Part shown: in pieces, positions 1-60,786 of the stretch
How the letters are laid out: every line of letters starts with the position of its first letter
Position numbering within the stretch: the first letter of the stretch is position 1
NCBI GenBank assembly: GCA_964636965.1
Contig: CAZWST010000004.1
Span: 1-60,786, forward strand
DNA: 60,786 bases
DNA from: an uncultured Muribaculaceae bacterium
GTDB taxonomy: Bacteria > Bacillota_I > Bacilli_A > RF39 > UBA660
Reading direction: 5' to 3'
The notes under the pieces: generated by a model
What the model was told of the DNA's origin: nothing
What the model saw: only the letters and a program-made list of their open reading frames with translations
Databases searched by the model: none
Made by a program: the position numbers and the translations under genes

Positions 1-53
<53 letters not shown>

Positions 54-70
54 ATAAACAAAAAACTAAA

Positions 71-161
71 TGGCGGAGAAAGAGGGATTCGAACCCCCGC
101 GCCGTTGCCGACCTCCTGGTTTTCAAGACCAGTCCCTTCAACCGGACTTGGGTATTTCTCC
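71..161 (-). tRNA. tRNA-Ser (anticodon TGA)
   Basis: Reverse complement reads GGAGAAATACCCAAGTCCGGTTGAAGGGACTGGTCTTGAAAACCAGGAGGTCGGCAACGGCGCGGGGGTTCGAATCCCTCTTTCTCCGCCA. It has acceptor stem GGAGAAA/TTTCTCC, anticodon stem-loop CTGGT-CTTGAAA-ACCAG, a long variable arm, a GGTTCGAATCC T-loop and an encoded CCA. Confidence 0.9.
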
Positions 162-251
162 GTATTCCTTTGACAGGAACAAATTGATTATAACACAGCA
201 CATTTTGCTATGTCAATTATTTTTTCTTATTTTTCTGTGTCAAAGGGACAT

Positions 252-605
252 TTAATCATTAGGATGGAGGTCTTTATATTTTTCCTCTATCCATATAGGC
301 AAGTGTTGCTTTAATGGACTAAAACCACGGACCGACTCTTTTACTTTTCTATCCTCATCAATCCTATAGTTTAAATCCTTAACAGACAATATGCATTTTT
401 TTGTCTTTTTATCTATGTCTTTTATTTCGACATAGATTGTTTCGCCAATGTTAGCGTATTTATGAACATCTTTTACAAATTTATCTGATATTTCTGATAT
501 ATGCACTAAACCAGTGTATTTATCATTAATTTTCACGAATATACCGTAGGTTTCGACTCCGGTCACTTCGCCTTTCACAACACTTCCGACAGTAACGTCT
601 TCCAT
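252..605 (-). CDS. S1 RNA-binding domain protein (YabR/CvfD-like)
   Basis: 117-aa ORF with a GAGGTG RBS. S1 OB-fold signature GSVVKGEVTGVETYGIFVKI...TGLVHISEIS. Confidence 0.8.
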   Translation of the reverse strand: MEDVTVGSVVKGEVTGVETYGIFVKINDKYTGLVHISEISDKFVKDVHKYANIGETIYVEIKDIDKKTKKCILSVKDLNYRIDEDRKVKESVRGFSPLKQHLPIWIEEKYKDLHPND

Positions 606-701
606 AATTGCACCTCGCGTATAATTATAGCAAAAAAACGCTATTTTGTATATATTTAATTTGTTATTATATCTTTTTCTTAATTAAATTAAGAAATATA
701 G

Positions 702-710
702 TGGTATAAT
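702..710 (+). promoter_or_regulatory. putative extended -10 promoter element TGgTATAAT for the NifU-like gene
   Basis: TGGTATAAT lies 17 nt upstream of the ATG at 727. The track ATG at 709 falls inside this box. No good -35 was seen. Confidence 0.4.
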
Positions 711-726
711 GCTATTAGGTGATTTT

Positions 727-990
727 ATGAAAAGAGGAAAATCTAAAGCTGCTGAAGCCAAAAAAGATGAAACAACAATTATTGAGATTATTAACCAACT
801 TAGACCTTATTTAAATAGCGATGGTGGAGATATTGAATATATAAAGTACGAGGATAACTATGTCTATGTAAAATTATATGGAGCTTGTGCATCATGTATG
901 TTCCAAGATTATACTATTCAGGATAATATATATGAAGCAATTAAGGAACTAGTACCTGAATGCAAGGGTATCATTAATATTGAACTTTAA
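727..990 (+). CDS. NifU-like Fe-S cluster assembly domain protein (Nfu/YutI-like)
   Basis: NifU C-terminal domain signature LNSDGGDIEYIKYEDNYVYVKLYGACASC (CxxC). Start moved to ATG 727, which is preceded by AGGTGA. Confidence 0.75.
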   Translation: MKRGKSKAAEAKKDETTIIEIINQLRPYLNSDGGDIEYIKYEDNYVYVKLYGACASCMFQDYTIQDNIYEAIKELVPECKGIINIEL

Positions 991-1832
991 TGTTTTAACC
1001 AGTCTATATTTAAATTTACGTTTGTAGTTTTAATTTCTTTCATAGATGTATAGAGAAAAGTTTCATACTTTTCTCTTTTTTTATTAATTTTTTCTTGTTT
1101 ATCAATGTTTTTTTCAGATATTGCATCAAAATAGTAACTAGGATACATTAATCTTGCAAATAAAAACATTACTTCTTTGTCTGTTAAATTATATCTGTTT
1201 ATAATATTTATTAAATCATTGGAATTCATTTCGTCAAAAAAGAATTTTGATTTTGTATATTCTGCTATGTCGCGAGATATATAATCAACTAGAAGCTCTG
1301 TAGGATCCTTATACATTAAGCTGTAATTAGGATATTTTATACGAAAATGATTTATAGAAAGTCTTGCTTCTCCCAATAAACTTTTAGCTTTCTCATTTAT
1401 TGTAATGGCATTTTCTGACATTCCAATGTAATAATTTAGGTAATTAATCTTATCTAAATCTTCTTTTTCCATTTCTGTAATTTTTTTTATGAAATAATCT
1501 ATATTATTTTCCCATATCTTTGTATAATCGATTATTTTACTAGATATCACCGGTTGATATAGTAAATTATCTCCTATTACTTCTGTAGGAAATTCTGCTC
1601 TAAATAAAGCGTATTTTAAATTATTATAATCAAAGTAATATTTTCCTTCTTTTGTTAAAAGCGGATGATAATAGTTATCATTTATATTATTAATTATTTC
1701 TTCAAATATTTCTATATTATAAATAGGTTTGACTACAAAGAGGATGTTGTTTGATTCTATTATCAAAATATTGTTGATAAGTTTCGATTTATCAACAATT
1801 AAATTGTAGTAATATGAAATAATATTCTCCAT
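987..1832 (-). CDS. hypothetical protein, possibly a CotS/YutH-type kinase-like spore coat protein
   Basis: 281-aa ORF. The functional guess rests only on its position between NifU(YutI)-like and YutD-like genes, as in the B. subtilis yut region. No catalytic motif was verified. Confidence 0.3.
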   Translation of the reverse strand: MENIISYYYNLIVDKSKLINNILIIESNNILFVVKPIYNIEIFEEIINNINDNYYHPLLTKEGKYYFDYNNLKYALFRAEFPTEVIGDNLLYQPVISSKIIDYTKIWENNIDYFIKKITEMEKEDLDKINYLNYYIGMSENAITINEKAKSLLGEARLSINHFRIKYPNYSLMYKDPTELLVDYISRDIAEYTKSKFFFDEMNSNDLINIINRYNLTDKEVMFLFARLMYPSYYFDAISEKNIDKQEKINKKREKYETFLYTSMKEIKTTNVNLNIDWLKH

Positions 1833-1876
1833 ACTAAAGATTATGAAAAAAAGTATAGGTTTATACCTATACTTCT

Positions 1877-2749
1877 TTATCTACTTAATGAAAACGATTC
1901 AGGACCAACAACTAGTGTATCATCATGTGCTTCTTCAGAGGTTGTTCCTGTTGGCATAACTACGTTATTGTCACTTGCAGCTGGTATTATTTCATTAACT
2001 GTTGCTTGAGCGCCAGTTGCACTTGCTTGATAATTATTTGGTTCTTCCGAACTTTCTTGCTTTGCAATAGATATTTCAGGAATTCCATCTACTTGTGATG
2101 TTTCAATTGGCTGTAAATTTATCGCTTGTGCTTGTTGTAATTGGTCATCAGATGTTTGCATTCCAGAAGTTTGTTGCGATGATAAGTCATTGCCACTTCC
2201 AATGGCAGTCGCCATTGTCCCAACACTGGCATCTATTAAGTCAGAAGTTTTTCCTTCACCTTGTTCAGGCGCAAGACTTACTGCAGGTATATTTTCAAGT
2301 GTTTCTCCACCTGATTGATTAATTATTGAATCTGTTTTGTCAGCTGGTTGAGCAGTTACCTCAGGAATTAAGCCTGCATTTACTTTTGGTTGAACAATTC
2401 CATTTGAATCTGCTTCTTTTACATCTTCGGATATCATATTATTATCAGTCAAAGTGACTGTATCCTTTAAGTCAGAAGTTCCTTCACCATTAACGCTTTC
2501 TAAAGTTGGAACTTCACTTTCTATATCTTTATTATTTACTTCTAAAGTTTCAGTTCCCAATGGTTGAAGTGTTGATTCCTCTTCTAAATGATCACTTACT
2601 ACTTCAGGTTGGCTAGCTAAAGACATCTCTTGAACTGCTACTGGAGTTTCCTCAACTACATTATTTTTTTTAGCAATTTTACCTTTTACATAGTGCTCTA
2701 AATCTTCTAATACTCTTTTTGCTTCTGTAAAATCTTTTCCTTCTTGCAT
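1877..2749 (-). CDS. hypothetical acidic low-complexity (E/S/T/Q/P-rich) protein
   Basis: 290-aa ORF. A short structured N-terminus (MQEGKDFTEAKRVLEDLEHYVKGKI) is followed by about 250 aa of low-complexity sequence. It lies 15 nt downstream of the preceding gene on the same strand. Confidence 0.5.
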   Translation of the reverse strand: MQEGKDFTEAKRVLEDLEHYVKGKIAKKNNVVEETPVAVQEMSLASQPEVVSDHLEEESTLQPLGTETLEVNNKDIESEVPTLESVNGEGTSDLKDTVTLTDNNMISEDVKEADSNGIVQPKVNAGLIPEVTAQPADKTDSIINQSGGETLENIPAVSLAPEQGEGKTSDLIDASVGTMATAIGSGNDLSSQQTSGMQTSDDQLQQAQAINLQPIETSQVDGIPEISIAKQESSEEPNNYQASATGAQATVNEIIPAASDNNVVMPTGTTSEEAHDDTLVVGPESFSLSR

Positions 2750-2763
2750 TTTAAAACCTCCTA

Positions 2764-3687
2764 TTATGCTGCTTCTTCTTGAGCTATATAATCTTGAATT
2801 ACTTCTATAGCTTTAAGTGCATCTTCATCAGAAATTATTTCTTTTTGTACATTATTGTTTATTTGCTCTGGTACAGAAATTATGCTATTATCTGTCGAAG
2901 CATTAGTTATGACGTTTTCAACTTGTGGTGAAAGGTTTTCTACTAAAGCTTCCGAAGTTGGTTGAGCACTTTCATTATTAATTGATTCTATAACAGGTTG
3001 TTCTAGAACTTGTGTGTCTGTATTAACTGGAACTGAAATAGCAGGTGTTTCTTCAGCAGGATTTTGAACAGCATCAACATTTGATATCTCTGGTTGATTT
3101 TGAATTGGTACAGCTGGTATTTCACTTGCTTGAGTTCCTGTTGTTACTGTTGAATTTTGTGGCTGCTCTATGTTTGTTAGCTCCGGCATTGGAGGATTTG
3201 AAAATATACTTTGTCCACCACCATTTTCTTCATCACCATTTTGAGAAGTCACTGGCTCTTGAGCAAAGAAAGTTGATGTACCATTTACTACTGGAGTTTC
3301 AGTTTGATTAGTTGAAATTGTATGAGTAGTTTGCGCTTCTTTGAATGCTTGTTTAGCAACAGAAGTTACAGCTAATTTCTTTGCATCTCCAACATTAATC
3401 ATATTTTCACCAAAAGAATAATATGTTACACCTTCTACTTCTTCCTTATGTGATATTTTAACCATTTTCTTCCTAATATTATCCCATTCTTCATCATTGA
3501 TTGGATTTGCAGCGCCTTGTACATCACTTGCTTCTGCAATGTATATTTTAGTCAAATCATTATCAACTTTTTCGTTTAAAGTATAAAATAAATATTTCTT
3601 ATTCAAATCAGCAATTGCAACATTTGCAATTCCTTCAACTGACATTACATCTCCATTTTTATTTAAAATTTGTATATTATCATTCAT
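2764..3687 (-). CDS. DUF1292-like N-terminal domain protein with a long disordered tail
   Basis: The N-terminal ~110 aa (ILNKNGDVMSVEGIANVAIADLNKKYLFYTL...TKIYIAEA) resemble small DUF1292 proteins. The remainder is Q/E/T/P/N-rich low complexity. Confidence 0.45.
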   Translation of the reverse strand: MNDNIQILNKNGDVMSVEGIANVAIADLNKKYLFYTLNEKVDNDLTKIYIAEASDVQGAANPINDEEWDNIRKKMVKISHKEEVEGVTYYSFGENMINVGDAKKLAVTSVAKQAFKEAQTTHTISTNQTETPVVNGTSTFFAQEPVTSQNGDEENGGGQSIFSNPPMPELTNIEQPQNSTVTTGTQASEIPAVPIQNQPEISNVDAVQNPAEETPAISVPVNTDTQVLEQPVIESINNESAQPTSEALVENLSPQVENVITNASTDNSIISVPEQINNNVQKEIISDEDALKAIEVIQDYIAQEEAA

Positions 3688-3710
3688 ACTTGTTCCTCAC
3701 TAACCTAACC

Positions 3711-3983
3711 TTATTTTTTCTTTAATAAAAAATATTTACAATCATAAGCACAGTTTTCTTTAATGTACTTATCTAAATCTTCGATATTATTTATTTTTGT
3801 TACATTTTTATTATCTTTATCATACAAGCCTTTTAATCTTAATTTTCCATAGGCCCAATCTCCGAATATATAATCATATTCGGAAAAATAATCTGTAGCA
3901 CGTTCTTCTACACTTTCTTTATCAAAACCATCTCGATAATTCTTTATTACTTCATAATTAAAATTATTTATTTTTATTTCCAT
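3711..3983 (-). CDS. yutD: YutD-like protein (DUF1027)
   Basis: 90-aa ORF with the motif DYIFGDWAYGKLRLKGLY, characteristic of YutD family proteins. Confidence 0.65.
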   Translation of the reverse strand: MEIKINNFNYEVIKNYRDGFDKESVEERATDYFSEYDYIFGDWAYGKLRLKGLYDKDNKNVTKINNIEDLDKYIKENCAYDCKYFLLKKK

Positions 3984-3984
3984 A

Positions 3985-4803
3985 TTATCCCCCTAAAATA
4001 CATGTTATAACAAAACCAATCATTAACTCGGTTGCAACAATGCTTAAAAGCATAAGTTTATCAACGAATCCATTGCCAGTAGTAAAAACTATTTGTCCTC
4101 TTTTAAAGACATTCTTTTTTTCTTCTACCAAATTCGTTCTATTTTCTTCTATCGTAATTATATGATTTATTTTTTCTATTTCTTCTTCGCTTAATGAAGC
4201 AATTGTTTTAATGCTATAACCATATTTGCTATAAAGATTGCTATCAAGCAAATTAGGGTTAACAGCAATCATACGTAGTTGAGTGTTGCTTAATTCTAAC
4301 TTATTTGATTCCCAAGCTCTTACGATTAAACCATTGTCTGATGATACTAATGATTTGATTTTTTTTAGATTTCCTTCAATTGGATTAAATATGCGATCAA
4401 ATTCTTTTATTTCTTCACTAGTAAATTCTTTTCTTTTACTTCTTTTAATAATCATTTCAAGAAGAATTTTTTCTATTTCTGTTGTTAATCCAGTTGCTTT
4501 CTTTTCTGACTTATAGTTTTTCATAAATTCATAATATTCATTCATATATTTAATGAAATTATTCATATCTGATTCTTTTAAATCATACATTAGTAAGTTA
4601 CATTCAAAAGCCTTTTCATTATCTATCTTATAGGGAAGAAGTACGCTTTTTTCTCCATAAATGATAGTTAGAACCTTTATTACGTTCATTTCAAATGTGA
4701 ATAATGGAGGATAAGTTTTTCCATCTTTATAAAGCATGTAAGAACTAATACCATTTTCAATAGCTGGATTAATAAATACTTTATCTACATATCTAGTTAT
4801 CAT
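3985..4803 (-). CDS. hypothetical protein with C-terminal transmembrane anchor
   Basis: 272-aa ORF. Its only hydrophobic segment is at the extreme C-terminus (LMLLSIVATELMIGFVITCILGG). It lies 1 nt from the yutD-like gene. Confidence 0.5.
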   Translation of the reverse strand: MITRYVDKVFINPAIENGISSYMLYKDGKTYPPLFTFEMNVIKVLTIIYGEKSVLLPYKIDNEKAFECNLLMYDLKESDMNNFIKYMNEYYEFMKNYKSEKKATGLTTEIEKILLEMIIKRSKRKEFTSEEIKEFDRIFNPIEGNLKKIKSLVSSDNGLIVRAWESNKLELSNTQLRMIAVNPNLLDSNLYSKYGYSIKTIASLSEEEIEKINHIITIEENRTNLVEEKKNVFKRGQIVFTTGNGFVDKLMLLSIVATELMIGFVITCILGG

Positions 4804-4856
4804 AGCATCACCCTACTATAATACATAATAACATATTTTAGAATAAAATAAAAGTG

Positions 4857-5546
4857 TTATAAGCCTGATAGTGTGCTGGATGTTTTATTAATACTTCCAC
4901 CATATATGCTTGGGACTGAGCCATTTATTATTTTTGAACTAATAAGTAAGTCGAATTTTTTATTTAATTTTTCTTCTTTATATGGTAAGTACATCTTTTG
5001 TTCTAAGTATACTTCTAAAAAAACTTTTATAAGAGCATTATTTATTCCATAGTCTACAAGTTCCACCTTTATATTACCAAATGCATGTTCATAAAAGTTT
5101 AGTTTTATAGGTATTTGTGGCCCAATATTTTGAAATAGAACTCCATCATTTGAAATAAGCAATGGTAACATTAAGTAATTATTATTTCTATGTCTTTTTA
5201 AGAGTGAATCTGTTGTATTGAATTCAAAAATATTTGCTTGTATTTTTTTTATAACTTCTACCATTATTTCATTTGCATAGTTAGTATCAATATCAACGTA
5301 TAAAATTTCATCTTTACTATTTTTGTTAATATTTATTAGTTTGTTAACATCAACATTTTGGGGAACTATATTATTCTTTATGTATAAATTAGAAATCTCT
5401 TCTATTTTAGTTGTTGCAACATTTATTAATTTTGGTGATATCTTTTTATCATAATAATTGATTATAAAAAAAGTAGTGATAGTAATAATTATAAGGAGAA
5501 TTTCTTTATGTGAACTTTTTATAGATTTAGTTTTAAACTTTTTCAT
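4857..5546 (-). CDS. yunB: sporulation protein YunB-like
   Basis: 229-aa ORF with an N-terminal TM segment. Its size and position next to yut-like genes match B. subtilis yunB. The C-terminal part VELVDYGINNALIKVFLEVYLEQKM is YunB-like. Confidence 0.45.
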   Translation of the reverse strand: MKKFKTKSIKSSHKEILLIIITITTFFIINYYDKKISPKLINVATTKIEEISNLYIKNNIVPQNVDVNKLININKNSKDEILYVDIDTNYANEIMVEVIKKIQANIFEFNTTDSLLKRHRNNNYLMLPLLISNDGVLFQNIGPQIPIKLNFYEHAFGNIKVELVDYGINNALIKVFLEVYLEQKMYLPYKEEKLNKKFDLLISSKIINGSVPSIYGGSINKTSSTLSGL

Positions 5547-5573
5547 AGTATATTGTATGAAAAAAGATTGTTT

Positions 5574-6488
5574 TTAAAACAATCCTAAATCTAATAAAAT
5601 ATTAAGTATGTATACAGCTCCAACTACTAGCGCGATTATTATAATAAAAATTACTATTTTAATTATAATTGTTCCTGTATCTTGTTTTGATATATCAGAA
5701 AAATCATCATATGATGATAGATCAATATTAAGTTTTGATAATGTTTTTTCAACTTTCTCTTCTTTTTCTTCTTCAACTGATTTTTCTTCGTGAGAATTTA
5801 TTGGTTCTTCTTTATCTGAATCGGCAACTAAATGAATTTCCTTTTGTGCCTTAGTTAAATCTTCTTCAATTAAAGTGGAGGTTTCAGGCTCCTCTTGTGT
5901 ATTAAAATCATCAGTTAAATTTAATAATTCTAAATCTTTTTGTGTTTCTCTTTTCTTTGCTTCTTCTTTATAGTTTACTTCAAGCTGAGTGATTGTATTA
6001 ATTAAATTCATTAAATTATCTTCTTCAGCTTTTCTTTCATTATTTCTTTTAGCATCCTCAACTTTTTTTAATTCTAAATCCAAGTTGTTTAGAATTTCAT
6101 ATTGAGCTTCTCTAACTTTTTTTAATCTTTCTTTGTTATAATCAACATTCTTTCCTTGTTTTGCTTTTTCTAATATTGCATTAATATCATATTCTTTTGT
6201 ATCAACAAGTGGTTGGTTAACAATTGGTTCATCTTCGTATGCTGGTACTTCTATACTTCTTCTTTTGGGTGCATAATCATTATATTTTTCATCAAGTATT
6301 TTACCTAGTTTAGATATATCTATGCTTGAAGCATTGTCATCTATTACAGAAACATTAGAATTAACATCAAATTCGTTTAATGCGCTATTCTTAACATCTT
6401 CATATAAACTTTTGTTCCTTTGCGTACGTGATTTATATTCAGTGTTAGATGCACTATACTTATCCATTCTACTTTGCATACTTTTCAC
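5574..6488 (-). CDS. hypothetical K/E-rich coiled-coil protein with C-terminal TM anchor
   Basis: 304-aa ORF. Charged helical repeats are followed by a C-terminal hydrophobic segment IIIKIVIFIIIIALVVGAVYILNILL. Confidence 0.5.
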   Translation of the reverse strand: MKSMQSRMDKYSASNTEYKSRTQRNKSLYEDVKNSALNEFDVNSNVSVIDDNASSIDISKLGKILDEKYNDYAPKRRSIEVPAYEDEPIVNQPLVDTKEYDINAILEKAKQGKNVDYNKERLKKVREAQYEILNNLDLELKKVEDAKRNNERKAEEDNLMNLINTITQLEVNYKEEAKKRETQKDLELLNLTDDFNTQEEPETSTLIEEDLTKAQKEIHLVADSDKEEPINSHEEKSVEEEKEEKVEKTLSKLNIDLSSYDDFSDISKQDTGTIIIKIVIFIIIIALVVGAVYILNILLDLGLF

Positions 6489-6586
6489 CCTACTAGAATT
6501 TTATCATATTATGTATATTTTTGTACATATAAGTTGTTTTTTTTGTTGTAAATCTGTATAATTGTATTAGTTAAGGAGATGATTTT

Positions 6587-6943
6587 ATGAAGCTAGTTGT
6601 TGATAAAGATAAATGCATAGGTTGTGGTGCTTGCGTTGCAATTTCACCAAATAATTTTGATTTTGATGAAGATGGTTTATCGTCAGTTATCGGGGAAGAA
6701 GTTACTGATGAAACTAGAAACGCCATCGATGCTTGTCCTGTATATGCAATCTCAATAGATGAAAGTGCTAGTCAAGTTGAAAAAGATAAAAAACATGTAT
6801 GTTCATGTGGAGAAGAATGTAGCTGCGGTGATGAATGTGAGTGCGGGGACGAATGTAACTGTGAGAGTCATGGTTGCTGCTGTGAAAATTCTGAATGTGA
6901 ATATAAAGAAACTGAAGAAGATGAATTTGAAGAAGCTGCTTAA
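6587..6943 (+). CDS. single-cluster 4Fe-4S ferredoxin fused to a Cys-rich (CxCG[ED]E-repeat) acidic tail
   Basis: GGAGA RBS. Ferredoxin motif CIGCGACVAISP...CPVYAI. The tail CSCGEECSCGDECECGDECNCESHGCCCENSEC has 12 Cys in 33 residues. Confidence 0.8.
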   Translation: MKLVVDKDKCIGCGACVAISPNNFDFDEDGLSSVIGEEVTDETRNAIDACPVYAISIDESASQVEKDKKHVCSCGEECSCGDECECGDECNCESHGCCCENSECEYKETEEDEFEEAA

Positions 6944-7098
6944 AGCTTCTTTTTTTTATAAAAAAATATTGTATTTTTATTAGTATTTCTTCATAAGTTC
7001 TTAAATGCCGTTATAACCTTTATTTATAGAAGTTGCGACATTTTTATTTTTAAAAGATATTCACATATACTTTTATAATTTCTTATATTTTCGTTTTC

Positions 7099-7123
7099 AA
7101 AAGTAGTAAATTAGTAGTAAAAT
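7099..7123 (+). repeat. 25-bp direct repeat, copy 1 (AAAAGTAGTAAATTAGTAGTAAAAT)
   Basis: Exact match to 7946-7970. Internally it is two 11-nt tandem units, AGTAGTAAATT and AGTAGTAAAAT. Confidence 0.9.
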
Positions 7124-7368
7124 TTCAGTAGTTGATTTGTATTATTAGTTTTTTAGTTTTTATGTTGGAATTAAAAAATACTATGACATTGCATAGTATA
7201 GAATATACCAATAAGCGAGACTAGTGGCATAGCCACTAAAGTTCTCGCCATAATAAGGATAGTATTACCCTTATTATGTAGCATGAAGCATGTAGCATAT
7301 TAATTCTTTTAGATACTGCAAACAAAAATTTATAGCTAATTTATATTTGGCATATAGACTATTATCAA

Positions 7369-7884
7369 TTATCTAGATATTTTCATATGAATATCTTCTT
7401 CAGTTTTGCCTATTCCATCTCTTATAAAGCCAACTTTTTCATAACAATGAATTGCTCTTAAATTGGTTGCATAAACATTTAATTCCATTCCATCTAAGTT
7501 TAATTCTTCATAAGCATATTTAATCAAAGCCTTAATAGCTTCAGTACCAAAATGCCTATCTTGTTTTAAGGCCGTAATAGAAATACCTAATTCTCCGATA
7601 TTGTTTTTAATTTCCATTATCTCTATATTTCCAATATATTCGCCAGTGTTTTTTTCTATCATGGAATAACACAAAGCATTTTCTTCAAGTTTAGAGTTTA
7701 ACCAATTCAACTCTTGTTCATAAGTATAACTGCGAACTTTATGACTAATCTTATTAGCAACATTAGGGTCATTTACCATAATTAAATAATCATTAACCAA
7801 TTTTTCACTTAATTTTACATAATAAATATTTTCTGATTCAAAAACTACTTCATAGTTTTGTTTTATAAAATCTATTTTTTCCAT
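7369..7884 (-). CDS. GNAT family N-acetyltransferase (RimJ/RimL-like)
   Basis: 171-aa ORF with a GGAGGA RBS. Acetyl-CoA-binding region ITALKQDRHFGTEAIKALIKYAYEEL and C-terminal NLRAIHCYEKVGF. Confidence 0.8.
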   Translation of the reverse strand: MEKIDFIKQNYEVVFESENIYYVKLSEKLVNDYLIMVNDPNVANKISHKVRSYTYEQELNWLNSKLEENALCYSMIEKNTGEYIGNIEIMEIKNNIGELGISITALKQDRHFGTEAIKALIKYAYEELNLDGMELNVYATNLRAIHCYEKVGFIRDGIGKTEEDIHMKISR

Positions 7885-7945
7885 TTTTGTTCCTCCTTAA
7901 TTTAGTTTTATTATACACTATTGTGACAAGTTATTCTAGATGATA

Positions 7946-7970
7946 AAAAGTAGTAAATTAGTAGTAAAAT
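7946..7970 (+). repeat. 25-bp direct repeat, copy 2
   Basis: Exact match to 7099-7123. It lies about 60 bp upstream of the GNAT start codon. Confidence 0.9.
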
Positions 7971-8046
7971 AACTTTAAAAATTTTTATAAAGTCCTTAAA
8001 ATAAAGTTTTTTAATAATAACTGCTATTTTTTAATATAAAAAGATT

Positions 8047-8556
8047 TTATGATTTTTCAATAAAATCTTTTACCTTATGAGGTTCATCTCTTAATAAGTC
8101 ATTATAGTTTTGTTGTCTTAATGCTTCATACGTCATTATTGCAACAGTATTTGATAAGTTAAGTGCTCTTACGTTAGCAGTCATAGGCATACGCATGCAG
8201 TAATCTAGATGTGGTTTTAAAAGTTCTGGTGGAATACCTGTTGATTCTTTTCCAAAGATAAAATAAATATTTTCATCTGAATTACTATAGTCAAATTCTG
8301 TATGTGGTTTGTGTCCATACCTTGTTAGATAATAATACGTCCCTTTATTTTTTTCATAAAACTCATCAATATTTTCATAAACTTTATAATCACATTTATC
8401 TATGTAATTAACTCCACTTCTTTTTATATACTTATCTTCTAGAGAAAATCCTAGTGGCTTTATTAAATGAAGCTTGGAATTTGTTGCTACACATGTACGC
8501 ATAATGTTTCCAGTATTCCCTGGTATTTCTGGTTCAAAAAGAACAATGTTAATCAT
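8047..8556 (-). CDS. trmL: tRNA (cytidine/uridine-2'-O)-methyltransferase TrmL (SpoU/TrmH family)
   Basis: 169-aa ORF. N-terminus INIVLFEPEIPGNTGNIMRTC, plus IFGKESTGIP and ALNLSNTVAI, the SPOUT knot motifs. Confidence 0.85.
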   Translation of the reverse strand: MINIVLFEPEIPGNTGNIMRTCVATNSKLHLIKPLGFSLEDKYIKRSGVNYIDKCDYKVYENIDEFYEKNKGTYYYLTRYGHKPHTEFDYSNSDENIYFIFGKESTGIPPELLKPHLDYCMRMPMTANVRALNLSNTVAIMTYEALRQQNYNDLLRDEPHKVKDFIEKS

Positions 8557-8610
8557 ATTATCACTTCCATTTATAATTATATAATTAATAAGAAAAAAAA
8601 CAAGATAATT

Positions 8611-9129
8611 TTATCTTGCTACTAATTCATACATATCAATAACTTGGCTGAAGTCATCTTTGTTAAGTAAGGATGTACTTGAATCCTTTGTATATGTTGG
8701 AACTCCTTCTTTATAGTATACTAAAGCCGGGAACTTCTTTATTTCAAGGCTACCAGTCAAATTTAATGTTGCATTTAAATTTTTTATAAAATTTTGTTCT
8801 GTCATGTGTTCTAAGACATTTAAGTACATGACATTATCTATTAAATTATTATTCTTTAAATATTTTTTTATTTCTTGCTCATTATTATGGATTTGTTCAT
8901 CTTGTGTAAAACTTATAACTAAAAATGTGTCTGCATCAATTTCTTTTGTTGCTTCCTTTAAATCCTCATACAAAACTTCTTTACTTGCAAGAGGGCTTAC
9001 TTTACTTTTGTTGTCTTTATAAATATTAAACAAGTTATAAAAGGCAAAACATGCACTTACGACTAAAACTATAACTCCAATTAAGATTATATAATTTCTT
9101 GATGGGATTTTTTTTGTCATACTTATCAC
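8611..9129 (-). CDS. hypothetical N-terminally anchored membrane protein, possibly thioredoxin-fold without CxxC
   Basis: 172-aa ORF with one N-terminal TM (IILIGVIVLVVSACFAFYNLF). The C-terminal FPALVYYKEGV is thioredoxin-fold-like, but no redox cysteine pair is present. Confidence 0.35.
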   Translation of the reverse strand: MISMTKKIPSRNYIILIGVIVLVVSACFAFYNLFNIYKDNKSKVSPLASKEVLYEDLKEATKEIDADTFLVISFTQDEQIHNNEQEIKKYLKNNNLIDNVMYLNVLEHMTEQNFIKNLNATLNLTGSLEIKKFPALVYYKEGVPTYTKDSSTSLLNKDDFSQVIDMYELVAR

Positions 9130-9198
9130 CCTTCTTTATATATATTCTAACAAATTATATGTTAATTAACAACAAGATAGTATTTAAAGTTATACGAA

Positions 9199-10101
9199 TT
9201 AACGTTTACTTTTACGTTTATGAGTACTTATAGGATTTACATGAATTACTGCTAAGTATATTTCATCTAACTCAGTTATTTCTTTTTCTAGTTTATTTGC
9301 AATTTCATGACTTTCATAAGTTGATAGATTTCCATCAACAAAAATAGTTACGGATATTTGGTATTGATATCCAATAGGTGTTGAATTAAAGTGATTTGTC
9401 TTTTTTATTTCTGGATGTTTATTTATTATTTTCATAATTTCATTTTTTAAAGTATCGTCCATGCCTTTGTCCATTAATACATCGAATGATTCTTTAAATA
9501 AACGAAGTCCAACTATAAATATCCAAATAACCACAATAGATCCAACTATTCCATCAACATAAGTTATTCCATATCTACCAAATATTGCTGCAATTAAATT
9601 CATACCTGTAAGAAAGCAGTCATTTATGTGATCTTTAGCATTTGCTCTTACTAACAAATTATTATATTTTTTTGCTATTCGAGAGGTATAAATATATAAG
9701 AATACTTTTATAATAATTGTTATTATACAAACAAATATTAACGCATTTGAATAGTTATAATTGTAGTTAAAAAAAAGAGATTTTATTGAAGAAATAAATA
9801 CTTTCACTGAAACTGTAATCATTATTACACTTATAAGCATAGAAAATATATACTCTGCTTTTCCGTGGCCCAAGTTATGATCTTCATCGGCTGCTTTAGA
9901 CGATACTTTGTTTCCAATAAATGTCATAACAGATGAGATAATATCTCCTGCTGAGTTTAGTGCATCAGAAATCATTGATTGGGAGTGAGTTATAAATCCA
10001 GTCGCAGTCTTTATGATAAGTAGTAAGATATTTCCAACTATACCAAATATACTAGCAAGATTTGCACTTTTATATCTATCCATCCTTATTCCTTCTTTCA
10101 T
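9199..10101 (-). CDS. cation diffusion facilitator (CDF) family metal efflux transporter
   Basis: 300-aa ORF with about six TM segments. CDF N-terminal motif ANLASIFGIVGNILLLIIK...SQSMISDALNSAGD and a C-terminal cytoplasmic domain. Confidence 0.8.
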   Translation of the reverse strand: MKEGIRMDRYKSANLASIFGIVGNILLLIIKTATGFITHSQSMISDALNSAGDIISSVMTFIGNKVSSKAADEDHNLGHGKAEYIFSMLISVIMITVSVKVFISSIKSLFFNYNYNYSNALIFVCIITIIIKVFLYIYTSRIAKKYNNLLVRANAKDHINDCFLTGMNLIAAIFGRYGITYVDGIVGSIVVIWIFIVGLRLFKESFDVLMDKGMDDTLKNEIMKIINKHPEIKKTNHFNSTPIGYQYQISVTIFVDGNLSTYESHEIANKLEKEITELDEIYLAVIHVNPISTHKRKSKR

Positions 10102-10160
10102 AGCGTATGCTAATTATATCACAAATTCATAAAATAAAAAGACAAAACTTTCGTTTTGTT

Positions 10161-10724
10161 TTAATATCTATGCAAATCAGATAAAACTCTTCTTTTTAAA
10201 TATTTTACTTGATCACTTTCATGAAATCTATTAAAATCAGAGACAATCAAACCGCATAGGTCTGCATATAATTCTTTTAAATTATACTCATTTCCTTCAA
10301 AGGACATTTGTAATACTCTTGCAATTTCTTCTTTCGTTTTAGTAGTTTCGCGATATCTATCTATCTTATGACCCATCTCATGTCCAAATAAGAATGTTGA
10401 TTCAACTCTTCTTATATTATTAATTGTATCAATATCAAGCACAATATCGTCATTTGGTAAATATAAGTACCCATAAATATAATATGGTAACTGGTTAGTT
10501 AATATGAATTTTTGTCCTTTTAAAAATATATCTGGTAGTTCGCTTTGTTCATATGCCCTTATGCATTTTTTTATACTCTCTTCTCCATGTTCAGTGATTA
10601 TATCAGTGATGAAAGTATCGTCTATATCATCATCTACTTCTCTTTGAAATTTTAACTTTATATCTGTTTCAACAACGATGTTTCTATCTAATCTTTTATA
10701 GCCGGTTATTTTTCTTTCTCTCAT
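10161..10724 (-). CDS. HExxH zinc-metallopeptidase-like protein (ImmA/IrrE-like guess)
   Basis: Motif FLFGHEMGHKIDRY, followed about 30 aa later by ELYADLCGLIV. Start moved to ATG 10724, which has the strong RBS GGAGGGGG. Confidence 0.4.
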   Translation of the reverse strand: MRERKITGYKRLDRNIVVETDIKLKFQREVDDDIDDTFITDIITEHGEESIKKCIRAYEQSELPDIFLKGQKFILTNQLPYYIYGYLYLPNDDIVLDIDTINNIRRVESTFLFGHEMGHKIDRYRETTKTKEEIARVLQMSFEGNEYNLKELYADLCGLIVSDFNRFHESDQVKYLKRRVLSDLHRY

Positions 10725-10812
10725 ATTATCCCCCTCCAATTGGAAACTATTGTAACACATTTAAAAGTATAATAAAAGAAAAATTGGCAATAATAATAGT
10801 GGAGGCGATATT

Positions 10813-11004
10813 ATGAGTCAAAAAGAATTAAATTATCTTGAAGATTTATATAATCATGAGAAATTGGTAATTGATATTTTATCTTCAAGTAAAGATGTAA
10901 TTGATGATGATAATTACATTACACTTATTGATAATCAAATGGATAGGCATAATGATTTAGTAAGTGACTTAGAAAAGTTAATGGGTGATATGTGTGGAGA
11001 ATAA
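10813..11004 (+). CDS. small helical hypothetical protein, upstream partner of the Coat F-like gene
   Basis: 63-aa ORF with a GGAGG RBS. It overlaps the next ORF by 20 nt. Confidence 0.45.
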   Translation: MSQKELNYLEDLYNHEKLVIDILSSSKDVIDDDNYITLIDNQMDRHNDLVSDLEKLMGDMCGE

Positions 11005-11245
11005 AATAATATTAGAAAATGTTCTAACATTAACAAAATCACTTACTACACTTTATTTATATGCAACTATTGAATCAAGTAATGAAAGTGTTAGAAATGT
11101 ATATAATAATGGCTTGATTGAAGCTCTATCTATGCAAGATGAAATTTATCAAAATATGAAAGATGATGGAATTTATAGTGTTGAAAATATCAATGCTTCT
11201 GCAATAAAAAAAGTTTTAAAAAAATTAACAAAAGACGAATCATAA
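10985..11245 (+). CDS. Coat F domain-like spore coat protein
   Basis: Pattern LENVLTLTKSLTTLYLYATIESSNESVRNVYNNGLIEALSMQDEIYQNMKDDGIY resembles the Coat_F four-helix domain. The start is uncertain: GTG at 10985 or 10994. Confidence 0.5.
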   Translation: MICVENKIILENVLTLTKSLTTLYLYATIESSNESVRNVYNNGLIEALSMQDEIYQNMKDDGIYSVENINASAIKKVLKKLTKDES

Positions 11246-11255
11246 ATTCGTCTTT

Positions 11256-13160
11256 TTAATTATTTAAAATTTTATTTGTTAATTCTTCCCATTCAATATT
11301 CAGTTCTTCTAAGTTTGACTGTAACTTTTTTATTTTATCATTTATTGCATTAGATTTATTATAATCTTCATATATATCCGTATTGAATAAATCACTTTCT
11401 AGAGTTTTAATTTTAGTCTCACATTTTATTATTTCATTTTCTAAATGATTTAATTTTTTCTTTAATTCATAAATGTTTTCACTTTTTTGAGAGAGTTCTT
11501 CAATTTGTTCATTTGCCTTTTCTTTTATTATGTTTTTATCTTTAGTGATTTCCGTTATCTTATTTTTTTCTATGTATTCATCATACCCATATTGATAAAA
11601 GGTTACTCCATTTTCATCAAATACTAGTAATTGATCAGCTATCTTTTTTACAAAATAACGATCATGTGAAACAAAAATAATTGTCCCCTTATATTCACTT
11701 AAGATATCTTCAAGATGTTCTTTTCCAACTATGTCCATATGGTTTGTTGGTTCATCAAGTATTAAAAAATTTGGTTTATTGAAAAGTATTTTACATAGTT
11801 CTAATCTTACTTTTTCTCCTCCTGATAAGACATTTATTTTTTTATTTACGTCTTCTCCTTTAAAAAGGAAAGAGCCTAATGCACGACGACATTCTGGTTC
11901 AGTGAGTTCTGGTAAGTGGCTTCTAAATTCTTTTAATACAGTGTTATCTTTATCAATCATAGCAAGATTTTGATCAAAGTATCCTGGGGTTACATGTAGT
12001 CCATAAGAAACATGTCCACTGATTGGATCAAGTAAGCCATTTAAAGTTTTAAGAAGGGTTGATTTACCAATTCCATTAGCTCCAATAACGCCTATTTTCT
12101 TTCCTCTTAAAATAGTTAGATTAAGTTTACATAAAGGTTTATCATAACCTATTTCTAAGTCTTCAGCTATTAAAACTTTTTTTACAGACTCTTCCATTTC
12201 ACTTAAGTTAGTTTTAAATACACGCATATCAGTTTCAAGTGGTTTATCAATTAAATCCATATGCTCGATTTGCTTAAGTTTAGATAAAGCCATACTTGCT
12301 TTTGATGGTTTATATCTAAATCTTTCATAAATACTTTTTAAACGTTTTATTTCTTTTTGCTGAAACTCATAATCTTTTAATGTTTTTTCGTAAACTAGTT
12401 TCTTTTCTTTTTCATAGTATTCATAATTTCCTTTGTATCGTACTAACTTACCATAATCAATATCATAAATAATTGTTGCTATATTATTAATAAACATTCT
12501 ATCATGGGAAACTATTATTAATGCTTTCTTATAATTCTTTAAATATTCTTCTAGCCATTCAATTGTTGTTATATCTAAGTGATTTGTAGGTTCATCTAAC
12601 ATTAAGATATCTGGATGACTTAATAATAATTTTATAAAAGCTATTTTTGTCTTTTGTCCCCCAGAAAATTCACTTATCTTTTTTGACTTATCTGTCTCAG
12701 TAAAACCAAATTTACTTAACATTACTTCATATTCTTTTTTATAAGAATAACCCCCAAGTAATTTAAAGCTTTCTTGTAAATCAGTGTACTGTTTGATAAG
12801 TTCATCAGTATTATTTTCGTTCATTTTTTTTACGTATGAAGCTAATCTTTTTTCCATATCAATTAATGATTTAAAAGATTTCTCTATTTCTTCTATAAGA
12901 GTTAATTCTTCATTTTCAAATTCAACTTGTTTCATGTAGCCGATTGAAAATGTCCCAATTTTATTAATTTGAAACTTTTCTTCTCCTACACCTTCATCAA
13001 ACATTTCATTGTCTGCAAGGGCACGTAAGAGAGTTGTTTTTCCAGCTCCATTTCTACCAACAATTGCGATGTGTTCACCATCGTTTATTTCAAAATTTAT
13101 TTCTTCTAAAATTGTATTACCATTTAAAGAAACGGAAGCGTTTTTTACTTGCAATTTCAT
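11256..13160 (-). CDS. ABC-F family ATPase (two ABC domains, no TM; translation-factor/ribosome-protection type)
   Basis: Two Walker A motifs (GRNGAGKTT, GANGIGKST), two signature motifs (FSGGQKTK, LSGGEKVR), two Walker B motifs (LMLDEPTNHLD, LILDEPTNHMD) and a C-terminal coiled coil. Confidence 0.85.
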   Translation of the reverse strand: MKLQVKNASVSLNGNTILEEINFEINDGEHIAIVGRNGAGKTTLLRALADNEMFDEGVGEEKFQINKIGTFSIGYMKQVEFENEELTLIEEIEKSFKSLIDMEKRLASYVKKMNENNTDELIKQYTDLQESFKLLGGYSYKKEYEVMLSKFGFTETDKSKKISEFSGGQKTKIAFIKLLLSHPDILMLDEPTNHLDITTIEWLEEYLKNYKKALIIVSHDRMFINNIATIIYDIDYGKLVRYKGNYEYYEKEKKLVYEKTLKDYEFQQKEIKRLKSIYERFRYKPSKASMALSKLKQIEHMDLIDKPLETDMRVFKTNLSEMEESVKKVLIAEDLEIGYDKPLCKLNLTILRGKKIGVIGANGIGKSTLLKTLNGLLDPISGHVSYGLHVTPGYFDQNLAMIDKDNTVLKEFRSHLPELTEPECRRALGSFLFKGEDVNKKINVLSGGEKVRLELCKILFNKPNFLILDEPTNHMDIVGKEHLEDILSEYKGTIIFVSHDRYFVKKIADQLLVFDENGVTFYQYGYDEYIEKNKITEITKDKNIIKEKANEQIEELSQKSENIYELKKKLNHLENEIIKCETKIKTLESDLFNTDIYEDYNKSNAINDKIKKLQSNLEELNIEWEELTNKILNN

Positions 13161-13734
13161 AACGACACATCCTTATATATTTTTTATATGTGTATTCATC
13201 GATTAATACACTTTTATTTATTTTTTTGATCTTTATGTGTTTTTTTAAATCTTGATATTCAGAAGTACTTATTCCAACCATTTTCTTTATACCTACTAAA
13301 CTAAAATTTAGATTTATTTGATCTTTAGAATTATATCTAACTCTCTCAAGTGAATCCAAATCTTCAATATCTAAGTTTGGTAAATTCTTTTTAATTTGGT
13401 TTTTTAATTCTTCAACAACTATATCATCTAACTCATCTTCAAGAATAAGGATTTTCTCTTTTAAATCATCAAATGTATCACATACACGATTTATAGTTGA
13501 GGGGTGATTATCAACATCTTTATTTTCACCTGGAGTAAAATATATTGTATAATTACTTCCAGTTACTGTTAGAGGATATTCAACAGATATTTTTTCATGA
13601 CAATTTTTACACTCATTAAGAAATATACTTTTATCTATAACTTTTTTTATATTATCTCCACTTACTTCTGTAAAAATTTTTATTCTATTCTTAGTTTTAC
13701 ATTTTGGACATAAAAAATCTTCTTTAATTTTCAT
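13117..13734 (-). CDS. CpXC domain protein
   Basis: CPKC...CKNC zinc-ribbon pair at the N-terminus. Start placed at ATG 13734 with a GGAGGA RBS. The 3' end overlaps the ABC-F start by 44 nt. Confidence 0.6.
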   Translation of the reverse strand: MKIKEDFLCPKCKTKNRIKIFTEVSGDNIKKVIDKSIFLNECKNCHEKISVEYPLTVTGSNYTIYFTPGENKDVDNHPSTINRVCDTFDDLKEKILILEDELDDIVVEELKNQIKKNLPNLDIEDLDSLERVRYNSKDQINLNFSLVGIKKMVGISTSEYQDLKKHIKIKKINKSVLIDEYTYKKYIRMCRYEIASKKRFRFFKW

Positions 13735-13793
13735 AAGTATCCTCCATAACTTCCAAATTATTATATCATAAATCAATATTTTATTATATAATT

Positions 13794-15008
13794 ATGCTAG
13801 TGATGTTTATGAAAATATTAATTGTGATTTTATCAGTTTTATTTTTGACTGGATGTGGGAAAAAAGAAGTTATTCCTGAAGATGTTATTATCGACGTTAA
13901 AGATATCAAGATAGAAGTTTTTAGTGAGTCTACACTTAGTGATTTAATTGGTAACACTAATACAATGATAAATAATTTAAATAGTACTTTAGATACTAGT
14001 GATATAGGTAATAAAGATATTGAAGTGGAGTTTACTTATGCTGATAAAACTTATAAAAAGAAAGTTGAATATACAGTTGTTGATTCTATAAATCCTGTTT
14101 TTATAAATGCTCCAACATTTAGGACAATAAAAGTATTAAATGATTATTATCCTTGTGATGAAATAGTGTTTGGTGATAATTACGACAGATCCCCTACTTG
14201 TGAAATAGATGGTGAATATGATTTAACTAAATCTGGTATTTACGAAGTTCAGTATGTTATTAAAGATTCATCTAATAATGAAACACGAAAGAATTTAAAA
14301 ATAAACGTAGTTGATGAAATATCTTCAAATGGTAATTCAAATAAACAAACTACAACACTTCCAATTTCGAATGTAATAAGTGAAAAAAAGAATGATGATG
14401 TGATGATTGGAATAGATGTTTCAAGATGGCAAGAAACAATAGATTTTGAAAGAGTAAAAAATGCTGGAGTTGAATTTGTTATAATGCGTATGGGAATTAA
14501 TTCAGATATTGATAAAGATATTTCAATGGATTCGTACTTTAGGCAAAACATTGAAGGCGCAAAGAATGCAGGCTTAAAGGTGGGTGTTTATATCTATACA
14601 GCAGCAACTAATAAAGAAACTGCTCTTGAACATGCTAGATGGACGCTTCGTGCTCTTGATGGAATAGATCTCGATTTCCCGGTTGCATTTGATTGGGAAA
14701 ACTGGAGTAAGTTTAGAAAGTATGGAATAAGTATCCATGATTTAGATGAAACATTATGTGCTTTTGCTCAAGAATTAAAAAGTGGTGGCTATGACACTAT
14801 GCTATATAGTAGTAAGTTCTATTTAGAAAACATTTGGATGAATAGATTAAAGTTGCCTGTTTGGTTAGCACATTATACAAATCAAACTAATTATGAAGGA
14901 GATTACTTCTTATGGCAAATGAGTAATGTTGGCCGAGTTGATGGTATAAAAGGTAACGTTGATATTGATATTCTGTATAAAAATAAGACTAGTTTAAATC
15001 TAAACTAG
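13794..15008 (+). CDS. lipoprotein GH25 muramidase (lysozyme) with N-terminal Ig-like region
   Basis: Lipobox LFLTGCGKK. GH25 signature GIDVSRWQETIDFERVKNAGVEFVIMRMG and the C-terminal WQMSNVGRVDGIKGNVDIDI. The true start is possibly ATG 13809. Confidence 0.8.
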   Translation: MLVMFMKILIVILSVLFLTGCGKKEVIPEDVIIDVKDIKIEVFSESTLSDLIGNTNTMINNLNSTLDTSDIGNKDIEVEFTYADKTYKKKVEYTVVDSINPVFINAPTFRTIKVLNDYYPCDEIVFGDNYDRSPTCEIDGEYDLTKSGIYEVQYVIKDSSNNETRKNLKINVVDEISSNGNSNKQTTTLPISNVISEKKNDDVMIGIDVSRWQETIDFERVKNAGVEFVIMRMGINSDIDKDISMDSYFRQNIEGAKNAGLKVGVYIYTAATNKETALEHARWTLRALDGIDLDFPVAFDWENWSKFRKYGISIHDLDETLCAFAQELKSGGYDTMLYSSKFYLENIWMNRLKLPVWLAHYTNQTNYEGDYFLWQMSNVGRVDGIKGNVDIDILYKNKTSLNLN

Positions 15009-15012
15009 TCTT

Positions 15013-15432
15013 TTATTTTTGCATAAATTCTTGATACCATTGAGATATCTTATCACTTTTAACGCTTGGATTATGAGTATATTCCAAGTACTCATTTTTA
15101 GTCATTTTTTCTTCTTGCTCTCTTCTATAGTTATTAAATTTTTTTTCAATAAACAAGTCATTTAAATATCCTTGAAGAAGTGATATTTTATACTCAATTG
15201 CATCATTATTAATTTTATATCTTAAATATGTATCATCAACTTTAAATTTATCAAAGTTATTTTCTAAATCATAGTCTTCTGATATATCTATATTGTTGAT
15301 ATGATAACTTCTTATTTTTCCCATAAGTAAGCTTATATCTTGTTGGTAAGCTTCTTTAATTTTTCTTACCTCATCACGATCAGTTGATAGCATACTATAA
15401 AGTTCACTGTATTCATCTGTCATATTAATCAC
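15013..15432 (-). CDS. hypothetical helical protein (gene 7 of the FtsK-domain operon)
   Basis: 139-aa ORF. Its start overlaps the stop of the upstream gene by 4 nt (ATGA). No TM segment and no recognised motif. Confidence 0.55.
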   Translation of the reverse strand: MINMTDEYSELYSMLSTDRDEVRKIKEAYQQDISLLMGKIRSYHINNIDISEDYDLENNFDKFKVDDTYLRYKINNDAIEYKISLLQGYLNDLFIEKKFNNYRREQEEKMTKNEYLEYTHNPSVKSDKISQWYQEFMQK

Positions 15433-17012
15433 CTAATTCCAAACCCGATTTTTGCTTCACTTTGTATTGCCATAGAGTAACCTCTTAAACGATTACAATA
15501 ATATTCACGATCAGTTTCAGTAAGTAATCTGGCATTATATGCATCTTCTACTTTTTGATAAGCTTTTTCAATATAAGAATTCAAACGAACTTCAGTTCCA
15601 GCAAGACTACCTAAATTATTTGCATCATGCTCAATTGTTAAAACATCTTGTTTAATATTGCTAATAAGCTCGTTTAATTCAACTTTGGCTCTTTCAACTT
15701 CAGGGGATTGATAACCAATTGTTGCTTCTAAAACTAATCTTTTTTCATTTATTCTATTTAGTAATAAAGTAAATGCACTTTTTAGTTGTATATCCTTTAT
15801 TCCTTTATTTAAAGCATCTCCATATCTTTCTAAAGCTTTACCATATAATGTGCTGTATTCATCTAGTGTTGTGAATCCATTAAGTTCATTAGTCATTGAA
15901 TTTATTTCACTGAATAATACATCTGCATATTCTTCTGCATTACCATTTACCTTTATTAAATTTCTTTGTTTATTTGCAATAAGTTCGCTTACAGAATTTA
16001 TATATGGATTTACATCTTTATATACTTCGCTATTTCTTGCATCCTCTACTATAGAATCAAAATATTTAGTTACAGACTCCAAGTCATGTATAGTTGTAGT
16101 TCCATCGATTGTTTGTTTAAGTTTGTTTAAAACATCACGATAATATTCTTCAGATGTAACTGATTCATTCTTACCTAGATTAGTAAGTTGTGAAGAGATT
16201 TCTGCATCAGTTAATAAACTAGATTGAACTACCGGTATTTCAGCGGTTACTTCTGGTACTGAGTCTTCATTTAATCTTATTTGTATTTCACTTACTAATC
16301 CTGGATTATCTCCGGTTTTATTGTGTTCATCTTCTTTTTTTCTTTCAAGTTCTTTCTTTTGCGTTGCTAAAACTTCTGCTTGATGGTCAACTATTTCTTT
16401 AATAAATTCATTTAAATCAATTGATTTTTCTCCAAAGTTAACTGAATATTCTGTATCCATCTTTGTTGGAAGAACTTTAACAATATATTCTCTTACCGTA
16501 ATATTCATACCATCTAAAGTAGATTCTAATATTTCCTTATCTACTCTGCTTACATAGTATTCACATGATTCAATTTTTCCTTCTAAAGTTGGTGCTTTAT
16601 ATTCATCATTTAATACTTTTCGATATAATTCACTTAATTCAATAGTCTTACCAGCATAGTTAAGAGTTCCATCATCATTCATAAATTCAAGGGCATATTG
16701 AATTAAATAATCACTTACATTTCTAAATTCATTTGGACCAATTTGAATAACATCAATAAAATTAGGATTTTCTTTAATAAATTCTCTTACACTTTTTAAT
16801 CTAATGTCATTTAGGTTTAATCTTGTTACTAATTTTTCATTAATATCTTGAGCAACTCTTAAAGGGTCGGCGCCATCTTTAACAAAAAGGTTCGCATTAC
16901 TCTCCAAAAACTCAAATAAAGGAATACGTTTGTCTTGGGATATGATTGTTGCATTTGCAAATGAATTAGGTAATAATTGCTCTGCTTGTTTAATAATGTC
17001 AAGTTTTTCCAT
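15429..17012 (-). CDS. hypothetical 527-aa soluble two-domain protein (gene 6 of the FtsK-domain operon)
   Basis: AGGAGGA RBS. An N-terminal ~215-aa domain, a charged low-complexity linker and a C-terminal all-helical region. No TM segment and no recognised motif. Confidence 0.55.
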   Translation of the reverse strand: MEKLDIIKQAEQLLPNSFANATIISQDKRIPLFEFLESNANLFVKDGADPLRVAQDINEKLVTRLNLNDIRLKSVREFIKENPNFIDVIQIGPNEFRNVSDYLIQYALEFMNDDGTLNYAGKTIELSELYRKVLNDEYKAPTLEGKIESCEYYVSRVDKEILESTLDGMNITVREYIVKVLPTKMDTEYSVNFGEKSIDLNEFIKEIVDHQAEVLATQKKELERKKEDEHNKTGDNPGLVSEIQIRLNEDSVPEVTAEIPVVQSSLLTDAEISSQLTNLGKNESVTSEEYYRDVLNKLKQTIDGTTTIHDLESVTKYFDSIVEDARNSEVYKDVNPYINSVSELIANKQRNLIKVNGNAEEYADVLFSEINSMTNELNGFTTLDEYSTLYGKALERYGDALNKGIKDIQLKSAFTLLLNRINEKRLVLEATIGYQSPEVERAKVELNELISNIKQDVLTIEHDANNLGSLAGTEVRLNSYIEKAYQKVEDAYNARLLTETDREYYCNRLRGYSMAIQSEAKIGFGIR

Positions 17013-17059
17013 TCATATCCTCCTTTACTTTACATATTTAATTATAGCAAAAAAAAAGA

Positions 17060-17476
17060 CTATTTAGTAGTCCTTTTTTGATATAAAATGAAATTCCATT
17101 TATCGTCTCCAATAAGTTCTTCTATGCATTCGTAGTTTTCCTTAAATAAGTATTTTATTGTTTCTTCAGAAACTATATGTTTATTGTTTATAAGTAATAT
17201 AATTCCTTCTTCTTTAAGCATACTAGTTATTTTATTAAGTGTGTTAGCAAGTAAATCGTACTTATCACATTCAAAGTAACTATTTAGGATTATACCATCA
17301 ACAAATGCATGTTCATTTTCATCAATTATGATAAGATTTTTTGAATTTAGAAACTCGATATCCTTCTCGCTTTTATTACCATATAACATTATTTTATTGT
17401 TTTTTAATAATTTTATAAATTGTTTATAATATGGAATTAAAAATGTATTATCATTAATATAGTCAACATTATTCAT
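17060..17476 (-). CDS. hypothetical protein, weakly class-I-methyltransferase-like Rossmann remnant (gene 5)
   Basis: 138-aa ORF overlapping the upstream gene by 8 nt. The pattern IMLYGNKSEKD...IIIDENE...VDGIILNSYFE...MLKEEGIILLI resembles MTase strands, but the GxGxG SAM motif is absent. Confidence 0.3.
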   Translation of the reverse strand: MNNVDYINDNTFLIPYYKQFIKLLKNNKIMLYGNKSEKDIEFLNSKNLIIIDENEHAFVDGIILNSYFECDKYDLLANTLNKITSMLKEEGIILLINNKHIVSEETIKYLFKENYECIEELIGDDKWNFILYQKRTTK

Positions 17477-18227
17477 CTAAATGTAATACTTCTTTTATAA
17501 TTGAATCGGAAAATTCAAAATTATGATATTTAAATACTTGATTCTTTGTTTTAGCTAAGAATGTACCGATTTCAAGATTATTGGAGCCTTCAATGTTATT
17601 TTTTTCACTTTCTGATTCATTAGTATAATCAAATGAAATAAGAAGGGATGCAAATACATTCTTATCCGTTTCAAAGAACTTATTATGAACATCACTTGTT
17701 GCTAATAGTAACATAATGTTTAAACCGGCAAGTTGACTTATAATGCCTGATAACATTTTTTCTGTATCTTCTTCTCTAAGTAAGAATTTATCATCATCTA
17801 TTGCAATAACTAAAAGAGGTATTTTTTCATCAGTCATTTCATTGTATTCATCGATTGTAGTAACACTCTTTTCATTTAATAATGACTTTCTTCTATCTAT
17901 TTCTTCTAAAACTTTAGCTAAGGCAACTATTGATTTGTCTAAGTCATTTATTGCTTTAAAAATTGGATAATTAGTATTTTCATAATAATTAAGTTCTACA
18001 CCTGATGTATCTACTAGTATAAGTTGCATTTCAAGAGATGTATATTCACTTATTAACTCTAAAAGTATTTGATCTAATAAAATAGATTTGCCGCTTCCAG
18101 TTTCTCCAGTAATAATTATAGAAGGATTTGTTTTAACATCAACTACTAATTTTTCTCCACCAGCAGAACTACCTAAAACTAATTTTCCCTTCTTTATATC
18201 ATTTTTTAATATATCTCTAAAATCCAT
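17469..18227 (-). CDS. stand-alone FtsK/SpoIIIE-family P-loop ATPase domain (gene 4)
   Basis: Aligns by eye along the whole FtsK motor core. Residues LGSSAGGEKLVVDVKTNPSIIITGETGSGKS (Walker A), LILVDTSGVELNYY, EIDRRKSLL, IPLLVIAIDD (Walker B) and NIMLLLATSDV (FtsK has ATQRP here). No TM, FHA or gamma domain. Confidence 0.8.
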   Translation of the reverse strand: MDFRDILKNDIKKGKLVLGSSAGGEKLVVDVKTNPSIIITGETGSGKSILLDQILLELISEYTSLEMQLILVDTSGVELNYYENTNYPIFKAINDLDKSIVALAKVLEEIDRRKSLLNEKSVTTIDEYNEMTDEKIPLLVIAIDDDKFLLREEDTEKMLSGIISQLAGLNIMLLLATSDVHNKFFETDKNVFASLLISFDYTNESESEKNNIEGSNNLEIGTFLAKTKNQVFKYHNFEFSDSIIKEVLHLDE

Positions 18228-18235
18228 AGTCCCTC

Positions 18236-18631
18236 CTAAAGTTCATAATCTTTTATTTTTACAAGTAATTTGTTAATTGTTTCATCTTTTCCTTCTAATG
18301 GAACATTTATAGAAAAGAAGGTATTATCTTCTGTATCAGTTACTTCTGTTATGAAAATCTTATCTTTATCAAGATCAATTATTTTGTTATCAATTAACAT
18401 CTTCTTTATTGCTTTTGGTGAAATAGACTCAATATCTAAATTAGATATAAATATGGTTGCATTAGTTATTCCATAGCTTGACCATACTTCAACACGATAT
18501 GGTCTGTTATCTTCAAGTGTTCCTTCATTATAACCTATATTACAAACTTCTGTATCACTTGTAAAATCTATTGTGTCTCTTACTATACTTGGATAATCCA
18601 TATAATCACTCCTTAACTTAGGCATTTTCAA
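18236..18631 (-). CDS. hypothetical 131-aa protein (gene 3)
   Basis: ORF overlapping the upstream gene by 14 nt. Soluble, with no recognised motif. Confidence 0.5.
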   Translation of the reverse strand: MKMPKLRSDYMDYPSIVRDTIDFTSDTEVCNIGYNEGTLEDNRPYRVEVWSSYGITNATIFISNLDIESISPKAIKKMLIDNKIIDLDKDKIFITEVTDTEDNTFFSINVPLEGKDETINKLLVKIKDYEL

Positions 18632-18833
18632 TGCTCATTAATATTAAATAAACTTTCTTTAAGTCTTCTTCCTTAACTTTTAAATCTCTTAAAATAGAAT
18701 ATGCCTCTTCCATAGTCATTTCAAAAAAACAATTATCATTTTTTAAAATATTTTTTATTAATGTATATTTTTCTTTATCAACGCTTAATAAATTTTCTGC
18801 TTGGTTTCTTAATTTATCTAACAATTCTATCAC
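18618..18833 (-). CDS. hypothetical 71-aa helical protein (gene 2)
   Basis: ORF overlapping the upstream gene by 20 nt and the downstream gene by 14 nt. Confidence 0.45.
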   Translation of the reverse strand: MIELLDKLRNQAENLLSVDKEKYTLIKNILKNDNCFFEMTMEEAYSILRDLKVKEEDLKKVYLILMSIENA

Positions 18834-20544
18834 CTACGTATCTACTTATCCCTGGTATTTCATTAGAGTTTTGCAAACTTGTGCTATCAATGTAATAGTA
18901 CTCATTGTCACTTAAAAGAGATGTTAATTCTTCAATGGAAACACTTCTTAAATTGTTCTTGCTTTTATTATCAATAACGATATAATGATACTCATTATCA
19001 AATATTGAAACAATTATTACTGGACTTAAATATGATGAATCATTTTTTCTAGCTAAAATATTTACTCTAATATTCTTATTATTTTTAAATAATGTCAAAA
19101 ATAATTTCTTCGTATAGCCAACTAGTTCAAGTCCATCTAAATTCATTCTAGAAATCTCTTTTAATAATATATATACTTTGTCGATTGCAGGTATTTTAGA
19201 ATATTTTAAAGTTAATTTATAAGAATTAAGTGAATCTTGGAAAGTTTTTCTTTCTTCTCTTTTTTCTATGATATCCTTATAAACTTTTTCTGTTAATTCT
19301 TTAAATTTTTGCTTAGTAGTTTTATTTTTATTGATTGAAGTAATATTAACTAATCTATCATTAATCTTAACATTAGTAATGTCACTTGCACTTGGATTAG
19401 CAAGGGAGGAAATAGAAACTAAGTATTCTCCATACTTGAATGTTAATAAATTACCTGCTTCTTCTACACCATTCATGAGTGATTGGTTCAAAGTATAATC
19501 TATTTTTAAGTCAGCTAAAATAGATGCATAAAGAGATATAAAATCATACATTGTAATTTTATTGTTATTAGGACTCTTTTTATTAATATTTTCATTATTC
19601 TCATGTTCAGCAAGTAAGACATCTGTTCTATCCAAATAGTAATTATCATCTAATGAAAATACTTCACATAATTTAATATAATAAAATATTGCTTTTTCTA
19701 AATTAGAATAACTATTATTAATATCCTTATTTAGGTAATCTTCTAAGGGTTCGGATATTTCTATTTTATCGATGATGCTTTCTCCATTTTCATCAATATC
19801 ATTTTTTACTCGATTCTTATTAATAGATTCAAAATCTATTAGTGAATAATTTTTTATACTTTCATATCTTTTAAGAATTTTATCAGAGAAGACATACTTA
19901 ATTGTAATTCTTTCTCTTTCAACGAAGTCAACTAAAGCATAGGCAAGTATTTCTTTGGCATAACCAAAATTGATGTCCCCATTAATAAACTTATTAAATT
20001 CTTCATCACTGCAAGATAGTATACGAAGTAAAACTGAAACAGGGATTTGAAGACATGATTCGTTTATGTAAGTTACATGAATATTATTTCTGTATCTTTG
20101 TTCACAAGAAAATAATACCCAAGAACTTCTTATTACAGCTGAACGCATCAATTCTTTTTTTGATAATTCTTTATTCATTTGATCTAATGCTTCAATGAAT
20201 TCTTTTCTAGTTAGCTTTAATGAAGCAACACTTTTAGAATCTATTATATAATCTATTCTTACTGCAATACCTAGATCATTACTTAAGTTTGTCTGAAGAT
20301 ATCTATACATTCCTTCATCATCAAGCAAGTCATGTATAAGCTTTTTACTTATACTCTTATTTTCTTCAGCATTTATAACTATTAAATCATCGTTTTTATA
20401 TTCTAAAAATAATGATTCATTTTTTAAGATAAGAGAGGAAGCAATGTTTTTTCTAATGGATTGACCAAATTCATTAGCTATCTCTTCTTGAGTATAAAAA
20501 TTTTCTTTATTTAAAAACTTTTCATATTCAAGTCGTGAAGACAT
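18814..20544 (-). CDS. hypothetical 576-aa soluble protein (gene 1)
   Basis: AAGGAGG RBS. The central segment LEKAIFYYIKLCEVFSLD...KITMYDFISLYASILADLKIDY weakly recalls a transglutaminase-like core, but with Met where the catalytic Cys would be. This is a very tentative reading. Confidence 0.5.
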   Translation of the reverse strand: MSSRLEYEKFLNKENFYTQEEIANEFGQSIRKNIASSLILKNESLFLEYKNDDLIVINAEENKSISKKLIHDLLDDEGMYRYLQTNLSNDLGIAVRIDYIIDSKSVASLKLTRKEFIEALDQMNKELSKKELMRSAVIRSSWVLFSCEQRYRNNIHVTYINESCLQIPVSVLLRILSCSDEEFNKFINGDINFGYAKEILAYALVDFVERERITIKYVFSDKILKRYESIKNYSLIDFESINKNRVKNDIDENGESIIDKIEISEPLEDYLNKDINNSYSNLEKAIFYYIKLCEVFSLDDNYYLDRTDVLLAEHENNENINKKSPNNNKITMYDFISLYASILADLKIDYTLNQSLMNGVEEAGNLLTFKYGEYLVSISSLANPSASDITNVKINDRLVNITSINKNKTTKQKFKELTEKVYKDIIEKREERKTFQDSLNSYKLTLKYSKIPAIDKVYILLKEISRMNLDGLELVGYTKKLFLTLFKNNKNIRVNILARKNDSSYLSPVIIVSIFDNEYHYIVIDNKSKNNLRSVSIEELTSLLSDNEYYYIDSTSLQNSNEIPGISRYVGDRIVR

Positions 20545-20568
20545 AGTATTACCTCCTTTAATACTTTA

Positions 20569-20577
20569 ATTATAACA
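20569..20577 (-). promoter_or_regulatory. putative extended -10 (TGTTATAAT) upstream of the seven-gene operon
   Basis: On the minus strand TGTTATAAT lies about 25 nt upstream of the AAGGAGG RBS of the gene starting at 20544. Confidence 0.3.
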
Positions 20578-20630
20578 TGGTCAAGTATATGTATTCACTT
20601 AATTATAGTAACTTTTACATTTATTTGCGT

Positions 20631-20660
20631 AAAAAAATAGAGTGAAGTTAATTCACTCTA
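20631..20660 (-). terminator. rho-independent terminator ending ABC cassette A
   Basis: 9-bp stem TAGAGTGAA/TTCACTCTA with a 5-nt loop, followed on the minus strand by a run of 7 U. Confidence 0.7.
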
Positions 20661-20726
20661 TTCAAACCATTTAATTAATAGTTTTTTAGGATTGGTATTA
20701 AAATAGAAATTTTAGTCTTTTCCTAT

Positions 20727-21125
20727 CTACTTTTCCGAATCAAGTCCATTATTAATATAAAAAGTTCCACTTATTGCTGCATTTTCGGTCTCATTTAACC
20801 ATTTAGATTTAGTGTCTTTAATTCCTGTAAATGTATACTCACATGGATAACCTTTATTAATTTCTGTTATGCCAAAAAAGTTTTCTCCAGATTTTTCATA
20901 AATTCCAAATGCATTTTTTCTAGAAACTGTGTTAGTTATCCACAATGGTGCTCTTCCAATATAACTTGCCTTTACTGCAGTAGTTAATTTTGCTGTTGTA
21001 CTTGCTTTTGTAATAGTTAAACTTTTACCAGATTGAATAGTTGCTACTTGCGATTTTGCAACTGCTACAGATACTCCAGCAATACTTACACCTACTATAG
21101 TAAGTAATATAAATACCTTTTTCAT
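20727..21125 (-). CDS. small secreted protein (signal peptide plus ~105-aa mature part), last gene of cassette A
   Basis: Start at ATG 21125 with RBS AGGGGGGAA. Signal peptide MKKVFILLTIVGVSIAGVSVAVA followed by KS. No recognised domain. Confidence 0.55.
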   Translation of the reverse strand: MKKVFILLTIVGVSIAGVSVAVAKSQVATIQSGKSLTITKASTTAKLTTAVKASYIGRAPLWITNTVSRKNAFGIYEKSGENFFGITEINKGYPCEYTFTGIKDTKSKWLNETENAAISGTFYINNGLDSEK

Positions 21126-21163
21126 TTTTCTTTTCCCCCCTTCTAGCAAAATAAAAAATTTAA

Positions 21164-22231
21164 TTACGATTTTAATTTTGCAATATTTAATTTATTATTA
21201 ATTGTTCCTATCAACAATAAATTAGCTAATAATTCTATTAAAACAATAGCAATTAAATGTTTATAGCTAAATACTACTTCTATTTTAAGCATTTGCTCTA
21301 ATAGTTTATTTATGGATAAGCTAAATATAATAGCTAGTGATGTAGCAATTATATTTATACTACTAAATCTTTTTAAGATATTAATTTTTATTTTCTTATT
21401 ATAAAATCCAAATATTTTTTCTAACTTAATATTTTTCTTCATATCTGTTAAAATGTTTTTATATATTATAATAATCATTAATAAGAACATTACATTTAAT
21501 ATTAAAATAATGTATGTTAAATATATTAGATATTCTTCTAAATTTTCATAAACAGAAACACCACTTGAGTTGGAAAAAGAAATAACATCAATAAAGTCTG
21601 ATTCTTCTTTTTTTAAATTTAAAAAGTCATTTTCAATTAGCGGTTCATACTTTTCCTTCTTTATTCTAGAAATATATGTATATTTTTTCTCTCGTTTAAC
21701 TATTTCATTAAAAATATTATTTGAAACCCTTATTTCGTTTATTTCTTTTGAATCATATAAGTTTTTTATAGTTAATTCATGGCTACCATAATAATTAATT
21801 ATGATTTTACGTCCGATATATTTTTGAATATTAGGTTTTATATTTTCATAAGTTGTAGAATCAAATCCTAATAGTACTTCATTTTCTTTTAATTCATTAT
21901 TAATATCATTATAGATAATTAAGTTATCAAACCCAGCATTATTAATTTGAAAATTAATTTTATCATCTAATATTAAAACCTCTTTATTATTTGATAATGG
22001 AATAACTAATGCTTCTTGCACGTCTTCTAAATATTCATTTGAAACTAGTTTGTTTTTTAAATCTTTTTGAGTTTTTACTACAAATATAGTTCTCTTGGTA
22101 TATATATCATGGATTGATAATTCTATACCTGTTTTTATTGAATTTAATGTTAGAAGTGTCATAATTATTATCGTAAATACTAGTATATATATGTGTGTAC
22201 TTTTCTTAATAATAAATTCTTTTATAATCAT
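21164..22231 (-). CDS. FtsX-type permease subunit 2 (divergent), cassette A
   Basis: One N-terminal TM, a ~200-aa extracytoplasmic region and three C-terminal TMs. FtsX-like segment KLEKIFGFYNKKIKINILKRF. Starts 3 nt after the upstream permease gene. Confidence 0.6.
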   Translation of the reverse strand: MIIKEFIIKKSTHIYILVFTIIIMTLLTLNSIKTGIELSIHDIYTKRTIFVVKTQKDLKNKLVSNEYLEDVQEALVIPLSNNKEVLILDDKINFQINNAGFDNLIIYNDINNELKENEVLLGFDSTTYENIKPNIQKYIGRKIIINYYGSHELTIKNLYDSKEINEIRVSNNIFNEIVKREKKYTYISRIKKEKYEPLIENDFLNLKKEESDFIDVISFSNSSGVSVYENLEEYLIYLTYIILILNVMFLLMIIIIYKNILTDMKKNIKLEKIFGFYNKKIKINILKRFSSINIIATSLAIIFSLSINKLLEQMLKIEVVFSYKHLIAIVLIELLANLLLIGTINNKLNIAKLKS

Positions 22232-22233
22232 AG

Positions 22234-23502
22234 CTAATCACCTTCATAACGAATTATTGAATTTTTAAATTGTTTTTCTACATAACATATATTAGTTAAA
22301 GATGAAGTGATTCCAATAATTAGTAAACCAATTATGATTATTAAGTAAGGCATAAAATATACTACTCCAATATTAATAAGTTTTTCCTTCATTGATAAAG
22401 AAATAATTGTATTTGTCACAAGTGCAAATAAGATAACGCTTAATGAGCTTATAAAAATTATAAAGAAATTATCAATCAAATAATAAGCTTTTATGTTGTT
22501 TTTTTGATAACCTACGGATGATAGCATACTTATAAAATGAGAATTATTTAGTATTTTTTTCTTTATGTATAATAACGAAATTATAAAAATGCCAATTAGT
22601 GAAATAATACTAACAACAGATAAAATACTTATTAATTTAATTAGATATGACGAAGATACATACGATTTATAATTAACTGAATATCCTAATCTTTCTAATT
22701 CCCTTTTCACGTTAGCAACATTTTTTCTAGAATCTATATGAACAAATAGAGAAGTTACACTTGAAAAGTCTTTTTTGGGTAAGTAATCTTTTATCATTTC
22801 TTCTAATTGCTTACCAGAGATAAAACATTGATTCATTTCAAAATAAGAATTTTTTATATCATAAACTCCTACTATTTTAAATTCTACTGTTTTTTCTCCA
22901 ATTATGATATTTTTTTCTTTTTCTTTATCATATTTTCTAAGATCATACTTACCAGAAATATTTGAATTTAGCAAGGAGTTGCCATCAAGCATCTCTTTTT
23001 TCTCCATTTCTTTATAAGTAATTGATTCTTTAGGAATAATCTTATTTGAACATATAGCTACATTTTCATCATCATATTTTATTTCATGACCCGCAATTAA
23101 ATTAGGTATAGAAGTTTCGGTTCCATATAGCAAATATAAAGTTTCACCCTGATAAGGTCCAATCTTTACATCGTTTATTGCTATCATACTTTCCTTAGAG
23201 GAATATACATCAGTTATATGCTCAATGCTCTTTATTTCATCAAAATTGTAAGCATAATCATTGGTATCGTTTTTTAAGATGTACTTCATCATTTCAGCTT
23301 TGCTAGGTAAAACTATTAAAGTTCTAAAGCTTGTATTTTTGTTAAATTGAGTGTTCAAATTAATGTAATATAAATAAGCCATACATAGAACAATTATAAA
23401 AATTATTGAACACAAACTCATCATCATAATATAATATATATTTTTCTTATCCCTTATATTTCTTTTAAAGATAAAATTAATGTGAGGTAACATTTGTTTC
23501 AT
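22234..23502 (-). CDS. FtsX/MacB-type ABC permease subunit 1, cassette A
   Basis: Topology TM1, a large extracytoplasmic domain, then 3 TM. FtsX motif ISMLSSVGYQKNNIKAYYLIDNF. ATGA overlap with the ATPase gene. Confidence 0.75.
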   Translation of the reverse strand: MKQMLPHINFIFKRNIRDKKNIYYIMMMSLCSIIFIIVLCMAYLYYINLNTQFNKNTSFRTLIVLPSKAEMMKYILKNDTNDYAYNFDEIKSIEHITDVYSSKESMIAINDVKIGPYQGETLYLLYGTETSIPNLIAGHEIKYDDENVAICSNKIIPKESITYKEMEKKEMLDGNSLLNSNISGKYDLRKYDKEKEKNIIIGEKTVEFKIVGVYDIKNSYFEMNQCFISGKQLEEMIKDYLPKKDFSSVTSLFVHIDSRKNVANVKRELERLGYSVNYKSYVSSSYLIKLISILSVVSIISLIGIFIISLLYIKKKILNNSHFISMLSSVGYQKNNIKAYYLIDNFFIIFISSLSVILFALVTNTIISLSMKEKLINIGVVYFMPYLIIIIGLLIIGITSSLTNICYVEKQFKNSIIRYEGD

Positions 23503-24188
23503 TTTTTCACCTCTACTATATTCTTATCATCTAACTCATATAAGACATCTGCATATTTTTTTACTTCATCACTGTGAGAAACTACAATAATACACTTACC
23601 TTCTTTGCTTAGATTTTTTAATAGTTCAAATATTTTCTTTTCATTTGTTTTATCTAAGTTTCCTGTTGGTTCATCGGCTATTATTATATCTGGGTTATTT
23701 GCAAGGGAGCGCGCTATTGCAACTCTTTGTTTTTCTCCTCCACTTAACTCTTTTGGAAAATGATCATATCTATTTTTTAAATCTACTTTATCTAAAAGGC
23801 TTATAGATATTGCCTTCATATCTTTTTTGTATATTCTTTTATTTATTAACATTGGATACATGACATTTTCATAAGCTTTTAAGTATTCATCTAAGAAATA
23901 ATCTTGGAATACAAATCCAATTGTGTCTCTTCTTAATTCTGCTAATTCATTATCGCTTAATTTTGATACATCATTTTTGTTTAATAAATATGTCCCATCA
24001 GTTGCTTGATCAAGCAACCCTATAATATTAACTAGTGTTGACTTGCCTGAACCGGAGTGTCCCATGATTGCATAAAACTTTCCTTTTTCAAATGATACAT
24101 TTAGACTATCTAATACTAGTAGGCTTCTTTTTTTCATTTGATATAATTTTCTTATTTTCTTTAATTCAATTACTTTTTGTGCGTGCAT
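23499..24188 (-). CDS. ABC transporter ATP-binding protein (MacB/LolD-type), cassette A
   Basis: Walker [11 protein letters not shown]-loop FVFQDY, signature [14 protein letters not shown], Walker [13 protein letters not shown]. Confidence 0.9.
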
Positions 24189-24282
24189 TTTTATTTCTCG
24201 CTTTCTAACTCAATCATACTAATACTATCTATTATTTGTCACGTCGATTTTTCCGACATTTTTTGAAGTCAGAGTTTTGTTA

Positions 24283-24312
24283 CAAAAAAAATAACAGATA
24301 GTGTCTGTTATT
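24283..24312 (-). terminator. rho-independent terminator after the XRE regulator gene of cassette A
   Basis: Stem AATAACAGA/TCTGTTATT with a 5-nt loop, overlapping the stop codon and followed on the minus strand by a U-run. Confidence 0.6.
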
Positions 24313-25381
24313 TAACATATTCATTATATAATTCAAAAAACTCATTTGCTAACTCTGACCCATTCTTTGTTTCTATTATTTCCATCGAAACCTCATCACC
24401 TTCATATTTTTTATAAAATAGAGAATCATATGCTATATGATAATTCCAAGTCTTACTATAATTCAAATAATCTTTTTTTAGAATGAATAAACCAGCATCA
24501 GGAAAATATGTCATTGTCATATTAAAATAATCCATTTTCTCCTGATATCTATATGAATCATTGTTGTATGTGAAATTATTTAGTATTTTTTCTGGAATAT
24601 CTGGATCATGATATTTTACTTTATCATTTTTTTCACTTATATTTTCTTTATTTTTAAATAATATTTTATTATTTTCATAATCCTTTATAACATTAAGATT
24701 TATTTCCTCACTTTCTTCACCATAATAAATTATTAATTGCAAATTCATTTTGTCTTTTACTATATCGTCATAGTTAAAATATTCTTCGTAATTATAAAAG
24801 TCAGCTAGATATATTGATTTTCTGTTTGAATTTTTAACAACTAATTTTTTATCATTACCTGAATTTTGGTATAGCGATATGCTTTTTATTTTTTTATCCT
24901 TAATTTCTTCTACGCTTATACTAAAATATATTTTTTCTTTTGATGCAATAAGTAATCCTTCATTGGTTTTGAAATTACTGCTTGCTCCCTCAACTTTATA
25001 GACTTTAACTGAATTATACGAATTAAAAAAATAATATGATAGAAAGATAATAATAAGGGCAACACATATTAAGGTAATTGATGTAATCATTATTTTATAT
25101 TTTGACTTGATACTTTTTATAGAAAAGTTGTTTATTTTCTCGATTGTTTGGTTAATAACTTCTTTTTTATATTTTCCACCATTGTATATATCTAATACTG
25201 TAACTCCAAAAATATTTGATAGTATTAAGGCACGATCTACACTAAGTTTTATCTTTCCATGTTCAATATCAGAAAGTCCATTTCTACTAATATGTATAGA
25301 ATTAGCTAATTCTTCCTGTGTTATTCTTTTTGTTTCTCTTAGTTCTTTTATATATTTACCAATTTCTTCATCAGAAACCAT
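24308..25381 (-). CDS. membrane-tethered XRE-family HTH regulator with large extracytoplasmic C-terminal domain, cassette A
   Basis: HTH_3 motif IKELRETKRITQEELANSIHISRNGLSDIEHGK, a single TM (ITSITLICVALIIIFLSYYFF), then a ~230-aa C-terminal domain. Start placed at ATG 25381. The track start at 25417 is a TTG. Confidence 0.75.
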   Translation of the reverse strand: MVSDEEIGKYIKELRETKRITQEELANSIHISRNGLSDIEHGKIKLSVDRALILSNIFGVTVLDIYNGGKYKKEVINQTIEKINNFSIKSIKSKYKIMITSITLICVALIIIFLSYYFFNSYNSVKVYKVEGASSNFKTNEGLLIASKEKIYFSISVEEIKDKKIKSISLYQNSGNDKKLVVKNSNRKSIYLADFYNYEEYFNYDDIVKDKMNLQLIIYYGEESEEINLNVIKDYENNKILFKNKENISEKNDKVKYHDPDIPEKILNNFTYNNDSYRYQEKMDYFNMTMTYFPDAGLFILKKDYLNYSKTWNYHIAYDSLFYKKYEGDEVSMEIIETKNGSELANEFFELYNEYVK

Positions 25382-25481
25382 ATAACCACGTCTTTTCTTT
25401 ATATCTTTATAATACAACTTTTTATAACGAGTGTCATTCTTTTTTATAAATCATTTGACCCCCGCTTTTTTCCTTTTTTAA

Positions 25482-25518
25482 TAAAAAAATAACAGATATG
25501 ATATCTGTTATTTTTTAT
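25482..25518 (-). terminator. rho-independent (bidirectional-looking) terminator after the fused ABC gene
   Basis: 11-bp stem AATAACAGATA/TATCTGTTATT with a 3-nt loop, flanked by an A-run and a T-run. Confidence 0.7.
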
Positions 25519-28058
25519 TCTGATCTTAGTGCTTCTACTGGATCTTTTTTGCTTGCCATTCTTGATGGTATTAATCCAGCTAGTAAAGTTAAGATTATGC
25601 TTATAATTATTAATATTATAGCTCCAACATATGGTAATGAAGCTATACCGCTTATATTAAGTGCACTTTTTATTATAGCATTTACTGGTATATTAATTAA
25701 ACATGTTACTAGTATACCCATAATACCTGCGCATGCTCCTTCGATTAAAGTTTCTGCATTGAACACTCTTGAGATATCTTTCTTACTTGCTCCGATAGCT
25801 CTTAAGATACCAATCTCTTTTGTTCTTTCAATTACTGATATGTAAGTAATAATTGCAATCATGATACTTGATACAATTAAGCTTATTGCAACGAAGGCGA
25901 TTAAGACAGTTGAGACAACATTGACAATGCTAGATACAGAGGACATCATTAGTCCAAATACATCTGTATATTGTAATTCATCGTCTTCATTTTTTCCTTT
26001 ATTATATTCATGAATTATATCTGTTATTTTTTCCTTAGCATCAAAGTCACGAGGATATATATTAATAGAATCAGGATTATCTAAATCAGCAATTCCCAAT
26101 TTTGTTAAATTTTGTTCATAAGTAGAAGATGCAAAACTAGACATTGTTTCCATATAAGATGCAAGTTCTTCTTTACTCATTTTTTGAATTGCAGCTAGTT
26201 GTTCTTTTGATAAGTCACTCATATCAAATGAGGATGCATCACTGAATTTTTTGCCAGTGAATATATTTTTCTCTTTATTATTTAATTGGTCTTTTGCTAT
26301 TTCAGTTTTATTAATTTCCTTAATCATTTTTTCCCATAAGGCGTGAGTATAACCAACAAGACCATAACCAGAGTCTGATACAGATTCTTCATTAGGTTTT
26401 ATAATTCCAACTACTTTAAGTTCATCAGCACTTTTTAAAACTTTTTTCATGTAGTCTTCATCATTACTTTTATCAATCCATACTCCATTACTCTTTTTAT
26501 AAAAATCTGTATTTAAAACTAATTTATATTTTAATCCTAATAAGTCGTCTTTTGTAAAAGTTTTATTTTCAAATTCAACTTTTGATCCACTGACCATATT
26601 ATTAAATTGTTTTTTTAATTCATCTTGATCAAGAAGACCTAAGCTATAAAGAGTATAATCTGATAATTCATTATTACCATTTAAAATTATTACTAATTCA
26701 TTGTATTCTTTTGGCCAAGAACCTGCAACTAAATCGAACTGTCCTTCATTAAACTCTTGATTATCAAGAAGTTCAGTAAATACATCATAGTTAGACATGT
26801 ATCCTGAATATACACTTGAAACACCATCTGTTCCCATACCTATTGCGTCAAGTACGGTTGTTGGATTTACTCTTTGTACTTTCTTTTCATCATCTTTATA
26901 TAGATTTAATTGAATATCATAACCATAAACAATATCAGTTACATAATCGTTTATTTCTTTTTTGTCATTTTCAATATATTTTTTGAATGATGCTAAATCG
27001 TTTACTTTAACATCCTCAGTAATACTTGAGAACATATCTCCCATAATATTCTTAGAGTGAATTAAATCATCATTGTATTTAACTTCACTGTCGGCATCCA
27101 TAAAAGAAACAAGCATACTAGATATATCTACAGATTCTTTTGAGATAGTTAATGGATATGAACCTAATGTTTCTTTCTCTGTTTTATTAATATAATTTTG
27201 AATACCATTAGATAATGATAAAATAAGCGCAATACCAATTATACCAATAGATCCTGCAAAAGCAGTTAAAATAGTTCTTCCTTTTTTTGTCATTAAGTTA
27301 TTAAGTGAAAGTGATAAAGCAGTTAAGAAACTCATCTTGCTTTTCTTTGATTTTTTGTTATCTTTCTTTTCTTCTTTTCCATCAAAAGGATTTGAATCAT
27401 CAACTATTTTTCCATCTAATAATTTAACTATTCTTGTAGAGTATTTTTCTGCAAGTTCTGGATTATGAGTTACCATTATAACTAATTTATCTTTAGCTAT
27501 TTCTTTAAGTAAATTCATTACTTGGATACTAGTCTCTGAATCTAATGCTCCAGTTGGTTCATCTGCAAGTAATATATCTGGATCATTTACAAGTGCACGT
27601 GCAATTGCGATTCTTTGCATTTGTCCACCGCTCATTTGGTTTGGACGTTTATTCATTTGACGCTCTAATCCAACTTTTTTTAATACAGCAATACTTCTTT
27701 TTCTTCTTTCGGATTTACCTACACCAGATAAGGTAAGAGAAAGTTCAACAATTTGTAGTGATGTTTGATGTGGTATTAGATTATAACTTTGAAATACAAA
27801 ACCAACACGATGATTACGATATATATCCCAATCACGATTTTTATATTTCTTTGTTGAAATACCATTAATTATTAAGTCTCCTTTAGTATAATTATCAAGT
27901 CCACCAATTATATTTAACATAGTTGTTTTACCAGAACCTGACTGTCCTAAAATAGAAACAAATTCATTTTCTCTAAATTTTATAGAAACATTATCTAAAG
28001 CTTTTTGTGTTAAACCAGCTGTATTATAAACTTTAGATACACTTTTTAATTCTAACAT
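25515..28058 (-). CDS. fused ABC ATPase plus FtsX/MacB-type permease (847 aa)
   Basis: N-terminal ABC domain with GQSGSGKTT, MSGGQMQRIAIARA and LLADEPTGALD. This is followed by a TM, a ~420-aa extracytoplasmic domain and a C-terminal FtsX 3-TM bundle (IGILRAIGASKKDISRVF). Confidence 0.9.
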   Translation of the reverse strand: MLELKSVSKVYNTAGLTQKALDNVSIKFRENEFVSILGQSGSGKTTMLNIIGGLDNYTKGDLIINGISTKKYKNRDWDIYRNHRVGFVFQSYNLIPHQTSLQIVELSLTLSGVGKSERRKRSIAVLKKVGLERQMNKRPNQMSGGQMQRIAIARALVNDPDILLADEPTGALDSETSIQVMNLLKEIAKDKLVIMVTHNPELAEKYSTRIVKLLDGKIVDDSNPFDGKEEKKDNKKSKKSKMSFLTALSLSLNNLMTKKGRTILTAFAGSIGIIGIALILSLSNGIQNYINKTEKETLGSYPLTISKESVDISSMLVSFMDADSEVKYNDDLIHSKNIMGDMFSSITEDVKVNDLASFKKYIENDKKEINDYVTDIVYGYDIQLNLYKDDEKKVQRVNPTTVLDAIGMGTDGVSSVYSGYMSNYDVFTELLDNQEFNEGQFDLVAGSWPKEYNELVIILNGNNELSDYTLYSLGLLDQDELKKQFNNMVSGSKVEFENKTFTKDDLLGLKYKLVLNTDFYKKSNGVWIDKSNDEDYMKKVLKSADELKVVGIIKPNEESVSDSGYGLVGYTHALWEKMIKEINKTEIAKDQLNNKEKNIFTGKKFSDASSFDMSDLSKEQLAAIQKMSKEELASYMETMSSFASSTYEQNLTKLGIADLDNPDSINIYPRDFDAKEKITDIIHEYNKGKNEDDELQYTDVFGLMMSSVSSIVNVVSTVLIAFVAISLIVSSIMIAIITYISVIERTKEIGILRAIGASKKDISRVFNAETLIEGACAGIMGILVTCLINIPVNAIIKSALNISGIASLPYVGAIILIIISIILTLLAGLIPSRMASKKDPVEALRSE

Positions 28059-28074
28059 ATTTATCCTCCTTATA

Positions 28075-28746
28075 TTATATAAGTTCAGTTACCAAACTTA
28101 TAATTAATAGAACTGCTAATATTATAGCCGAACTCTTTGATACATACAATCTTTTTATAGTCGTATCGACACTTTTTTCACTTTCTTTTCCACTTTCTAT
28201 TAGTTTAAAGCCAAAAGAAGTGTAACTTTCTAAATCACTTTCAGATATAAGATAACAACCTATATCTGTATTATAATCAATATATGAAACATCACTAGGA
28301 GCATTAAGTATTAAAATCCCCATTAATATATCTCCAATAGCACCACCAAAGTTCATAATAGATAGTAGTACTAAATCAGGTAAATTAAATATATACCCGA
28401 TTGGGAAAGTAATAAAAGATAAGATAATTAGGGGAAGAAAAATTGAAATTAGAGACTCTCTTTTATTAATTTTTTCTTGGCAAGCTGCATATAATACACC
28501 TTTTTCTAAGGCAGCACCAAATTTAATATTTTTCTTATCTTTTGCAAATATTAGAAAACCTATCCCATGACATATCTCATGAATAATGAAATATAAGATA
28601 ATCTCAATTAACATTATTCCTGTTGAACTCCCAGAGTAAAAATCAAATTTTAGAATTGATAAAACTATAATAGGAATTATTAACATCACTAATGAAAGTA
28701 TATTTGCAAGTAAGATATTTAATTCATATTTATAATATTTTTTCAT
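28075..28746 (-). CDS. polytopic membrane HExxH protein (DUF3267-like putative zincin peptidase)
   Basis: 223-aa ORF with multiple TMs. HEICHGIGF motif lies at the end of TM2. Its stop is 17 nt upstream of the fused ABC gene start. Confidence 0.55.
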   Translation of the reverse strand: MKKYYKYELNILLANILSLVMLIIPIIVLSILKFDFYSGSSTGIMLIEIILYFIIHEICHGIGFLIFAKDKKNIKFGAALEKGVLYAACQEKINKRESLISIFLPLIILSFITFPIGYIFNLPDLVLLSIMNFGGAIGDILMGILILNAPSDVSYIDYNTDIGCYLISESDLESYTSFGFKLIESGKESEKSVDTTIKRLYVSKSSAIILAVLLIISLVTELI

Positions 28747-28813
28747 AATATCACCTAAAAATTATTATAACATAATTATTAAAATGCGTTATAATAACTA
28801 ACTGTGATGTGAC

Positions 28814-29569
28814 ATGAATTTATATTATATAAATGAATTATTAATTAAAAAGATAAAGAACCGTGTTTTTGATGAAGAAGATATTAGAAATTTTATTGAG
28901 TGTTTTTTAACTCATCTTAAAGTATCTTCATTTCTTATTGATATTATATTTGTAAATAAAAAAGATAATAATTTAGCCAGATATGATTTTGAAACAAAAA
29001 TTTTAAATATTAACTATGATGAGCTTATTAAAGATGCTTATTCTGGTTATGCTGATTCAAATGATGATGATTTAATTTTATTTACAAATATAATGATAAT
29101 TTTTACTCTAGTGCATGAAATAACTCATATATATCAAATGGCTCATCTAAATGATATTGGAACACTTCCAAGAATTATAAAAAATGAATTTGGTTTATTT
29201 AGAATATTAAGTATAAAAGATTATAATAAATATTGGAGTTTTTTCACATGTGAAAGAGAAGCTTTATTTAATTCTTATGAATATGTTTTATTCTTACTTA
29301 AATATGTTGTCAATCATGAAAGAATGTATGATTATTTCTTTTCTAACTTGGTTGATAACCTACTTTCTTCTTATAAAATAAAAAAGAAAGATATAATTTC
29401 TCCACTACAAGTTATTAATCAAAAATTTATGAAAAGAGTTTTACCACAAACAACTAATTTTGATATTTATGAAACCCTTAAATATGGATTCCCAATTAGC
29501 AAATGTGAGTATGATGAATATATAAAAAATATAAAGACAATTGTTACAAAAAAATTACTTGCAAGATAA
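28814..29569 (+). CDS. hypothetical HExxH-motif protein
   Basis: 251-aa ORF with the motif IIFTLVHEITHIYQM and a later FTCEREALFNSYEY. No TM segment. Confidence 0.4.
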   Translation: MNLYYINELLIKKIKNRVFDEEDIRNFIECFLTHLKVSSFLIDIIFVNKKDNNLARYDFETKILNINYDELIKDAYSGYADSNDDDLILFTNIMIIFTLVHEITHIYQMAHLNDIGTLPRIIKNEFGLFRILSIKDYNKYWSFFTCEREALFNSYEYVLFLLKYVVNHERMYDYFFSNLVDNLLSSYKIKKKDIISPLQVINQKFMKRVLPQTTNFDIYETLKYGFPISKCEYDEYIKNIKTIVTKKLLAR

Positions 29570-29615
29570 ATTAATATATGTTATTATAGATGACAATTTA
29601 AAGGGGGAATATTTT

Positions 29616-29864
29616 ATGGGAAATACTTGTAACGTTAATGAAACGGAACTTGTTGATATTGAAAGTTATTGTAATGAATTAAGTTCTATAACAGGTTTAA
29701 GTGTTCCACTAATAAGAGTTGTTGTTATAACTAACTTTGCTAGTGTTTATTCAGATAAAGTATCTTTCCCAGATGCTACTAATAATATAGTAAACGAGAT
29801 TAGTGCAATGATTCAAGTTAATGCAACAAAAAAGAAACAAAAAAAACAAGCTTTAATGAACTAA
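29616..29864 (+). CDS. hypothetical 82-aa protein
   Basis: Start at ATG 29616 with the strong RBS AAGGGGGAA. Convergent with the radical SAM gene, with stops 9 nt apart. Confidence 0.45.
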   Translation: MGNTCNVNETELVDIESYCNELSSITGLSVPLIRVVVITNFASVYSDKVSFPDATNNIVNEISAMIQVNATKKKQKKQALMN

Positions 29865-29872
29865 GCTTGTTT

Positions 29873-30682
29873 TTATTTGAAATTACATTTCTTACATAAT
29901 TCTTCAATTCTTATATTATTTTTAAAACCTTCTTCTATACTTCTATACCTTTTTGAAGATCTTATTTCATCTAAATTATTTTCATAAATATTACCTAATT
30001 TAATAACTCCCTCGGAATCTAAACAACAAGGAACAACAGAGCCATCAGAAAGTATTCCAATATGATCTTTTAATGCATAACATGAGCCAGAATTATTTAA
30101 TTCACAAGAATCATTTGGCCAAATAAATTCATCATGTGTACTAATAAATATATTTTTACTTATTGTAGAATTATTCTTTATATTTTTATAATCAAGATTT
30201 GAATTATACTTTTTGTTTAATATATCAATTATATCTTTATTATAAATAGATGTTACCCAAAGACGATAAGAGATAAATGAATACTCTTTTAATTTATCAG
30301 TTACTTCAAATATATCATTTAAATAATCTTCAAGGCTTTTGTTGTAACGTTCATTATAGCTATGTAAGGATATATTAAGTTGTCTAATATTTTTATTATC
30401 TTTTATATTTTTTATTAAATAACCATTAGTAGTTATATTTACTTTATAATTCTTAGAAGCTAGGTCAATTAATTCATTTATTTTAGGATGTATGAGTGGT
30501 TCACCTAATATATGAAAATAAAGATAGTCAGTATAATTATTTAACTTTTCTAAAATTATTTTAAAATTATCTATAGTAATAAATTCTTTAGGCCTTTTTG
30601 ATTTAGCACAAAAAGGACAAGTTAAATTACAACTATTAGTTATTTCTACATATATTTTTTTATACTTCTTCATTTTCTTCAC
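29873..30682 (-). CDS. radical SAM enzyme with C-terminal SPASM/twitch-type Cys cluster
   Basis: CNLTCPFC (CxxxCxxC) at residues 18-25. C-terminal Cys pattern C...CYALKDHIGILSDGSVVPCCLD...CKKC. Confidence 0.8.
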   Translation of the reverse strand: MKKMKKYKKIYVEITNSCNLTCPFCAKSKRPKEFITIDNFKIILEKLNNYTDYLYFHILGEPLIHPKINELIDLASKNYKVNITTNGYLIKNIKDNKNIRQLNISLHSYNERYNKSLEDYLNDIFEVTDKLKEYSFISYRLWVTSIYNKDIIDILNKKYNSNLDYKNIKNNSTISKNIFISTHDEFIWPNDSCELNNSGSCYALKDHIGILSDGSVVPCCLDSEGVIKLGNIYENNLDEIRSSKRYRSIEEGFKNNIRIEELCKKCNFK

Positions 30683-31217
30683 GTTTTATTCTAATTGAAT
30701 CTACAAGTTTTCTTACTTTTTCTTCTCTTTGTTCACAAGATAAAGTAATATTTTTGTTTCCAAAGTAAGTATATCCACTATATATACTTTTTTCCATACT
30801 ATTTATCTCACTCAAATAATCATTAATATTAGTTATAATTGATGAAAGATATATTGTTAAAAGATAAGCAGCTTCTAAGTCAGGAAAATCACCAGTTTTA
30901 AAACCATTATTTAAATATCTTTTTAATTCTTCTGATGAAGATACATAAAGTTCGTAATAGCTATCAACTGAAGCATATGCCTCTTTTATAATACTCTCAT
31001 TTATATTTTTAAATAATGAGATTGATTTATAAAGCATGATAATAAACTTATATTGTAGTCTCACCTTTTTGCTATATTTTGTGTAATCCCATAATCCACC
31101 AATTATATCAACTACATCATCTTCTAAAGATAGATCTCCTTCTTCATACTTTTTTATTGTACTAAGTACTAATTCTGCATCTTTTTTTACATCATCATCT
31201 AAAATTGTATCTTCCAT
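30660..31217 (-). CDS. hypothetical 185-aa helical protein
   Basis: GGGGGA RBS. The 3' end overlaps the radical SAM start by 23 nt, which suggests translational coupling. Confidence 0.5.
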   Translation of the reverse strand: MEDTILDDDVKKDAELVLSTIKKYEEGDLSLEDDVVDIIGGLWDYTKYSKKVRLQYKFIIMLYKSISLFKNINESIIKEAYASVDSYYELYVSSSEELKRYLNNGFKTGDFPDLEAAYLLTIYLSSIITNINDYLSEINSMEKSIYSGYTYFGNKNITLSCEQREEKVRKLVDSIRIKREENEEV

Positions 31218-31236
31218 AAATATCCCCCTTGTTTAA

Positions 31237-33297
31237 TTAAAATGGATTGTCATTTAATGCATCTAAGTCAAAGTAGAAACATACTTCTTCATATTTTTCA
31301 TCACCAATTGAAGCAAGTTTTTCTTCGACGATAGATCCACCCATATCTTTGTAGAATTTCTTAGCATTTTCATTATCTTTAAAGCACCAGATAATCATAT
31401 TATCACAGTTCTTTTCATGTAATCTTTTTGCTGTTTCTTTAAATAATGAAGACCCTATTCCTTTATTTAAAGAGTCTGTCTTAATATATAAGCTAACTAA
31501 TTCTGAATCATATTTTTCATTTTCTTTAATATTAAAACATGAATAACCTAATACTTCTTCATCTTTAACGGCAACTAGCACTAAATCTTTAAATTCTTCA
31601 AAGGAAGCTATGTACCTTTCTGTTTGTTGTTTATAGTCTAAGGCTTTTAGGTATTTAGAAGATACAATATTATCATAAGCATTACGCCATCCATCGATTT
31701 TTATATGAGCCATTTGTTCTTGATCTTCTAATCTATTTAATCTTATTTTATATTCATCACCTGGAGTTAATAATTTAATTGCATCATGCATCATCTTAAA
31801 TGATGATATGAGTAAATCATCTTCTATTGCAAAAGTGATACGACCAACTAAATCTTCTTTTTTAGGCCACGAAATTGATTGACCAACAAGAAATCTTATA
31901 CGACAAGTTTTATAGAAAAATTTAAGTAAGTCTCTTTCTGTGTTAATTATACTTCCTTTATATTTCATTCCTTTTAATTTAGTAAAATCAAGTATTGCAA
32001 AGAATCCAGCTTCTGGAATTAAACGAGCAGGTATACTTACTAAAGGTAAGCCTTCTAATAATTCGTTAATCTCATCACTTGTTAAATTAGTCTTATTAAG
32101 TGTATCTAAAACTTTATCTTTATATCTTGGATCTACTGAAGATACTCCTTCTACTAAAGATAGAAGTAAATTAAATTTGTATTCATACAAACTTCTAAGT
32201 TCACTAAAGTATTCTTTATAGGCAAGTTCTCTTTCTTTTGTTGTATTATATGCACCTGCTAGAGCTTGTCCAACTATATCAGGTGCTGAATCCATTCCTT
32301 GAAAAATACGATTGACTAACTCTCTTATAATTATTTCATCTGCTACAACAAATCCTGCTCTTAAAGAAGCCATACCATAACTCTTTGATAAACCAAATAG
32401 AGAAATTGTATTTCTAAATGTTCCAGGAATTGTTGAGATAGGTTTTGCAATATTTTCTTCATTAAAAGTTATATCACGATAAACTAAATCATCGATTACA
32501 AATGTTCCTCTTTCTTGACATACACGAGCAATACCTTCTAGTCTTTTTGTTTCACTTTCTCCCATTACTTTACCTGTTGGATTTGAAGGGTTAGTATTTA
32601 GATACGCGATTACTCTTGGAACATATCCTTTTCTTCTATTATATACTTTTTGAAGAGCATCATTTATTTCATCAATTTTTGCAGCTAACTTATCTGGATT
32701 AGCTAACCAACCATCTTCCTCTTCTAGAGGTAGTATTTCAACTTCTGCTCCAGCTCTTTCAGCACGAATCGTGAAAAGTCCATAGTTTGGTCCAGGTATT
32801 AATATTACATCTCCTGGCTTTGCAATAATATTAATAATCATATTAAAAGCAATTGAAGTTGATGGTAAAAAGGTAATATTGTGAACACATAAACCTTTTT
32901 CGTCTATATCATCGTATGAATATGGCATATCATTTCTAAATCCTAAAGACTCAACATAATCTAAAAGAATACGCCTTATATTATCGTCTCCTTCGGTATA
33001 GGGATATTTAAACATAAGTGAATTATCTAAAGATTCCTTCATTCTCTTTATTGATAAAGGGAATGGTTTAAAATTAGTTGGATTACCTCCACCAAGGTCA
33101 ATATCTTTTTTTATAGTGATTAATTCATCTCTTACTTCATAACCATAAAAATCTATAGCATCAGCTATCTCTTGAACTGTTGGATTAAAAAAATCTCCAT
33201 CAATTCTTTTACCAATATCAGGTAGCCCAAATCTTCTTTCTCCAAGTTCAGGGTTTTCTCTTAATAATCTATCTATTGCTTCAGATTTCTTTAACAT
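31237..33297 (-). CDS. class I/II PLP-dependent aminotransferase fused to a C-terminal GNAT acetyltransferase domain
   Basis: Aminotransferase motifs NPSNPTG and LFGLSKSYGMASLRAG (the PLP lysine). From about residue 520 there is a GNAT domain (LVSLYIKTDSLNKGIGSSLFKETAKRL...AKKFYKDMGG). Confidence 0.8.
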   Translation of the reverse strand: MLKKSEAIDRLLRENPELGERRFGLPDIGKRIDGDFFNPTVQEIADAIDFYGYEVRDELITIKKDIDLGGGNPTNFKPFPLSIKRMKESLDNSLMFKYPYTEGDDNIRRILLDYVESLGFRNDMPYSYDDIDEKGLCVHNITFLPSTSIAFNMIINIIAKPGDVILIPGPNYGLFTIRAERAGAEVEILPLEEEDGWLANPDKLAAKIDEINDALQKVYNRRKGYVPRVIAYLNTNPSNPTGKVMGESETKRLEGIARVCQERGTFVIDDLVYRDITFNEENIAKPISTIPGTFRNTISLFGLSKSYGMASLRAGFVVADEIIIRELVNRIFQGMDSAPDIVGQALAGAYNTTKERELAYKEYFSELRSLYEYKFNLLLSLVEGVSSVDPRYKDKVLDTLNKTNLTSDEINELLEGLPLVSIPARLIPEAGFFAILDFTKLKGMKYKGSIINTERDLLKFFYKTCRIRFLVGQSISWPKKEDLVGRITFAIEDDLLISSFKMMHDAIKLLTPGDEYKIRLNRLEDQEQMAHIKIDGWRNAYDNIVSSKYLKALDYKQQTERYIASFEEFKDLVLVAVKDEEVLGYSCFNIKENEKYDSELVSLYIKTDSLNKGIGSSLFKETAKRLHEKNCDNMIIWCFKDNENAKKFYKDMGGSIVEEKLASIGDEKYEEVCFYFDLDALNDNPF

Positions 33298-33416
33298 ATA
33301 ATTACTCCTTTTGTATATATATTATAATAACATATTTTATATTATTATGTATTTTAAATTATTATATTGAACCAAAATAAAATATGTGTTAAAATATTCT
33401 CGTTAGCAAGAAATTT

Positions 33417-33490
33417 AGAGGATTGGTGTAATGGTAACATAGGAGTCTCCAAAACTTTTGCTGGGAGTTCGATTCTCTCATCCTCTGCCA
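33417..33490 (+). tRNA. tRNA-Trp (anticodon CCA)
   Basis: AGAGGATTGGTGTAATGGTAACATAGGAGTCTCCAAAACTTTTGCTGGGAGTTCGATTCTCTCATCCTCTGCCA. It has acceptor stem AGAGGAT/ATCCTCT, anticodon loop CTCCAAA, T-loop GTTCGATTC and an encoded CCA. Confidence 0.9.
33446..33490 (+). repeat. attL: 45-bp direct repeat (3' part of tRNA-Trp)
   Basis: TCTCCAAAACTTTTGCTGGGAGTTCGATTCTCTCATCCTCTGCCA is identical to 41933-41977. Confidence 0.9.
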
Positions 33491-33635
33491 GAACAAGCGT
33501 TCGCTTTTTGAAGCGATTTATATATATTTATGCAATAGATCATCTATTGCTTTTTTTATAATTTACTTATATATTTTGTATGATATAATAATTTCATTAG
33601 TTAATTTTATTTTAACATATTGTTTAGGGTGAATC

Positions 33636-34244
33636 ATGAAAAACTATCTATTATTAAGTAAAAAAATTAAAGAACTGAATTCAAAATGTAACTCTTTATT
33701 AGATTATATTGTAAGTTCTATTAAAAATACATTTTTTTGTACATTTTTAAATATATATGCAGTTGAAGAAATAATGAAATCTGATTCAGATTTATTATAT
33801 GAATATTTTCATTTTAAGGGAAATTTGTCAATTACGGGTTCTAATCCTGCTTTAGATTATATAATTGGTAGATTAATTATTACTAACTTTATTAATAATG
33901 CAAAGTATATTGATTTTATAGAACCATTATTAAAAGAAATCCATATTCCATTGAAAGATGTTAAAGAATATTCTGAAAAGGAAGTATATAAGATTCTAAA
34001 ACTTTTAGATAATATATTGTTTTGCCAAAAAACTCGTAGACATTGTAGTTGTCTATTTGAAAATATTGATATACATTTAGAAAAAATGCTTAGTATCTTG
34101 AAAGAAAGAAGAAAAAATAAATTTAATGATAAAAATTTCAAAGAAAGTTATATTACTAAACTTATACAAGAGTATTATAAAGAGTATGAAATCTTAATGA
34201 ATAATTATAATAAAAGAAAAGAATATCTTAAATACTTTAAATAA
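33636..34244 (+). CDS. hypothetical 202-aa protein (island cargo)
   Basis: ORF with a GGGTGA RBS. No recognised motif. Confidence 0.45.
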   Translation: MKNYLLLSKKIKELNSKCNSLLDYIVSSIKNTFFCTFLNIYAVEEIMKSDSDLLYEYFHFKGNLSITGSNPALDYIIGRLIITNFINNAKYIDFIEPLLKEIHIPLKDVKEYSEKEVYKILKLLDNILFCQKTRRHCSCLFENIDIHLEKMLSILKERRKNKFNDKNFKESYITKLIQEYYKEYEILMNNYNKRKEYLKYFK

Positions 34245-34454
34245 TTACAACAACTGCTAGTATAGAGTTGTTTTTTTATTTATTTAAAGTCTTGTATTTA
34301 TAAAATAAAAGCGACAAATACAACTATAATAGTTATAATGTCGCTTTTTATATAAATTATTAAAACTTTTGGTTTTATAATTCTTGTATAACATTACATT
34401 TTTAGAATATAATATTATTGAGTGAGCTATTAACAAAATATGTTAATAGTTTTT

Positions 34455-34874
34455 TTAGTCACTACCTGAAGTTGATTTACTAGTAAGTATGTACTTAGCA
34501 TTTGCAGTAGAACCTGATTTATCATTTACTGAAGTAATAAGATAATCTTTTTTAGCAGTTTGCTTTGAGTAATAAACATAGCTATTATTATTTCCACTTA
34601 TATCAGTAGATCTAACTCCAACATTTTCGAATCCTAGTCCAAGATAAGCCTTTTTAGATAAGGTAACTCTTAGAGTAGAACTTTCACTATTTTGAGCAGT
34701 ATATTTTACGTATGGATAACTAGCTTCAAGCTTTGCATAACTTGATCTATTCCATTGCCCATAAGTTAGTGAAAAATTACCAGAAGCAGTAGCTGCTGCA
34801 AATACTGTTGTAGCTGTAATTGATAATACAACTGCAAGTGTAGTAATCGCTTTTTTTCCAATATTTTTTCTCAT
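34455..34874 (-). CDS. small secreted protein (signal peptide plus ~110-aa Ser/Thr-rich beta-type mature part), last gene of cassette B
   Basis: Signal peptide MRKNIGKKAITTLAVVLSITATTVFAAA. ATGA overlap with the upstream membrane protein gene. Confidence 0.55.
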   Translation of the reverse strand: MRKNIGKKAITTLAVVLSITATTVFAAATASGNFSLTYGQWNRSSYAKLEASYPYVKYTAQNSESSTLRVTLSKKAYLGLGFENVGVRSTDISGNNNSYVYYSKQTAKKDYLITSVNDKSGSTANAKYILTSKSTSGSD

Positions 34875-35677
34875 ACTTTATAAGACCTCCTTCCTATTAT
34901 CAAACACATAGTTACAAATAATGTTACTATTATTAGTAATATGTGGATAACTAAATTAAAACAATGATTTACTCCTAGGTAATTTTTTATTACCAATTGA
35001 AGAATCCCATTCGATAGCACTATGCTTAATATTAAAGATAGTACTTTTATTACGGATATAATTGTAATTTCTTTTAAATTAAAACCTAAACAATAATATA
35101 AATAGTTATATTTTTGTTCATCTAATAAGATATTTATGATAGTTATTAGATAAATGATAAAGCTAATAATTATTATTAATATTAGCATATAGAAAAAATA
35201 ATTATAATATTTTTCTATCTTACTATCATTTTCTTTATTTATAAATATTTCATATTCGATTCTATTTTTCATGAAAAAATCAACCATATCATTATAAACT
35301 TTCCAATTTTTTAATATTATATAGTATTCATTATTATATTCATAAATATTAAAATCTTTTTTTGAAATTATTTCTATATTATTATCTTTTTCAAAAAAAT
35401 CATTATCTTCATGTTCCACTATAATTTTATTATCCATAGTTATGCATTTTAGTAATACTTTTATGTTACTGTGATTTTTCAAAAGATCATATTTATCTTT
35501 ATCATCTAAAACTACAGTAAAATATGATTTTTTATAATTATCATTTAATATTTTTCCCCCATAGATATAAAAAGTAGTTGCAATTGTAATAATAAAAATA
35601 ATAGAAAAAATAATAAAAATATAATTCCGTGTAGTCTTTTTATGAATAAATTCTTTTAATAATATTAAATATTTCAT
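34871..35677 (-). CDS. FtsX-type permease subunit 2 (divergent, short), cassette B
   Basis: N-terminal TM, a ~120-aa external region and three C-terminal TMs. FtsX-like YYCLGFNLKEITIISVIKV. ATGA overlaps on both sides. Confidence 0.55.
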   Translation of the reverse strand: MKYLILLKEFIHKKTTRNYIFIIFSIIFIITIATTFYIYGGKILNDNYKKSYFTVVLDDKDKYDLLKNHSNIKVLLKCITMDNKIIVEHEDNDFFEKDNNIEIISKKDFNIYEYNNEYYIILKNWKVYNDMVDFFMKNRIEYEIFINKENDSKIEKYYNYFFYMLILIIIISFIIYLITIINILLDEQKYNYLYYCLGFNLKEITIISVIKVLSLILSIVLSNGILQLVIKNYLGVNHCFNLVIHILLIIVTLFVTMCLIIGRRSYKV

Positions 35678-36873
35678 AATAAAATCCTACTTAAGTTTTC
35701 TTCTAATTTTCGATTTAGTACTTTTTTATTTACAACAATTAAGAAAATTAACATTAAAATGATAGTTAATATAACTGGTATAACTGAAAATTTCAGTATA
35801 GTACCATCATATATATATTCTGCAAAATAAATATCTTTAATGTAGTTAAAAACAATAATGTAAAGGATTATTGAAACAATCCAACTTATAATAAGTAAAA
35901 AAGCATTCTCAATAAAGTCGATAGTTCTAATTGTTTTTTGATTATATCCAATGGATTTTAATATTGCATATGATCTACAATTATATTTTATTTTTTTAGA
36001 TAAATAAGATTCCAAAACTATACAAAATACCAAGATAATAATTATGGATGCAAAAATGGGAACATATGTTAACAAATTAACGTATCCTTCATTTAATTCA
36101 GAAGATGGCTGAGAATATAATCCTATTTTAGATATTTCTTCTTGAACATTTTTAACATTTTTATAACTATCAACTATAGCAAGTTTTCCTGTGTATTCTG
36201 TTGGGACAAAAACCATTTCTCCAGTTTCCTCATTATATTTTGTTGACCCACCATTATATTTGGGTGCAATCTTTTTAAAAACATCTTTGGAGATATAACA
36301 ACTATTTAGGTAATTATTATTTTTTTCTGAATTATATGTACCAACTATTTTGAAAGTAAAAGTTTTGTTATCTTCTGATATAACATCAAAGCTTTTGTCA
36401 ATTATATCTTCGGCATACATTAGTCTATTTTTATTGAATATGGTTTTTCCATTAATTTCTTCTATTTCGTAAGGAAAGAAAACATCCGAACATATTGCCT
36501 CATTTTCCTCTTTAGCCATTTTTCCATTTGTGACTATTAAACTTTTTTTATCAAGTATAGGATTAAGAGAAATTTCCCCTTGTAAATCAGTGCTAAATTC
36601 TTTAACTTCAGCAATCAGTGGGTTTTGATAAATAGTATCTTCAACTTCTATAATGTGTTTAATTTTTTCTAACTGATTATATTTGTCTGAGTCGCCATTT
36701 ACTATTAAAGTTCGAAAACGAGAGTTATTGTTATACAGAGTTTCTTTTAGAGTAAAAAATGTTGAACCTATTGAAATTGTGAGCATCATTACTATACTTA
36801 TAAGGAAGAAAATGATAAACAAAATAACATTTTTTGAGGTAAGTATATGTTTTCTTAAATAATTAAAGTACAT
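35674..36873 (-). CDS. FtsX/MacB-type ABC permease subunit 1, cassette B
   Basis: TM1, a large external domain, then 3 TM. FtsX motif YAILKSIGYNQKTIRTIDFIENA. Start ATG 36873 lies 1 nt after the ATPase stop. Paralogous to 22234-23502 (for example RFRTLIV versus SFRTLIV). Confidence 0.75.
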   Translation of the reverse strand: MYFNYLRKHILTSKNVILFIIFFLISIVMMLTISIGSTFFTLKETLYNNNSRFRTLIVNGDSDKYNQLEKIKHIIEVEDTIYQNPLIAEVKEFSTDLQGEISLNPILDKKSLIVTNGKMAKEENEAICSDVFFPYEIEEINGKTIFNKNRLMYAEDIIDKSFDVISEDNKTFTFKIVGTYNSEKNNNYLNSCYISKDVFKKIAPKYNGGSTKYNEETGEMVFVPTEYTGKLAIVDSYKNVKNVQEEISKIGLYSQPSSELNEGYVNLLTYVPIFASIIIILVFCIVLESYLSKKIKYNCRSYAILKSIGYNQKTIRTIDFIENAFLLIISWIVSIILYIIVFNYIKDIYFAEYIYDGTILKFSVIPVILTIILMLIFLIVVNKKVLNRKLEENLSRILL

Positions 36874-36874
36874 A

Positions 36875-37537
36875 TTACACACCTTCTTCCAAATTAACAA
36901 TTTCATCTGCGAAGGTTTTTATATTATCCGAATGGCTAACAACAATTACACATTTTCCATTTTTTGATAATTCCTTTAAATCATTTAATATAATTTCTTC
37001 GTTCTTTTTATCCAAATTACCAGTTGGTTCATCAGCTAGAATTATATTAGGATTATTGATTAAAGCTCGGCAAATAGCAACTCTTTGTTGTTCTCCGCCA
37101 GATAATTCCTTAGGATAATGTTTTAATCTTTTGTCTATTTTATATTTCTTAGTCAATTCAATTATGTCATTTTTTCGTTCTTTCCAATTTTTGTTTAATA
37201 AAGTTGGTAGGAGAATGTTATCAAAAACATTTAGGTGTTCATCTAGTAAATAATCTTGGAAAATAAAACCTATTTTATTATTTCTTAGTTTAGATTGTTC
37301 TACTTCTTTTAATAAAGATATACTTTTCTCTTCAATAAAAATATCGCCTTTATCTGGTTTTTCTAACATACCTATTAATTTTATGAGAGTTGATTTTCCG
37401 CATCCTGAGTGTCCTATAATCCCATATAATTTTCCATACTCGAAAGAGTAATTAAAATTTTTAAACACTTCTATATTTTCATCGTGTGCAAAAAACGATT
37501 TATATAAGTTTTTTATATGTATGGCATTTTTCTTCAT
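36875..37537 (-). CDS. ABC transporter ATP-binding protein, cassette B (paralogue of 23499-24188)
   Basis: [52 protein letters not shown] and GKCVIVVSHSD. The same motif blocks occur in the cassette A ATPase. Confidence 0.9.
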   Translation of the reverse strand: MKKNAIHIKNLYKSFFAHDENIEVFKNFNYSFEYGKLYGIIGHSGCGKSTLIKLIGMLEKPDKGDIFIEEKSISLLKEVEQSKLRNNKIGFIFQDYLLDEHLNVFDNILLPTLLNKNWKERKNDIIELTKKYKIDKRLKHYPKELSGGEQQRVAICRALINNPNIILADEPTGNLDKKNEEIILNDLKELSKNGKCVIVVSHSDNIKTFADEIVNLEEGV

Positions 37538-37548
37538 ATTTCGCTTCC

Positions 37549-38283
37549 TTATACTAATTTTACTGAAACACCCTTCATACAGTCATAGTAAGATTGTATT
37601 CCTGTATTAAAACTAAAGACTCCACCAATTCCCGATTTTGAAAAGGAATATTTTTTACTATTTGCATAAGAGATATTTTTCTTGGCATGTTGATAACTTG
37701 CTTTTATATTTCCTTTTTTTTCAACAATTAGTGTTTGAGCAATCTTTAAATATGTCACATTTGTTGGTAATTTAAATGAAGTTCCAATACCATCTGTTGA
37801 TTTATTAGTGTAATTATAGTAACTTTTACCATTATTTGTTTCAATTGTGACATCACTAATATTTATTGCAGAAGTGTTCTCTAAATAAATTCCAAGTATA
37901 TCATAACTTCTAATAGTTGGAAGATTAATCCAGTTTAATGAAATTGATACTAGGCAGTTAGATGAACAAGCTGTGCTCATCTTTAATGATTTATTAGTTG
38001 TTGTATGTTCTGATACTGAGAATAAACTCATGACATTATCATCAATTTCAACAGAATTTATTTCATTCTCAAATAAGCCATTATTTTTTAGGAAATTAAA
38101 ATCTTCATTAGATAAATTATTTTGATATCCCTCCCAATAAAATTCACTTATTTTGTCATATTCTTGTTTAGTAAATGAAACTCCGTTACTATTTTCATAG
38201 TACAATTCTTGTGCATTTACACTTTCAATTACACTTCCAATAAACAAACTTGCAATAATTGTCATAATGTATATTTTTTTCAT
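37549..38283 (-). CDS. secreted hypothetical protein (244 aa), present only in cassette B
   Basis: Start ATG 38283 with RBS AGAGGAAG. Signal peptide MKKIYIMTIIASLFIGSVIESVNA followed by QE. No recognised domain. Confidence 0.5.
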   Translation of the reverse strand: MKKIYIMTIIASLFIGSVIESVNAQELYYENSNGVSFTKQEYDKISEFYWEGYQNNLSNEDFNFLKNNGLFENEINSVEIDDNVMSLFSVSEHTTTNKSLKMSTACSSNCLVSISLNWINLPTIRSYDILGIYLENTSAINISDVTIETNNGKSYYNYTNKSTDGIGTSFKLPTNVTYLKIAQTLIVEKKGNIKASYQHAKKNISYANSKKYSFSKSGIGGVFSFNTGIQSYYDCMKGVSVKLV

Positions 38284-38343
38284 AACTCTTCCTCTTTTCT
38301 GAGTATACCATATCATAAAATCAATATAAAAAGGGAGTTCCTG

Positions 38344-39471
38344 TTAGGAACCCCCTTTAGAAATATTATTAATTATTGAATTTAAACTACTAATAATCGA
38401 ATTATTACAAGTTGTTTTTTTGGAGTCATTTTCATCATAGTAACATTCTTCAACATTATTTAAGTCGCTGTCACTTTTTTTATAAAGAGCATTTTTATAT
38501 CTTAAATCATAGTTAATAGAATAATTATAAAAATTTTTGTCCCAAGATATTAAAAGTGAAGATGTATCCTCTATATAGTACACATCATAAATAATCTTAT
38601 CTATTCTCATTTCTTGATGATATATTCCATTTTCTTCATATTTTAGATTTTCTTTTATAATATTTATTAAATCATTTTTTATAGTCTTATTATCTTGGGA
38701 TTGCTGAATTGAGATATTTTTGTCTTTCTTAAAAAATAATTTTTTATTTGAATAATCTTCTTTTATTGTTAAGTCAAAAGTCATTACTTCATCCTTGGTA
38801 TTTATATCCAAATATAAAGTATCAAAAACCACGTTTTTATTTTTTATTTCAAAATACTCATTATAACCATAATAATCCCGTATTAGACTATCCTTTGTCG
38901 AGGTATCTTCATATATTATTTTTTTAGAATTATCTTTTTTATAATATAAAGTGATTTTAGAAATTTTACTACTATCTATACCATTTATATTTCCTAATCT
39001 AAAATATATATTTTCCCTAGTTAAAATTAGTATACCATCAGACAAGTAAATATTATCCTTTTTGGATTCAACCAAATATATTTTTACGGAATCATAAGAA
39101 TTAAAGAAATAATATGACAAAAAAGCAACTATTGCTACTACAAGCAAAATTAAAGATGATAATAGAATCTTTGATGTCTTCTTTAATTTTTTATTGATAG
39201 CATTTCTGTCATCAAATATTTGTAAAGAAACTTCTTTAATTTCTTTTTCATTTTCTTTTGTTTTGAATTCTCCATACATTATTTCATCAATTGAAACATT
39301 GAATATCTTACTAAGTCTTAAAATAGTGGAAGAGTCTGGAATAGTATGTCCATTTTCCCATTTACTAATAGCTTCTCTATTAATAGGAATCTTTTCTGCT
39401 AAATCATTTTGACTCATATTATTCTCTTGTCTTAGTTTTTTTATAAATGCACCAATCTTTTCATTATCCAT
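38344..39471 (-). CDS. membrane-tethered XRE-family HTH regulator, cassette B (paralogue of 24308-25381)
   Basis: HTH IKKLRQENNMSQNDLAEKIPINREAISKWENGH and a single TM (LLSSLILLVVAIVAFLSYYFF). The post-TM sequence FNSYDSVKIYLVES matches FNSYNSVKVYKVEG in the paralogue. Start ATG 39471 with a GAGGTGA RBS. Confidence 0.75.
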   Translation of the reverse strand: MDNEKIGAFIKKLRQENNMSQNDLAEKIPINREAISKWENGHTIPDSSTILRLSKIFNVSIDEIMYGEFKTKENEKEIKEVSLQIFDDRNAINKKLKKTSKILLSSLILLVVAIVAFLSYYFFNSYDSVKIYLVESKKDNIYLSDGILILTRENIYFRLGNINGIDSSKISKITLYYKKDNSKKIIYEDTSTKDSLIRDYYGYNEYFEIKNKNVVFDTLYLDINTKDEVMTFDLTIKEDYSNKKLFFKKDKNISIQQSQDNKTIKNDLINIIKENLKYEENGIYHQEMRIDKIIYDVYYIEDTSSLLISWDKNFYNYSINYDLRYKNALYKKSDSDLNNVEECYYDENDSKKTTCNNSIISSLNSIINNISKGGS

Positions 39472-39496
39472 AATATCACCTCGGTTGACATAAAAT

Positions 39497-39706
39497 CTAT
39501 TCATTATTTATTATATAAATATTTTTATAAATCACAGATAAAGGAATAATTTCGTTTCTATATTTATTCAAAAAAGAAAGAAATTTAAATTGTTTTGTTT
39601 CTGTATCTAAATCTTTCATTATGTCGTTTATTATATCTGAACTGATTTTTAAATTGTCTAATTGTTTTAAAATCATTACCTCTAATTTAGATAACATCAT
39701 GTTCAA
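39497..39706 (-). CDS. hypothetical 69-aa protein
   Basis: Small ORF with a GGAG RBS, lying between the traG-like gene and the regulator gene. Confidence 0.35.
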   Translation of the reverse strand: MNMMLSKLEVMILKQLDNLKISSDIINDIMKDLDTETKQFKFLSFLNKYRNEIIPLSVIYKNIYIINNE

Positions 39707-39756
39707 CTCCTACTGCTAATATTATAGCATATTTTATGGTACAAAAGAGATATTAA

Positions 39757-41154
39757 TTATTCTAATTCAATTTTATTGTCTCTAGCATTTTTGATTTTTT
39801 TATTTCTAAAATTATCTAAATTAAAGCACGAAATTTTGATTTCTTTTTTATAATTGGGTAAAACAGACATTTCAAACTTAATAGGGTATTCTCTAATTGG
39901 TTTTACTTTTGCTTTTACTGGATGCATTCTAGCTTTCATGAAAAGTGCCTCACCAAATTCAAACCTCATTAATTCATCAGCCATCATAAGTTCACGACCC
40001 ATTAGTGACTTATCATTTGAAATGCTATAGTCGAGTTGATCTAATCTTCCTGATGTAGAAATTCTAGAACTAGATATTGTATATTTTCCTAGTCTTGAAC
40101 TTATCTCTTTGGCTGTTTCATTATCCATGGTTAATAAGTAAATCCAATTGGTACAGTTTGATTTTATTGTACCTGCTGATTCTTTGTATGTTTCTTTTAA
40201 TTGGTCAAAATCTTGTAATACTAAATAGAAACGTATATTTCTTGATCTAGATACAGTTATCTTATTTGAGATGGATGTAATAGGTGGCATATTGGCAAAC
40301 TCATCTAATATAAAATTTACTCTAATTGGCATTTTACCATCAGGAAGAGATTGAGCAGTATTAATTAATGCTTGATAGCATTGATCGATAAATAGGGATG
40401 CCAGTTCATGTCTAGATTCCTTTTCATCAGGAATAATTAAGTATACGGCAGTTTTTTCTATACCAATATTATCAAGTTCAAAATCAGTTCTGCATGTTAA
40501 AGTAGCAATACCTATGTCACTAAACATTTTTATTGTAGATGCCAAAACTGAGAATAGGGTGGCTCTAGTTTCACCTTTAGCAAAAGATCCTGTAGCATAA
40601 GCCATTTTCGATAATGAACCCATTGGCTTTTGTTGGAAGTATAAATCCAAAGAATTAAATCTATCAATTGTCTTTGATCCATGCTCAACAAGAAGATTAT
40701 ACAAAGAATAAAGATTAACTTCATCTTCTGATTCAGCATCTTCAATCAATGCATAACAAAGTGCAGTTAAAACAGCTGTTGCAGACTTTTCCCAATACAT
40801 ATCTTTACTAGAAAGATTTTTTGTAAGTGATTTTGCAAAGTTTTCAATAATATCTCCTGCTAAGTCAATATTATTTAATTTAAAATATTTATAAGCTAGA
40901 TGTAATGGATTCCATCCATCACTTGCAAAAGCATCTCTTAAATTAATTATACGAATAGTATATCCTTTACTTTTTAAAAAGTTCGACGTATAAGAATATA
41001 ACTCTCCTTTAGTGTCATTTATTACCATTGATTCTCCTGCATATCCAAGATTAAATATTAATGGTAAAATCTCACATTGCGTTTTGCCTGATCCTGTTGA
41101 CCCAATTATTAATGTATGATCAAATGAATCAGAGTAATAATATTTGTTATCCAT
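39757..41154 (-). CDS. VirD4/TraG-family type IV coupling protein, apparently N-terminally truncated
   Basis: Walker A IIGSTGSGKT already at residue ~18, so the usual N-terminal TM region is missing. Also VINDTKGELY and Walker B VNFILDEFANMP. Its 5' end abuts the integrase fragment. Confidence 0.7.
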   Translation of the reverse strand: MDNKYYYSDSFDHTLIIGSTGSGKTQCEILPLIFNLGYAGESMVINDTKGELYSYTSNFLKSKGYTIRIINLRDAFASDGWNPLHLAYKYFKLNNIDLAGDIIENFAKSLTKNLSSKDMYWEKSATAVLTALCYALIEDAESEDEVNLYSLYNLLVEHGSKTIDRFNSLDLYFQQKPMGSLSKMAYATGSFAKGETRATLFSVLASTIKMFSDIGIATLTCRTDFELDNIGIEKTAVYLIIPDEKESRHELASLFIDQCYQALINTAQSLPDGKMPIRVNFILDEFANMPPITSISNKITVSRSRNIRFYLVLQDFDQLKETYKESAGTIKSNCTNWIYLLTMDNETAKEISSRLGKYTISSSRISTSGRLDQLDYSISNDKSLMGRELMMADELMRFEFGEALFMKARMHPVKAKVKPIREYPIKFEMSVLPNYKKEIKISCFNLDNFRNKKIKNARDNKIELE

Positions 41155-41629
41155 ATACGTTACTGGAATGCCTGATAAAGATGTTGCAAAAAGATTAGGT
41201 CATACTCCTGAAGTATTAGCAAGAGTTTATACACATAGTAATGAGCAAGATGATAAAAAAATTGTCGCAGAAATAGAAAAAAAATTCTATAAAGAAGATA
41301 ATATAAAGCAAGTTCAGATTCCTACAGCATCTATAATATCAGTTATCGCAGGATACATTGATAATCAGTACAGATCAGATAATTATAAATTGTTGGATTT
41401 TTTAACTAATGAAAAAGTTAATAGTGATAATATAAACGATTATTTAAAACCTTGTCAGGAATATTTATTAAATATATACCCTATTTTAGACATTTTTCAA
41501 AATTCTAATGTAATTCCAGATGAAATGATGTTTAATGAAAAATTAGATAATTATGTCAATTTTATGGGTAAGTATAAACCAATTGATGTACCTAATGATG
41601 TTCTTGAAATAAAACTTAAAAATATATAA
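41144..41629 (+). pseudogene. tyrosine recombinase/integrase C-terminal fragment with an unusual ~120-aa tail
   Basis: The frame opens only after a stop at 41138 and the track start is a TTG. VAKRLGHTPEVLARVYTHS matches the integrase LGH...Y (catalytic Tyr) box. The upstream Arg/Lys/His-x-x-Arg catalytic region is absent. Confidence 0.65.
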
Positions 41630-41633
41630 TTTG

Positions 41634-41668
41634 GGAGGAAAGTGTTTACTTTTCTCCCCTCTTTTTTA
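41634..41668 (+). terminator. rho-independent terminator after the integrase fragment
   Basis: 10-bp stem GGAGGAAAGT/ACTTTTCTCC (one G-U pair) with loop GTTT, followed by CCTCTTTTTT. Confidence 0.6.
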
Positions 41669-41932
41669 TTTGACTAATTATTGCAATATGATATAATATT
41701 CTTATGTGAAAACCAATTGGCAGGTTGGTGTATTCATTATCTGAGACAAAGGGTTTTTAAATTGTGCCACAAGATATTTTTCTATAAAATATATTTGTGC
41801 CAATTTTGTGACACTTTGTTCAAAATGTTCTTAGAAATTGGTATATATTAAACACATATTAATGCTACAAAGTTAGCGGAAATGTGTTGATTATTGGGTT
41901 TTTTTGAATATTTCGTGGGATTTTAGAATGGC

Positions 41933-41977
41933 TCTCCAAAACTTTTGCTGGGAGTTCGATTCTCTCATCCTCTGCCA
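41933..41977 (+). repeat. attR: 45-bp direct repeat (displaced 3' part of tRNA-Trp)
   Basis: Identical to 33446-33490. It lacks the tRNA 5' half. It is followed by a T-run and a strong hairpin at 42012-42046, probably the original tRNA terminator. Confidence 0.9.
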
Positions 41978-42011
41978 TTTTTTAAATAATTATTTTTTAT
42001 ATAAATAAAGT

Positions 42012-42046
42012 AACAAAACCCCCTAATTTAATTAGTGGGTTTTGTT
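42012..42046. terminator. strong bidirectional hairpin terminator
   Basis: AACAAAACCC/GGGTTTTGTT 10-bp stem enclosing the inner palindrome CTAAT-TTA-ATTAG. It lies downstream of attR on the plus strand and downstream of the 42159-43262 gene on the minus strand. Confidence 0.6.
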
Positions 42047-42158
42047 ATATTCAGTTTTATAACTTTTCAGATTTATAACCTTCATATTTAGGTTTATATT
42101 TAAAGTGTATCATATTGAATTTACTATCAGTATTTATTATAAAAAATTTTTAATATAT

Positions 42159-43262
42159 TTAAATATGTCTTTTATGGTTATTTTGATATAAGTAAGACAT
42201 TTCTTGAAATAATCTATTATTTGAAAATGATAAATCATTGCAAGAAAATGATAAGTATGAATCAAATTCAAAGGAATATGAATTTACTCTAATACCATCT
42301 CCATAATGATACTTTAATCTTAATAAAGTTGTGCAAAACTTCTGAACCAAATTATTTTGAATACTAACTAATTTTTCCATATAATCTTTGTATGTCGCAG
42401 TTTTGTCATTTGCTTTTAATGATTTCTTGTGAATCATTATTTTTTTATCAATCCATCTTTCTGGTAGATAATTTACTATCTTAAATTTACTATAGCCAAG
42501 ATTATTAAAATGCAATACAAATAAATCTAGTGCAACTAAAAATGAAGGCGTTATATCTTTTAATATATCATCTTCTGAATTATTAAAGTTTTCATTAACC
42601 TTATATAAATTACGATTAATCTTTTTGCTTTTGTTTATATTCTTTTCTTGATGGATACTATATATATAAACAATATCATCTTCGACACCAAATCGTACAG
42701 TTGGCAAATCATATTTTTCCTTTTCATTAGCAATTGTGACATGGAATGCATAAGGACTTTCCCAACTTAATTTAAGTGTTTTTGAAATTTCAGTTATGAT
42801 ATTACCATCTAGGATTTCTGAGTAACCTATATTTTTCTTTTCTGTTAGAAAGTTCCTTTCTAAATATTTCTTTTGTCTTCTTAGAAAACTGCATGGTTCT
42901 TGAAAATCCTCTATTGTTGCATTACTCCATAAAAGAGTCATTAATACTTTTTCTTTACAAAGTTTATTTTCATCTGTTCTATAAATACCACTTAGCACTT
43001 CATCATAAAAATAAGAATCATCATAAAATTCTTTTGCTAATGTTACATATTCTTTTAGTAAATCATCAAAACTTTCTTTATCTCTTATTTCCAATAATGG
43101 TGGATCTATAAAACTTGGGCTGTTCCCTACTATAATATTACCTTCCACTGATGTGTTAAAACAAATGTTATAGTACATAAAACAATCTATTCTTCCATTA
43201 CTAGCTTCTGGAATAATAGAATTATAAAATATATCTAAGATATCCTCATCCATTTTAATCAC
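42159..43262 (-). CDS. hypothetical 367-aa protein
   Basis: Long ORF with an AGGTG RBS. Soluble, with no recognised motif. Confidence 0.5.
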   Translation of the reverse strand: MIKMDEDILDIFYNSIIPEASNGRIDCFMYYNICFNTSVEGNIIVGNSPSFIDPPLLEIRDKESFDDLLKEYVTLAKEFYDDSYFYDEVLSGIYRTDENKLCKEKVLMTLLWSNATIEDFQEPCSFLRRQKKYLERNFLTEKKNIGYSEILDGNIITEISKTLKLSWESPYAFHVTIANEKEKYDLPTVRFGVEDDIVYIYSIHQEKNINKSKKINRNLYKVNENFNNSEDDILKDITPSFLVALDLFVLHFNNLGYSKFKIVNYLPERWIDKKIMIHKKSLKANDKTATYKDYMEKLVSIQNNLVQKFCTTLLRLKYHYGDGIRVNSYSFEFDSYLSFSCNDLSFSNNRLFQEMSYLYQNNHKRHI

Positions 43263-43362
43263 ACCTTATAAGTTAATTATATAATAAACTAAGGTAACAT
43301 TCTAGATATTTACATATTTATTTGTAAGTAATATAATAAAGTTATTTAGGAGATGAATTTAA

Positions 43363-43752
43363 ATGGATAGAAATAAAATGCGTGAATTATTAATAAGAAT
43401 TGGAAAGATAAAATGTAATGAATCTATATTAATAGATGATTTGCATAAAGAGTTTCCTGAAGTAAATGAAGAAGAATTTCTTTCAATGATATCAACACTA
43501 GCAACAAGATATATCATTCGTATTGATGGAAGATATTCAATGGATTGTTATACTTTAGAAAAATATAATAAAATAATTGGTCTTGAAAGAGAAGGATATA
43601 CAACATTGGACGCGATTAGTAGTGATAAAATTTGGGCACTTACAGAAAAATTTATGGATGAACATGACTTTAACAATTTTTCATTTTTCACAGCAATAGA
43701 AGTTGCTAAGAAATTTGTAGAAAAGGAAATTGAAAGTATTTTAAAAGATTAA
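43363..43752 (+). CDS. hypothetical 129-aa protein
   Basis: ORF with an AGGAGA RBS, divergent from the 367-aa gene. No recognised motif. Confidence 0.45.
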   Translation: MDRNKMRELLIRIGKIKCNESILIDDLHKEFPEVNEEEFLSMISTLATRYIIRIDGRYSMDCYTLEKYNKIIGLEREGYTTLDAISSDKIWALTEKFMDEHDFNNFSFFTAIEVAKKFVEKEIESILKD

Positions 43753-43876
43753 ACACTATATTTACTAGTGTTTAATCTTTTTTAATATATTTTATTTTTT
43801 TATATGATATAATTATTTTGATAGGAAGTAATATTTATTTTCTAATTAAATAAAACATAGTATAGGAGGAAATTAA

Positions 43877-44431
43877 ATGAAGTATGTTTTAATTGCAATT
43901 GTTGTAATCTTAGTATTAATTGTTATTTATGCTTTATCAACATATAACAGTTTAGTAAGATTGAGAAACAAAGTAAAGGAAGCATTCGCTACTATGGATG
44001 TTTACCTAAAGAAAAGATGGGATTTAATTCCTAATATAGTAGAAACAGTAAAAGGATATGCAGCTCATGAAAAAGATACTTTAGCTGAAGTAATCAATCT
44101 ACGTAATGGTGCTTATGACACTATGAGTGATGAAGAAAAGATAAAAGCTAATAAAGAGTTAACTAAAGGTGTTACAAAAATTATGGCTTTAGCAGAAGCT
44201 TATCCAGATTTAAAAGCAAATGAAAATTTCAAAGACTTAAGTTCTCAACTTACCAAAGTTGAAGAAGATATTGCTAATTCTAGAAAATATTATAACGGAG
44301 TAGTTAGAACTTATAATGATAAAGTTCAATTATTCCCTGGTAATATATTTGCTTCAATGTTTGGTTTTAAATCAAAAGAAATGTTTGAAGCAGATGCTTC
44401 TGAAAGAGAAAACGTTAAAGTTGAATTTTAA
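43877..44431 (+). CDS. lemA: LemA family protein
   Basis: N-terminal TM, then YNSLVRLRNKVKEAFATMDVYLKKRWDLIPNIVETVKGYAAHEKDTL and YPDLKANENF...ARKYYNGVVRTYN, typical LemA sequences. Confidence 0.85.
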   Translation: MKYVLIAIVVILVLIVIYALSTYNSLVRLRNKVKEAFATMDVYLKKRWDLIPNIVETVKGYAAHEKDTLAEVINLRNGAYDTMSDEEKIKANKELTKGVTKIMALAEAYPDLKANENFKDLSSQLTKVEEDIANSRKYYNGVVRTYNDKVQLFPGNIFASMFGFKSKEMFEADASERENVKVEF

Positions 44432-44446
44432 TTAGGAGAGAGTTAT

Positions 44447-46396
44447 ATGAAAATAAATTTAAAACGATTATCTTTATTTATTGTAACTCTTTTTCTTTTT
44501 GCTTTTTGTTTATCAAGTGATTGTTATGCAGATGATAAATATTATCCTTATACAATAGATGCATATGATATTGATATGAAAGTTAATGAGAATAATACTT
44601 TTGATATTACTGAAAGCATACGTGTCAATTTTATTTCACCAAGACATGGAATAAAAAGAGAAATACCATTAAAGAACAAAGTTACTAGATTAGATGGAAC
44701 TACTTCTTCTAATCGAGCAGAAATAAGTAATATAGAAGTTAATGAACCTTACAAGCTTGCAAAAAGAAATGGTTTTACTACTATACAAATTGGCGATAAA
44801 GATATAGAAACTACAGGAACTAAAGAATATGTAATTAAGTATACTTATAACATTGGAAAAGATCCACTTAAAGATAAAGATGAATTATATTTTAATCTAA
44901 TCGGGACTTCTTGGGATACAACTATTAATAATATTACTTTTACAATCGATATGCCAAAAACTTTTGATAAGACTAAATTAGGTTTCTCAGCAGGTAGTGT
45001 TGGATCTACTAATAGTGTATATATAACTTATGATATTAGAGGCACTAAAATAATTGGAAGAGTAAATGCTAAACTAGAGCCTAATCAAGCTTTAACTATT
45101 AGATGTGAACTAGATGAAGATTACTTCAATGGTGAAACTCTAAAACAAAAACATTTAAAATATTTGCTTATTATCATACCTCTTCTTTTCACAATTATAT
45201 CAATAATATTTTGGTATAAATATGGTCGTGATGATGAAGTTATTGAAACTATTGAATTTTATCCACCTGATGGGCTTAATAGTTTAGAAATTGGTTATAA
45301 TTATAAAGGATGTGTTAAAGGTAAGGATGTTACTTCTCTTTTAATATATTTAGCCAATAAAGGATATATTAAAATCTCTGTTATTGAATCTGAAAATCCT
45401 TTTTCTAGTCTTGCTAGTAATCAAAGCATTAAGGTTAATGGAGTTAAAATAAGTGAACTATCTGGAAAGTATTCTACTTTTAAATTTATTAAACTAAAAG
45501 AATATGATGGTTCTAATAAATATGAAGAAGAATTCTTTAATGGACTTTTTAGTAATGGTAAAACTGAAGTTACTTATGAAGATTTATATAACAAATTTTA
45601 TAAAACGACAAATTCAATAATAAAAACAATTGATAAAGAAAATAAAAATAAAATATTTGAAAAATCTTCTTTAAATAAAATATTTATTATTAAAATTTTT
45701 AAAATAATTACACTTTTACTTATTACTATTCCACCTGTTTATGAATATAGTTTCCCTGGTGCGATAATATTTGCATTATTAATTCCATACATAATATTTA
45801 GTGGAATCTTTGATATGAGTTATAAGATTATTACAAAACAATCTGAACAAGATATTTCAATCGTTGGTTTTATCGTTATGGTTATAATTTTTATGGTAGT
45901 TATATTTGCTCCACTTAATATATTTGTAATACCAGCTATCACTTCTGAAGCTATATACTTAATATCTTATATTTTAGGTTACCTACTTATGATTATCATG
46001 AATGTTATAATTAATATTATTCCTAAGAGAAGTAAATATGGTAATGAAATGCTTGGACGTATAAGAGGATTTAAAAACTTCTTAGAAACAGCAGAAAAAG
46101 ATAGACTAGAAGCTTTAGTAAATGAAAATCCAACATATTTTTATGATATACTTCCATTTACTTATGCACTTGATGTATCAGATGTGTGGATTAAGAGATT
46201 TGAGTCTATTAATCTAACTCAGCCAGAATGGTATGATAGTCCAAGTAGTTTTTCAATTACTTCATTTGATTCTTTTATTTCTTCAACAATTGATTCAGCT
46301 AACAGTGCAATGTCATCAAGTCCATCTTCAAGTAGTTCATCTGGTGGTGGATCTTCTGGAGGAGGTTCCGGTGGTGGAGGTGGCTCTAGCTGGTAA
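44447..46396 (+). CDS. DUF2207 domain membrane protein
   Basis: Signal peptide, N-terminal domain YTIDAYDIDMKVNENNTFDITESIRVNFISPRHGIKREIP, several TMs and a C-terminal Ser/Gly tail SSSSSGGGSSGGGSGGGGGSSW. Shows the classic pairing with LemA. Confidence 0.8.
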   Translation: MKINLKRLSLFIVTLFLFAFCLSSDCYADDKYYPYTIDAYDIDMKVNENNTFDITESIRVNFISPRHGIKREIPLKNKVTRLDGTTSSNRAEISNIEVNEPYKLAKRNGFTTIQIGDKDIETTGTKEYVIKYTYNIGKDPLKDKDELYFNLIGTSWDTTINNITFTIDMPKTFDKTKLGFSAGSVGSTNSVYITYDIRGTKIIGRVNAKLEPNQALTIRCELDEDYFNGETLKQKHLKYLLIIIPLLFTIISIIFWYKYGRDDEVIETIEFYPPDGLNSLEIGYNYKGCVKGKDVTSLLIYLANKGYIKISVIESENPFSSLASNQSIKVNGVKISELSGKYSTFKFIKLKEYDGSNKYEEEFFNGLFSNGKTEVTYEDLYNKFYKTTNSIIKTIDKENKNKIFEKSSLNKIFIIKIFKIITLLLITIPPVYEYSFPGAIIFALLIPYIIFSGIFDMSYKIITKQSEQDISIVGFIVMVIIFMVVIFAPLNIFVIPAITSEAIYLISYILGYLLMIIMNVIINIIPKRSKYGNEMLGRIRGFKNFLETAEKDRLEALVNENPTYFYDILPFTYALDVSDVWIKRFESINLTQPEWYDSPSSFSITSFDSFISSTIDSANSAMSSSPSSSSSSGGGSSGGGSGGGGGSSW

Positions 46397-46411
46397 TAAG
46401 AAACAATTCTA

Positions 46412-46439
46412 ACAAGTACAAGACGTACTTGTTTTTTTA
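46412..46439 (+). terminator. rho-independent terminator of the lemA-DUF2207 operon
   Basis: Stem ACAAGTAC/GTACTTGT with a 5-nt loop, followed by TTTTTTT. Confidence 0.7.
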
Positions 46440-46489
46440 TTGAATAAAAAAATAAAGTGTTTTAATATATTGTTATAGGAGTTTAGTTT

Positions 46490-47515
46490 ATGAAAAAAGT
46501 TTTATTTATTTTTTTATTTATTTTTAGTTTATTTTTAAAAGCTGACGTATATGCTGCTGGTAATCCATATAAGAAAACATTTAATTATAATGGACACCCT
46601 CTTACTAATTGTACTTGGTATGCTTGGGATCAAGCAAGTAGAAAAGCCCAAGTTAATCTACCTGGGTGGGGTAATGCAGCAACTTGGTATAATTCAGCAA
46701 AGAACGCAGGGTTTGAAGTTGGAAGTACACCTAGGGCAAAATCAATTGTTGTTTGGTCATGGTATAATTCAAATGGAAAAAATCTAGGTCATGTTGGTTA
46801 TGTTGAAAAAGTTGTTGGCGATAGAATTTATGTTTGGGATTCTGATTCATCATGCCACGATGAAAATTATCCACCTTTTAAAGAATGTATGGATAAGGCT
46901 TTATTAATTGATCAAGGTGCTCAAGAAGAATGTTATGTAAAATATGCAAAACAAGTTGCTTGTGAATATAGTGCTTCTTATTGGAGTATTCCTGGAGATT
47001 TAATTGGATATATTTATTTAGATAATGTACCCATAGTTAAGACAACAAAAAAGACAACAAAAGTACCTACTACTAAAAAGACAACAACTACTACTACAAC
47101 TACTGAACCAGTTAGCCAAATACCTTATTTAAATAACATTGAGTTAAGTAATGGAGCAATTGATTTTAAAAAAAATATTTATAAATATGAAATTGAGATT
47201 ACTGATGATATAAGTGAACTTTCCATTACTGCAACACCTGAAAGTGATAATTTATTAATTCAAGGAGATGGCAAAGTTAATCTAGTTGCTGGACAAAATG
47301 AATTTATAATTAAAGTATCTAATGATACTAATGAAACAACTTATACTTTAACTATCAATAAAAGAATTGTTGAAAAGGAGCAAGTTATCAACAACGAAAA
47401 GAAAGAAAAGAAGTTTTTAAGTAAAGAAATTATTATTTCTATCATTATTGGTGTAGTTCTATTTATAATTATTATAATAATTTATATATGCATACATAAA
47501 AAAAGAATATCTTAA
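46490..47515 (+). CDS. CHAP-domain peptidoglycan hydrolase with cadherin-like beta-sandwich domain and C-terminal TM anchor
   Basis: Signal peptide. CHAP Cys/His motifs NCTWYAWDQA and GHVGYVEKV, a Thr/Lys linker, YLNNIELSNGAIDFKKNIYKYEIEI...ITATPESDN, and the terminal TM IIISIIIGVVLFIIIIIIYICI. Confidence 0.8.
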   Translation: MKKVLFIFLFIFSLFLKADVYAAGNPYKKTFNYNGHPLTNCTWYAWDQASRKAQVNLPGWGNAATWYNSAKNAGFEVGSTPRAKSIVVWSWYNSNGKNLGHVGYVEKVVGDRIYVWDSDSSCHDENYPPFKECMDKALLIDQGAQEECYVKYAKQVACEYSASYWSIPGDLIGYIYLDNVPIVKTTKKTTKVPTTKKTTTTTTTTEPVSQIPYLNNIELSNGAIDFKKNIYKYEIEITDDISELSITATPESDNLLIQGDGKVNLVAGQNEFIIKVSNDTNETTYTLTINKRIVEKEQVINNEKKEKKFLSKEIIISIIIGVVLFIIIIIIYICIHKKRIS

Positions 47516-47946
47516 AGATATTCTTTTAATGTGTCATAAGCTCTTTCTTGCATTTTAATATATTCTTCTATGAGAGACTCTACATAAGGGTCTGGACTTT
47601 TATGATTAAGAAGTCTTCTTCCTTCTATTATTCCCATATTAGTTCCTTTTAGAAGTAATTCAACAGCTTTTGAATCACTTTTATCTATCATAGTTTTCAT
47701 TTCAATTCCATACCATGTCATTGCTTTATTAATAGCGCTTGTCTCTTGTGGATTTTTCTTACTATATTCTGGATATAATTCTGCAATCTTATCAGTAATG
47801 GTTTTATAATCATCTGATTGTTTATTTAATACTTTCTTTAATTCTTTACTATCAATTTTATCAAAGATAAAGTTAATCGCATCTATCCCCATGCAGGCAC
47901 CTTTATTAAGTTCATCTAGTACATCTATACTCTCTTTTTCCTTCAT
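47512..47946 (-). CDS. four-helix-bundle protein (DUF2383/ferritin-like guess)
   Basis: 144-aa helical ORF. The pattern IDVLDELNKGACMGIDAINFIFDKI...LLLKGTNMGIIEGRRLL resembles DUF2383 proteins of Firmicutes. Confidence 0.4.
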   Translation of the reverse strand: MKEKESIDVLDELNKGACMGIDAINFIFDKIDSKELKKVLNKQSDDYKTITDKIAELYPEYSKKNPQETSAINKAMTWYGIEMKTMIDKSDSKAVELLLKGTNMGIIEGRRLLNHKSPDPYVESLIEEYIKMQERAYDTLKEYL

Positions 47947-47993
47947 TTTTATTCACCCACTTATATTATGGGTTAATATGATATTCTTATACT

Positions 47994-48404
47994 TTAATAT
48001 CCATGTTCTTTTAAAAATTCAAGTTCCTTTTTATCTTCATATTTTTTCATTAAATCTGCTATTGCTCGATAGGCTTCAACATTTAATACATGTTCAATGA
48101 ATGTTGTACCATATTCAGAATATTCAAGCATAATATCTCCAACTAGTGTCATATCTAGTATAGTTTTTACATTTGCTGAATATAAAGCATTAATTATTTC
48201 CCAAGGAGAACCTTCTCTTAATTCCTTCATTATTTCAATTGCTAAAGAGAAAGCTCTTTTTTTTGCTTCAAAATAAACATTATCATAACAAGATACTCTG
48301 TTTACAAAAATTGTAATATCATTTTTAAATCGTTCTTGAGCAACTTCCTTGCAATATTTTCTGTAGTTAATCATTTCTTCTGCCCATTTTTGTAGTTCCA
48401 CCAT
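47994..48404 (-). CDS. hypothetical 136-aa helical protein
   Basis: ORF with a GAGGTG RBS. No recognised motif. Confidence 0.45.
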   Translation of the reverse strand: MVELQKWAEEMINYRKYCKEVAQERFKNDITIFVNRVSCYDNVYFEAKKRAFSLAIEIMKELREGSPWEIINALYSANVKTILDMTLVGDIMLEYSEYGTTFIEHVLNVEAYRAIADLMKKYEDKKELEFLKEHGY

Positions 48405-48505
48405 AAGAGCACCTCTTTATAAGTGATTATTCTAATACACATATTTTAATTAATCAAGTAATTATTAAAATAATATGCTATAATAAATGAACACGGAGGT
48501 ATGAG

Positions 48506-49255
48506 ATGGGATATAATTTTAAAGATACTGTTAGACTCTTTATGGTATTTGATATATTAGAAGATATAGTTAGAAGTGGACCAATAAACTGGGCAGTAAG
48601 TAGAAAAAGACTTGAAGATGTTAAAAATCATGTATTAGATTTAATTATAATGTATAGATTATTAGAAAGATATTTGCCAAGTGACTTAGATGGTATCAAG
48701 ATGATTGATTACATGATTGTGCATGACTTACCAGAAGCCATAACTGGAGATATATCAAAGTTTGAAGGTATAAGTGAAGAAGAGAGAACTAGAGTTAATA
48801 ATGAAGCAATTGATTATTTAATTCGTACATTCAATACAGTATTTGATTTTAGAGAATTGCTTCTGGGCTTCGAAAGTAAAAAAGATATTGAAGCAAAAAT
48901 AGTATCTATGTTGGATGCCGTTAGTTCAGCTGTTACTTTTTTAAAGTATGAGTGTGAAGGAGCTATTGATATGGATAATCCGAATATCATACCTGAATTA
49001 CAAATGTATGTTGATATGGCTAAAGAAAAAAACATAGATATAGGAGAAATATTTTATGAATATCATAAAAAGAGTTTAATTTTTACTGATGATGAATGTT
49101 TAAAATATCATATAAGTAGAAATGAGGCCGACTATATTGCAGAAGTTATCTTAGGATTCTTAGATGAATTTGCTAATCAAAAAAGAGATGGAAGCTTAAT
49201 TAAAGCATCTGATGATTTTCCAAAATCCGCAACAATTCACAAAATTATTAAATAA
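48506..49255 (+). CDS. HD-domain phosphohydrolase (YfbR-like 5'-nucleotidase fold)
   Basis: NHVLDLIIM (His) and MIVHDLPEAITGDI (HD...E..GD) metal-binding motifs. GGAGG RBS. Confidence 0.6.
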   Translation: MGYNFKDTVRLFMVFDILEDIVRSGPINWAVSRKRLEDVKNHVLDLIIMYRLLERYLPSDLDGIKMIDYMIVHDLPEAITGDISKFEGISEEERTRVNNEAIDYLIRTFNTVFDFRELLLGFESKKDIEAKIVSMLDAVSSAVTFLKYECEGAIDMDNPNIIPELQMYVDMAKEKNIDIGEIFYEYHKKSLIFTDDECLKYHISRNEADYIAEVILGFLDEFANQKRDGSLIKASDDFPKSATIHKIIK

Positions 49256-49326
49256 TATATTTTAGTATTTATTATTAATAAGTTTATTGATAGAATATAA
49301 TTAAGTGAGTATGTAGGAGTTGTAAA

Positions 49327-50673
49327 ATGAAGAATATTATTAAACTATTTGTAACTGTATTAATTGCTGGTTCAATTAATGTATTTGTAGTAACATCTTT
49401 TGTTAATGACACAAATATAAGTTTAAAGAGTATTAATTTACTTGAATATAATAAGGATAATGACACGATAAAAATTGAGATAGCAAAAAAAATGAGTGTG
49501 TTTTATAAATTTAACTTTACTTGCAATGCTTATAACAATGGAGACAATTATACTAATAGCAATCTAGGTAATAAATGTGTTTTAGAATTACCAGCTAGTG
49601 GAAACTATAAAATATTCTTATCAAATAAATATGGACGAAGTGAAACTTATAATTTAATTGATCATATAAATAATAAATTAGAATTTAATTTTGATAAAAA
49701 AGAAGCATACTTAGCTGTTGGTGAAAGTATGAATATTACATATTCTGATAAATATGTTTATCCGATTGAAAGTATATATGAATTTTATTCAACTGATGAT
49801 CATATTGCTAAAGTTCAAGACGGAAAAATAATAGGTGTTGCATCTGGAGTTACTTATATTAAAGAAAAGTCTAGCAATGAAGCAATAAAAGTTACCGTAA
49901 CTGATCTTATAACACCTTATACTCTTTCAAAAGTAAAAAAAGAAGTAATTCCTTGTGAAAAATATACGGAAGAAGAAGCAAATCTACTTGATGAACTACT
50001 CAAGTATTATATTAATGAAGCTGGATATAAAACTCGTGCTGGTGCGGTAGCTGCTGGAAGATTTCTAACTTTACAATTTAAGTATCGTGTACCTTATTTT
50101 TATGAAAATGGAAGAATAAATGATTCTGGAGTTCATAAAGCTGATGGAGAAGGAAGATATTATAAGACTGGTTTATATTTAAGTAAGAGCAAATATAAAG
50201 ATATATTATATACTTATGCAGATAAGGTGATGTGGGGATGCCCATTAAAAAATGGAACTAATAATCAAAGATATGGATTTGTTGCTGGCAATAAGATGCC
50301 AAACGGATTAGATTGTTCTGGATTTGTTTCATGGGCACTTGTCAATGGAGGATTTGATCCTGGAGATGTTGGTGCTGGAGAAAATGAAGGAATTTATCAA
50401 TTAACCGATACAGGAGAATTTAGAACACTAGATAGAAACCTTGCTTTATCTGGAGAAATTAAAACTGGTGATTTATTCAATTTTTGGGGACATATTGCTT
50501 TAATTATTGGACAAGATGAAAACAACTTCTATGTTGCTGAGTCTCTTCCACATCTTGGCGGAGTAATAGCTAAAACTTATCCAAAGAATACTGTTGCTAA
50601 TACATTTGAATTTGTCGTATTCATGGATAAATTTTATATAAATGATGGAAATTTAAAAGATTATTGGGAATAG
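49327..50673 (+). CDS. secreted NlpC/P60 (C40) peptidoglycan endopeptidase with Ig-like (Big_2-type) domain
   Basis: Signal/anchor segment, the Big_2-like stretch VGESMNITYSD...DHIAKVQDGKIIGVASGVTYI, the catalytic Cys LDCSGFVSWAL and the His GHIALIIG. Confidence 0.75.
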   Translation: MKNIIKLFVTVLIAGSINVFVVTSFVNDTNISLKSINLLEYNKDNDTIKIEIAKKMSVFYKFNFTCNAYNNGDNYTNSNLGNKCVLELPASGNYKIFLSNKYGRSETYNLIDHINNKLEFNFDKKEAYLAVGESMNITYSDKYVYPIESIYEFYSTDDHIAKVQDGKIIGVASGVTYIKEKSSNEAIKVTVTDLITPYTLSKVKKEVIPCEKYTEEEANLLDELLKYYINEAGYKTRAGAVAAGRFLTLQFKYRVPYFYENGRINDSGVHKADGEGRYYKTGLYLSKSKYKDILYTYADKVMWGCPLKNGTNNQRYGFVAGNKMPNGLDCSGFVSWALVNGGFDPGDVGAGENEGIYQLTDTGEFRTLDRNLALSGEIKTGDLFNFWGHIALIIGQDENNFYVAESLPHLGGVIAKTYPKNTVANTFEFVVFMDKFYINDGNLKDYWE

Positions 50674-50682
50674 AAAAGAAGG

Positions 50683-52161
50683 CTAATTTTTATAGCCTTC
50701 TTTTTCATAATGTTCAAGTAGTAATCTAGCAACTCTAGAATAATCATATTCAATACTACTATAACTTAAATTTATAATCATATGTTCATCCTTATCCTTT
50801 AAAGGAGCTAGATAGTATTTTACTGGATCATTTTCTCTTTTTTTAGACTTCTCATCTTTTTTATTTTGTTGGTAAATAGATATATATAAGCTTTCATCTT
50901 TGATAGAGTCTTTTATGTTATTGAATACTTTTTCATTTATATCAAGTTCAACTACGACATGTTCTTCACTTGATTCATTTATTAATTTTACAATATCATC
51001 AATATTCTTCTCTTCTTTATTAACCATAATCTTAGCATTGTTTTTCTTTAATATATCTAAGGATTCTTTTAATTCATTTATTTTGTCTTTATAATTTTTT
51101 AATCTATAACTTGTTATTCTAATTATTTTAGAACCATTAATATATTCTTCTGTATTCTTTGTATATACGTCACAAACTTCTTTATAATTATCTGTTAAAC
51201 ACTTTGATAAAACTTCATCTTCTATTCTATCAGCCGTTTCTGCATCTATTTCAAATAACGCTTCGCTAGCCCATGAGAATGCCTCTATATGTGCAGCATA
51301 ATTAGATAGTTCATCATCACTTTTTATACCTGCTAAAAAAGTACAGTACACTGCTTCGCTTTCTCTTAAGATTCCTTTAGTATGACAAAATTCATGAGTT
51401 ATGGTGTTTATTATACTGGTACTTGGACTGGTATAATCAAAATAAGTATTATATGGTGTTGTAAATCCAACTACTTTAGATCCTAAAACGCCTCTCATTG
51501 CATTATTAATTCTACTACTCTTTTTAGGATATAAGCCTTTAAGAAGTTTTATTTCATCACTAATATTTTTTAGATTTTTAACTGCTTGTTTATTATAATT
51601 AATATTAGTTTTAATTGTGTTATCTTCATTTCTTTCTATTTTATTAGCTTCACTAATAATAGTTTTTGATAAGTATTCATTTAATCTAATTAAATCTTTA
51701 GGTTCATATGCTTTATCTTTTGTGCTCTTAAAATACATGCTATCAAAATGCGGTAGGTGGTTAGAAAACTGAGATAAGTAATTTGGAAATATAAACAAAA
51801 TTGAGCTTATTATAAATATGGTATAAAATCTATTAACAATCTTACTTCTCTCTTCATAATTTCTTTTACTAAATTCTTCATAGTAAATATCCACAATAAT
51901 ATCAATAATTAATAATATTAAATACAAGACTCCAAGTATTATAGATAGATAATTAATATTACTATTTAAATAATAAAATAATCCATTAATATTATTAGAA
52001 ATATTTGCAATAAAGAAGTATGCATAATCATCATTAAAATATAAAATTATATTATTGATTATAAAAAGAACTATCGCGATTAAACATCCAATGTTTATAT
52101 ATATATTTAATTTGCTTAATTTTATTGGTTCTTTTTTCTCGCATTTTTTCTTCTTTTTCAT
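50683..52161 (-). CDS. DUF3810-like membrane protein with HExxH motif
   Basis: Three N-terminal TMs followed by a soluble domain with ITHEFCHTKG and a later E-containing helix, as in DUF3810 putative zinc peptidases. Confidence 0.55.
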   Translation of the reverse strand: MKKKKKCEKKEPIKLSKLNIYINIGCLIAIVLFIINNIILYFNDDYAYFFIANISNNINGLFYYLNSNINYLSIILGVLYLILLIIDIIVDIYYEEFSKRNYEERSKIVNRFYTIFIISSILFIFPNYLSQFSNHLPHFDSMYFKSTKDKAYEPKDLIRLNEYLSKTIISEANKIERNEDNTIKTNINYNKQAVKNLKNISDEIKLLKGLYPKKSSRINNAMRGVLGSKVVGFTTPYNTYFDYTSPSTSIINTITHEFCHTKGILRESEAVYCTFLAGIKSDDELSNYAAHIEAFSWASEALFEIDAETADRIEDEVLSKCLTDNYKEVCDVYTKNTEEYINGSKIIRITSYRLKNYKDKINELKESLDILKKNNAKIMVNKEEKNIDDIVKLINESSEEHVVVELDINEKVFNNIKDSIKDESLYISIYQQNKKDEKSKKRENDPVKYYLAPLKDKDEHMIINLSYSSIEYDYSRVARLLLEHYEKEGYKN

Positions 52162-52185
52162 AAGTTATCTCCCTAATAAATAAAT

Positions 52186-52214
52186 TCAAAAAAATAAGTA
52201 TGTAACTACTTATT
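52186..52214 (-). terminator. hairpin plus U-run immediately downstream of the 39-codon ORF
   Basis: Stem AATAAGTA/TACTTATT with a 6-nt loop, overlapping the stop codon and followed on the minus strand by a U-run. It lies only ~25 nt upstream of the DUF3810 start. Confidence 0.5.
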
Positions 52215-52325
52215 TTTCTTTTTATTTTTTGAACTTTTCTTATTAATATATTTTACCTTTACACCTTTTTCGTAAGCAAATTTCTTTTTTACTCCGTCTG
52301 GTAAATTTTTTTTATAAACTTTCAT
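52206..52325 (-). CDS. small Lys-rich 39-aa ORF (MKVYKKNLPDGVKKKFAYEKGVKVKYINKKSSKNKKKNK), not in the ORF track
   Basis: GGAGGG RBS 7 nt upstream of ATG 52325, with its own downstream hairpin. Coding status is unproven. Confidence 0.35.
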   Translation of the reverse strand: MKVYKKNLPDGVKKKFAYEKGVKVKYINKKSSKNKKKNK

Positions 52326-52428
52326 ATATACCCTCCATTACTAATACGTCAATATTATAGCATATTTAAGCTTATTTTGTTATATAAAATGTATATTTTT
52401 TTTGATATAATTAAAATAGGTGAAGTAT

Positions 52429-52623
52429 ATGTTAGATATAGTAATAGATAACAAAACATTTACTTATGTTAATAGTGTTAAAATAGATGATAAGAGTTAT
52501 ATAGCCTATACAGATGGTGTTAATATATATATCAGTGAATTTCATTATGATAATGGAAAAATTATTATTAGTGAAATTGATAATAAAACATTTTTAGAAA
52601 TTAAGGAGGCTATTTCTTTATGA
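52429..52623 (+). CDS. small DUF1292-like hypothetical protein
   Basis: AGGTGA RBS before ATG 52429. A 64-aa beta-rich protein (KIDDKSYIAYTDGVNIYISEFHYDNGKIIISEI). ATGA overlap with the next gene. Confidence 0.4.
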   Translation: MLDIVIDNKTFTYVNSVKIDDKSYIAYTDGVNIYISEFHYDNGKIIISEIDNKTFLEIKEAISL

Positions 52624-53921
52624 GTAGATTTATATTTAGAATTGAAGATGATGCCTTAGTTGCTAAAAAAGTTGTTAATGGTATTGCTACCGAATTTGTT
52701 GGAGAAAAAGCTATTAATAAGCTTAAGGCCCTTGATACAATAAAATATAAAAGAACTAAAGTTTTAGAGCATGGAATATTACTTGAAAGTGATAGAGCAA
52801 GAGTATATATTTGTGATGATGTTTTGTTTAATAAAGATAATTATCAAAATTGCCTATTTCACACTATGAAGAAAATCAATAATGCTTTAAAGAAATGGAA
52901 TAAAAAACAAAATGAGGGGAAAACAGTTATGCCAGGGGTTGCTAAAGGTGTTGCGACTATCGGAATATTAGCTGCTATTGGTATTGCAATCGTATCAGGA
53001 AATTTAAAAGATGAAACATATGTAGCTGATATTGCAATTGAAGAGCTTAATGATGATTTAAATGAAGACATTATTAATACAATTCATGATGAAACAAATG
53101 TTGTTGAAAGCAAAATTATTGATGATCAAATTGAAATGCAAAATGATGCTCAGATTGATTATGGTGTAAGTAGCATTGATATACCACAAGATGATTTAAC
53201 TACTAGTTTATTAAATGAATTAAATGAAACAGATAATAATATAGTTAACTTATCTTTTAATGATGAATTTGATGAAGTTAAATACAATAATGTTATTAGT
53301 AATTATTATGAAGCTACCTATGAAAGAGCTTCTAGATGGGGAGTATCTACTAATTTAGCCCTTAGTATGATGTCACAAGAAAGTGGCGGGTATGAAGAAA
53401 ACTTGATGCAAATTCAATGGGGATCATGGGCAGAAGAACCTATAACTATATTCAATTTTGAAAAAAACGAATACGAAAAAATTGTTCTTACTGAAAATCC
53501 CGAAAATTTTAATAATCAAGGTATAACTCAATTTATTTCTAAAGAAGATTTAAAAAATCCGAAAACTAATATCTCAATTGGTTGCATTATCTTAAGATAT
53601 TCATTTGATCAAATGAACCATAATATTACTGCTGCAATTCAAGCTTATAATTTTGGAGTTAATAATATGAATAAAGTATTAGATGCTGCTGCTCTAGATT
53701 TAGGTACTACAAGAGATGAATTATTGAATAATCAAAATGATACAACATTCCTAAACTATAGAGATGTTATTACAGTAGGAGATCCACATTATGTTGAAAA
53801 TACGCTAAGATTCTTACAAAATCCAAATGAAGCTATATCAATTAAATATATAGATGATTTTGGTGAGCCACAAGAAACTAGTGTTATAATTAATAATGCT
53901 GAGTCATCTAAAAAATTATAA
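52620..53921 (+). CDS. membrane-anchored lytic transglycosylase (SLT domain) protein
   Basis: Central TM (GVATIGILAAIGIAIVSG). C-terminal SLT motifs ALSMMSQESGG (catalytic Glu) and AAIQAYNFGVNNM. Confidence 0.7.
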   Translation: MSRFIFRIEDDALVAKKVVNGIATEFVGEKAINKLKALDTIKYKRTKVLEHGILLESDRARVYICDDVLFNKDNYQNCLFHTMKKINNALKKWNKKQNEGKTVMPGVAKGVATIGILAAIGIAIVSGNLKDETYVADIAIEELNDDLNEDIINTIHDETNVVESKIIDDQIEMQNDAQIDYGVSSIDIPQDDLTTSLLNELNETDNNIVNLSFNDEFDEVKYNNVISNYYEATYERASRWGVSTNLALSMMSQESGGYEENLMQIQWGSWAEEPITIFNFEKNEYEKIVLTENPENFNNQGITQFISKEDLKNPKTNISIGCIILRYSFDQMNHNITAAIQAYNFGVNNMNKVLDAAALDLGTTRDELLNNQNDTTFLNYRDVITVGDPHYVENTLRFLQNPNEAISIKYIDDFGEPQETSVIINNAESSKKL

Positions 53922-53964
53922 TAAAAAAAATCACTTATACATATAATGTTATAGGTGATTTTTT

Positions 53965-54390
53965 ATGTTAGTAAATTATACTACAAAAGAACTTGATTTA
54001 ATGGCAAGACTGATGAGAGCTGAAGCTTTAGGAGATGGAGAGCTTGCTATGTTAATGGTTGGAAATGTTATATTAAATAGATGTATTGGAACTTGTGATA
54101 TTTTTAAAAACGTAAGATCAATTTATGATGTTATTTATCAATCTCCAGGCGGTTTTGTTGGTACTAATTCTTCATTATTTCAATCATCTTCCACTACTTC
54201 TGAAAAGAATTTAGCTAGAAGATGTCTCCGAGGTGAATACTTTTATCCAGCAACACATGCTTTATGGTTTTATGCTCCGGGAGGTAAAAATACTTGTAGA
54301 CAAACTTGGTACAATCAAGAATTAGCTGGTAGATATAAAAGCCATTGCTTTTATAATCCAGATCCTGGAATGTGCCCCGAAATAAGATAA
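53965..54390 (+). CDS. SleB/CwlJ-type cell wall hydrolase (Hydrolase_2 domain)
   Basis: LMARLMRAEALGDGELAMLMVGNVILNR and the later WFYAP...WYN motif, typical of spore cortex-lytic enzymes. Confidence 0.75.
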   Translation: MLVNYTTKELDLMARLMRAEALGDGELAMLMVGNVILNRCIGTCDIFKNVRSIYDVIYQSPGGFVGTNSSLFQSSSTTSEKNLARRCLRGEYFYPATHALWFYAPGGKNTCRQTWYNQELAGRYKSHCFYNPDPGMCPEIR

Positions 54391-54403
54391 AAGACGCTTA
54401 ATA

Positions 54404-56698
54404 TTAAGCGTCTTTCCATTTCCAATCAGTTACTTCTATTAAGTCTTTTCCTGTTGTAGTAATGAGTTCTCTGTGTTCTTTTAATTTATTTTCACAGTAT
54501 TCTTTTAATTCTGGATTTCTATTTAAAGTATTTAATACATCAATAGTTAGATTGTACCTATCTATTTTATTTAATACACGCATATCAAATGGAGTTGTTA
54601 TCGCACCTTCTTCTTCATAACCATGAATTTCGAATTTTCTATCTCTATTATAAATAAGTTCTTCTATTGCGCTTTTATATCCGTGGAATGCAAATATTAC
54701 TGGTACATTAGGTATGAAGAAACTATTGAATTCTTCATTACTTAATCTTTCTAATGTAAGTAAATCAACAACATTAACTACACGGACACGAATGTCTGTT
54801 TTTTCTTTAAGAAAACTAGTTGCGGCCATAACTTCAAGAGTTGGTGTATCTCCTGCACAAGCAAGTATTACTTCTGGATTTTCATCACTTGCAAAATCCC
54901 ATATACCAATTCCTTTTTCGCAATGTTTAATCGTTTCTTCATAGTTTAACCATTGTGGTCTTTCATGTTTAGATGCAACTATTGTATTAACTTTATTCTT
55001 TGTTTTTAAGCATTTATCCATATAATATATTAATGAGTTAGTATCATATGGCAAATATACTTCTACAATATCATGTTTTTTATTTAATATATGATTAATA
55101 AACCCTGGCTCTTGATGTGTATAACCATTGTGGTCCTGTTGCCATATATGGCTTGTTTCAATTATATTTAGTGATGAAATTGGTGCCCTCCAAGGAATTT
55201 CTTTAGTCATTTTAAGCCATTTAGCATGAATACCAATCATGGAATCTACTACTCTTATAAAAGCTTCATACGAATGAATTAAACCATGTCTTCCAGTTAA
55301 AAGATAACCTTCTAATGCTCCTTCTGCAAAATGCTCAGAAAGATATGAATCAAATACTCTTCCATATGGGTAAACATGTTCATCTTTTTCTGAAATTGGA
55401 AGTAGCCACTGACGATCTGTTACTTCAAACACATGATTTAATCTGTTGGACATTGCTTCATCTGGTCCGAATATTCTAAAGTTTCTATTATTTTCATTTA
55501 AGCTAACTACATCTCTTAAGTATTTTCCTAGTTCAAACATGTCTTTGCCAATTATATCGCCATGGCTACAATTAACCATATAATTCTTTATATCTGGTAA
55601 TTTTAAATCTTCTAAGAGTAATCCTCCATTAACAATTGGGTTTGCGCTCATTCTTTGATTTCCTTTTGGAAGGAACGTTCTTATTTCATCTAATACTCGT
55701 CCATTTTCATCGAATATTTCTTCTGGCTTATATTTTCTCATCCAATTTTCTAATAGAGTGATATTCTCTAGCTTATTTTCATCTATTTCTAGTGGTACTT
55801 GATGAGCTTTAAAACTTCCTTCAACATTCTCCGGTCCAGTCCATCCTTTTGGTGTTCTAAATATTATCATTGGCCATCTAACATTTTCTAGCTTTTCAGT
55901 GGTTTTAGCTTTTTCTTTTAATTCTTTAATTTCAGTTATTACTGTATCCATAGTAGAAGCCATTTTCTCTTGCATTTCATCAATGTTGCTTCCTTCAACA
56001 AAGTATGGATGCCATCCATAACCTTTGAATAAAGATTCAACATCTGAATGACTCATCCTTGATAATACTGTTGGGTTAGAAATTTTAAAACCATTAAGAT
56101 GTATAATAGGTAAAACAACTCCATCTGTTAAAGGGTTTAAAAATTTATTAATATGCCAAGAAGTTGCTAAAGGTCCAGTTTCTGCTTCTCCATCACCAAC
56201 AATACATGTTGCGATTAAATTGGGATTATCTAGTACAGCTCCAAATCCATGAATTAAACTATATCCTAATTCGCCACCCTCATGAATACTTCCTGGAGTT
56301 TCTGGTGCAACATGAGAAGATATGCCACCCGGGAAAGAAAATTGCTTAAATAATCTTTTTAAACCTTCTTCATCCTCAGTAATATTTGGGTAGACTTCTG
56401 AATATGTTCCATCGAGGTAAGCATTTGTTACTGCTGTTTGACCTCCATGCCCTGGTCCAACTAAATAAATCATATTTAAATTATATTTAGTAATGACACG
56501 ATTTAAATGCATAAAGATAAAATTCTGCCCTGGTATTGTTCCCCAGTGTCCAACTAATCTTGGTTTAATATGTTTTAGTTCCAATTTTTCTTTTAAAAGA
56601 GGGTTATCTAATAAATATAGTTGCCCAACAGCTAGATAATTTGCTGCATTAAAATACTTGTTTAATTGAACTAGTTCAGTTTCTGTAAGTGTACTCAA
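54404..56698 (-). CDS. xfp: phosphoketolase (xylulose-5-P/fructose-6-P phosphoketolase)
   Basis: 764-aa ORF. N-terminal AANYLAVGQLYLLDNPLL, GHWGTIPGQNF, the ThDP motif EGGELGYSLIHGFGAVLDNP and the GDGEAETGP block. Confidence 0.9.
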   Translation of the reverse strand: MSTLTETELVQLNKYFNAANYLAVGQLYLLDNPLLKEKLELKHIKPRLVGHWGTIPGQNFIFMHLNRVITKYNLNMIYLVGPGHGGQTAVTNAYLDGTYSEVYPNITEDEEGLKRLFKQFSFPGGISSHVAPETPGSIHEGGELGYSLIHGFGAVLDNPNLIATCIVGDGEAETGPLATSWHINKFLNPLTDGVVLPIIHLNGFKISNPTVLSRMSHSDVESLFKGYGWHPYFVEGSNIDEMQEKMASTMDTVITEIKELKEKAKTTEKLENVRWPMIIFRTPKGWTGPENVEGSFKAHQVPLEIDENKLENITLLENWMRKYKPEEIFDENGRVLDEIRTFLPKGNQRMSANPIVNGGLLLEDLKLPDIKNYMVNCSHGDIIGKDMFELGKYLRDVVSLNENNRNFRIFGPDEAMSNRLNHVFEVTDRQWLLPISEKDEHVYPYGRVFDSYLSEHFAEGALEGYLLTGRHGLIHSYEAFIRVVDSMIGIHAKWLKMTKEIPWRAPISSLNIIETSHIWQQDHNGYTHQEPGFINHILNKKHDIVEVYLPYDTNSLIYYMDKCLKTKNKVNTIVASKHERPQWLNYEETIKHCEKGIGIWDFASDENPEVILACAGDTPTLEVMAATSFLKEKTDIRVRVVNVVDLLTLERLSNEEFNSFFIPNVPVIFAFHGYKSAIEELIYNRDRKFEIHGYEEEGAITTPFDMRVLNKIDRYNLTIDVLNTLNRNPELKEYCENKLKEHRELITTTGKDLIEVTDWKWKDA

Positions 56699-56764
56699 TT
56701 AAATCGACCCCTATTCTAATAATTATTATACCATATCAGATATTTTTTAATAAAAAAAGATGAA

Positions 56765-57805
56765 CTATTGTCCATCTACTTTACTAATGTTATCATCGTT
56801 TGCAAAAAAGTATTCTTGACTTTTTGCTTTAAGAGATAAATCTGAAAAATTCTTCATTTTAAATTGTGGATATGCTGCACAAGCAATCATTGTAGCATTG
56901 TCTGTACAGTACTTCATAGGCGGGATTGATAAATCAACATTCATCTCTTCACATAAGTTAGTCATCAATTCTCTAAGAGCCTTACTTGCACTTACACCAC
57001 CAGCTACTATAACTCTTTTTATATTATATCTTTCAATTGCTAATCTTGTCTTTCTAATTATTTGATCAAAAGCTACATTCTGAAAAGATGCTGCTAGATC
57101 ATATTTTCTAATTTCATTACCTCTTTGTTCTTCGTTATGTTTTAGATTGATAACTGCACTTTTTAAACCACTAAAAGAAAAATCTAATTCATCATTATCC
57201 ATTGGCTTCGGTAAATCGTATGTTGGTTTTCCTTCAAGTGCATATTTTTCAACATTAGGTCCACCTGGATATGGAAGTCCAAGTACTCTTGCAACTTTAT
57301 CAAATGATTCGCCAATTGCGTCATCTTTTGTTGTTCCTAATACTTTAAATTTATAATCATCTTCCATAAGTACAAGCTCTGTATGTCCACCACTAACAAC
57401 TAAGGCAAGTAAGGGAAACTCTAACTTTTTTACAAGATTATTTGCATAAATATGCCCTGCTATATGATGCGTTGCAATTAAAGGTTTATCATATACTAAT
57501 GAAAGGGTTTTAGCAAACTCCACACCAACAAGTAAACTTCCTAGTAACCCCGGTGCATATGTTACTGCAATGGCATCTACATCACTAACCTTCATATTAG
57601 CTTTAGTTAAAACGTCTTCTAAAACCATAGTAATATTTTCTGTATGCATACGTGATGCTATTTCTGGTACAACACCACCATATTTAGCATGAGTATCCAT
57701 TTGGGTAAGAACGGTTGTTGCAATTTCTTCACAACCATTTTTTACTATTGAGATACTTGTTTCATCACAGCTTGATTCAATACCTAATATATATACATCT
57801 TTCAT
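56765..57805 (-). CDS. tsaD: tRNA N6-adenosine threonylcarbamoyltransferase TsaD
   Basis: ILGIESSCDETS N-terminus, HHIAGHIYAN, and VVSGGHTELV. Confidence 0.9.
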   Translation of the reverse strand: MKDVYILGIESSCDETSISIVKNGCEEIATTVLTQMDTHAKYGGVVPEIASRMHTENITMVLEDVLTKANMKVSDVDAIAVTYAPGLLGSLLVGVEFAKTLSLVYDKPLIATHHIAGHIYANNLVKKLEFPLLALVVSGGHTELVLMEDDYKFKVLGTTKDDAIGESFDKVARVLGLPYPGGPNVEKYALEGKPTYDLPKPMDNDELDFSFSGLKSAVINLKHNEEQRGNEIRKYDLAASFQNVAFDQIIRKTRLAIERYNIKRVIVAGGVSASKALRELMTNLCEEMNVDLSIPPMKYCTDNATMIACAAYPQFKMKNFSDLSLKAKSQEYFFANDDNISKVDGQ

Positions 57806-58224
57806 ACTAATTTCCTTTCCATAATTATTGCATCATATTTATTTTCATAATATTTTTTTCTTCTATTTATTTCATTAAAACCATTTGCTTTATAAAAATT
57901 AATTGCATTAGTATTTATAACACTCACTTCTAACATAATTCTTTTTTGATTATAATTGTCTATTACATAGTTTAAAAGAGAAGTCGCAATTCCATTATTT
58001 TGAAACTCTTGACTTACAGCTATATTGATAATATCAGTTGTTTCAAAGTGTCTTTCTATTTCGACAAAACCTTTTATTGAATCTTTATCTTCAAAAGCCA
58101 ATATTTCAACGTAGTCAAGTTTTATTCTTTCTTCAAGTTTATTTTTTAAATCAAAATCAGAACTTATTAGATTTCCAATTGAGTTAATTGATTTTAAGTC
58201 TTGTAGATTAGCTTTCCTTATCAT
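57802..58224 (-). CDS. rimI: ribosomal-protein-alanine N-acetyltransferase RimI
   Basis: GNAT motif INIAVSQEFQNNGIATSLLNYVI. Located between tsaB and tsaD with ATGA overlap. Confidence 0.8.
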   Translation of the reverse strand: MIRKANLQDLKSINSIGNLISSDFDLKNKLEERIKLDYVEILAFEDKDSIKGFVEIERHFETTDIINIAVSQEFQNNGIATSLLNYVIDNYNQKRIMLEVSVINTNAINFYKANGFNEINRRKKYYENKYDAIIMERKLV

Positions 58225-58807
58225 TTTTTAACGCCTCTATTACTTTAATATATAAAGGTTTTACTTCATGTGCTTTAGTCTCATTAATATTATTAAATCT
58301 CTTATAAATATTTTCATAATTATATTCTGTTTCTTCTATTATTGAAGAAGAATCTATTTTTTCTCTTTCAATATACTCTGAAAATTCTCCATTAGATTTG
58401 TAAAATGGCCCTTCAATTAATTTGTTGTTTTCATCAAATACACTACAGAATACACCTTTAACATCTCTTATTATTGCGGCTTTTTTATTTCCTACCATTG
58501 AGCTTACAGCTAAACATTCTAAAGAAGTAATTGTTTTAATTGGTATATCTAAAGTATATGCTAATGTCTTAGCAATTGTAACACCTATTCTTACCCCAGT
58601 AAATGAACCAGGGCCATTACATACTAATATTTCATTTAAGTCTTGAAGTGAGATATTATTTCTTTTAATTAATTCATCTAACATGGGCATTGTGTAATCG
58701 GAATGATTTCTTTCTGATAATCTGATATTTTTATCTAATACTTTCCCATCTTGATATAACACTTCTATTATATTTTTATTATGTGTATCTAAAAATAATG
58801 AAATCAT
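58208..58807 (-). CDS. tsaB: tRNA threonylcarbamoyladenosine biosynthesis protein TsaB
   Basis: ILVCNGPGSFTGVRIGVTIAKTLAY motif, and operon context. Confidence 0.85.
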   Translation of the reverse strand: MISLFLDTHNKNIIEVLYQDGKVLDKNIRLSERNHSDYTMPMLDELIKRNNISLQDLNEILVCNGPGSFTGVRIGVTIAKTLAYTLDIPIKTITSLECLAVSSMVGNKKAAIIRDVKGVFCSVFDENNKLIEGPFYKSNGEFSEYIEREKIDSSSIIEETEYNYENIYKRFNNINETKAHEVKPLYIKVIEALKNDKES

Positions 58808-58821
58808 AATTTTCTCTCCTT

Positions 58822-59157
58822 TTAAATTAGTGGTTTATAATCTAATAATACTTGTAATATTATAGCAAGCAACAAGATTAAAGCTGGTTCAATATAACGC
58901 ATAAATATTTTTTGTTGTTTTAAGGATAATTCTTTTAAATGTAATAATCGTAATAGTTTATTAATATAAATTCCTAAAAAAACTGTATCTTTATTCTTAA
59001 ATTGTGCAACAGATAAAACACATGATCCGACAAGTATTAATTGAAGATAATACAGAATTAAAGCTATTAATATATACTTTATATCTAACCACAAAAAGCT
59101 AGTGGCAGCAAGTAGAGCAATTGTTAAATGTATAATAGTAAGAATCTTTTCCTTCAC
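58822..59157 (-). CDS. hypothetical small membrane protein (3-4 TM) inserted between tsaE and tsaB
   Basis: 111-aa hydrophobic ORF. No recognised motif. Confidence 0.45.
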   Translation of the reverse strand: MKEKILTIIHLTIALLAATSFLWLDIKYILIALILYYLQLILVGSCVLSVAQFKNKDTVFLGIYINKLLRLLHLKELSLKQQKIFMRYIEPALILLLAIILQVLLDYKPLI

Positions 59158-59225
59158 GATTAATCACCTAATCGTATTATACCACTAATAAATTCTTCTT
59201 GAATAAAAAAACACCAAAATGGTGT

Positions 59226-59678
59226 TTATAATACATAATTTACTAGATCTTCGTATTTTTGTCCATATGGTTTTAAGATTAACACTCTAGTATTTTCATC
59301 GATTACCTTAAACTCTATTTCTAATCTTTCATCGGGTAGCTTATCTTTTATTAATTCAGACCATTCAATAATAGTCACTGAACTACCACTAAAGTAATCA
59401 TTCAAAGCAATACTTGCATCAGTTTCTTCAAGACGATAAACATCCATATGATTTAGAGGCATTTCTCCACTGTCATATTCCTTTACTATGTTAAAAGTTG
59501 GACTTGTAATATTTTCATTTATTCCTAATGATTTTGCAAATCCTTTGACGAAAACGGTTTTTCCGCTTCCTAATTCTCCATCTAAACAGATCACCATTCC
59601 TGGGAATTTTTCAGACTCAATATTTTCTGCTAATTCCATTGTGTCAATTTCACTTCTAGATGTATATTTGTAATCCAT
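59226..59678 (-). CDS. tsaE: tRNA threonylcarbamoyladenosine biosynthesis ATPase TsaE
   Basis: Walker A GELGSGKT, SPTFNIVKEY and MDVYRL motifs. Start moved to ATG 59678 with an AAGGTGA RBS. Confidence 0.85.
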   Translation of the reverse strand: MDYKYTSRSEIDTMELAENIESEKFPGMVICLDGELGSGKTVFVKGFAKSLGINENITSPTFNIVKEYDSGEMPLNHMDVYRLEETDASIALNDYFSGSSVTIIEWSELIKDKLPDERLEIEFKVIDENTRVLILKPYGQKYEDLVNYVL

Positions 59679-59748
59679 TCTAATCACCTTAAATTTATTA
59701 TAACAATAATAAAATATGTATATCAATATAAAAGTAATATTTTAACTA

Positions 59749-60147
59749 TTATTTTACTACTGTAGGTATTAAATAACTAAATTGAGGTAAATTTCTTAAT
59801 ATTCCAAAGAAAATTGTTACTATTAGAATTGCAATATAAACTATATTATTTAACTTTATCTTTCTTGTTGATAACTTATAAGTTATTAACTTTATTATTT
59901 GATATATAATTGTTAATAACAATAAAACAAACAAAAAAGGATTAAATCTAAATGCTTGATAAAAATTTAATTTAAATATACTTGCTATCATTCTTGAAAT
60001 CCCACAACCTGGGCAATATAAACCTGTAATCTTGTGAAAAATGCACGGAATAAAACTATCAAACATTACATAATGGCCAATATCTATCAATAAAAAAAGT
60101 ACAATAGTAATAATTAATGATTTATCAATCTTTTTCATATTTAACAC
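59749..60147 (-). CDS. DUF2752-like membrane protein
   Basis: CPGCGISR motif after the first TM, and a 132-aa polytopic ORF. Confidence 0.6.
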   Translation of the reverse strand: MLNMKKIDKSLIITIVLFLLIDIGHYVMFDSFIPCIFHKITGLYCPGCGISRMIASIFKLNFYQAFRFNPFLFVLLLLTIIYQIIKLITYKLSTRKIKLNNIVYIAILIVTIFFGILRNLPQFSYLIPTVVK

Positions 60148-60251
60148 CTGTTTTGATTATACCATCTTTAGATATTATTTTAAACATCAATAATATTGTA
60201 TTACAATAATTTTTTTATATTTAGCATAAAAAAAACATGTTTTCACATGTT

Positions 60252-60608
60252 TTAATTAGCTTGTTCAGTAGCATACTTGTTTAAATCAGCTTGAACTAAA
60301 ATATAATTAACAATGCTTAAACCGAAAAGCGATAAAATAAGATATAAAATAGCATTTGAGCTTCCGTTAACACCTTTTCTTTGGTTAGCTTCTTCCATTA
60401 GCTTACCATTTTGATACCAATAATAGAAGCCATAGATTCCGCAAGTAATTAAAGTTAATAAAATTACTACAACTCCATTTCTCTTTGTTGGATTCTCAGA
60501 TACATTATCAACATCATCAGTAATTGTAACCCACCAATATAATTGATAGATTCCACATGTAATAATTGATAATAAAATGCTAACAACGATATTTCTTTCT
60601 TTTATCAT
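60252..60608 (-). CDS. DUF4234-like membrane protein
   Basis: Duplicated TM hairpins carrying CGIYQLYWW and CGIYGFYYW motifs. Confidence 0.6.
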   Translation of the reverse strand: MIKERNIVVSILLSIITCGIYQLYWWVTITDDVDNVSENPTKRNGVVVILLTLITCGIYGFYYWYQNGKLMEEANQRKGVNGSSNAILYLILSLFGLSIVNYILVQADLNKYATEQAN

Positions 60609-60639
60609 ATAAACTTCCTTTCTGTAAGTATTATACCAT

Positions 60640-60674
60640 AAAAAAAGAAATAAGAATCAGTAAAATGATTCTTA
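60640..60674 (-). terminator. rho-independent terminator downstream of the 5S rRNA
   Basis: 9-bp stem TAAGAATCA/TGATTCTTA with a 6-nt loop, followed on the minus strand by a U-rich run. Confidence 0.6.
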
Positions 60675-60698
60675 TATATATTTTTACATAAAAAAAAG

Positions 60699-60786
60699 TT
60701 TGCAACTTCCTATTTTAGCTTATCACTATCGTCGGCGTTTTGGTGCTTAACTTCTCTGTTCGGTATGGGAAGAGGTGTCTCCACCA
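60699..60786 (-). rRNA. rrf: 5S ribosomal RNA, 3' ~88 nt (5' end outside the window)
   Basis: The reverse complement contains CTTCCCATACCGAACAGAGAAGTTAAGCACC...GCCGACGATAGTG...ATAGGAAGTTGC, which matches the universal 5S loop B/C and helix IV/V pattern. Confidence 0.85.

Follow-up and report, generated by a model that had tools for sequence, protein, structure and literature searches.

An undescribed operon built around a degenerate FtsK-like ATPase in uncultured gut and rumen Bacilli

Here we describe an operon encoded on the minus strand at positions 15013–20544 of a 60,786-nt window (the whole stretch of DNA that was analysed). The operon is real and undescribed. We tentatively propose that it is a vertically inherited, clade-specific operon whose products would form a soluble multi-protein complex, in which the FtsK-like protein D would act as an ATP-gated switch or assembly ATPase and not as a DNA pump, a reading that we consider possible, somewhat short of probable.

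Organization of the operon

The ORF list confirmed seven minus-strand ORFs with the coordinates and lengths reported in an earlier note on this DNA, and the junctions reported there (overlaps of 20, 14, 8 and 4 nt; gaps of 8 and 47 nt) were reproduced when recomputed from the coordinates. The starts of B, C and G are probably a few codons inward of the ORF starts, on the basis of ribosome-binding sites (RBSs), orthologue alignments and independent gene calls in the related locus L039 (68, 121 and 136 aa, respectively). With these revised starts A and B overlap by 11 nt and D and E by 8 nt, and the other junctions are gaps of 16 nt (B–C), 8 nt (C–D), 47 nt (E–F) and 5 nt (F–G); the packing stays tight. 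The features are as follows.

20613–20634, minus strand: inverted repeat TTTTAC-N10-GTAAAA, upstream of the promoter; candidate operator
20569–20577, minus strand: extended −10 element TGTTATAAT, 24 nt upstream of the A start codon and 16 nt upstream of the RBS
18814–20544, minus strand: gene A, 576 aa, multi-domain soluble protein, evolving faster than C, D and G
18618–18824, minus strand: gene B, 68 aa, small; start revised to TTG 18824
18236–18601, minus strand: gene C, 121 aa, small alpha/beta protein, highly conserved; start revised to ATG 18601
17469–18227, minus strand: gene D, 252 aa, stand-alone FtsK/SpoIIIE beta-domain P-loop NTPase with degenerate motor residues
17060–17476, minus strand: gene E, 138 aa, accessory gene
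15429–17012, minus strand: gene F, 527 aa, conserved N-terminal domain and variable C-terminal part
15013–15423, minus strand: gene G, 136 aa, conserved aromatic C-terminal tail (W-Y-x-E/D-F); start revised to ATG 15423
14985–15012, no strand assigned: bidirectional hairpin terminator, 12-bp stem, T-runs on both strands; common to the convergent GH25 gene

All seven ORFs are coding: each is under purifying selection in the comparison with L039 (dN/dS 0.05–0.32, approximate values because dS is near 1), and the block is syntenic in about 26 loci. The promoter appears to be of the housekeeping type (sigma-A, extended −10), with TGnTATAAT invariant across nine aligned upstream regions. The inverted repeat is kept in the window, L039, L040, L018 and L007/L008 (the latter pair being one genomic site), as one copy per locus and always upstream of A. 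It is considered a candidate operator because this position is conserved, the match in the window being weak by itself (20 of 100 shuffles give at least one match). At the other end the operon converges with the GH25 gene, as previously described, on the shared hairpin. For a further terminator proposed upstream, at 20631–20660, the hairpin and T-run are visible in the sequence but unlisted by the terminator scan.

Hydrophobicity windows revealed no transmembrane-grade segment in any of the seven window proteins, as the earlier note had held, the sole window above 1.6 being the buried ‘LNIMLLLA’ strand of the P-loop fold in D; the window operon also encodes no signal peptide. Packing, RBSs, the conserved promoter and the lack of membrane segments thus agree with a single co-transcribed operon of soluble proteins. 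Two of the terms applied to it need narrowing: ‘seven-gene’ describes the ORFs present here, but E is accessory, and ‘cytoplasmic’ describes the window proteins, but related loci encode single-pass membrane proteins between C and D.

The ATPase D

D is the only product with a recognizable domain, the FtsK/SpoIIIE core identified previously (Pfam PF01580, E = 3e-20, 73 bits against a cut-off of 24). Its profile matches in the PDB include FtsK (2iuu, 5e-17), TcpA (6o1w) and EccC/EssC/YukB, and its top curated family is that of T7SS EssC (NCBIfam, 69.7 bits versus 45.2 for FtsK). D aligns with Pseudomonas aeruginosa FtsK (2iuu) over the whole RecA-like beta domain, which is complete to its C-terminal end, and the two have in common Walker A, the Walker B aspartate, the ERR motif and the C-terminal strand region. 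By contrast, the membrane anchor, linker, alpha domain and gamma (KOPS-reading) domain of FtsK are missing from D.

Residues were counted in 21 near-full-length (>200 aa) D orthologues from syntenic loci. Walker A (GETGxGKS) and Walker B ‘DD’ are each invariant (21/21), the latter with Asp in place of the catalytic Glu (Glu596 in FtsK). No Arg is conserved in these 21 sequences at the equivalents of the trans-acting R548 and R620 (arginine finger) or the DNA-gripping R632 (FtsK numbering and roles as in bioRxiv 10.1101/2022.01.03.474797), the last position being Asp or Asn; FtsK ‘PSVDVI’ is replaced by an invariant ‘N-x-F-F’. These substitutions make the term ‘motor’, used in the earlier note, doubtful for D, and an ATP-gated switch or assembly hub would fit better. 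They do not in themselves prove low ATPase activity, as another residue or a partner could compensate. The nearest relatives of D are DNA translocases and secretion ATPases, which would be compatible with translocation of either DNA or protein.

Other small, stand-alone FtsK-domain proteins of low-GC bacteria (~250–290 aa; P0285, P0289, P0306, the P0311 group and a gene in L010) resemble D in size and in having a single beta domain, and part of them carry ‘N-x-F-F’. Unlike D, they keep Walker B ‘DE’, and in some of them Walker A is degenerate (‘GTSKS’). Where the genes around them are known, these also differ from those around D, the L010 gene lying between dnaI-like and dnaE genes in a replication context.

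The partner proteins

None of A, B, C, E, F and G reaches curated thresholds in Pfam, NCBIfam, PHROGs or PADLOC, and no match to a described system was found. A, B, C, E and G have no match among PDB sequences, and the only one for F is a prefoldin coiled-coil at E = 1. A is preceded by a strong RBS (AAAGGAGGT) and has orthologues in 18 loci (dN/dS 0.17; all such values are versus L039). Its AF2 model (pLDDT 77, pTM 0.42) has no Foldseek match at E ≤ 1e-3 in the PDB or BFVD, with weak local matches only, to papain/transglutaminase-like folds. The model has a short three-helix pattern at the N terminus, where there is also one weak ParB-HTH match; profile support for a helix-turn-helix (HTH) across the family is lacking (one member matches, E 0.09). 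B, found in 19 loci, is probably helical, and its PADLOC matches are weak and of coiled-coil type (dN/dS 0.16).

C accompanies D in every D-carrying locus, and the protein database holds comparable numbers of clusters for the two (168 for C, 146 for D); all C clusters are of ~120 aa and none has a Pfam domain. There are 20 invariant residues in C, including R8, R33 and R36. Its AF2 model (pLDDT 84, pTM 0.79) has no significant structural neighbour (best PDB Foldseek E 0.15, TM ≤ 0.42), and no match was found in phage, plasmid or viral-contig collections. G is the most constrained protein of the operon (dN/dS 0.047, versus 0.064 for the ABC-F gene), its L007 and L018 orthologues showing 88% identity, against 69–78% for those of D; it has no match in phage or plasmid records. 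D itself has a dN/dS of 0.09.

F (dN/dS 0.18) holds a short conserved motif, NKTGDNPGLVSEIQ...TAEIP. Its sequence suggests that the variable C-terminal part is helical, and a shortened 326-aa form in L009 aligns with the N-terminal domain (hhalign E 6.6e-5). E (dN/dS 0.32) is carried by 5 of ~18 informative loci (L017, L004, L024, L039 and L040) and is absent from L007, L018, L019, L001, L009 and others. Its RBS is weak, and its first 8 nt lie within the end of D. It weakly resembles the C-terminal half of the class I methyltransferase fold, with sub-threshold scores (Pfam MTS, E 0.017; PADLOC mad2, E 0.004).

Related loci and inheritance

The ~26 related loci, all found via C or D, lie in Erysipelotrichales/Bacilli metagenome genomes of uncultured gut and rumen Firmicutes. 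They keep the order A-B-C-D-(E)-F-G, so that the block is syntenic elsewhere, a point the earlier note had proposed to check, and their usual neighbours are GH25, CpXC and ABC-F genes. A Coat_F gene lies near the operon, and for this reason the host is probably a spore-former; its clade is probably one of Erysipelotrichales-like, spore-forming Bacilli.

Across loci, C, D and G diverge in parallel with the ABC-F, GH25 and CpXC genes that flank the operon. Divergence in step with neighbours at a fixed site across a deep clade points to vertical inheritance and not to a mobile defence island, and the suggestion of a variable-island setting was not supported. A and F drop to ~30% identity where C and D hold 45–60%. 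The operon remains intact while its flanks change: the window differs from L039 by a 3.5-kb ABC/FtsX insertion upstream, and in L007 two inserted genes separate G from GH25. In L001/L028/L031, L004/L024, L026 and L034 the interval between C and D codes for single-pass membrane proteins whose extracellular regions are Thr-rich; most lineages lack these proteins. A GH25 lipoprotein gene adjoins the operon in most loci, an adjacency broken in L007, L025 and L036.

Alternative explanations

The products could form the cytoplasmic portion of an export or assembly machine that spans the envelope and distantly resembles the T7SS or Tcp conjugation; its membrane partners would be encoded elsewhere in this genome but inside the operon in relatives, and the GH25 muramidase would aid passage through the wall. 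We consider this unlikely. The EssC-like family score of D, its PDB matches to EccC/EssC/YukB and the coupling protein TcpA, the membrane proteins of relatives and the adjoining GH25 gene all favour it, as does the regulatory or substrate-receptor role ascribed to the degenerate ATPase domains of EccC/EssC. However, the window operon has neither membrane protein nor signal peptide, most lineages lack the membrane inserts, and GH25 adjacency goes with CpXC and ABC-F and thus looks like general synteny. EssC/EccC combine FHA domains and membrane helices with a tandem array of three or four ATPase domains, whereas D is a single domain with neither FHA domains nor a membrane anchor; the WXG100 substrates and the EssA, EssB and EsaA (or EccB, EccD and EccE) that a T7SS needs are likewise not present here. 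Pfam and NCBIfam searches gave no match to WXG100, LXG, EssB, EsaA, YukD, VirB4 or relaxase, in line with the earlier argument against a type VII or conjugative apparatus, and membership in either system was rejected on this and on the lack of membrane segments in the window operon. It also seems improbable that D hexamers translocate or remodel DNA, recruited by a DNA-binding adaptor A, in chromosome segregation, sporulation-linked DNA transfer or repair. Beyond the ~250-aa family, D scores best against proteins of FtsK type, many of which contain several FtsK domains (among those checked, P0297 and P0298 have both alpha and gamma domains), and the complete beta domain, the N-terminal helices and ParB-HTH match of A, the conserved upstream palindrome and the probable spore-forming host are consistent with such a machine. 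Against it, the catalytic Glu is Asp and the trans-acting and loop II DNA-gripping arginines are missing in every D, which also lacks alpha and gamma domains; the putative HTH of A does not recur across its family, and no nuclease, recombinase or DNA-binding family was found in any partner.

An anti-phage or anti-plasmid role, suggested in the earlier note, was not supported by the PADLOC check, in which the only defence-model matches are at the level of the shared ATPase domain of D (SspH, 4e-16; mad8, 1e-10). In its most specific form, D and the fast-evolving, DNA-binding adaptors A and F would intercept foreign DNA, with an unrecognized effector domain in A, C, F or G; this we regard as doubtful. 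FtsK domains have been recruited with wHTH proteins into defence operons (PMC10853773; PMC12839542), and the capture systems DndH/SspH, BRC and MADS are, like this operon, multi-gene and combine an FtsK/HerA domain with rapidly evolving partners (PMC10853773; PMC12839542; bioRxiv 10.1101/2023.03.30.534895). MADS in particular is an eight-gene operon including the methyltransferase mad2 (bioRxiv 10.1101/2023.03.30.534895), which E weakly resembles, and accessory genes here vary at fixed insertion points. Unlike those systems, however, this operon has no nuclease, ORC/Cdc6, PglZ, functional methyltransferase or demonstrable wHTH partner; profile, PDB-sequence and Foldseek searches gave no nuclease, Sir2, TIR, ORC/Cdc6 or other effector domain, and A, B, C, F and G have no significant model match. 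The operon lies in neither a mobile setting nor a defence island, none of the neighbours (ABC transporters, GH25, CpXC, ABC-F) is a defence gene, the DNA-gripping arginine of D is replaced, and the HTH in A lacks profile support. Membership in MADS or Ssp was rejected, the matches being confined to the ATPase domain of D and that of E to mad2 being sub-threshold. Very unlikely, finally, is a domesticated remnant of a prophage or integrative module, fixed in the clade ancestor. FtsK-like genes are common in Bacillus phages (BtCS33, DLc1) and Clostridium plasmids (C. perfringens pCW3-type TcpA/TcpB), with 26–31% identity over most of D; a lysozyme-family gene (GH25) adjoins the operon, and domestication of mobile elements is well known (PMC8987985). 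Yet those proteins are longer (~385 aa or more) and paired with replication-relaxation or conjugation genes, with none of A, B, C, F and G alongside; the phage modules comprise a small protein, an FtsK-like protein of ~385 aa and then a Rep-relaxation protein. Nor do the operon and its immediate neighbourhood contain genes for an integrase, replication, capsid or relaxase; no relatives of C or G turned up in phage and plasmid records, nor of C in viral contigs, and the GC content of the operon equals that of its surroundings.

Proposed role of the complex

The reading that we prefer is a soluble multi-protein complex specific to an uncultured gut and rumen clade, with D as its hub. With a perfect nucleotide-binding site, the catalytic Glu changed to Asp and the trans-acting and DNA-gripping arginines lost, D would not pump DNA processively but would serve as an ATP-gated switch or assembly ATPase, a role modelled on the degenerate EccC/EssC domains. 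Judging from conservation patterns only, the constrained partners C and G would bind and regulate D; C may donate arginines in trans, and G may dock by its aromatic tail. On the same grounds, the larger and faster-evolving A and F would be adaptors or scaffolds to the target, and E and the membrane proteins of relatives lineage-specific accessories. Conflict systems, too, show variable insertion points, as seen here for E and for the membrane proteins of the C–D interval, and components that evolve relatively fast, as A and F do. The phyletic pattern favours a cell-biological role for the operon in this clade, which would be preferred over an anti-phage one.

Organization of the operon

The operon is composed of seven genes on the minus strand, hereafter A to G in the order of transcription, with control elements at both ends.

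Genes and control elements of the operon
18814–20544, minus strand: gene A (open reading frame in the window)
18618–18833, minus strand: gene B (open reading frame in the window)
18236–18631, minus strand: gene C (open reading frame in the window)
17469–18227, minus strand: gene D (open reading frame in the window)
17060–17476, minus strand: gene E (open reading frame in the window)
15429–17012, minus strand: gene F (open reading frame in the window)
15013–15432, minus strand: gene G (open reading frame in the window)
14985–15012: bidirectional 12-bp hairpin at the operon end, shared with the convergent GH25 muramidase gene
20569–20577: extended −10 element TGnTATAAT upstream of A, invariant across nine divergent loci
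20613–20634, minus strand: inverted repeat TTTTACGCAAATAAATGTAAAA with half-sites TTTTAC/GTAAAA and a 10-nt spacer, about 35 nt upstream of the extended −10 element
20631–20660: hairpin followed by a T-run upstream of A, read in the sequence

The seven open reading frames are present exactly as the earlier note had described them, except for three gene starts: ribosome-binding sites, orthologue alignments and the independent gene calls in L039 (a close relative, with products of 576, 68, 121, 252, 137, 527 and 136 amino acids from A to G) indicate slightly later starts for B (TTG at 18824), C (ATG at 18601) and G (ATG at 15423). The tight packing of the genes is kept even with these starts. 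E begins 8 nt before D ends, and its ribosome-binding site is weak. The shared hairpin bears out the convergent end against GH25, and no membrane-grade hydrophobic segment is found in any of the seven proteins, as also previously claimed. The base composition of the operon is that of its surroundings.

A sporulation promoter was ruled out because the conserved element is of the sigma-A type. The inverted repeat is kept at the same position in the related loci L039, L040, L018 and L007/L008 (the last two being one genomic site), where, as in the window, it occurs once and has no other copy; it is a candidate operator.

Conservation and inheritance

The contigs fetched through D and C, which come from gut, rumen and digester metagenomes and metagenome-assembled genomes (MAGs), provided about 26 loci, in which the block, whose synteny the earlier note had proposed to check, recurs in the common order A-B-C-[insert]-D-[E]-F-G. 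Those that are labelled carry the names ‘Erysipelotrichales bacterium’ or ‘Bacilli bacterium’. Every locus that reaches far enough contains C and D, and most contain B and G. A and F are recognizable, at about 30% identity where C and D hold 45–60%, and the shortened F of the most divergent group is still detected (hhalign E = 6.6e-5); a 252-residue protein of L001 was considered as a short form of A and was unsupported (hhalign E = 0.3). E is limited to five loci (L004, L017, L024, L039 and L040). When genomes were scanned with the D profile, matches to the generic Walker A pattern predominated, and only two true relatives emerged. Against L039, dN/dS is 0.047 for G, 0.088 for D, 0.14 for C, 0.16 for B, 0.17 for A, 0.18 for F and 0.32 for E, with 0.064 for the flanking ABC-F gene and 0.13 for GH25, all of these figures being approximate because dS is near 1.

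In four lineages, C and D are separated by one to four genes whose products are single-pass membrane or secreted proteins. These products have extracellular, Thr-rich low-complexity stalks and Cys-containing C-terminal ends; the operon of the window has no such genes.

Inserts between C and D in related loci
L001, 6053–8293
L004, 9098–9916
L026, 2886–3482
L034, 2487–2972

The operon is followed by genes for GH25, CpXC and ABC-F, and the same trio comes after it in most loci. Identity to the window drops locus by locus in the same order for C, D and G as for ABC-F, GH25 and CpXC, as would be expected if the operon had descended vertically at one fixed site. On these identities the operon is evidently inherited vertically, and the variable-island setting raised by the earlier note is not supported. 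A functional link to GH25 was rejected, since adjacency extends to CpXC and ABC-F as well and thus reflects general synteny.

The operon stays intact while its flanks change. Two genes are inserted ahead of GH25 in L007, and the region upstream of A in the window contains two further features:

20727–24188: insertion cassette (140-residue secreted or membrane protein, two FtsX-like permease genes and an ABC ATPase)
24308–25417: gene for an XRE-family HTH_3 regulator, beyond the cassette from the operon

In L039 and L040, the cassette is absent and the XRE-type regulator gene lies directly ahead of A, so that the 5′ border of the operon is polymorphic for an insertion or deletion. The operon neighbours are transporters and housekeeping genes, with no defence genes among them. 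No relatives of C were found in IMG/VR viral contigs, and none of C or G in phage or plasmid records, on which grounds a viral origin was rejected. D is only 26–31% identical to phage and plasmid FtsK-like proteins, which belong to different modules.

D is a stand-alone FtsK domain with degenerate motor residues

The FtsK/SpoIIIE core recognized in D by the earlier note is confirmed by the match to Pfam FtsK_SpoIIIE (PF01580; 73.1 bits against a cut-off of 24, E = 3e-20). The family profile of D matches the beta domain of Pseudomonas aeruginosa FtsK (PaFtsK; PDB 2iuu, 5e-17), the coupling protein TcpA and EccC/EssC/YukB. The curated family on which D scores best is that of the T7SS protein EssC, at 69.7 bits against a TIGR03928 cut-off of 778. 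D (252 residues) consists of the RecA-like beta domain alone, with no match to the FtsK_alpha or FtsK_gamma profiles and no membrane segment.

The Walker A motif of D reads GETGSGKS, and GETGxGKS is invariant in 20 aligned database homologues and in all 21 near-full-length orthologues from the loci. The same 21 orthologues were used to map the remaining FtsK residues through HMMER and MAFFT alignments, with PaFtsK names and numbering (E596, R620, R548, R632) taken from bioRxiv 10.1101/2022.01.03.474797.

FtsK residues and their counterparts in the D family
Walker B Asp: invariant in D and orthologues
Catalytic Glu596: invariant Asp (‘AIDDD’) in D and orthologues
Arginine finger R620: variable column (A/N/Q/T/K/G/D)
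R548: T/S/L/D, no arginine
Sensor T630-Q631 and DNA-gripping loop II R632 (‘ATQR’): ‘ATSD’, ‘STNN’ or ‘ENDV’
‘PSVDVI’: invariant N-x-F-F motif

At the ‘ATQR’ site, Thr is mostly kept, Gln is replaced by Ser or Asn, and Arg by Asp or Asn. By this residue mapping, nucleotide binding is strongly constrained, and the elements of the cooperative FtsK DNA pump are gone. With Asp in place of the catalytic Glu and no arginine at the R620, R548 and R632 equivalents, the term ‘motor’ used in the earlier note is not sustained.

An exhaustive profile search of 1.84 billion representatives recovered about a dozen 50%-identity clusters of the D family (about 250 residues), together with generic FtsK proteins, EssC-like multi-domain proteins and two further groups of small stand-alone FtsK domains in which the Walker B ‘DE’ is kept. 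The representative library also contains giant putative proteins of 2,300–3,075 residues with six to eight tandem FtsK/SpoIIIE domains (P0284, P0286, P0288, P0291 and others), and the same search returned a mini-FtsK family of about 280 residues with an N-terminal ‘Y-x-L-P’ motif (P0311, P0313 and others). A 258-residue stand-alone FtsK-domain gene, 28% identical to D, is located at 9905–10681 of L010 among a DnaD/DnaB_2-like gene, a DnaI-like gene and dnaE; this MAG contig is labelled Muribaculaceae, and its dna gene set looks Firmicutes-like.

The partner proteins

When all seven proteins were compared with Pfam, NCBIfam, PHROGs and PADLOC, D alone scored. A, B, C, F and G gave nothing at or near threshold in Pfam, NCBIfam or PHROGs; A, C, F and G had no PADLOC match, and B had two weak ones (BrxC and PDC-S57). 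Family profiles of all six partners returned nothing meaningful among all PDB sequences.

AlphaFold models built from family alignments describe A as a protein of several domains (pLDDT 77, pTM 0.42) and C as a beta-rich alpha/beta fold (pLDDT 84, pTM 0.79). A Foldseek search, a check suggested in the earlier note, assigned neither to a known system: no match at E ≤ 1e-3 was obtained for the two models in PDB, or for A in BFVD. Weak local matches of A are to papain/transglutaminase-like folds (vasohibin, Pan2 pseudo-UCH, USP14 and N-acetyltransferase), and no conclusion is drawn from them. An inactive transglutaminase-like domain, hinted at by ‘xVxCYEFA’ in a few members, was rejected for low probabilities and for lack of a conserved Cys-His-Asp set, and a ParB-HTH hint was dropped because 14 family members scanned singly gave no recurrent family. 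C has 20 invariant residues, three arginines among them. The strongest constraint in the operon falls on G, whose C-terminal tail (W-Y-x-E/D-F) is conserved.

The accessory protein E shows a sub-threshold likeness to the C-terminal half of the class I methyltransferase fold (Pfam MTS, E = 0.017) and to PADLOC mad2 (E = 0.004), and no match to PDB methyltransferases. Its motif I position reads ‘KIMLYGN’ or ‘ILVIGN’. With no significant profile match and no glycine-rich SAM-binding motif I, E was rejected as a class I SAM methyltransferase.

Comparison with known systems

D belongs to the FtsK/SpoIIIE domain family by its profile match and its Walker A motif (GxxGxGK[ST]). Compared feature by feature with canonical FtsK translocases, however, it was rejected as a member: FtsK-type dsDNA translocases pair the Walker B Asp with a catalytic Glu, where D has Asp; they use R620, R548 and the ‘ATQR’ grip, for which the D family has no conserved equivalents; and they carry alpha and gamma (winged-helix) domains and a membrane anchor, all three of which D lacks. 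Type VIIb EssC has FHA domains, membrane helices and tandem ATPase domains, whereas D is a single domain. No Pfam or NCBIfam match to WXG100/LXG substrates, EssA, EssB, EsaA or EsaB was found for the six partners, and the operon encodes no membrane proteins, so that a type VIIb system was discarded. TcpA/VirD4-type conjugation involves a membrane-anchored coupling ATPase, a relaxase, a VirB4-like ATPase and a mobile context. By contrast, D has no anchor, no relaxase or VirB4 match was found among the operon proteins in Pfam and NCBIfam, and conjugative transfer was rejected given the chromosomal, vertically inherited setting and the absence of C and G from plasmids. These differences uphold the earlier note in setting type VII secretion and conjugation aside.

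Among the PADLOC systems SspFGH, MADS and HerA-based, D alone matches (to SspH, mad8 and HerA), over its P-loop region. Ssp and MADS membership was rejected, as for no defence system do several components match the PADLOC models. Together with the differences from type VII secretion, conjugation and FtsK translocases, this agrees with the claim that the system is undescribed.

Other features of the window

A gene for an 86-residue Coat_F protein (spore coat protein F) at 10985–11245 (plus strand) follows a 63-residue open reading frame at 10813–11004 (plus strand), an arrangement that is the same in L004 and L039; its proximity suggests that the host forms endospores. An ssNA-helicase RNA motif (Rfam RF03070) at 7249–7297 (plus strand; 47.3 bits against a gathering score of 41.5) is intergenic, between an open reading frame at 6587–6943 and a GNAT acetyltransferase gene at 7369–7884. 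A radical SAM/SPASM-domain protein gene at 29873–30682 (minus strand) adjoins a 185-residue open reading frame at 30660–31217; proteins of this kind are often of the peptide-maturase type. Segments 1–161, 33417–33490 and 60697–60786 hold tRNA-Ser, a partial tRNA, tRNA-Trp and a 5S rRNA gene that is truncated where the window, a complete contig of 60,786 bp, ends.

Discussion

The analysis shows a real, co-transcribed operon that is limited to one clade. At its centre is a P-loop protein derived from FtsK, in which the motor residues are degenerate; around it are five orphan partners, which are conserved, and accessories, which vary. The closest precedent for D is offered by the degenerate ATPase domains of EccC/EssC: D would act as an ATP-gated switch or assembly hub rather than as a pump. 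C and G may be regulators or ligands of D, and A and F adaptors or scaffolds.

The operon may be a defence system of the ‘HerA/FtsK capture’ kind (PMC10853773, PMC12839542), and its orphan domains could hide an effector. In such systems, an FtsK/HerA domain is linked to partners of the nuclease, ORC/Cdc6 or wHTH type, and the surroundings are mobile or devoted to defence (PMC10853773). No nuclease or ORC domain was found in the operon proteins by sequence or fold search, an HTH in A was unconfirmed among the 14 members scanned, and the surroundings of the operon are not mobile and not rich in defence genes. A cell-biological role is more likely than defence, because the operon has stayed at one locus through deep divergence, has a promoter of the housekeeping type and shows no effector domain. 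The preference of the earlier note for defence is not supported, given the transporter and housekeeping neighbours and PADLOC matches confined to the P-loop of D, apart from weak ones of B and E. An envelope-linked function or true DNA handling may apply instead.

A tentative reading, which we hold to be possible but rather improbable, is that the operon encodes an undescribed soluble ATP-gated machine, in which a repurposed, non-pumping FtsK domain acts with at least two proteins (A and C) of predicted folds without a solved neighbour, in a clade-specific cellular or unrecognized immune function of abundant uncultured gut Erysipelotrichales-like bacteria. Nothing relevant emerged from a literature search that combined FtsK with Erysipelotrichales.

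The operon is new and clean; its value is limited by a narrow taxonomic range and the lack of a functional handle. Its hosts are gut and rumen bacteria that are common in metagenomes and uncultured. The five conserved partners are orphan families, two of them with confident AlphaFold models (that of A moderately so) and no PDB structural neighbours, so that the operon brings several new protein families together in a small space. FtsK/HerA ATPases are familiar as DNA or protein pumps. Here a free-standing FtsK domain is conserved under strong purifying selection, with a perfect P-loop but without the catalytic glutamate, the arginine fingers or the DNA grip; D would clearly exemplify a translocase fold that has become a nucleotide switch in a protein other than the multi-domain T7SS ATPases.

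Follow-up and report, generated by a model that had tools for sequence, protein, structure and literature searches.

What could a single ABC ATPase do when it is encoded together with two different FtsX-type permeases, a membrane-tethered regulator and a small secreted protein? This question is raised by cassette A, a group of five genes on the minus strand of the analysed stretch of 60,786 nucleotides (the window). The five-gene module is real, rare and so far undescribed, and its hosts are low-GC gut Firmicutes. Most likely it functions either as a bacteriocin-plus-self-protection unit or as an antimicrobial-resistance unit.

Composition and control of cassette A

All five ORFs described in the initial annotation were located at 20727-25381, in the order regulator, ATPase, perm1, perm2, small protein (Table 1). 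The ATPase and perm1 genes share the claimed ATGA overlap; the junction described as 3 nt, that of perm1 and perm2, is in fact 2 nt long (TAG-CT-ATG). The small gene follows perm2 after a 38-nt gap devoid of hairpins. Because dN/dS is 0.07-0.32 for all four transporter-cassette genes (cassette A versus locus L001, 97-99% nucleotide identity; the lowest value, 0.07, belongs to the small ORF), these genes represent more than chance reading frames.

Table 1. Features of cassettes A and B and of their control elements (positions in the window).
Feature	Position	Strand	Details
Membrane-tethered XRE-family one-component regulator	24308..25381	(-)	357 aa from ATG; 369 aa from alternative TTG at 25417
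Terminator-like hairpin + U8 tract	24285..24313	(-)	Directly after regulator stop codon; -8.3 kcal/mol, z=-2.6
Candidate ATPase-operon promoter	24213..24258	(-)	-35 GTGACA, 18 nt spacer, -10 TATGAT; 10/12 positions match
ABC ATPase, MacB/LolD/FtsE type	23499..24188	(-)	229 aa; ABC_tran E=1e-31
perm1, FtsX-type 4-TM	22234..23502	(-)	422 aa; Pfam FtsX 29.1 bits (above cut-off 25.5)
perm2, divergent FtsX-fold 4-TM (predicted)	21164..22231	(-)	355 aa; Pfam FtsX 15.8 bits, E=0.015
Small secreted protein	20727..21125	(-)	132-aa precursor; ATG after RBS GAAGGGGGG
Terminator hairpin + U7 tract, operon end	20631..20663	(-)	-13.8 kcal/mol, z=-5.6; 0/200 shuffles fold as well
Paralogous cassette B	34455..39504	(-)	From ORF list; every component matches family HMMs
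B regulator	38344-39504	(-)	34% identical to A regulator
B extra secreted protein	37549-38316	(-)	255 aa; between regulator and ATPase
B ATPase	36875-37537	(-)	48% identical to A ATPase
B perm1	35674-36906	(-)	26% identical to A perm1, E=5e-23
B perm2	34871-35677	(-)	Weak similarity to A, limited to C-terminal TM region
B small protein	34455-34874	(-)	Same family as A by profile search only

The ATPase retains intact Walker A, Walker B and signature motifs. Its best NCBIfam matches are LolD (221.7 bits, cut-off 307.75) and L_ocin_972_ABC (203.2 bits, cut-off 254.85), followed by MacB and FtsE, each of them scoring under its cut-off.

Both permeases have a 1+3 arrangement of TM helices. In perm1 (hydropathy) about 245 aa between TM1 and TM2 form an extracytoplasmic domain, and the family profile aligns over nearly its full length with YtrF (PDB 9o9x_C, E=3e-13). 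The corresponding domain of perm2 comprises about 195 aa; four of the 11 members of the perm2 family match Pfam FtsX at E<=1, and a D..K..L....G[FY] motif is conserved after TM2. An AF2 model of perm2, of moderate confidence (pLDDT 57 overall, 58-84 in ten-residue blocks over TM2-TM4), consists of TM1, an extracytoplasmic domain and three further TM helices. All 20 of its top Foldseek matches in the PDB are type VII ABC permeases (MacB at E=6e-5, FtsX, Spr0695, LolC/E, YbbP), with TM-scores of 0.3-0.4, and almost all significant matches are MacB/FtsX/LolCE structures. This model supports the FtsX fold expected for the 355-aa protein. No hhalign alignment of perm1 with perm2 extends past the N-terminus; judging from gene content, the two presumably form a heterodimer.

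The small protein possesses the anticipated cleavable signal peptide (ending VAVA|KS), which leaves a mature form of 109 aa with a pI of 9.4. It is predicted to be all-beta; the AF2 model has eight strands (pLDDT 54.6) and resembles generic jelly-roll or beta-sandwich folds at E values of about 3e-3 and worse. The previously unnamed family is coherent (16 sequences in alignment A4) and small, an exhaustive profile search returning 25 matches among 1.84 billion representatives. Its members are predicted all-beta proteins of 109-125 mature residues (pI 8.7-9.7, net charge +2 to +7) with the conserved motifs NT.QRK...G and W.N.T..S...A.F. The mature forms contain at most one cysteine (five of seven contain none), and no conserved catalytic-looking residues are present. 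Signal peptides are of the ordinary SPase I type, with ends VAVA, VFA and FAA; a lipobox is lacking, since no cysteine occurs at or just past the predicted cleavage site. Searches of Pfam and NCBIfam, including the lactococcin-972 and YxeA families, gave no match, and no family member has an annotated function.

The regulator comprises an N-terminal HTH (Pfam HTH_3, E=9e-12), a single hydrophobic segment (aa 97-115 of 357) and, by hydropathy, about 240 external residues, in agreement with the proposed one-component membrane-bound HTH protein with one TM helix and a large external domain. The juxtamembrane motif SYYFFNSYNSVKVYKV is invariant in family alignment A7. By sequence, the external domain matches no Pfam family or solved structure, and matches in a PDB profile search with the regulator are confined to the HTH region. 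About 19 homologues occur in GTDB species genomes, many with a secreted protein encoded directly downstream.

The regulator gene has its own terminator, as suggested: a hairpin with a U-tract follows the stop codon. Nearly the same hairpin sequence stands after the upstream 847-aa gene (direct repeat 24276-24300 / 25474-25498, 88% identical). The -35 element of the candidate promoter directly borders on an inverted repeat, TGTCGGAAAAATCGACG; this repeat occurs once in the window, is kept in L001 as TGTCGAAAAAATCGACG, and could serve as an operator. A promoter scan revealed no enrichment of promoter-like sites in this region.

Recurrence, linkage and co-variation

Cassette B repeats the architecture in that all components of cassette A have counterparts detected by family HMMs, as the initial annotation had proposed; it differs in the extra 255-aa gene and the absence of an internal terminator. 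Here a 4-nt overlap joins perm2 to the small gene, and the small proteins of A and B are not alignable pairwise (E=98). The suggested horizontal mobility is weakly favoured by differing genomic neighbours across genomes and by ICE-type genes beside cassette B, but a compositional signal was not detected beyond the AT-richness usual for membrane genes.

The layout is conserved more widely. The ATPase-perm1-perm2 core was found in about 12 locus types from metagenomes and MAGs of uncultured gut "Bacilli". All but one of these types possess the small protein, and the same regulator family adjoins most of them. EzrA, SpoIVA and SpoIIIAH genes nearby place the hosts of the relatives in Firmicutes. 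The small ORF was expected to be conserved with the transporter, and it adjoins the core in every readable context (cassettes A and B of the window, L001, L002/L007-L011 with three in tandem, L003, L012/L022, L020, L025, L026, L042, L045, L047). In L003 it is intact beside an ATPase gene split by a frameshift, which could be a MAG assembly error. The exceptional lineage (L004/5/6/27/29) has lost the small gene and kept transporter and regulator, while its sister locus L047 has the small gene; scb loci show the same pattern, known there as "orphan immunity" (PMC11796350).

Contig L007 has three cassettes in tandem and a single regulator. The ATPases of cassettes 1 and 2 are 100% identical, whereas perm1, perm2 and the small protein share 36%, 35% and 29% identity, so specificity sits in the set formed by these three proteins. 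Cassette types also pair alike for all three (perm1/perm2/small): cassette A with the second L007 cassette (55/50/68%), and the first with the third (51/40/44%).

Some relatives occupy bacteriocin-type neighbourhoods. A regulator homologue in L019 stands beside a signal peptidase I and an ABC system without an obvious toxin gene; the system is composed of a bact_immun_7tm-like protein with 2x(1+3) TM helices and an ATPase scoring above the cut-off of L_ocin_972_ABC (267 versus 254.85 bits). Another homologue (L013) adjoins a lantibiotic-protection-like ABC system. The cassette of L042 stands directly after a locus for class II bacteriocin export, which consists of genes for an ABC exporter with a C39 peptidase and for a peptide with a GG leader.

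Possible functions of the module

The best reading, tentative at a probability of about 0.4, joins a Sec-secreted cationic beta-sandwich effector of about 12 kDa to a heteromeric type VII ABC machine that would give immunity, with a transmembrane one-component sensor in control. Cassette A would thereby encode a type VII (MacB/FtsX-fold, "mechanotransmission") ABC machine together with a matched secreted protein. A single ATPase, presumably dimeric, would drive two non-identical 4-TM permeases whose large extracytoplasmic domains would be specific to each cassette type. The product of the last operon gene, co-varying with both permeases, could be an effector that resembles a bacteriocin and binds the envelope. 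Dedicated self-protection would come from the perm1/perm2/ATPase complex: it could recognise the small protein on the external side of the producer membrane and dislodge it by ATP hydrolysis, in parallel to BceAB freeing lipid-II-cycle targets. Lactococcin-972 loci offer a further parallel: there a Sec-secreted beta-sandwich bacteriocin is paired with a MacB-type ATPase and a membrane protein resembling FtsX. Through its external domain the upstream single-pass XRE protein could respond to a signal from the envelope or from outside the cell and, while membrane-bound, regulate the promoter of the ATPase operon. In B-type cassettes, where the small gene overlaps perm2, it would be translationally coupled to the protecting transporter.

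Several observations count against an effector. When cassette A is compared with the closest diverged relative, the small protein is better conserved (68%) than the permeases (50-55%), and its dN/dS is the lowest in the operon, which is not the trace that a rapid arms race around a toxin leaves. The last operon position is unusual for a toxin gene among bacteriocin loci, the structural model is of low confidence with generic fold matches and no lactococcin-972 family match, and L003 keeps the small gene intact beside its possibly misassembled ATPase.

The main rival, possible if doubtful, is an inducible resistance or detoxification module directed against exogenous cell-envelope antimicrobials (peptides, competitors' bacteriocins, host defensins). 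The XRE protein would sense the compound or its damage, the heteromeric ABC would clear the compound off the membrane surface or protect its target, and the small protein would be an extracellular accessory, capturing or presenting the compound, for example. B. subtilis encodes a small secreted protein, YxeA, with the Bce-type system YxdLM, and the small protein here could be analogous in position. A membrane-bound XRE regulator adjoining an ABC system follows BcrR-like logic (PMC10269533), and among the type VII ABCs of Firmicutes are some that serve resistance, such as YknYZ, which acts against the secreted toxin SdpC, and those of Bce-type target protection (PMC11466899). The L019 neighbourhood, the lineage functioning without the small gene and the strong purifying selection on the small protein point the same way. 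So does L042, where the cassette could be the immunity system of the adjacent class II bacteriocin and the small protein an accessory. A resistance module, however, does not easily explain a near-universal and highly divergent small protein in each cassette type that co-varies with both permeases, nor its loss in one lineage only, and the small proteins match no Pfam or NCBIfam family, that of YxeA included.

The same co-variation would also be compatible with an FtsEX-like mechanotransmission device for envelope remodelling without an antimicrobial role, in which the external domains of the permeases bind the small protein and ATP-driven movements change how active it is or where it sits. In FtsEX-PcsB, FtsEX-CwlO and FtsEX-EnvC the external domains are, as a rule, specific to the partner (PMC11466899), perm1 and perm2 share the FtsX/MacB fold, and YtrF, the closest solved relative of perm1, belongs to a cell-wall-stress-associated system. 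Such a device is unlikely: the small protein lacks a coiled coil, a hydrolase domain and conserved catalytic residues, and rare, patchy, multi-copy occurrence with tandem arrays of diverged types is atypical of housekeeping and typical of conflict systems. Less probable still is a release system working in the LolCDE manner, extracting the membrane-associated small protein after Sec translocation and serving secretion rather than protection. The layout of one ATPase with two different FtsX-type subunits, the LolD match and the strict linkage of the small gene favour it. Yet nothing would anchor the small protein after cleavage of an ordinary SPase I signal peptide without lipobox, one transporter lineage persists without the small gene, and the LolD score remains under the family cut-off.

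Comparison with known systems

That the module is not an already characterised one, as presumed, agrees with the searches of Pfam, NCBIfam, PADLOC, PDB sequences, plasmid records and literature, which yielded no characterised counterpart. With LolCDE it shares one ATPase gene, two non-identical 4-TM FtsX-fold permeases (perm2 by its model) with large external domains, and LolC/LolE chains among the structural matches of perm2. LolCDE, however, serves lipoprotein release in diderms; the relatives of cassette A are Firmicutes, and neither LolA/LolB nor a lipoprotein substrate is present.

The homodimeric MacB-type ABCs of Firmicutes (YtrEF, YknYZ, FtsEX, YclHI, YvrON) belong to the same fold class. 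They possess a single permease gene, unlike the two dissimilar permeases here, and lack a cognate small secreted protein; the regulator of YtrEF, YtrA, is of the GntR type instead of XRE. All five MacB-type systems of B. subtilis are modelled as E2X2 homodimers (PMC11466899), which fits the view of the initial annotation that a heteromeric two-gene layout is unusual for Firmicutes. BceAB-BceRS and YxdLM-YxeA are likewise type VII ABCs with a ligand-specific external domain, a dedicated sensor-regulator and proposed target protection. They differ in a single 10-TM permease with one external domain and in two-component signalling (PMC11466899), as opposed to 4+4 TM helices in two genes and a one-component membrane regulator; BceB is only a weak structural match of the perm2 model.

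A membrane-tethered DNA-binding domain controlling the adjacent operon is also found in BcrR, ToxR/ToxS, TcpP/TcpH and CadC. The secreted-protein gene downstream of regulator homologues resembles ToxS and TcpH in position only, and ToxR, TcpP and CadC carry winged-helix domains in place of the XRE HTH. BcrR is of the XRE type and controls an ABC transporter, but it spans the membrane four times and is not known to carry a large external domain.

In the lactococcin 972-type loci lcn972-orf2-orf3 (pBL1) and scbABC (S. pneumoniae), the gene of a Sec-secreted beta-sandwich protein is accompanied by those of a multi-TM protein resembling FtsX and of a MacB-type ATPase, thought to provide immunity (PMC4055356, PMC11796350). 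The secreted protein there has 66 aa versus about 110 mature aa here, a single protein (about 650 aa, 7-8 TM helices) takes the place of the two 4-TM permeases, and the gene order is reversed, the secreted protein being last in cassette A, which also has a transmembrane XRE regulator. The two are linked by a secreted protein encoded with an FtsX-like membrane component and a MacB-type ATPase, by L_ocin_972_ABC as the second-best family match of the cassette A ATPase, and, in L019, by a regulator homologue adjoining a genuine Lcn972-type ABC pair.

Composition of cassette A and its surroundings

Cassette A (20727-25381, minus strand) consists of a regulator, an ATPase, two permeases (Perm1, 422 aa, and Perm2, 355 aa) and a small protein of 132 aa; all five ORFs lie exactly where the initial annotation had placed them. 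The ATPase carries the canonical motifs and has the features of a MacB/LolD/FtsE nucleotide-binding subunit (NCBIfam E-values: LolD, 8e-66; L_ocin_972_ABC, 3e-60; MacB, 3e-57; FtsE, 3e-56). Its gene overlaps that of Perm1 as ATGA, the Perm1 and Perm2 genes are separated by 2 nt, and the 38-nt gap between Perm2 and the small gene contains a strong RBS (GAAGGGGGG) and no hairpin. According to folding, the operon is closed by a strong terminator (-13.8 kcal/mol, z=-5.6). Relative to L001, a recovered metagenomic locus with 97-99% nucleotide identity to cassette A, dN/dS is 0.12 for the ATPase, 0.20 for Perm1, 0.32 for Perm2 and 0.07 for the small protein; values this low indicate that all four are real, constrained genes.

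Hydropathy of the regulator reveals a single hydrophobic helix (residues 97-115) followed by about 240 residues, which have no match in Pfam, NCBIfam or PDB sequences and no homologue in the plasmid records searched. Homology of this ectodomain to Perm1 or to the 240-aa secreted family described below was rejected, since the comparisons gave nothing. The regulator stop codon is located directly 5' of a hairpin with a U8 tract (-8.3 kcal/mol, z=-2.6, folding). Of two near-identical hairpins, one closes the upstream 847-aa gene and the other closes the regulator; the pair could be the footprint of an insertion of the regulator or of the cassette. The 119-nt spacer between the regulator and the ATPase holds a sigma-70-like sequence, GTGACA-18-TATGAT, which stays a candidate promoter because this AT-rich region shows no enrichment of promoter-like sites. 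An inverted repeat (TGTCGGAAAAATCGACG), present as a sole copy in the window and kept in L001, abuts the -35 element and is a candidate site for regulator action at the promoter.

A third FtsX-type system, fused into one protein, is situated immediately upstream of cassette A. The genes 3' of the cassette (13794-20544), several of them ORFs without a family match, look like a mobile-element remnant. Prophage or ICE cargo was rejected, as PHROG matches on the scanned genes of this side comprise an endolysin and an FtsK-like fragment only. In composition, nothing marks an island apart from the high AT content that membrane genes have. Beyond cassette B, a paralogous copy at 34455-39504, the annotated conjugation-type genes (39757-53921), together with a tRNA-Trp gene, fit an integrative conjugative element or what is left of one. 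The radical SAM/SPASM protein and the ORF overlapping it may form a peptide-maturation (RiPP-like) pair. The coordinates of these features are collected in the table.

Features of the window discussed in the text
Feature	Position	Strand	Remarks
ssNA-helicase RNA motif (RF03070)	7249-7297	+	Rfam 47.3 bits, gathering score 41.5
GH25 endolysin-like protein	13794-15008		
Truncated FtsK/SpoIIIE-like ATPase, 252 aa	17469-18227		
576-aa protein	18814-20544		Syntenic in L001; own promoter-like site and RBS; no family match
ATPase of cassette A	23499-24188	-	MacB/LolD/FtsE clade
Regulator of cassette A	24308-25381	-	XRE HTH, Pfam HTH_3 E=9e-12
Terminator-hairpin repeats	24276-24300 and 25474-25498		88% direct repeat, AATAACAGA..TATCTGTTATTTTTTT; bracket the cassette A regulator gene
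Fused ABC ATPase-FtsX protein, 847 aa	25515-28746	-	Preceded by DUF3267 putative zincin peptidase; FtsX 68 bits
Radical SAM/SPASM protein, 269 aa, with overlapping 185-aa ORF	29873-31217	-	185-aa ORF without family match
tRNA-Trp	33417-33490		
Member of the 240-aa family	37549-38316	-	Cassette B; family absent from cassette A
VirD4/TraG coupling protein	39757-41154		Beyond cassette B
CHAP-domain protein	46490-47515		Beyond cassette B
SLT-domain protein	52620-53921		Beyond cassette B
DUF2207 membrane protein	within 39757-53921		

Fold of the two permeases

Both permeases have a 1+3 arrangement of TM segments with a big loop after TM1, as judged by hydropathy. Perm1 passes the Pfam FtsX cut-off (29.1 versus 25.5 bits), and its family profile matches Bacillus subtilis YtrF in the PDB (9o9x_C, E=3e-13) over nearly the full length; by these sequence matches, it is classed as an FtsX-fold permease. 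Perm2 reaches only 15.8 bits with FtsX, which is below the threshold, and four of its 11 relatives match at E<=1. Its hhalign comparison with Perm1 covers only the N-terminal 59 columns at a probability of 2.9%, and its profile matches no PDB sequence even at E<=10. Since these sequence links fail, assignment of Perm2 to FtsX rests on a structure model.

The AF2 model of Perm2 was built from an 11-sequence alignment and has a pLDDT of 57, with block values of 58-84 for the TM2-TM4 helices and values below 50 in the central part of the external domain. In it, a long TM1 leads into an external domain of beta-alpha-beta type, which three long helices follow. All of the 20 best PDB matches are type VII ABC permeases (MacB, FtsX, Spr0695, LolC/E, YbbP), with MacB as the best (E=6e-5, probability 1.0); BceB and HrtB are ranked lower. 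The TM-scores of 0.3-0.4 are low, so the fold class is supported and its details are not. The earlier proposal that the 355-aa protein adopts an FtsX fold is thus borne out with moderate confidence. A D..K..L....G[FY] motif is conserved after TM2, as an FtsX domain would lead one to expect. With the features of the ATPase, Perm1 and Perm2 in place, cassette A belongs to the type VII (MacB/FtsX) ABC superfamily. The exact Perm2 sequence is absent from the indexed protein collection, and the plasmid records searched hold no homologue of it.

Recurrence of the cassette and its small secreted protein

Perm2 is a rare protein: among 5.8 billion proteins, a word-indexed search yielded 2 matches with the single sequence and 11 with the profile. 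Genomic contexts were recovered for homologues of Perm2, the small protein and the regulator (loci with L numbers) and annotated with HMMs built from these families. The scarcity of the system and the shortness of metagenomic contigs bound the survey; a metagenome scan with a narrower Perm1 alignment found one 2.5-kb contig. The ATPase-Perm1-Perm2 core occurs in about 12 locus types (cassette A with L001; cassette B; L002 with L007-L011; L003; L012/L022; L015, where one permease only was identified; L020; L025; L026; L004/5/6/27/29; L042; L045; L047). Most of them are adjoined by the same regulator family, either 5' of the ATPase or after Perm2. The regulator, including its ectodomain, is encoded in about 19 GTDB species genomes. 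The relatives come from human, mouse, rabbit and ruminant gut, all with 23-27% GC, in contigs or MAGs labelled as uncultured Bacilli, Mycoplasma sp. CAG:877, Firmicutes bacterium CAG:582 and Erysipelotrichaceae; the neighbouring genes ezrA, spoIVA, spoIIIAH and gerM indicate that the loci are from Firmicutes.

The small proteins of cassettes A and B are not alignable by BLAST (E=98). A profile from five cassette-linked small proteins retrieved 17 proteins of 77-148 aa, and an exhaustive HMMER scan of 1.84 billion representatives gave only 25 matches at E<=1e-3. Of these, 19 stand alone as proteins of 126-144 aa, two are fragments of 68 and 115 aa, and three matches to long proteins (516, 1576 and 3719 aa) are probably spurious. 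Family members share a signal peptide and two motifs, NT.QRK...G and, towards the C-terminus, W.N.T..S...A.F. The mature forms (109-125 aa) are Ser/Thr/Asn-rich, with a pI of 8.7-9.7, a net charge of +2 to +7 and at most one cysteine. An all-beta fold is predicted (AF2 pLDDT 54.6), for which Foldseek found generic beta-sandwich/jelly-roll matches only (nucleoplasmin-like, CBM16/22, PirA, YPM; E>=2.7e-3), and no conclusion on function was drawn from this model. No PDB sequence matches the family profile, and neither the A nor the B protein matches a Pfam or NCBIfam bacteriocin model at E<=1. A relationship to the 240-aa secreted family was rejected, as the signal peptides alone align.

As the initial annotation anticipated, the small ORF is conserved with the transporter: every family member with a readable context adjoins an ATPase-Perm1-Perm2 set. 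The small gene is usually the last in the cassette and overlaps Perm2 by 4-8 nt in B-type cassettes; it is located upstream in L003 and L012 and is transcribed divergently in L026. The converse does not hold, since one lineage (L004/5/6/27/29) has the order ATPase-Perm1-Perm2-regulator without a small gene and with a Perm2-regulator gap of only 37 bp. Its sister L047 carries a small gene at exactly that site. In L003 (6053-6743, MAG GCA_011262095.1), a frameshift splits the ATPase into ORFs of 95 and 154 aa and leaves the small, Perm1 and Perm2 genes intact; the split ATPase is a true pseudogene unless the assembly is at fault.

In L007 (1-11668) and L008, one regulator is followed by three tandem ATPase-Perm1-Perm2-small cassettes, and partial arrays are found in L002 and L009-L011. 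The ATPase of the third cassette is reduced to a 65-75-aa remnant. The first two ATPases of L007 are 100% identical, whereas identity between the proteins that go with them is 36% (Perm1), 35% (Perm2) and 29% (small protein). Within this lineage, ATPase identity is 78-100%. The other three proteins pair by type: cassette A with the second L007 cassette (55/50/68% for Perm1/Perm2/small) and the first L007 cassette with the third (51/40/44%). With its conserved ATPases and divergent partners, the motor is thus generic, the specificity unit being Perm1, Perm2 and the small protein. Such a unit speaks for the small protein and the external domains of the permeases recognising each other physically, and indirectly it supports a Perm1/Perm2 heteromer. 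In L007, a common leader of about 120 bp, with a GC-rich hairpin and a T-tract (AGGAGGGGAGAAATTCTCCCTCCCTTTTTT), stands before every ATPase gene, the remnant included. The identical ATPases and the common leader suggest recent duplication or gene conversion of ATPase plus leader; the hairpins could possibly serve attenuation.

The regulator family is also found in other company. In L019 (1376-5972), the gene after a regulator homologue encodes a 744-aa protein with 2x(1+3) TM segments that matches bact_immun_7tm (E=4e-11); an ATPase passing the L_ocin_972_ABC cut-off (267.4 versus 254.85 bits) and a signal peptidase I lie next to it, and no bacteriocin gene is evident in this locus. The 7TM immunity-like protein resembles two FtsX-type 4-TM modules joined into one and may be the fused counterpart of Perm1 and Perm2, with weak hhalign support (probabilities for their profiles, 2.7% and 23%). 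In L013, the regulator has as neighbours two secreted proteins and an ABC system; the ATPase of the latter comes closest to the lantibiotic-protection subfamily. The commonest neighbour, immediately downstream, is a secreted "SYQHA" protein of about 240 aa, with homologues in L013, L014, L016, L017, L021, L023, L025 and L028. This family has an N-terminal EIYYTN.NGV.LT and the invariant motifs W...P..RS.D..G, SYQHA and YD.M.GV, matches nothing in Pfam, NCBIfam, PHROG or PDB sequences, and often occurs without a nearby ABC cassette; by position, it recalls the ToxS/TcpH partners of transmembrane regulators. Directly 3' of a C39-peptidase ABC exporter and of two short ORFs, L042 (1841-7399) has a B-type cassette that lacks a regulator. 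A GG-type leader (MEIRENELCNITGG, then AIKIAG...) on one or both of these ORFs marks a class II bacteriocin locus. Secreted antimicrobial proteins or peptides with ABC-type self-protection are the recurrent theme of these neighbourhoods.

Proposed function and comparison with known systems

In type VII ABC systems, cytoplasmic ATP hydrolysis moves extracytoplasmic domains, and no substrate is carried across the bilayer (PMC11466899). The reading preferred for cassette A, with a rough probability of 0.4, is that of an effector with its immunity. The small protein would be an envelope-binding, bacteriocin-like effector, the Perm1/Perm2/ATPase complex would clear it from the producer surface, and the transmembrane XRE protein would switch the operon upon a cue from the envelope or from outside the cell. 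What we infer here is the Perm1/Perm2 heterodimer, an antimicrobial small protein, the way immunity works and how the regulator acts. In favor of this reading, the small gene is strictly tied to the transporter but not the reverse, one transporter lineage resembles orphan immunity, and Perm1, Perm2 and the small protein co-vary by type. The tandem arrays are arsenal-like, the small gene is translationally coupled to the transporter, and the neighbourhoods of relatives are bacteriocin-type. However, the small proteins match no known bacteriocin family, they evolve slower than the permeases, and the gene order is atypical. The main rival explanation, possible though doubtful, is an inducible resistance module against exogenous antimicrobials, in which the small protein would be an accessory.

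The complex could also act on an extracellular partner as an FtsEX-like regulator, an option that is considered unlikely. A Lol-like system releasing the small protein is very unlikely: it shares the one-ATPase, two-permease gene content, but the small protein has no lipobox and one lineage has no small gene. Anti-phage defence was rejected, as the PADLOC matches of the cassette are the generic ATPase and HTH only. An extension of the effector/immunity reading can be put forward tentatively. The small proteins could make up a new bacteriocin class, Sec-dependent, about 12 kDa in size and with a jelly-roll fold, and immunity could be provided by a heteromeric type VII ABC "target-protection" machine whose two type-specific external domains recognise the cognate toxin. 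The tandem arrays, with one generic ATPase and one regulator, could then be swappable toxin/immunity arsenals of uncultured gut Firmicutes, and the single-pass XRE proteins a new family of extracellular-protein or envelope sensors, which would also control Lcn972-type and lantibiotic-type immunity transporters.

If the effector/immunity reading is true, the cassette would be a monoderm, non-Lol case of a heteromeric two-gene MacB/FtsX-type ABC machine. The machine would gain a genetically defined protein partner, making recognition of an extracellular protein by a type VII ABC directly testable. Identical ATPases with permease/partner sets of 29-36% identity represent a natural experiment for specificity mapping. 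If the small proteins are antimicrobial, they would make uncultured gut bacteria a new source of narrow-spectrum agents. Whatever the function, three families lack a Pfam/NCBIfam model: the small secreted protein, the sensor ectodomain and the "SYQHA" protein.

No characterised equivalent of the cassette was found in the libraries and literature searched. All five MacB-type systems of B. subtilis are modelled as homodimers (PMC11466899), so that a two-gene heteromer is unusual in a Firmicute, as had been claimed. In gene content, cassette A resembles LolCDE (one ATPase, two different FtsX-fold genes, coupled junctions), and a similar complex is conceivable. However, its ATPase fails the LolD equivalog test (TIGR02211; 221.7 bits, cut-off 307.75). 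LolCDE needs a diderm host, lipoprotein substrates and LolA/LolB, whereas the contexts of the relatives (EzrA, SpoIVA, SpoIIIAH) are Firmicute and no lipoprotein logic is seen; a LolCDE system is thus ruled out. A Bce module is ruled out as well, since it has a single 10-TM permease with one large external domain and the BceRS two-component system, whereas cassette A has two 4-TM permease genes and no adjacent histidine kinase or response regulator.

In lactococcin-972 loci, a Sec-secreted, lipid-II-binding beta-sandwich bacteriocin is encoded alongside a membrane protein and an ATPase whose genes are taken to confer immunity (PMC4055356, PMC11796350), although the roles of these two genes lack experimental verification (PMC11796350). 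Cassette A is not such a locus, as all three family models fail: lactococcin_972 is not matched by the A and B small proteins, bact_immun_7tm (TIGR01654) is not matched by Perm1 or Perm2 at E<=1, and L_ocin_972_ABC (TIGR03608), the second-best family of the ATPase, is scored at 203.2 bits against a cut-off of 254.85. The regulator has the BcrR-type build of an N-terminal XRE HTH fused to a membrane segment beside an ABC operon, but it differs in TM number and in its external domain, so that the likeness drawn here is a functional one. By analogy, cassette A would work most like a split-permease version of the Lcn972 arrangement, with a BcrR-like but architecturally different sensor.
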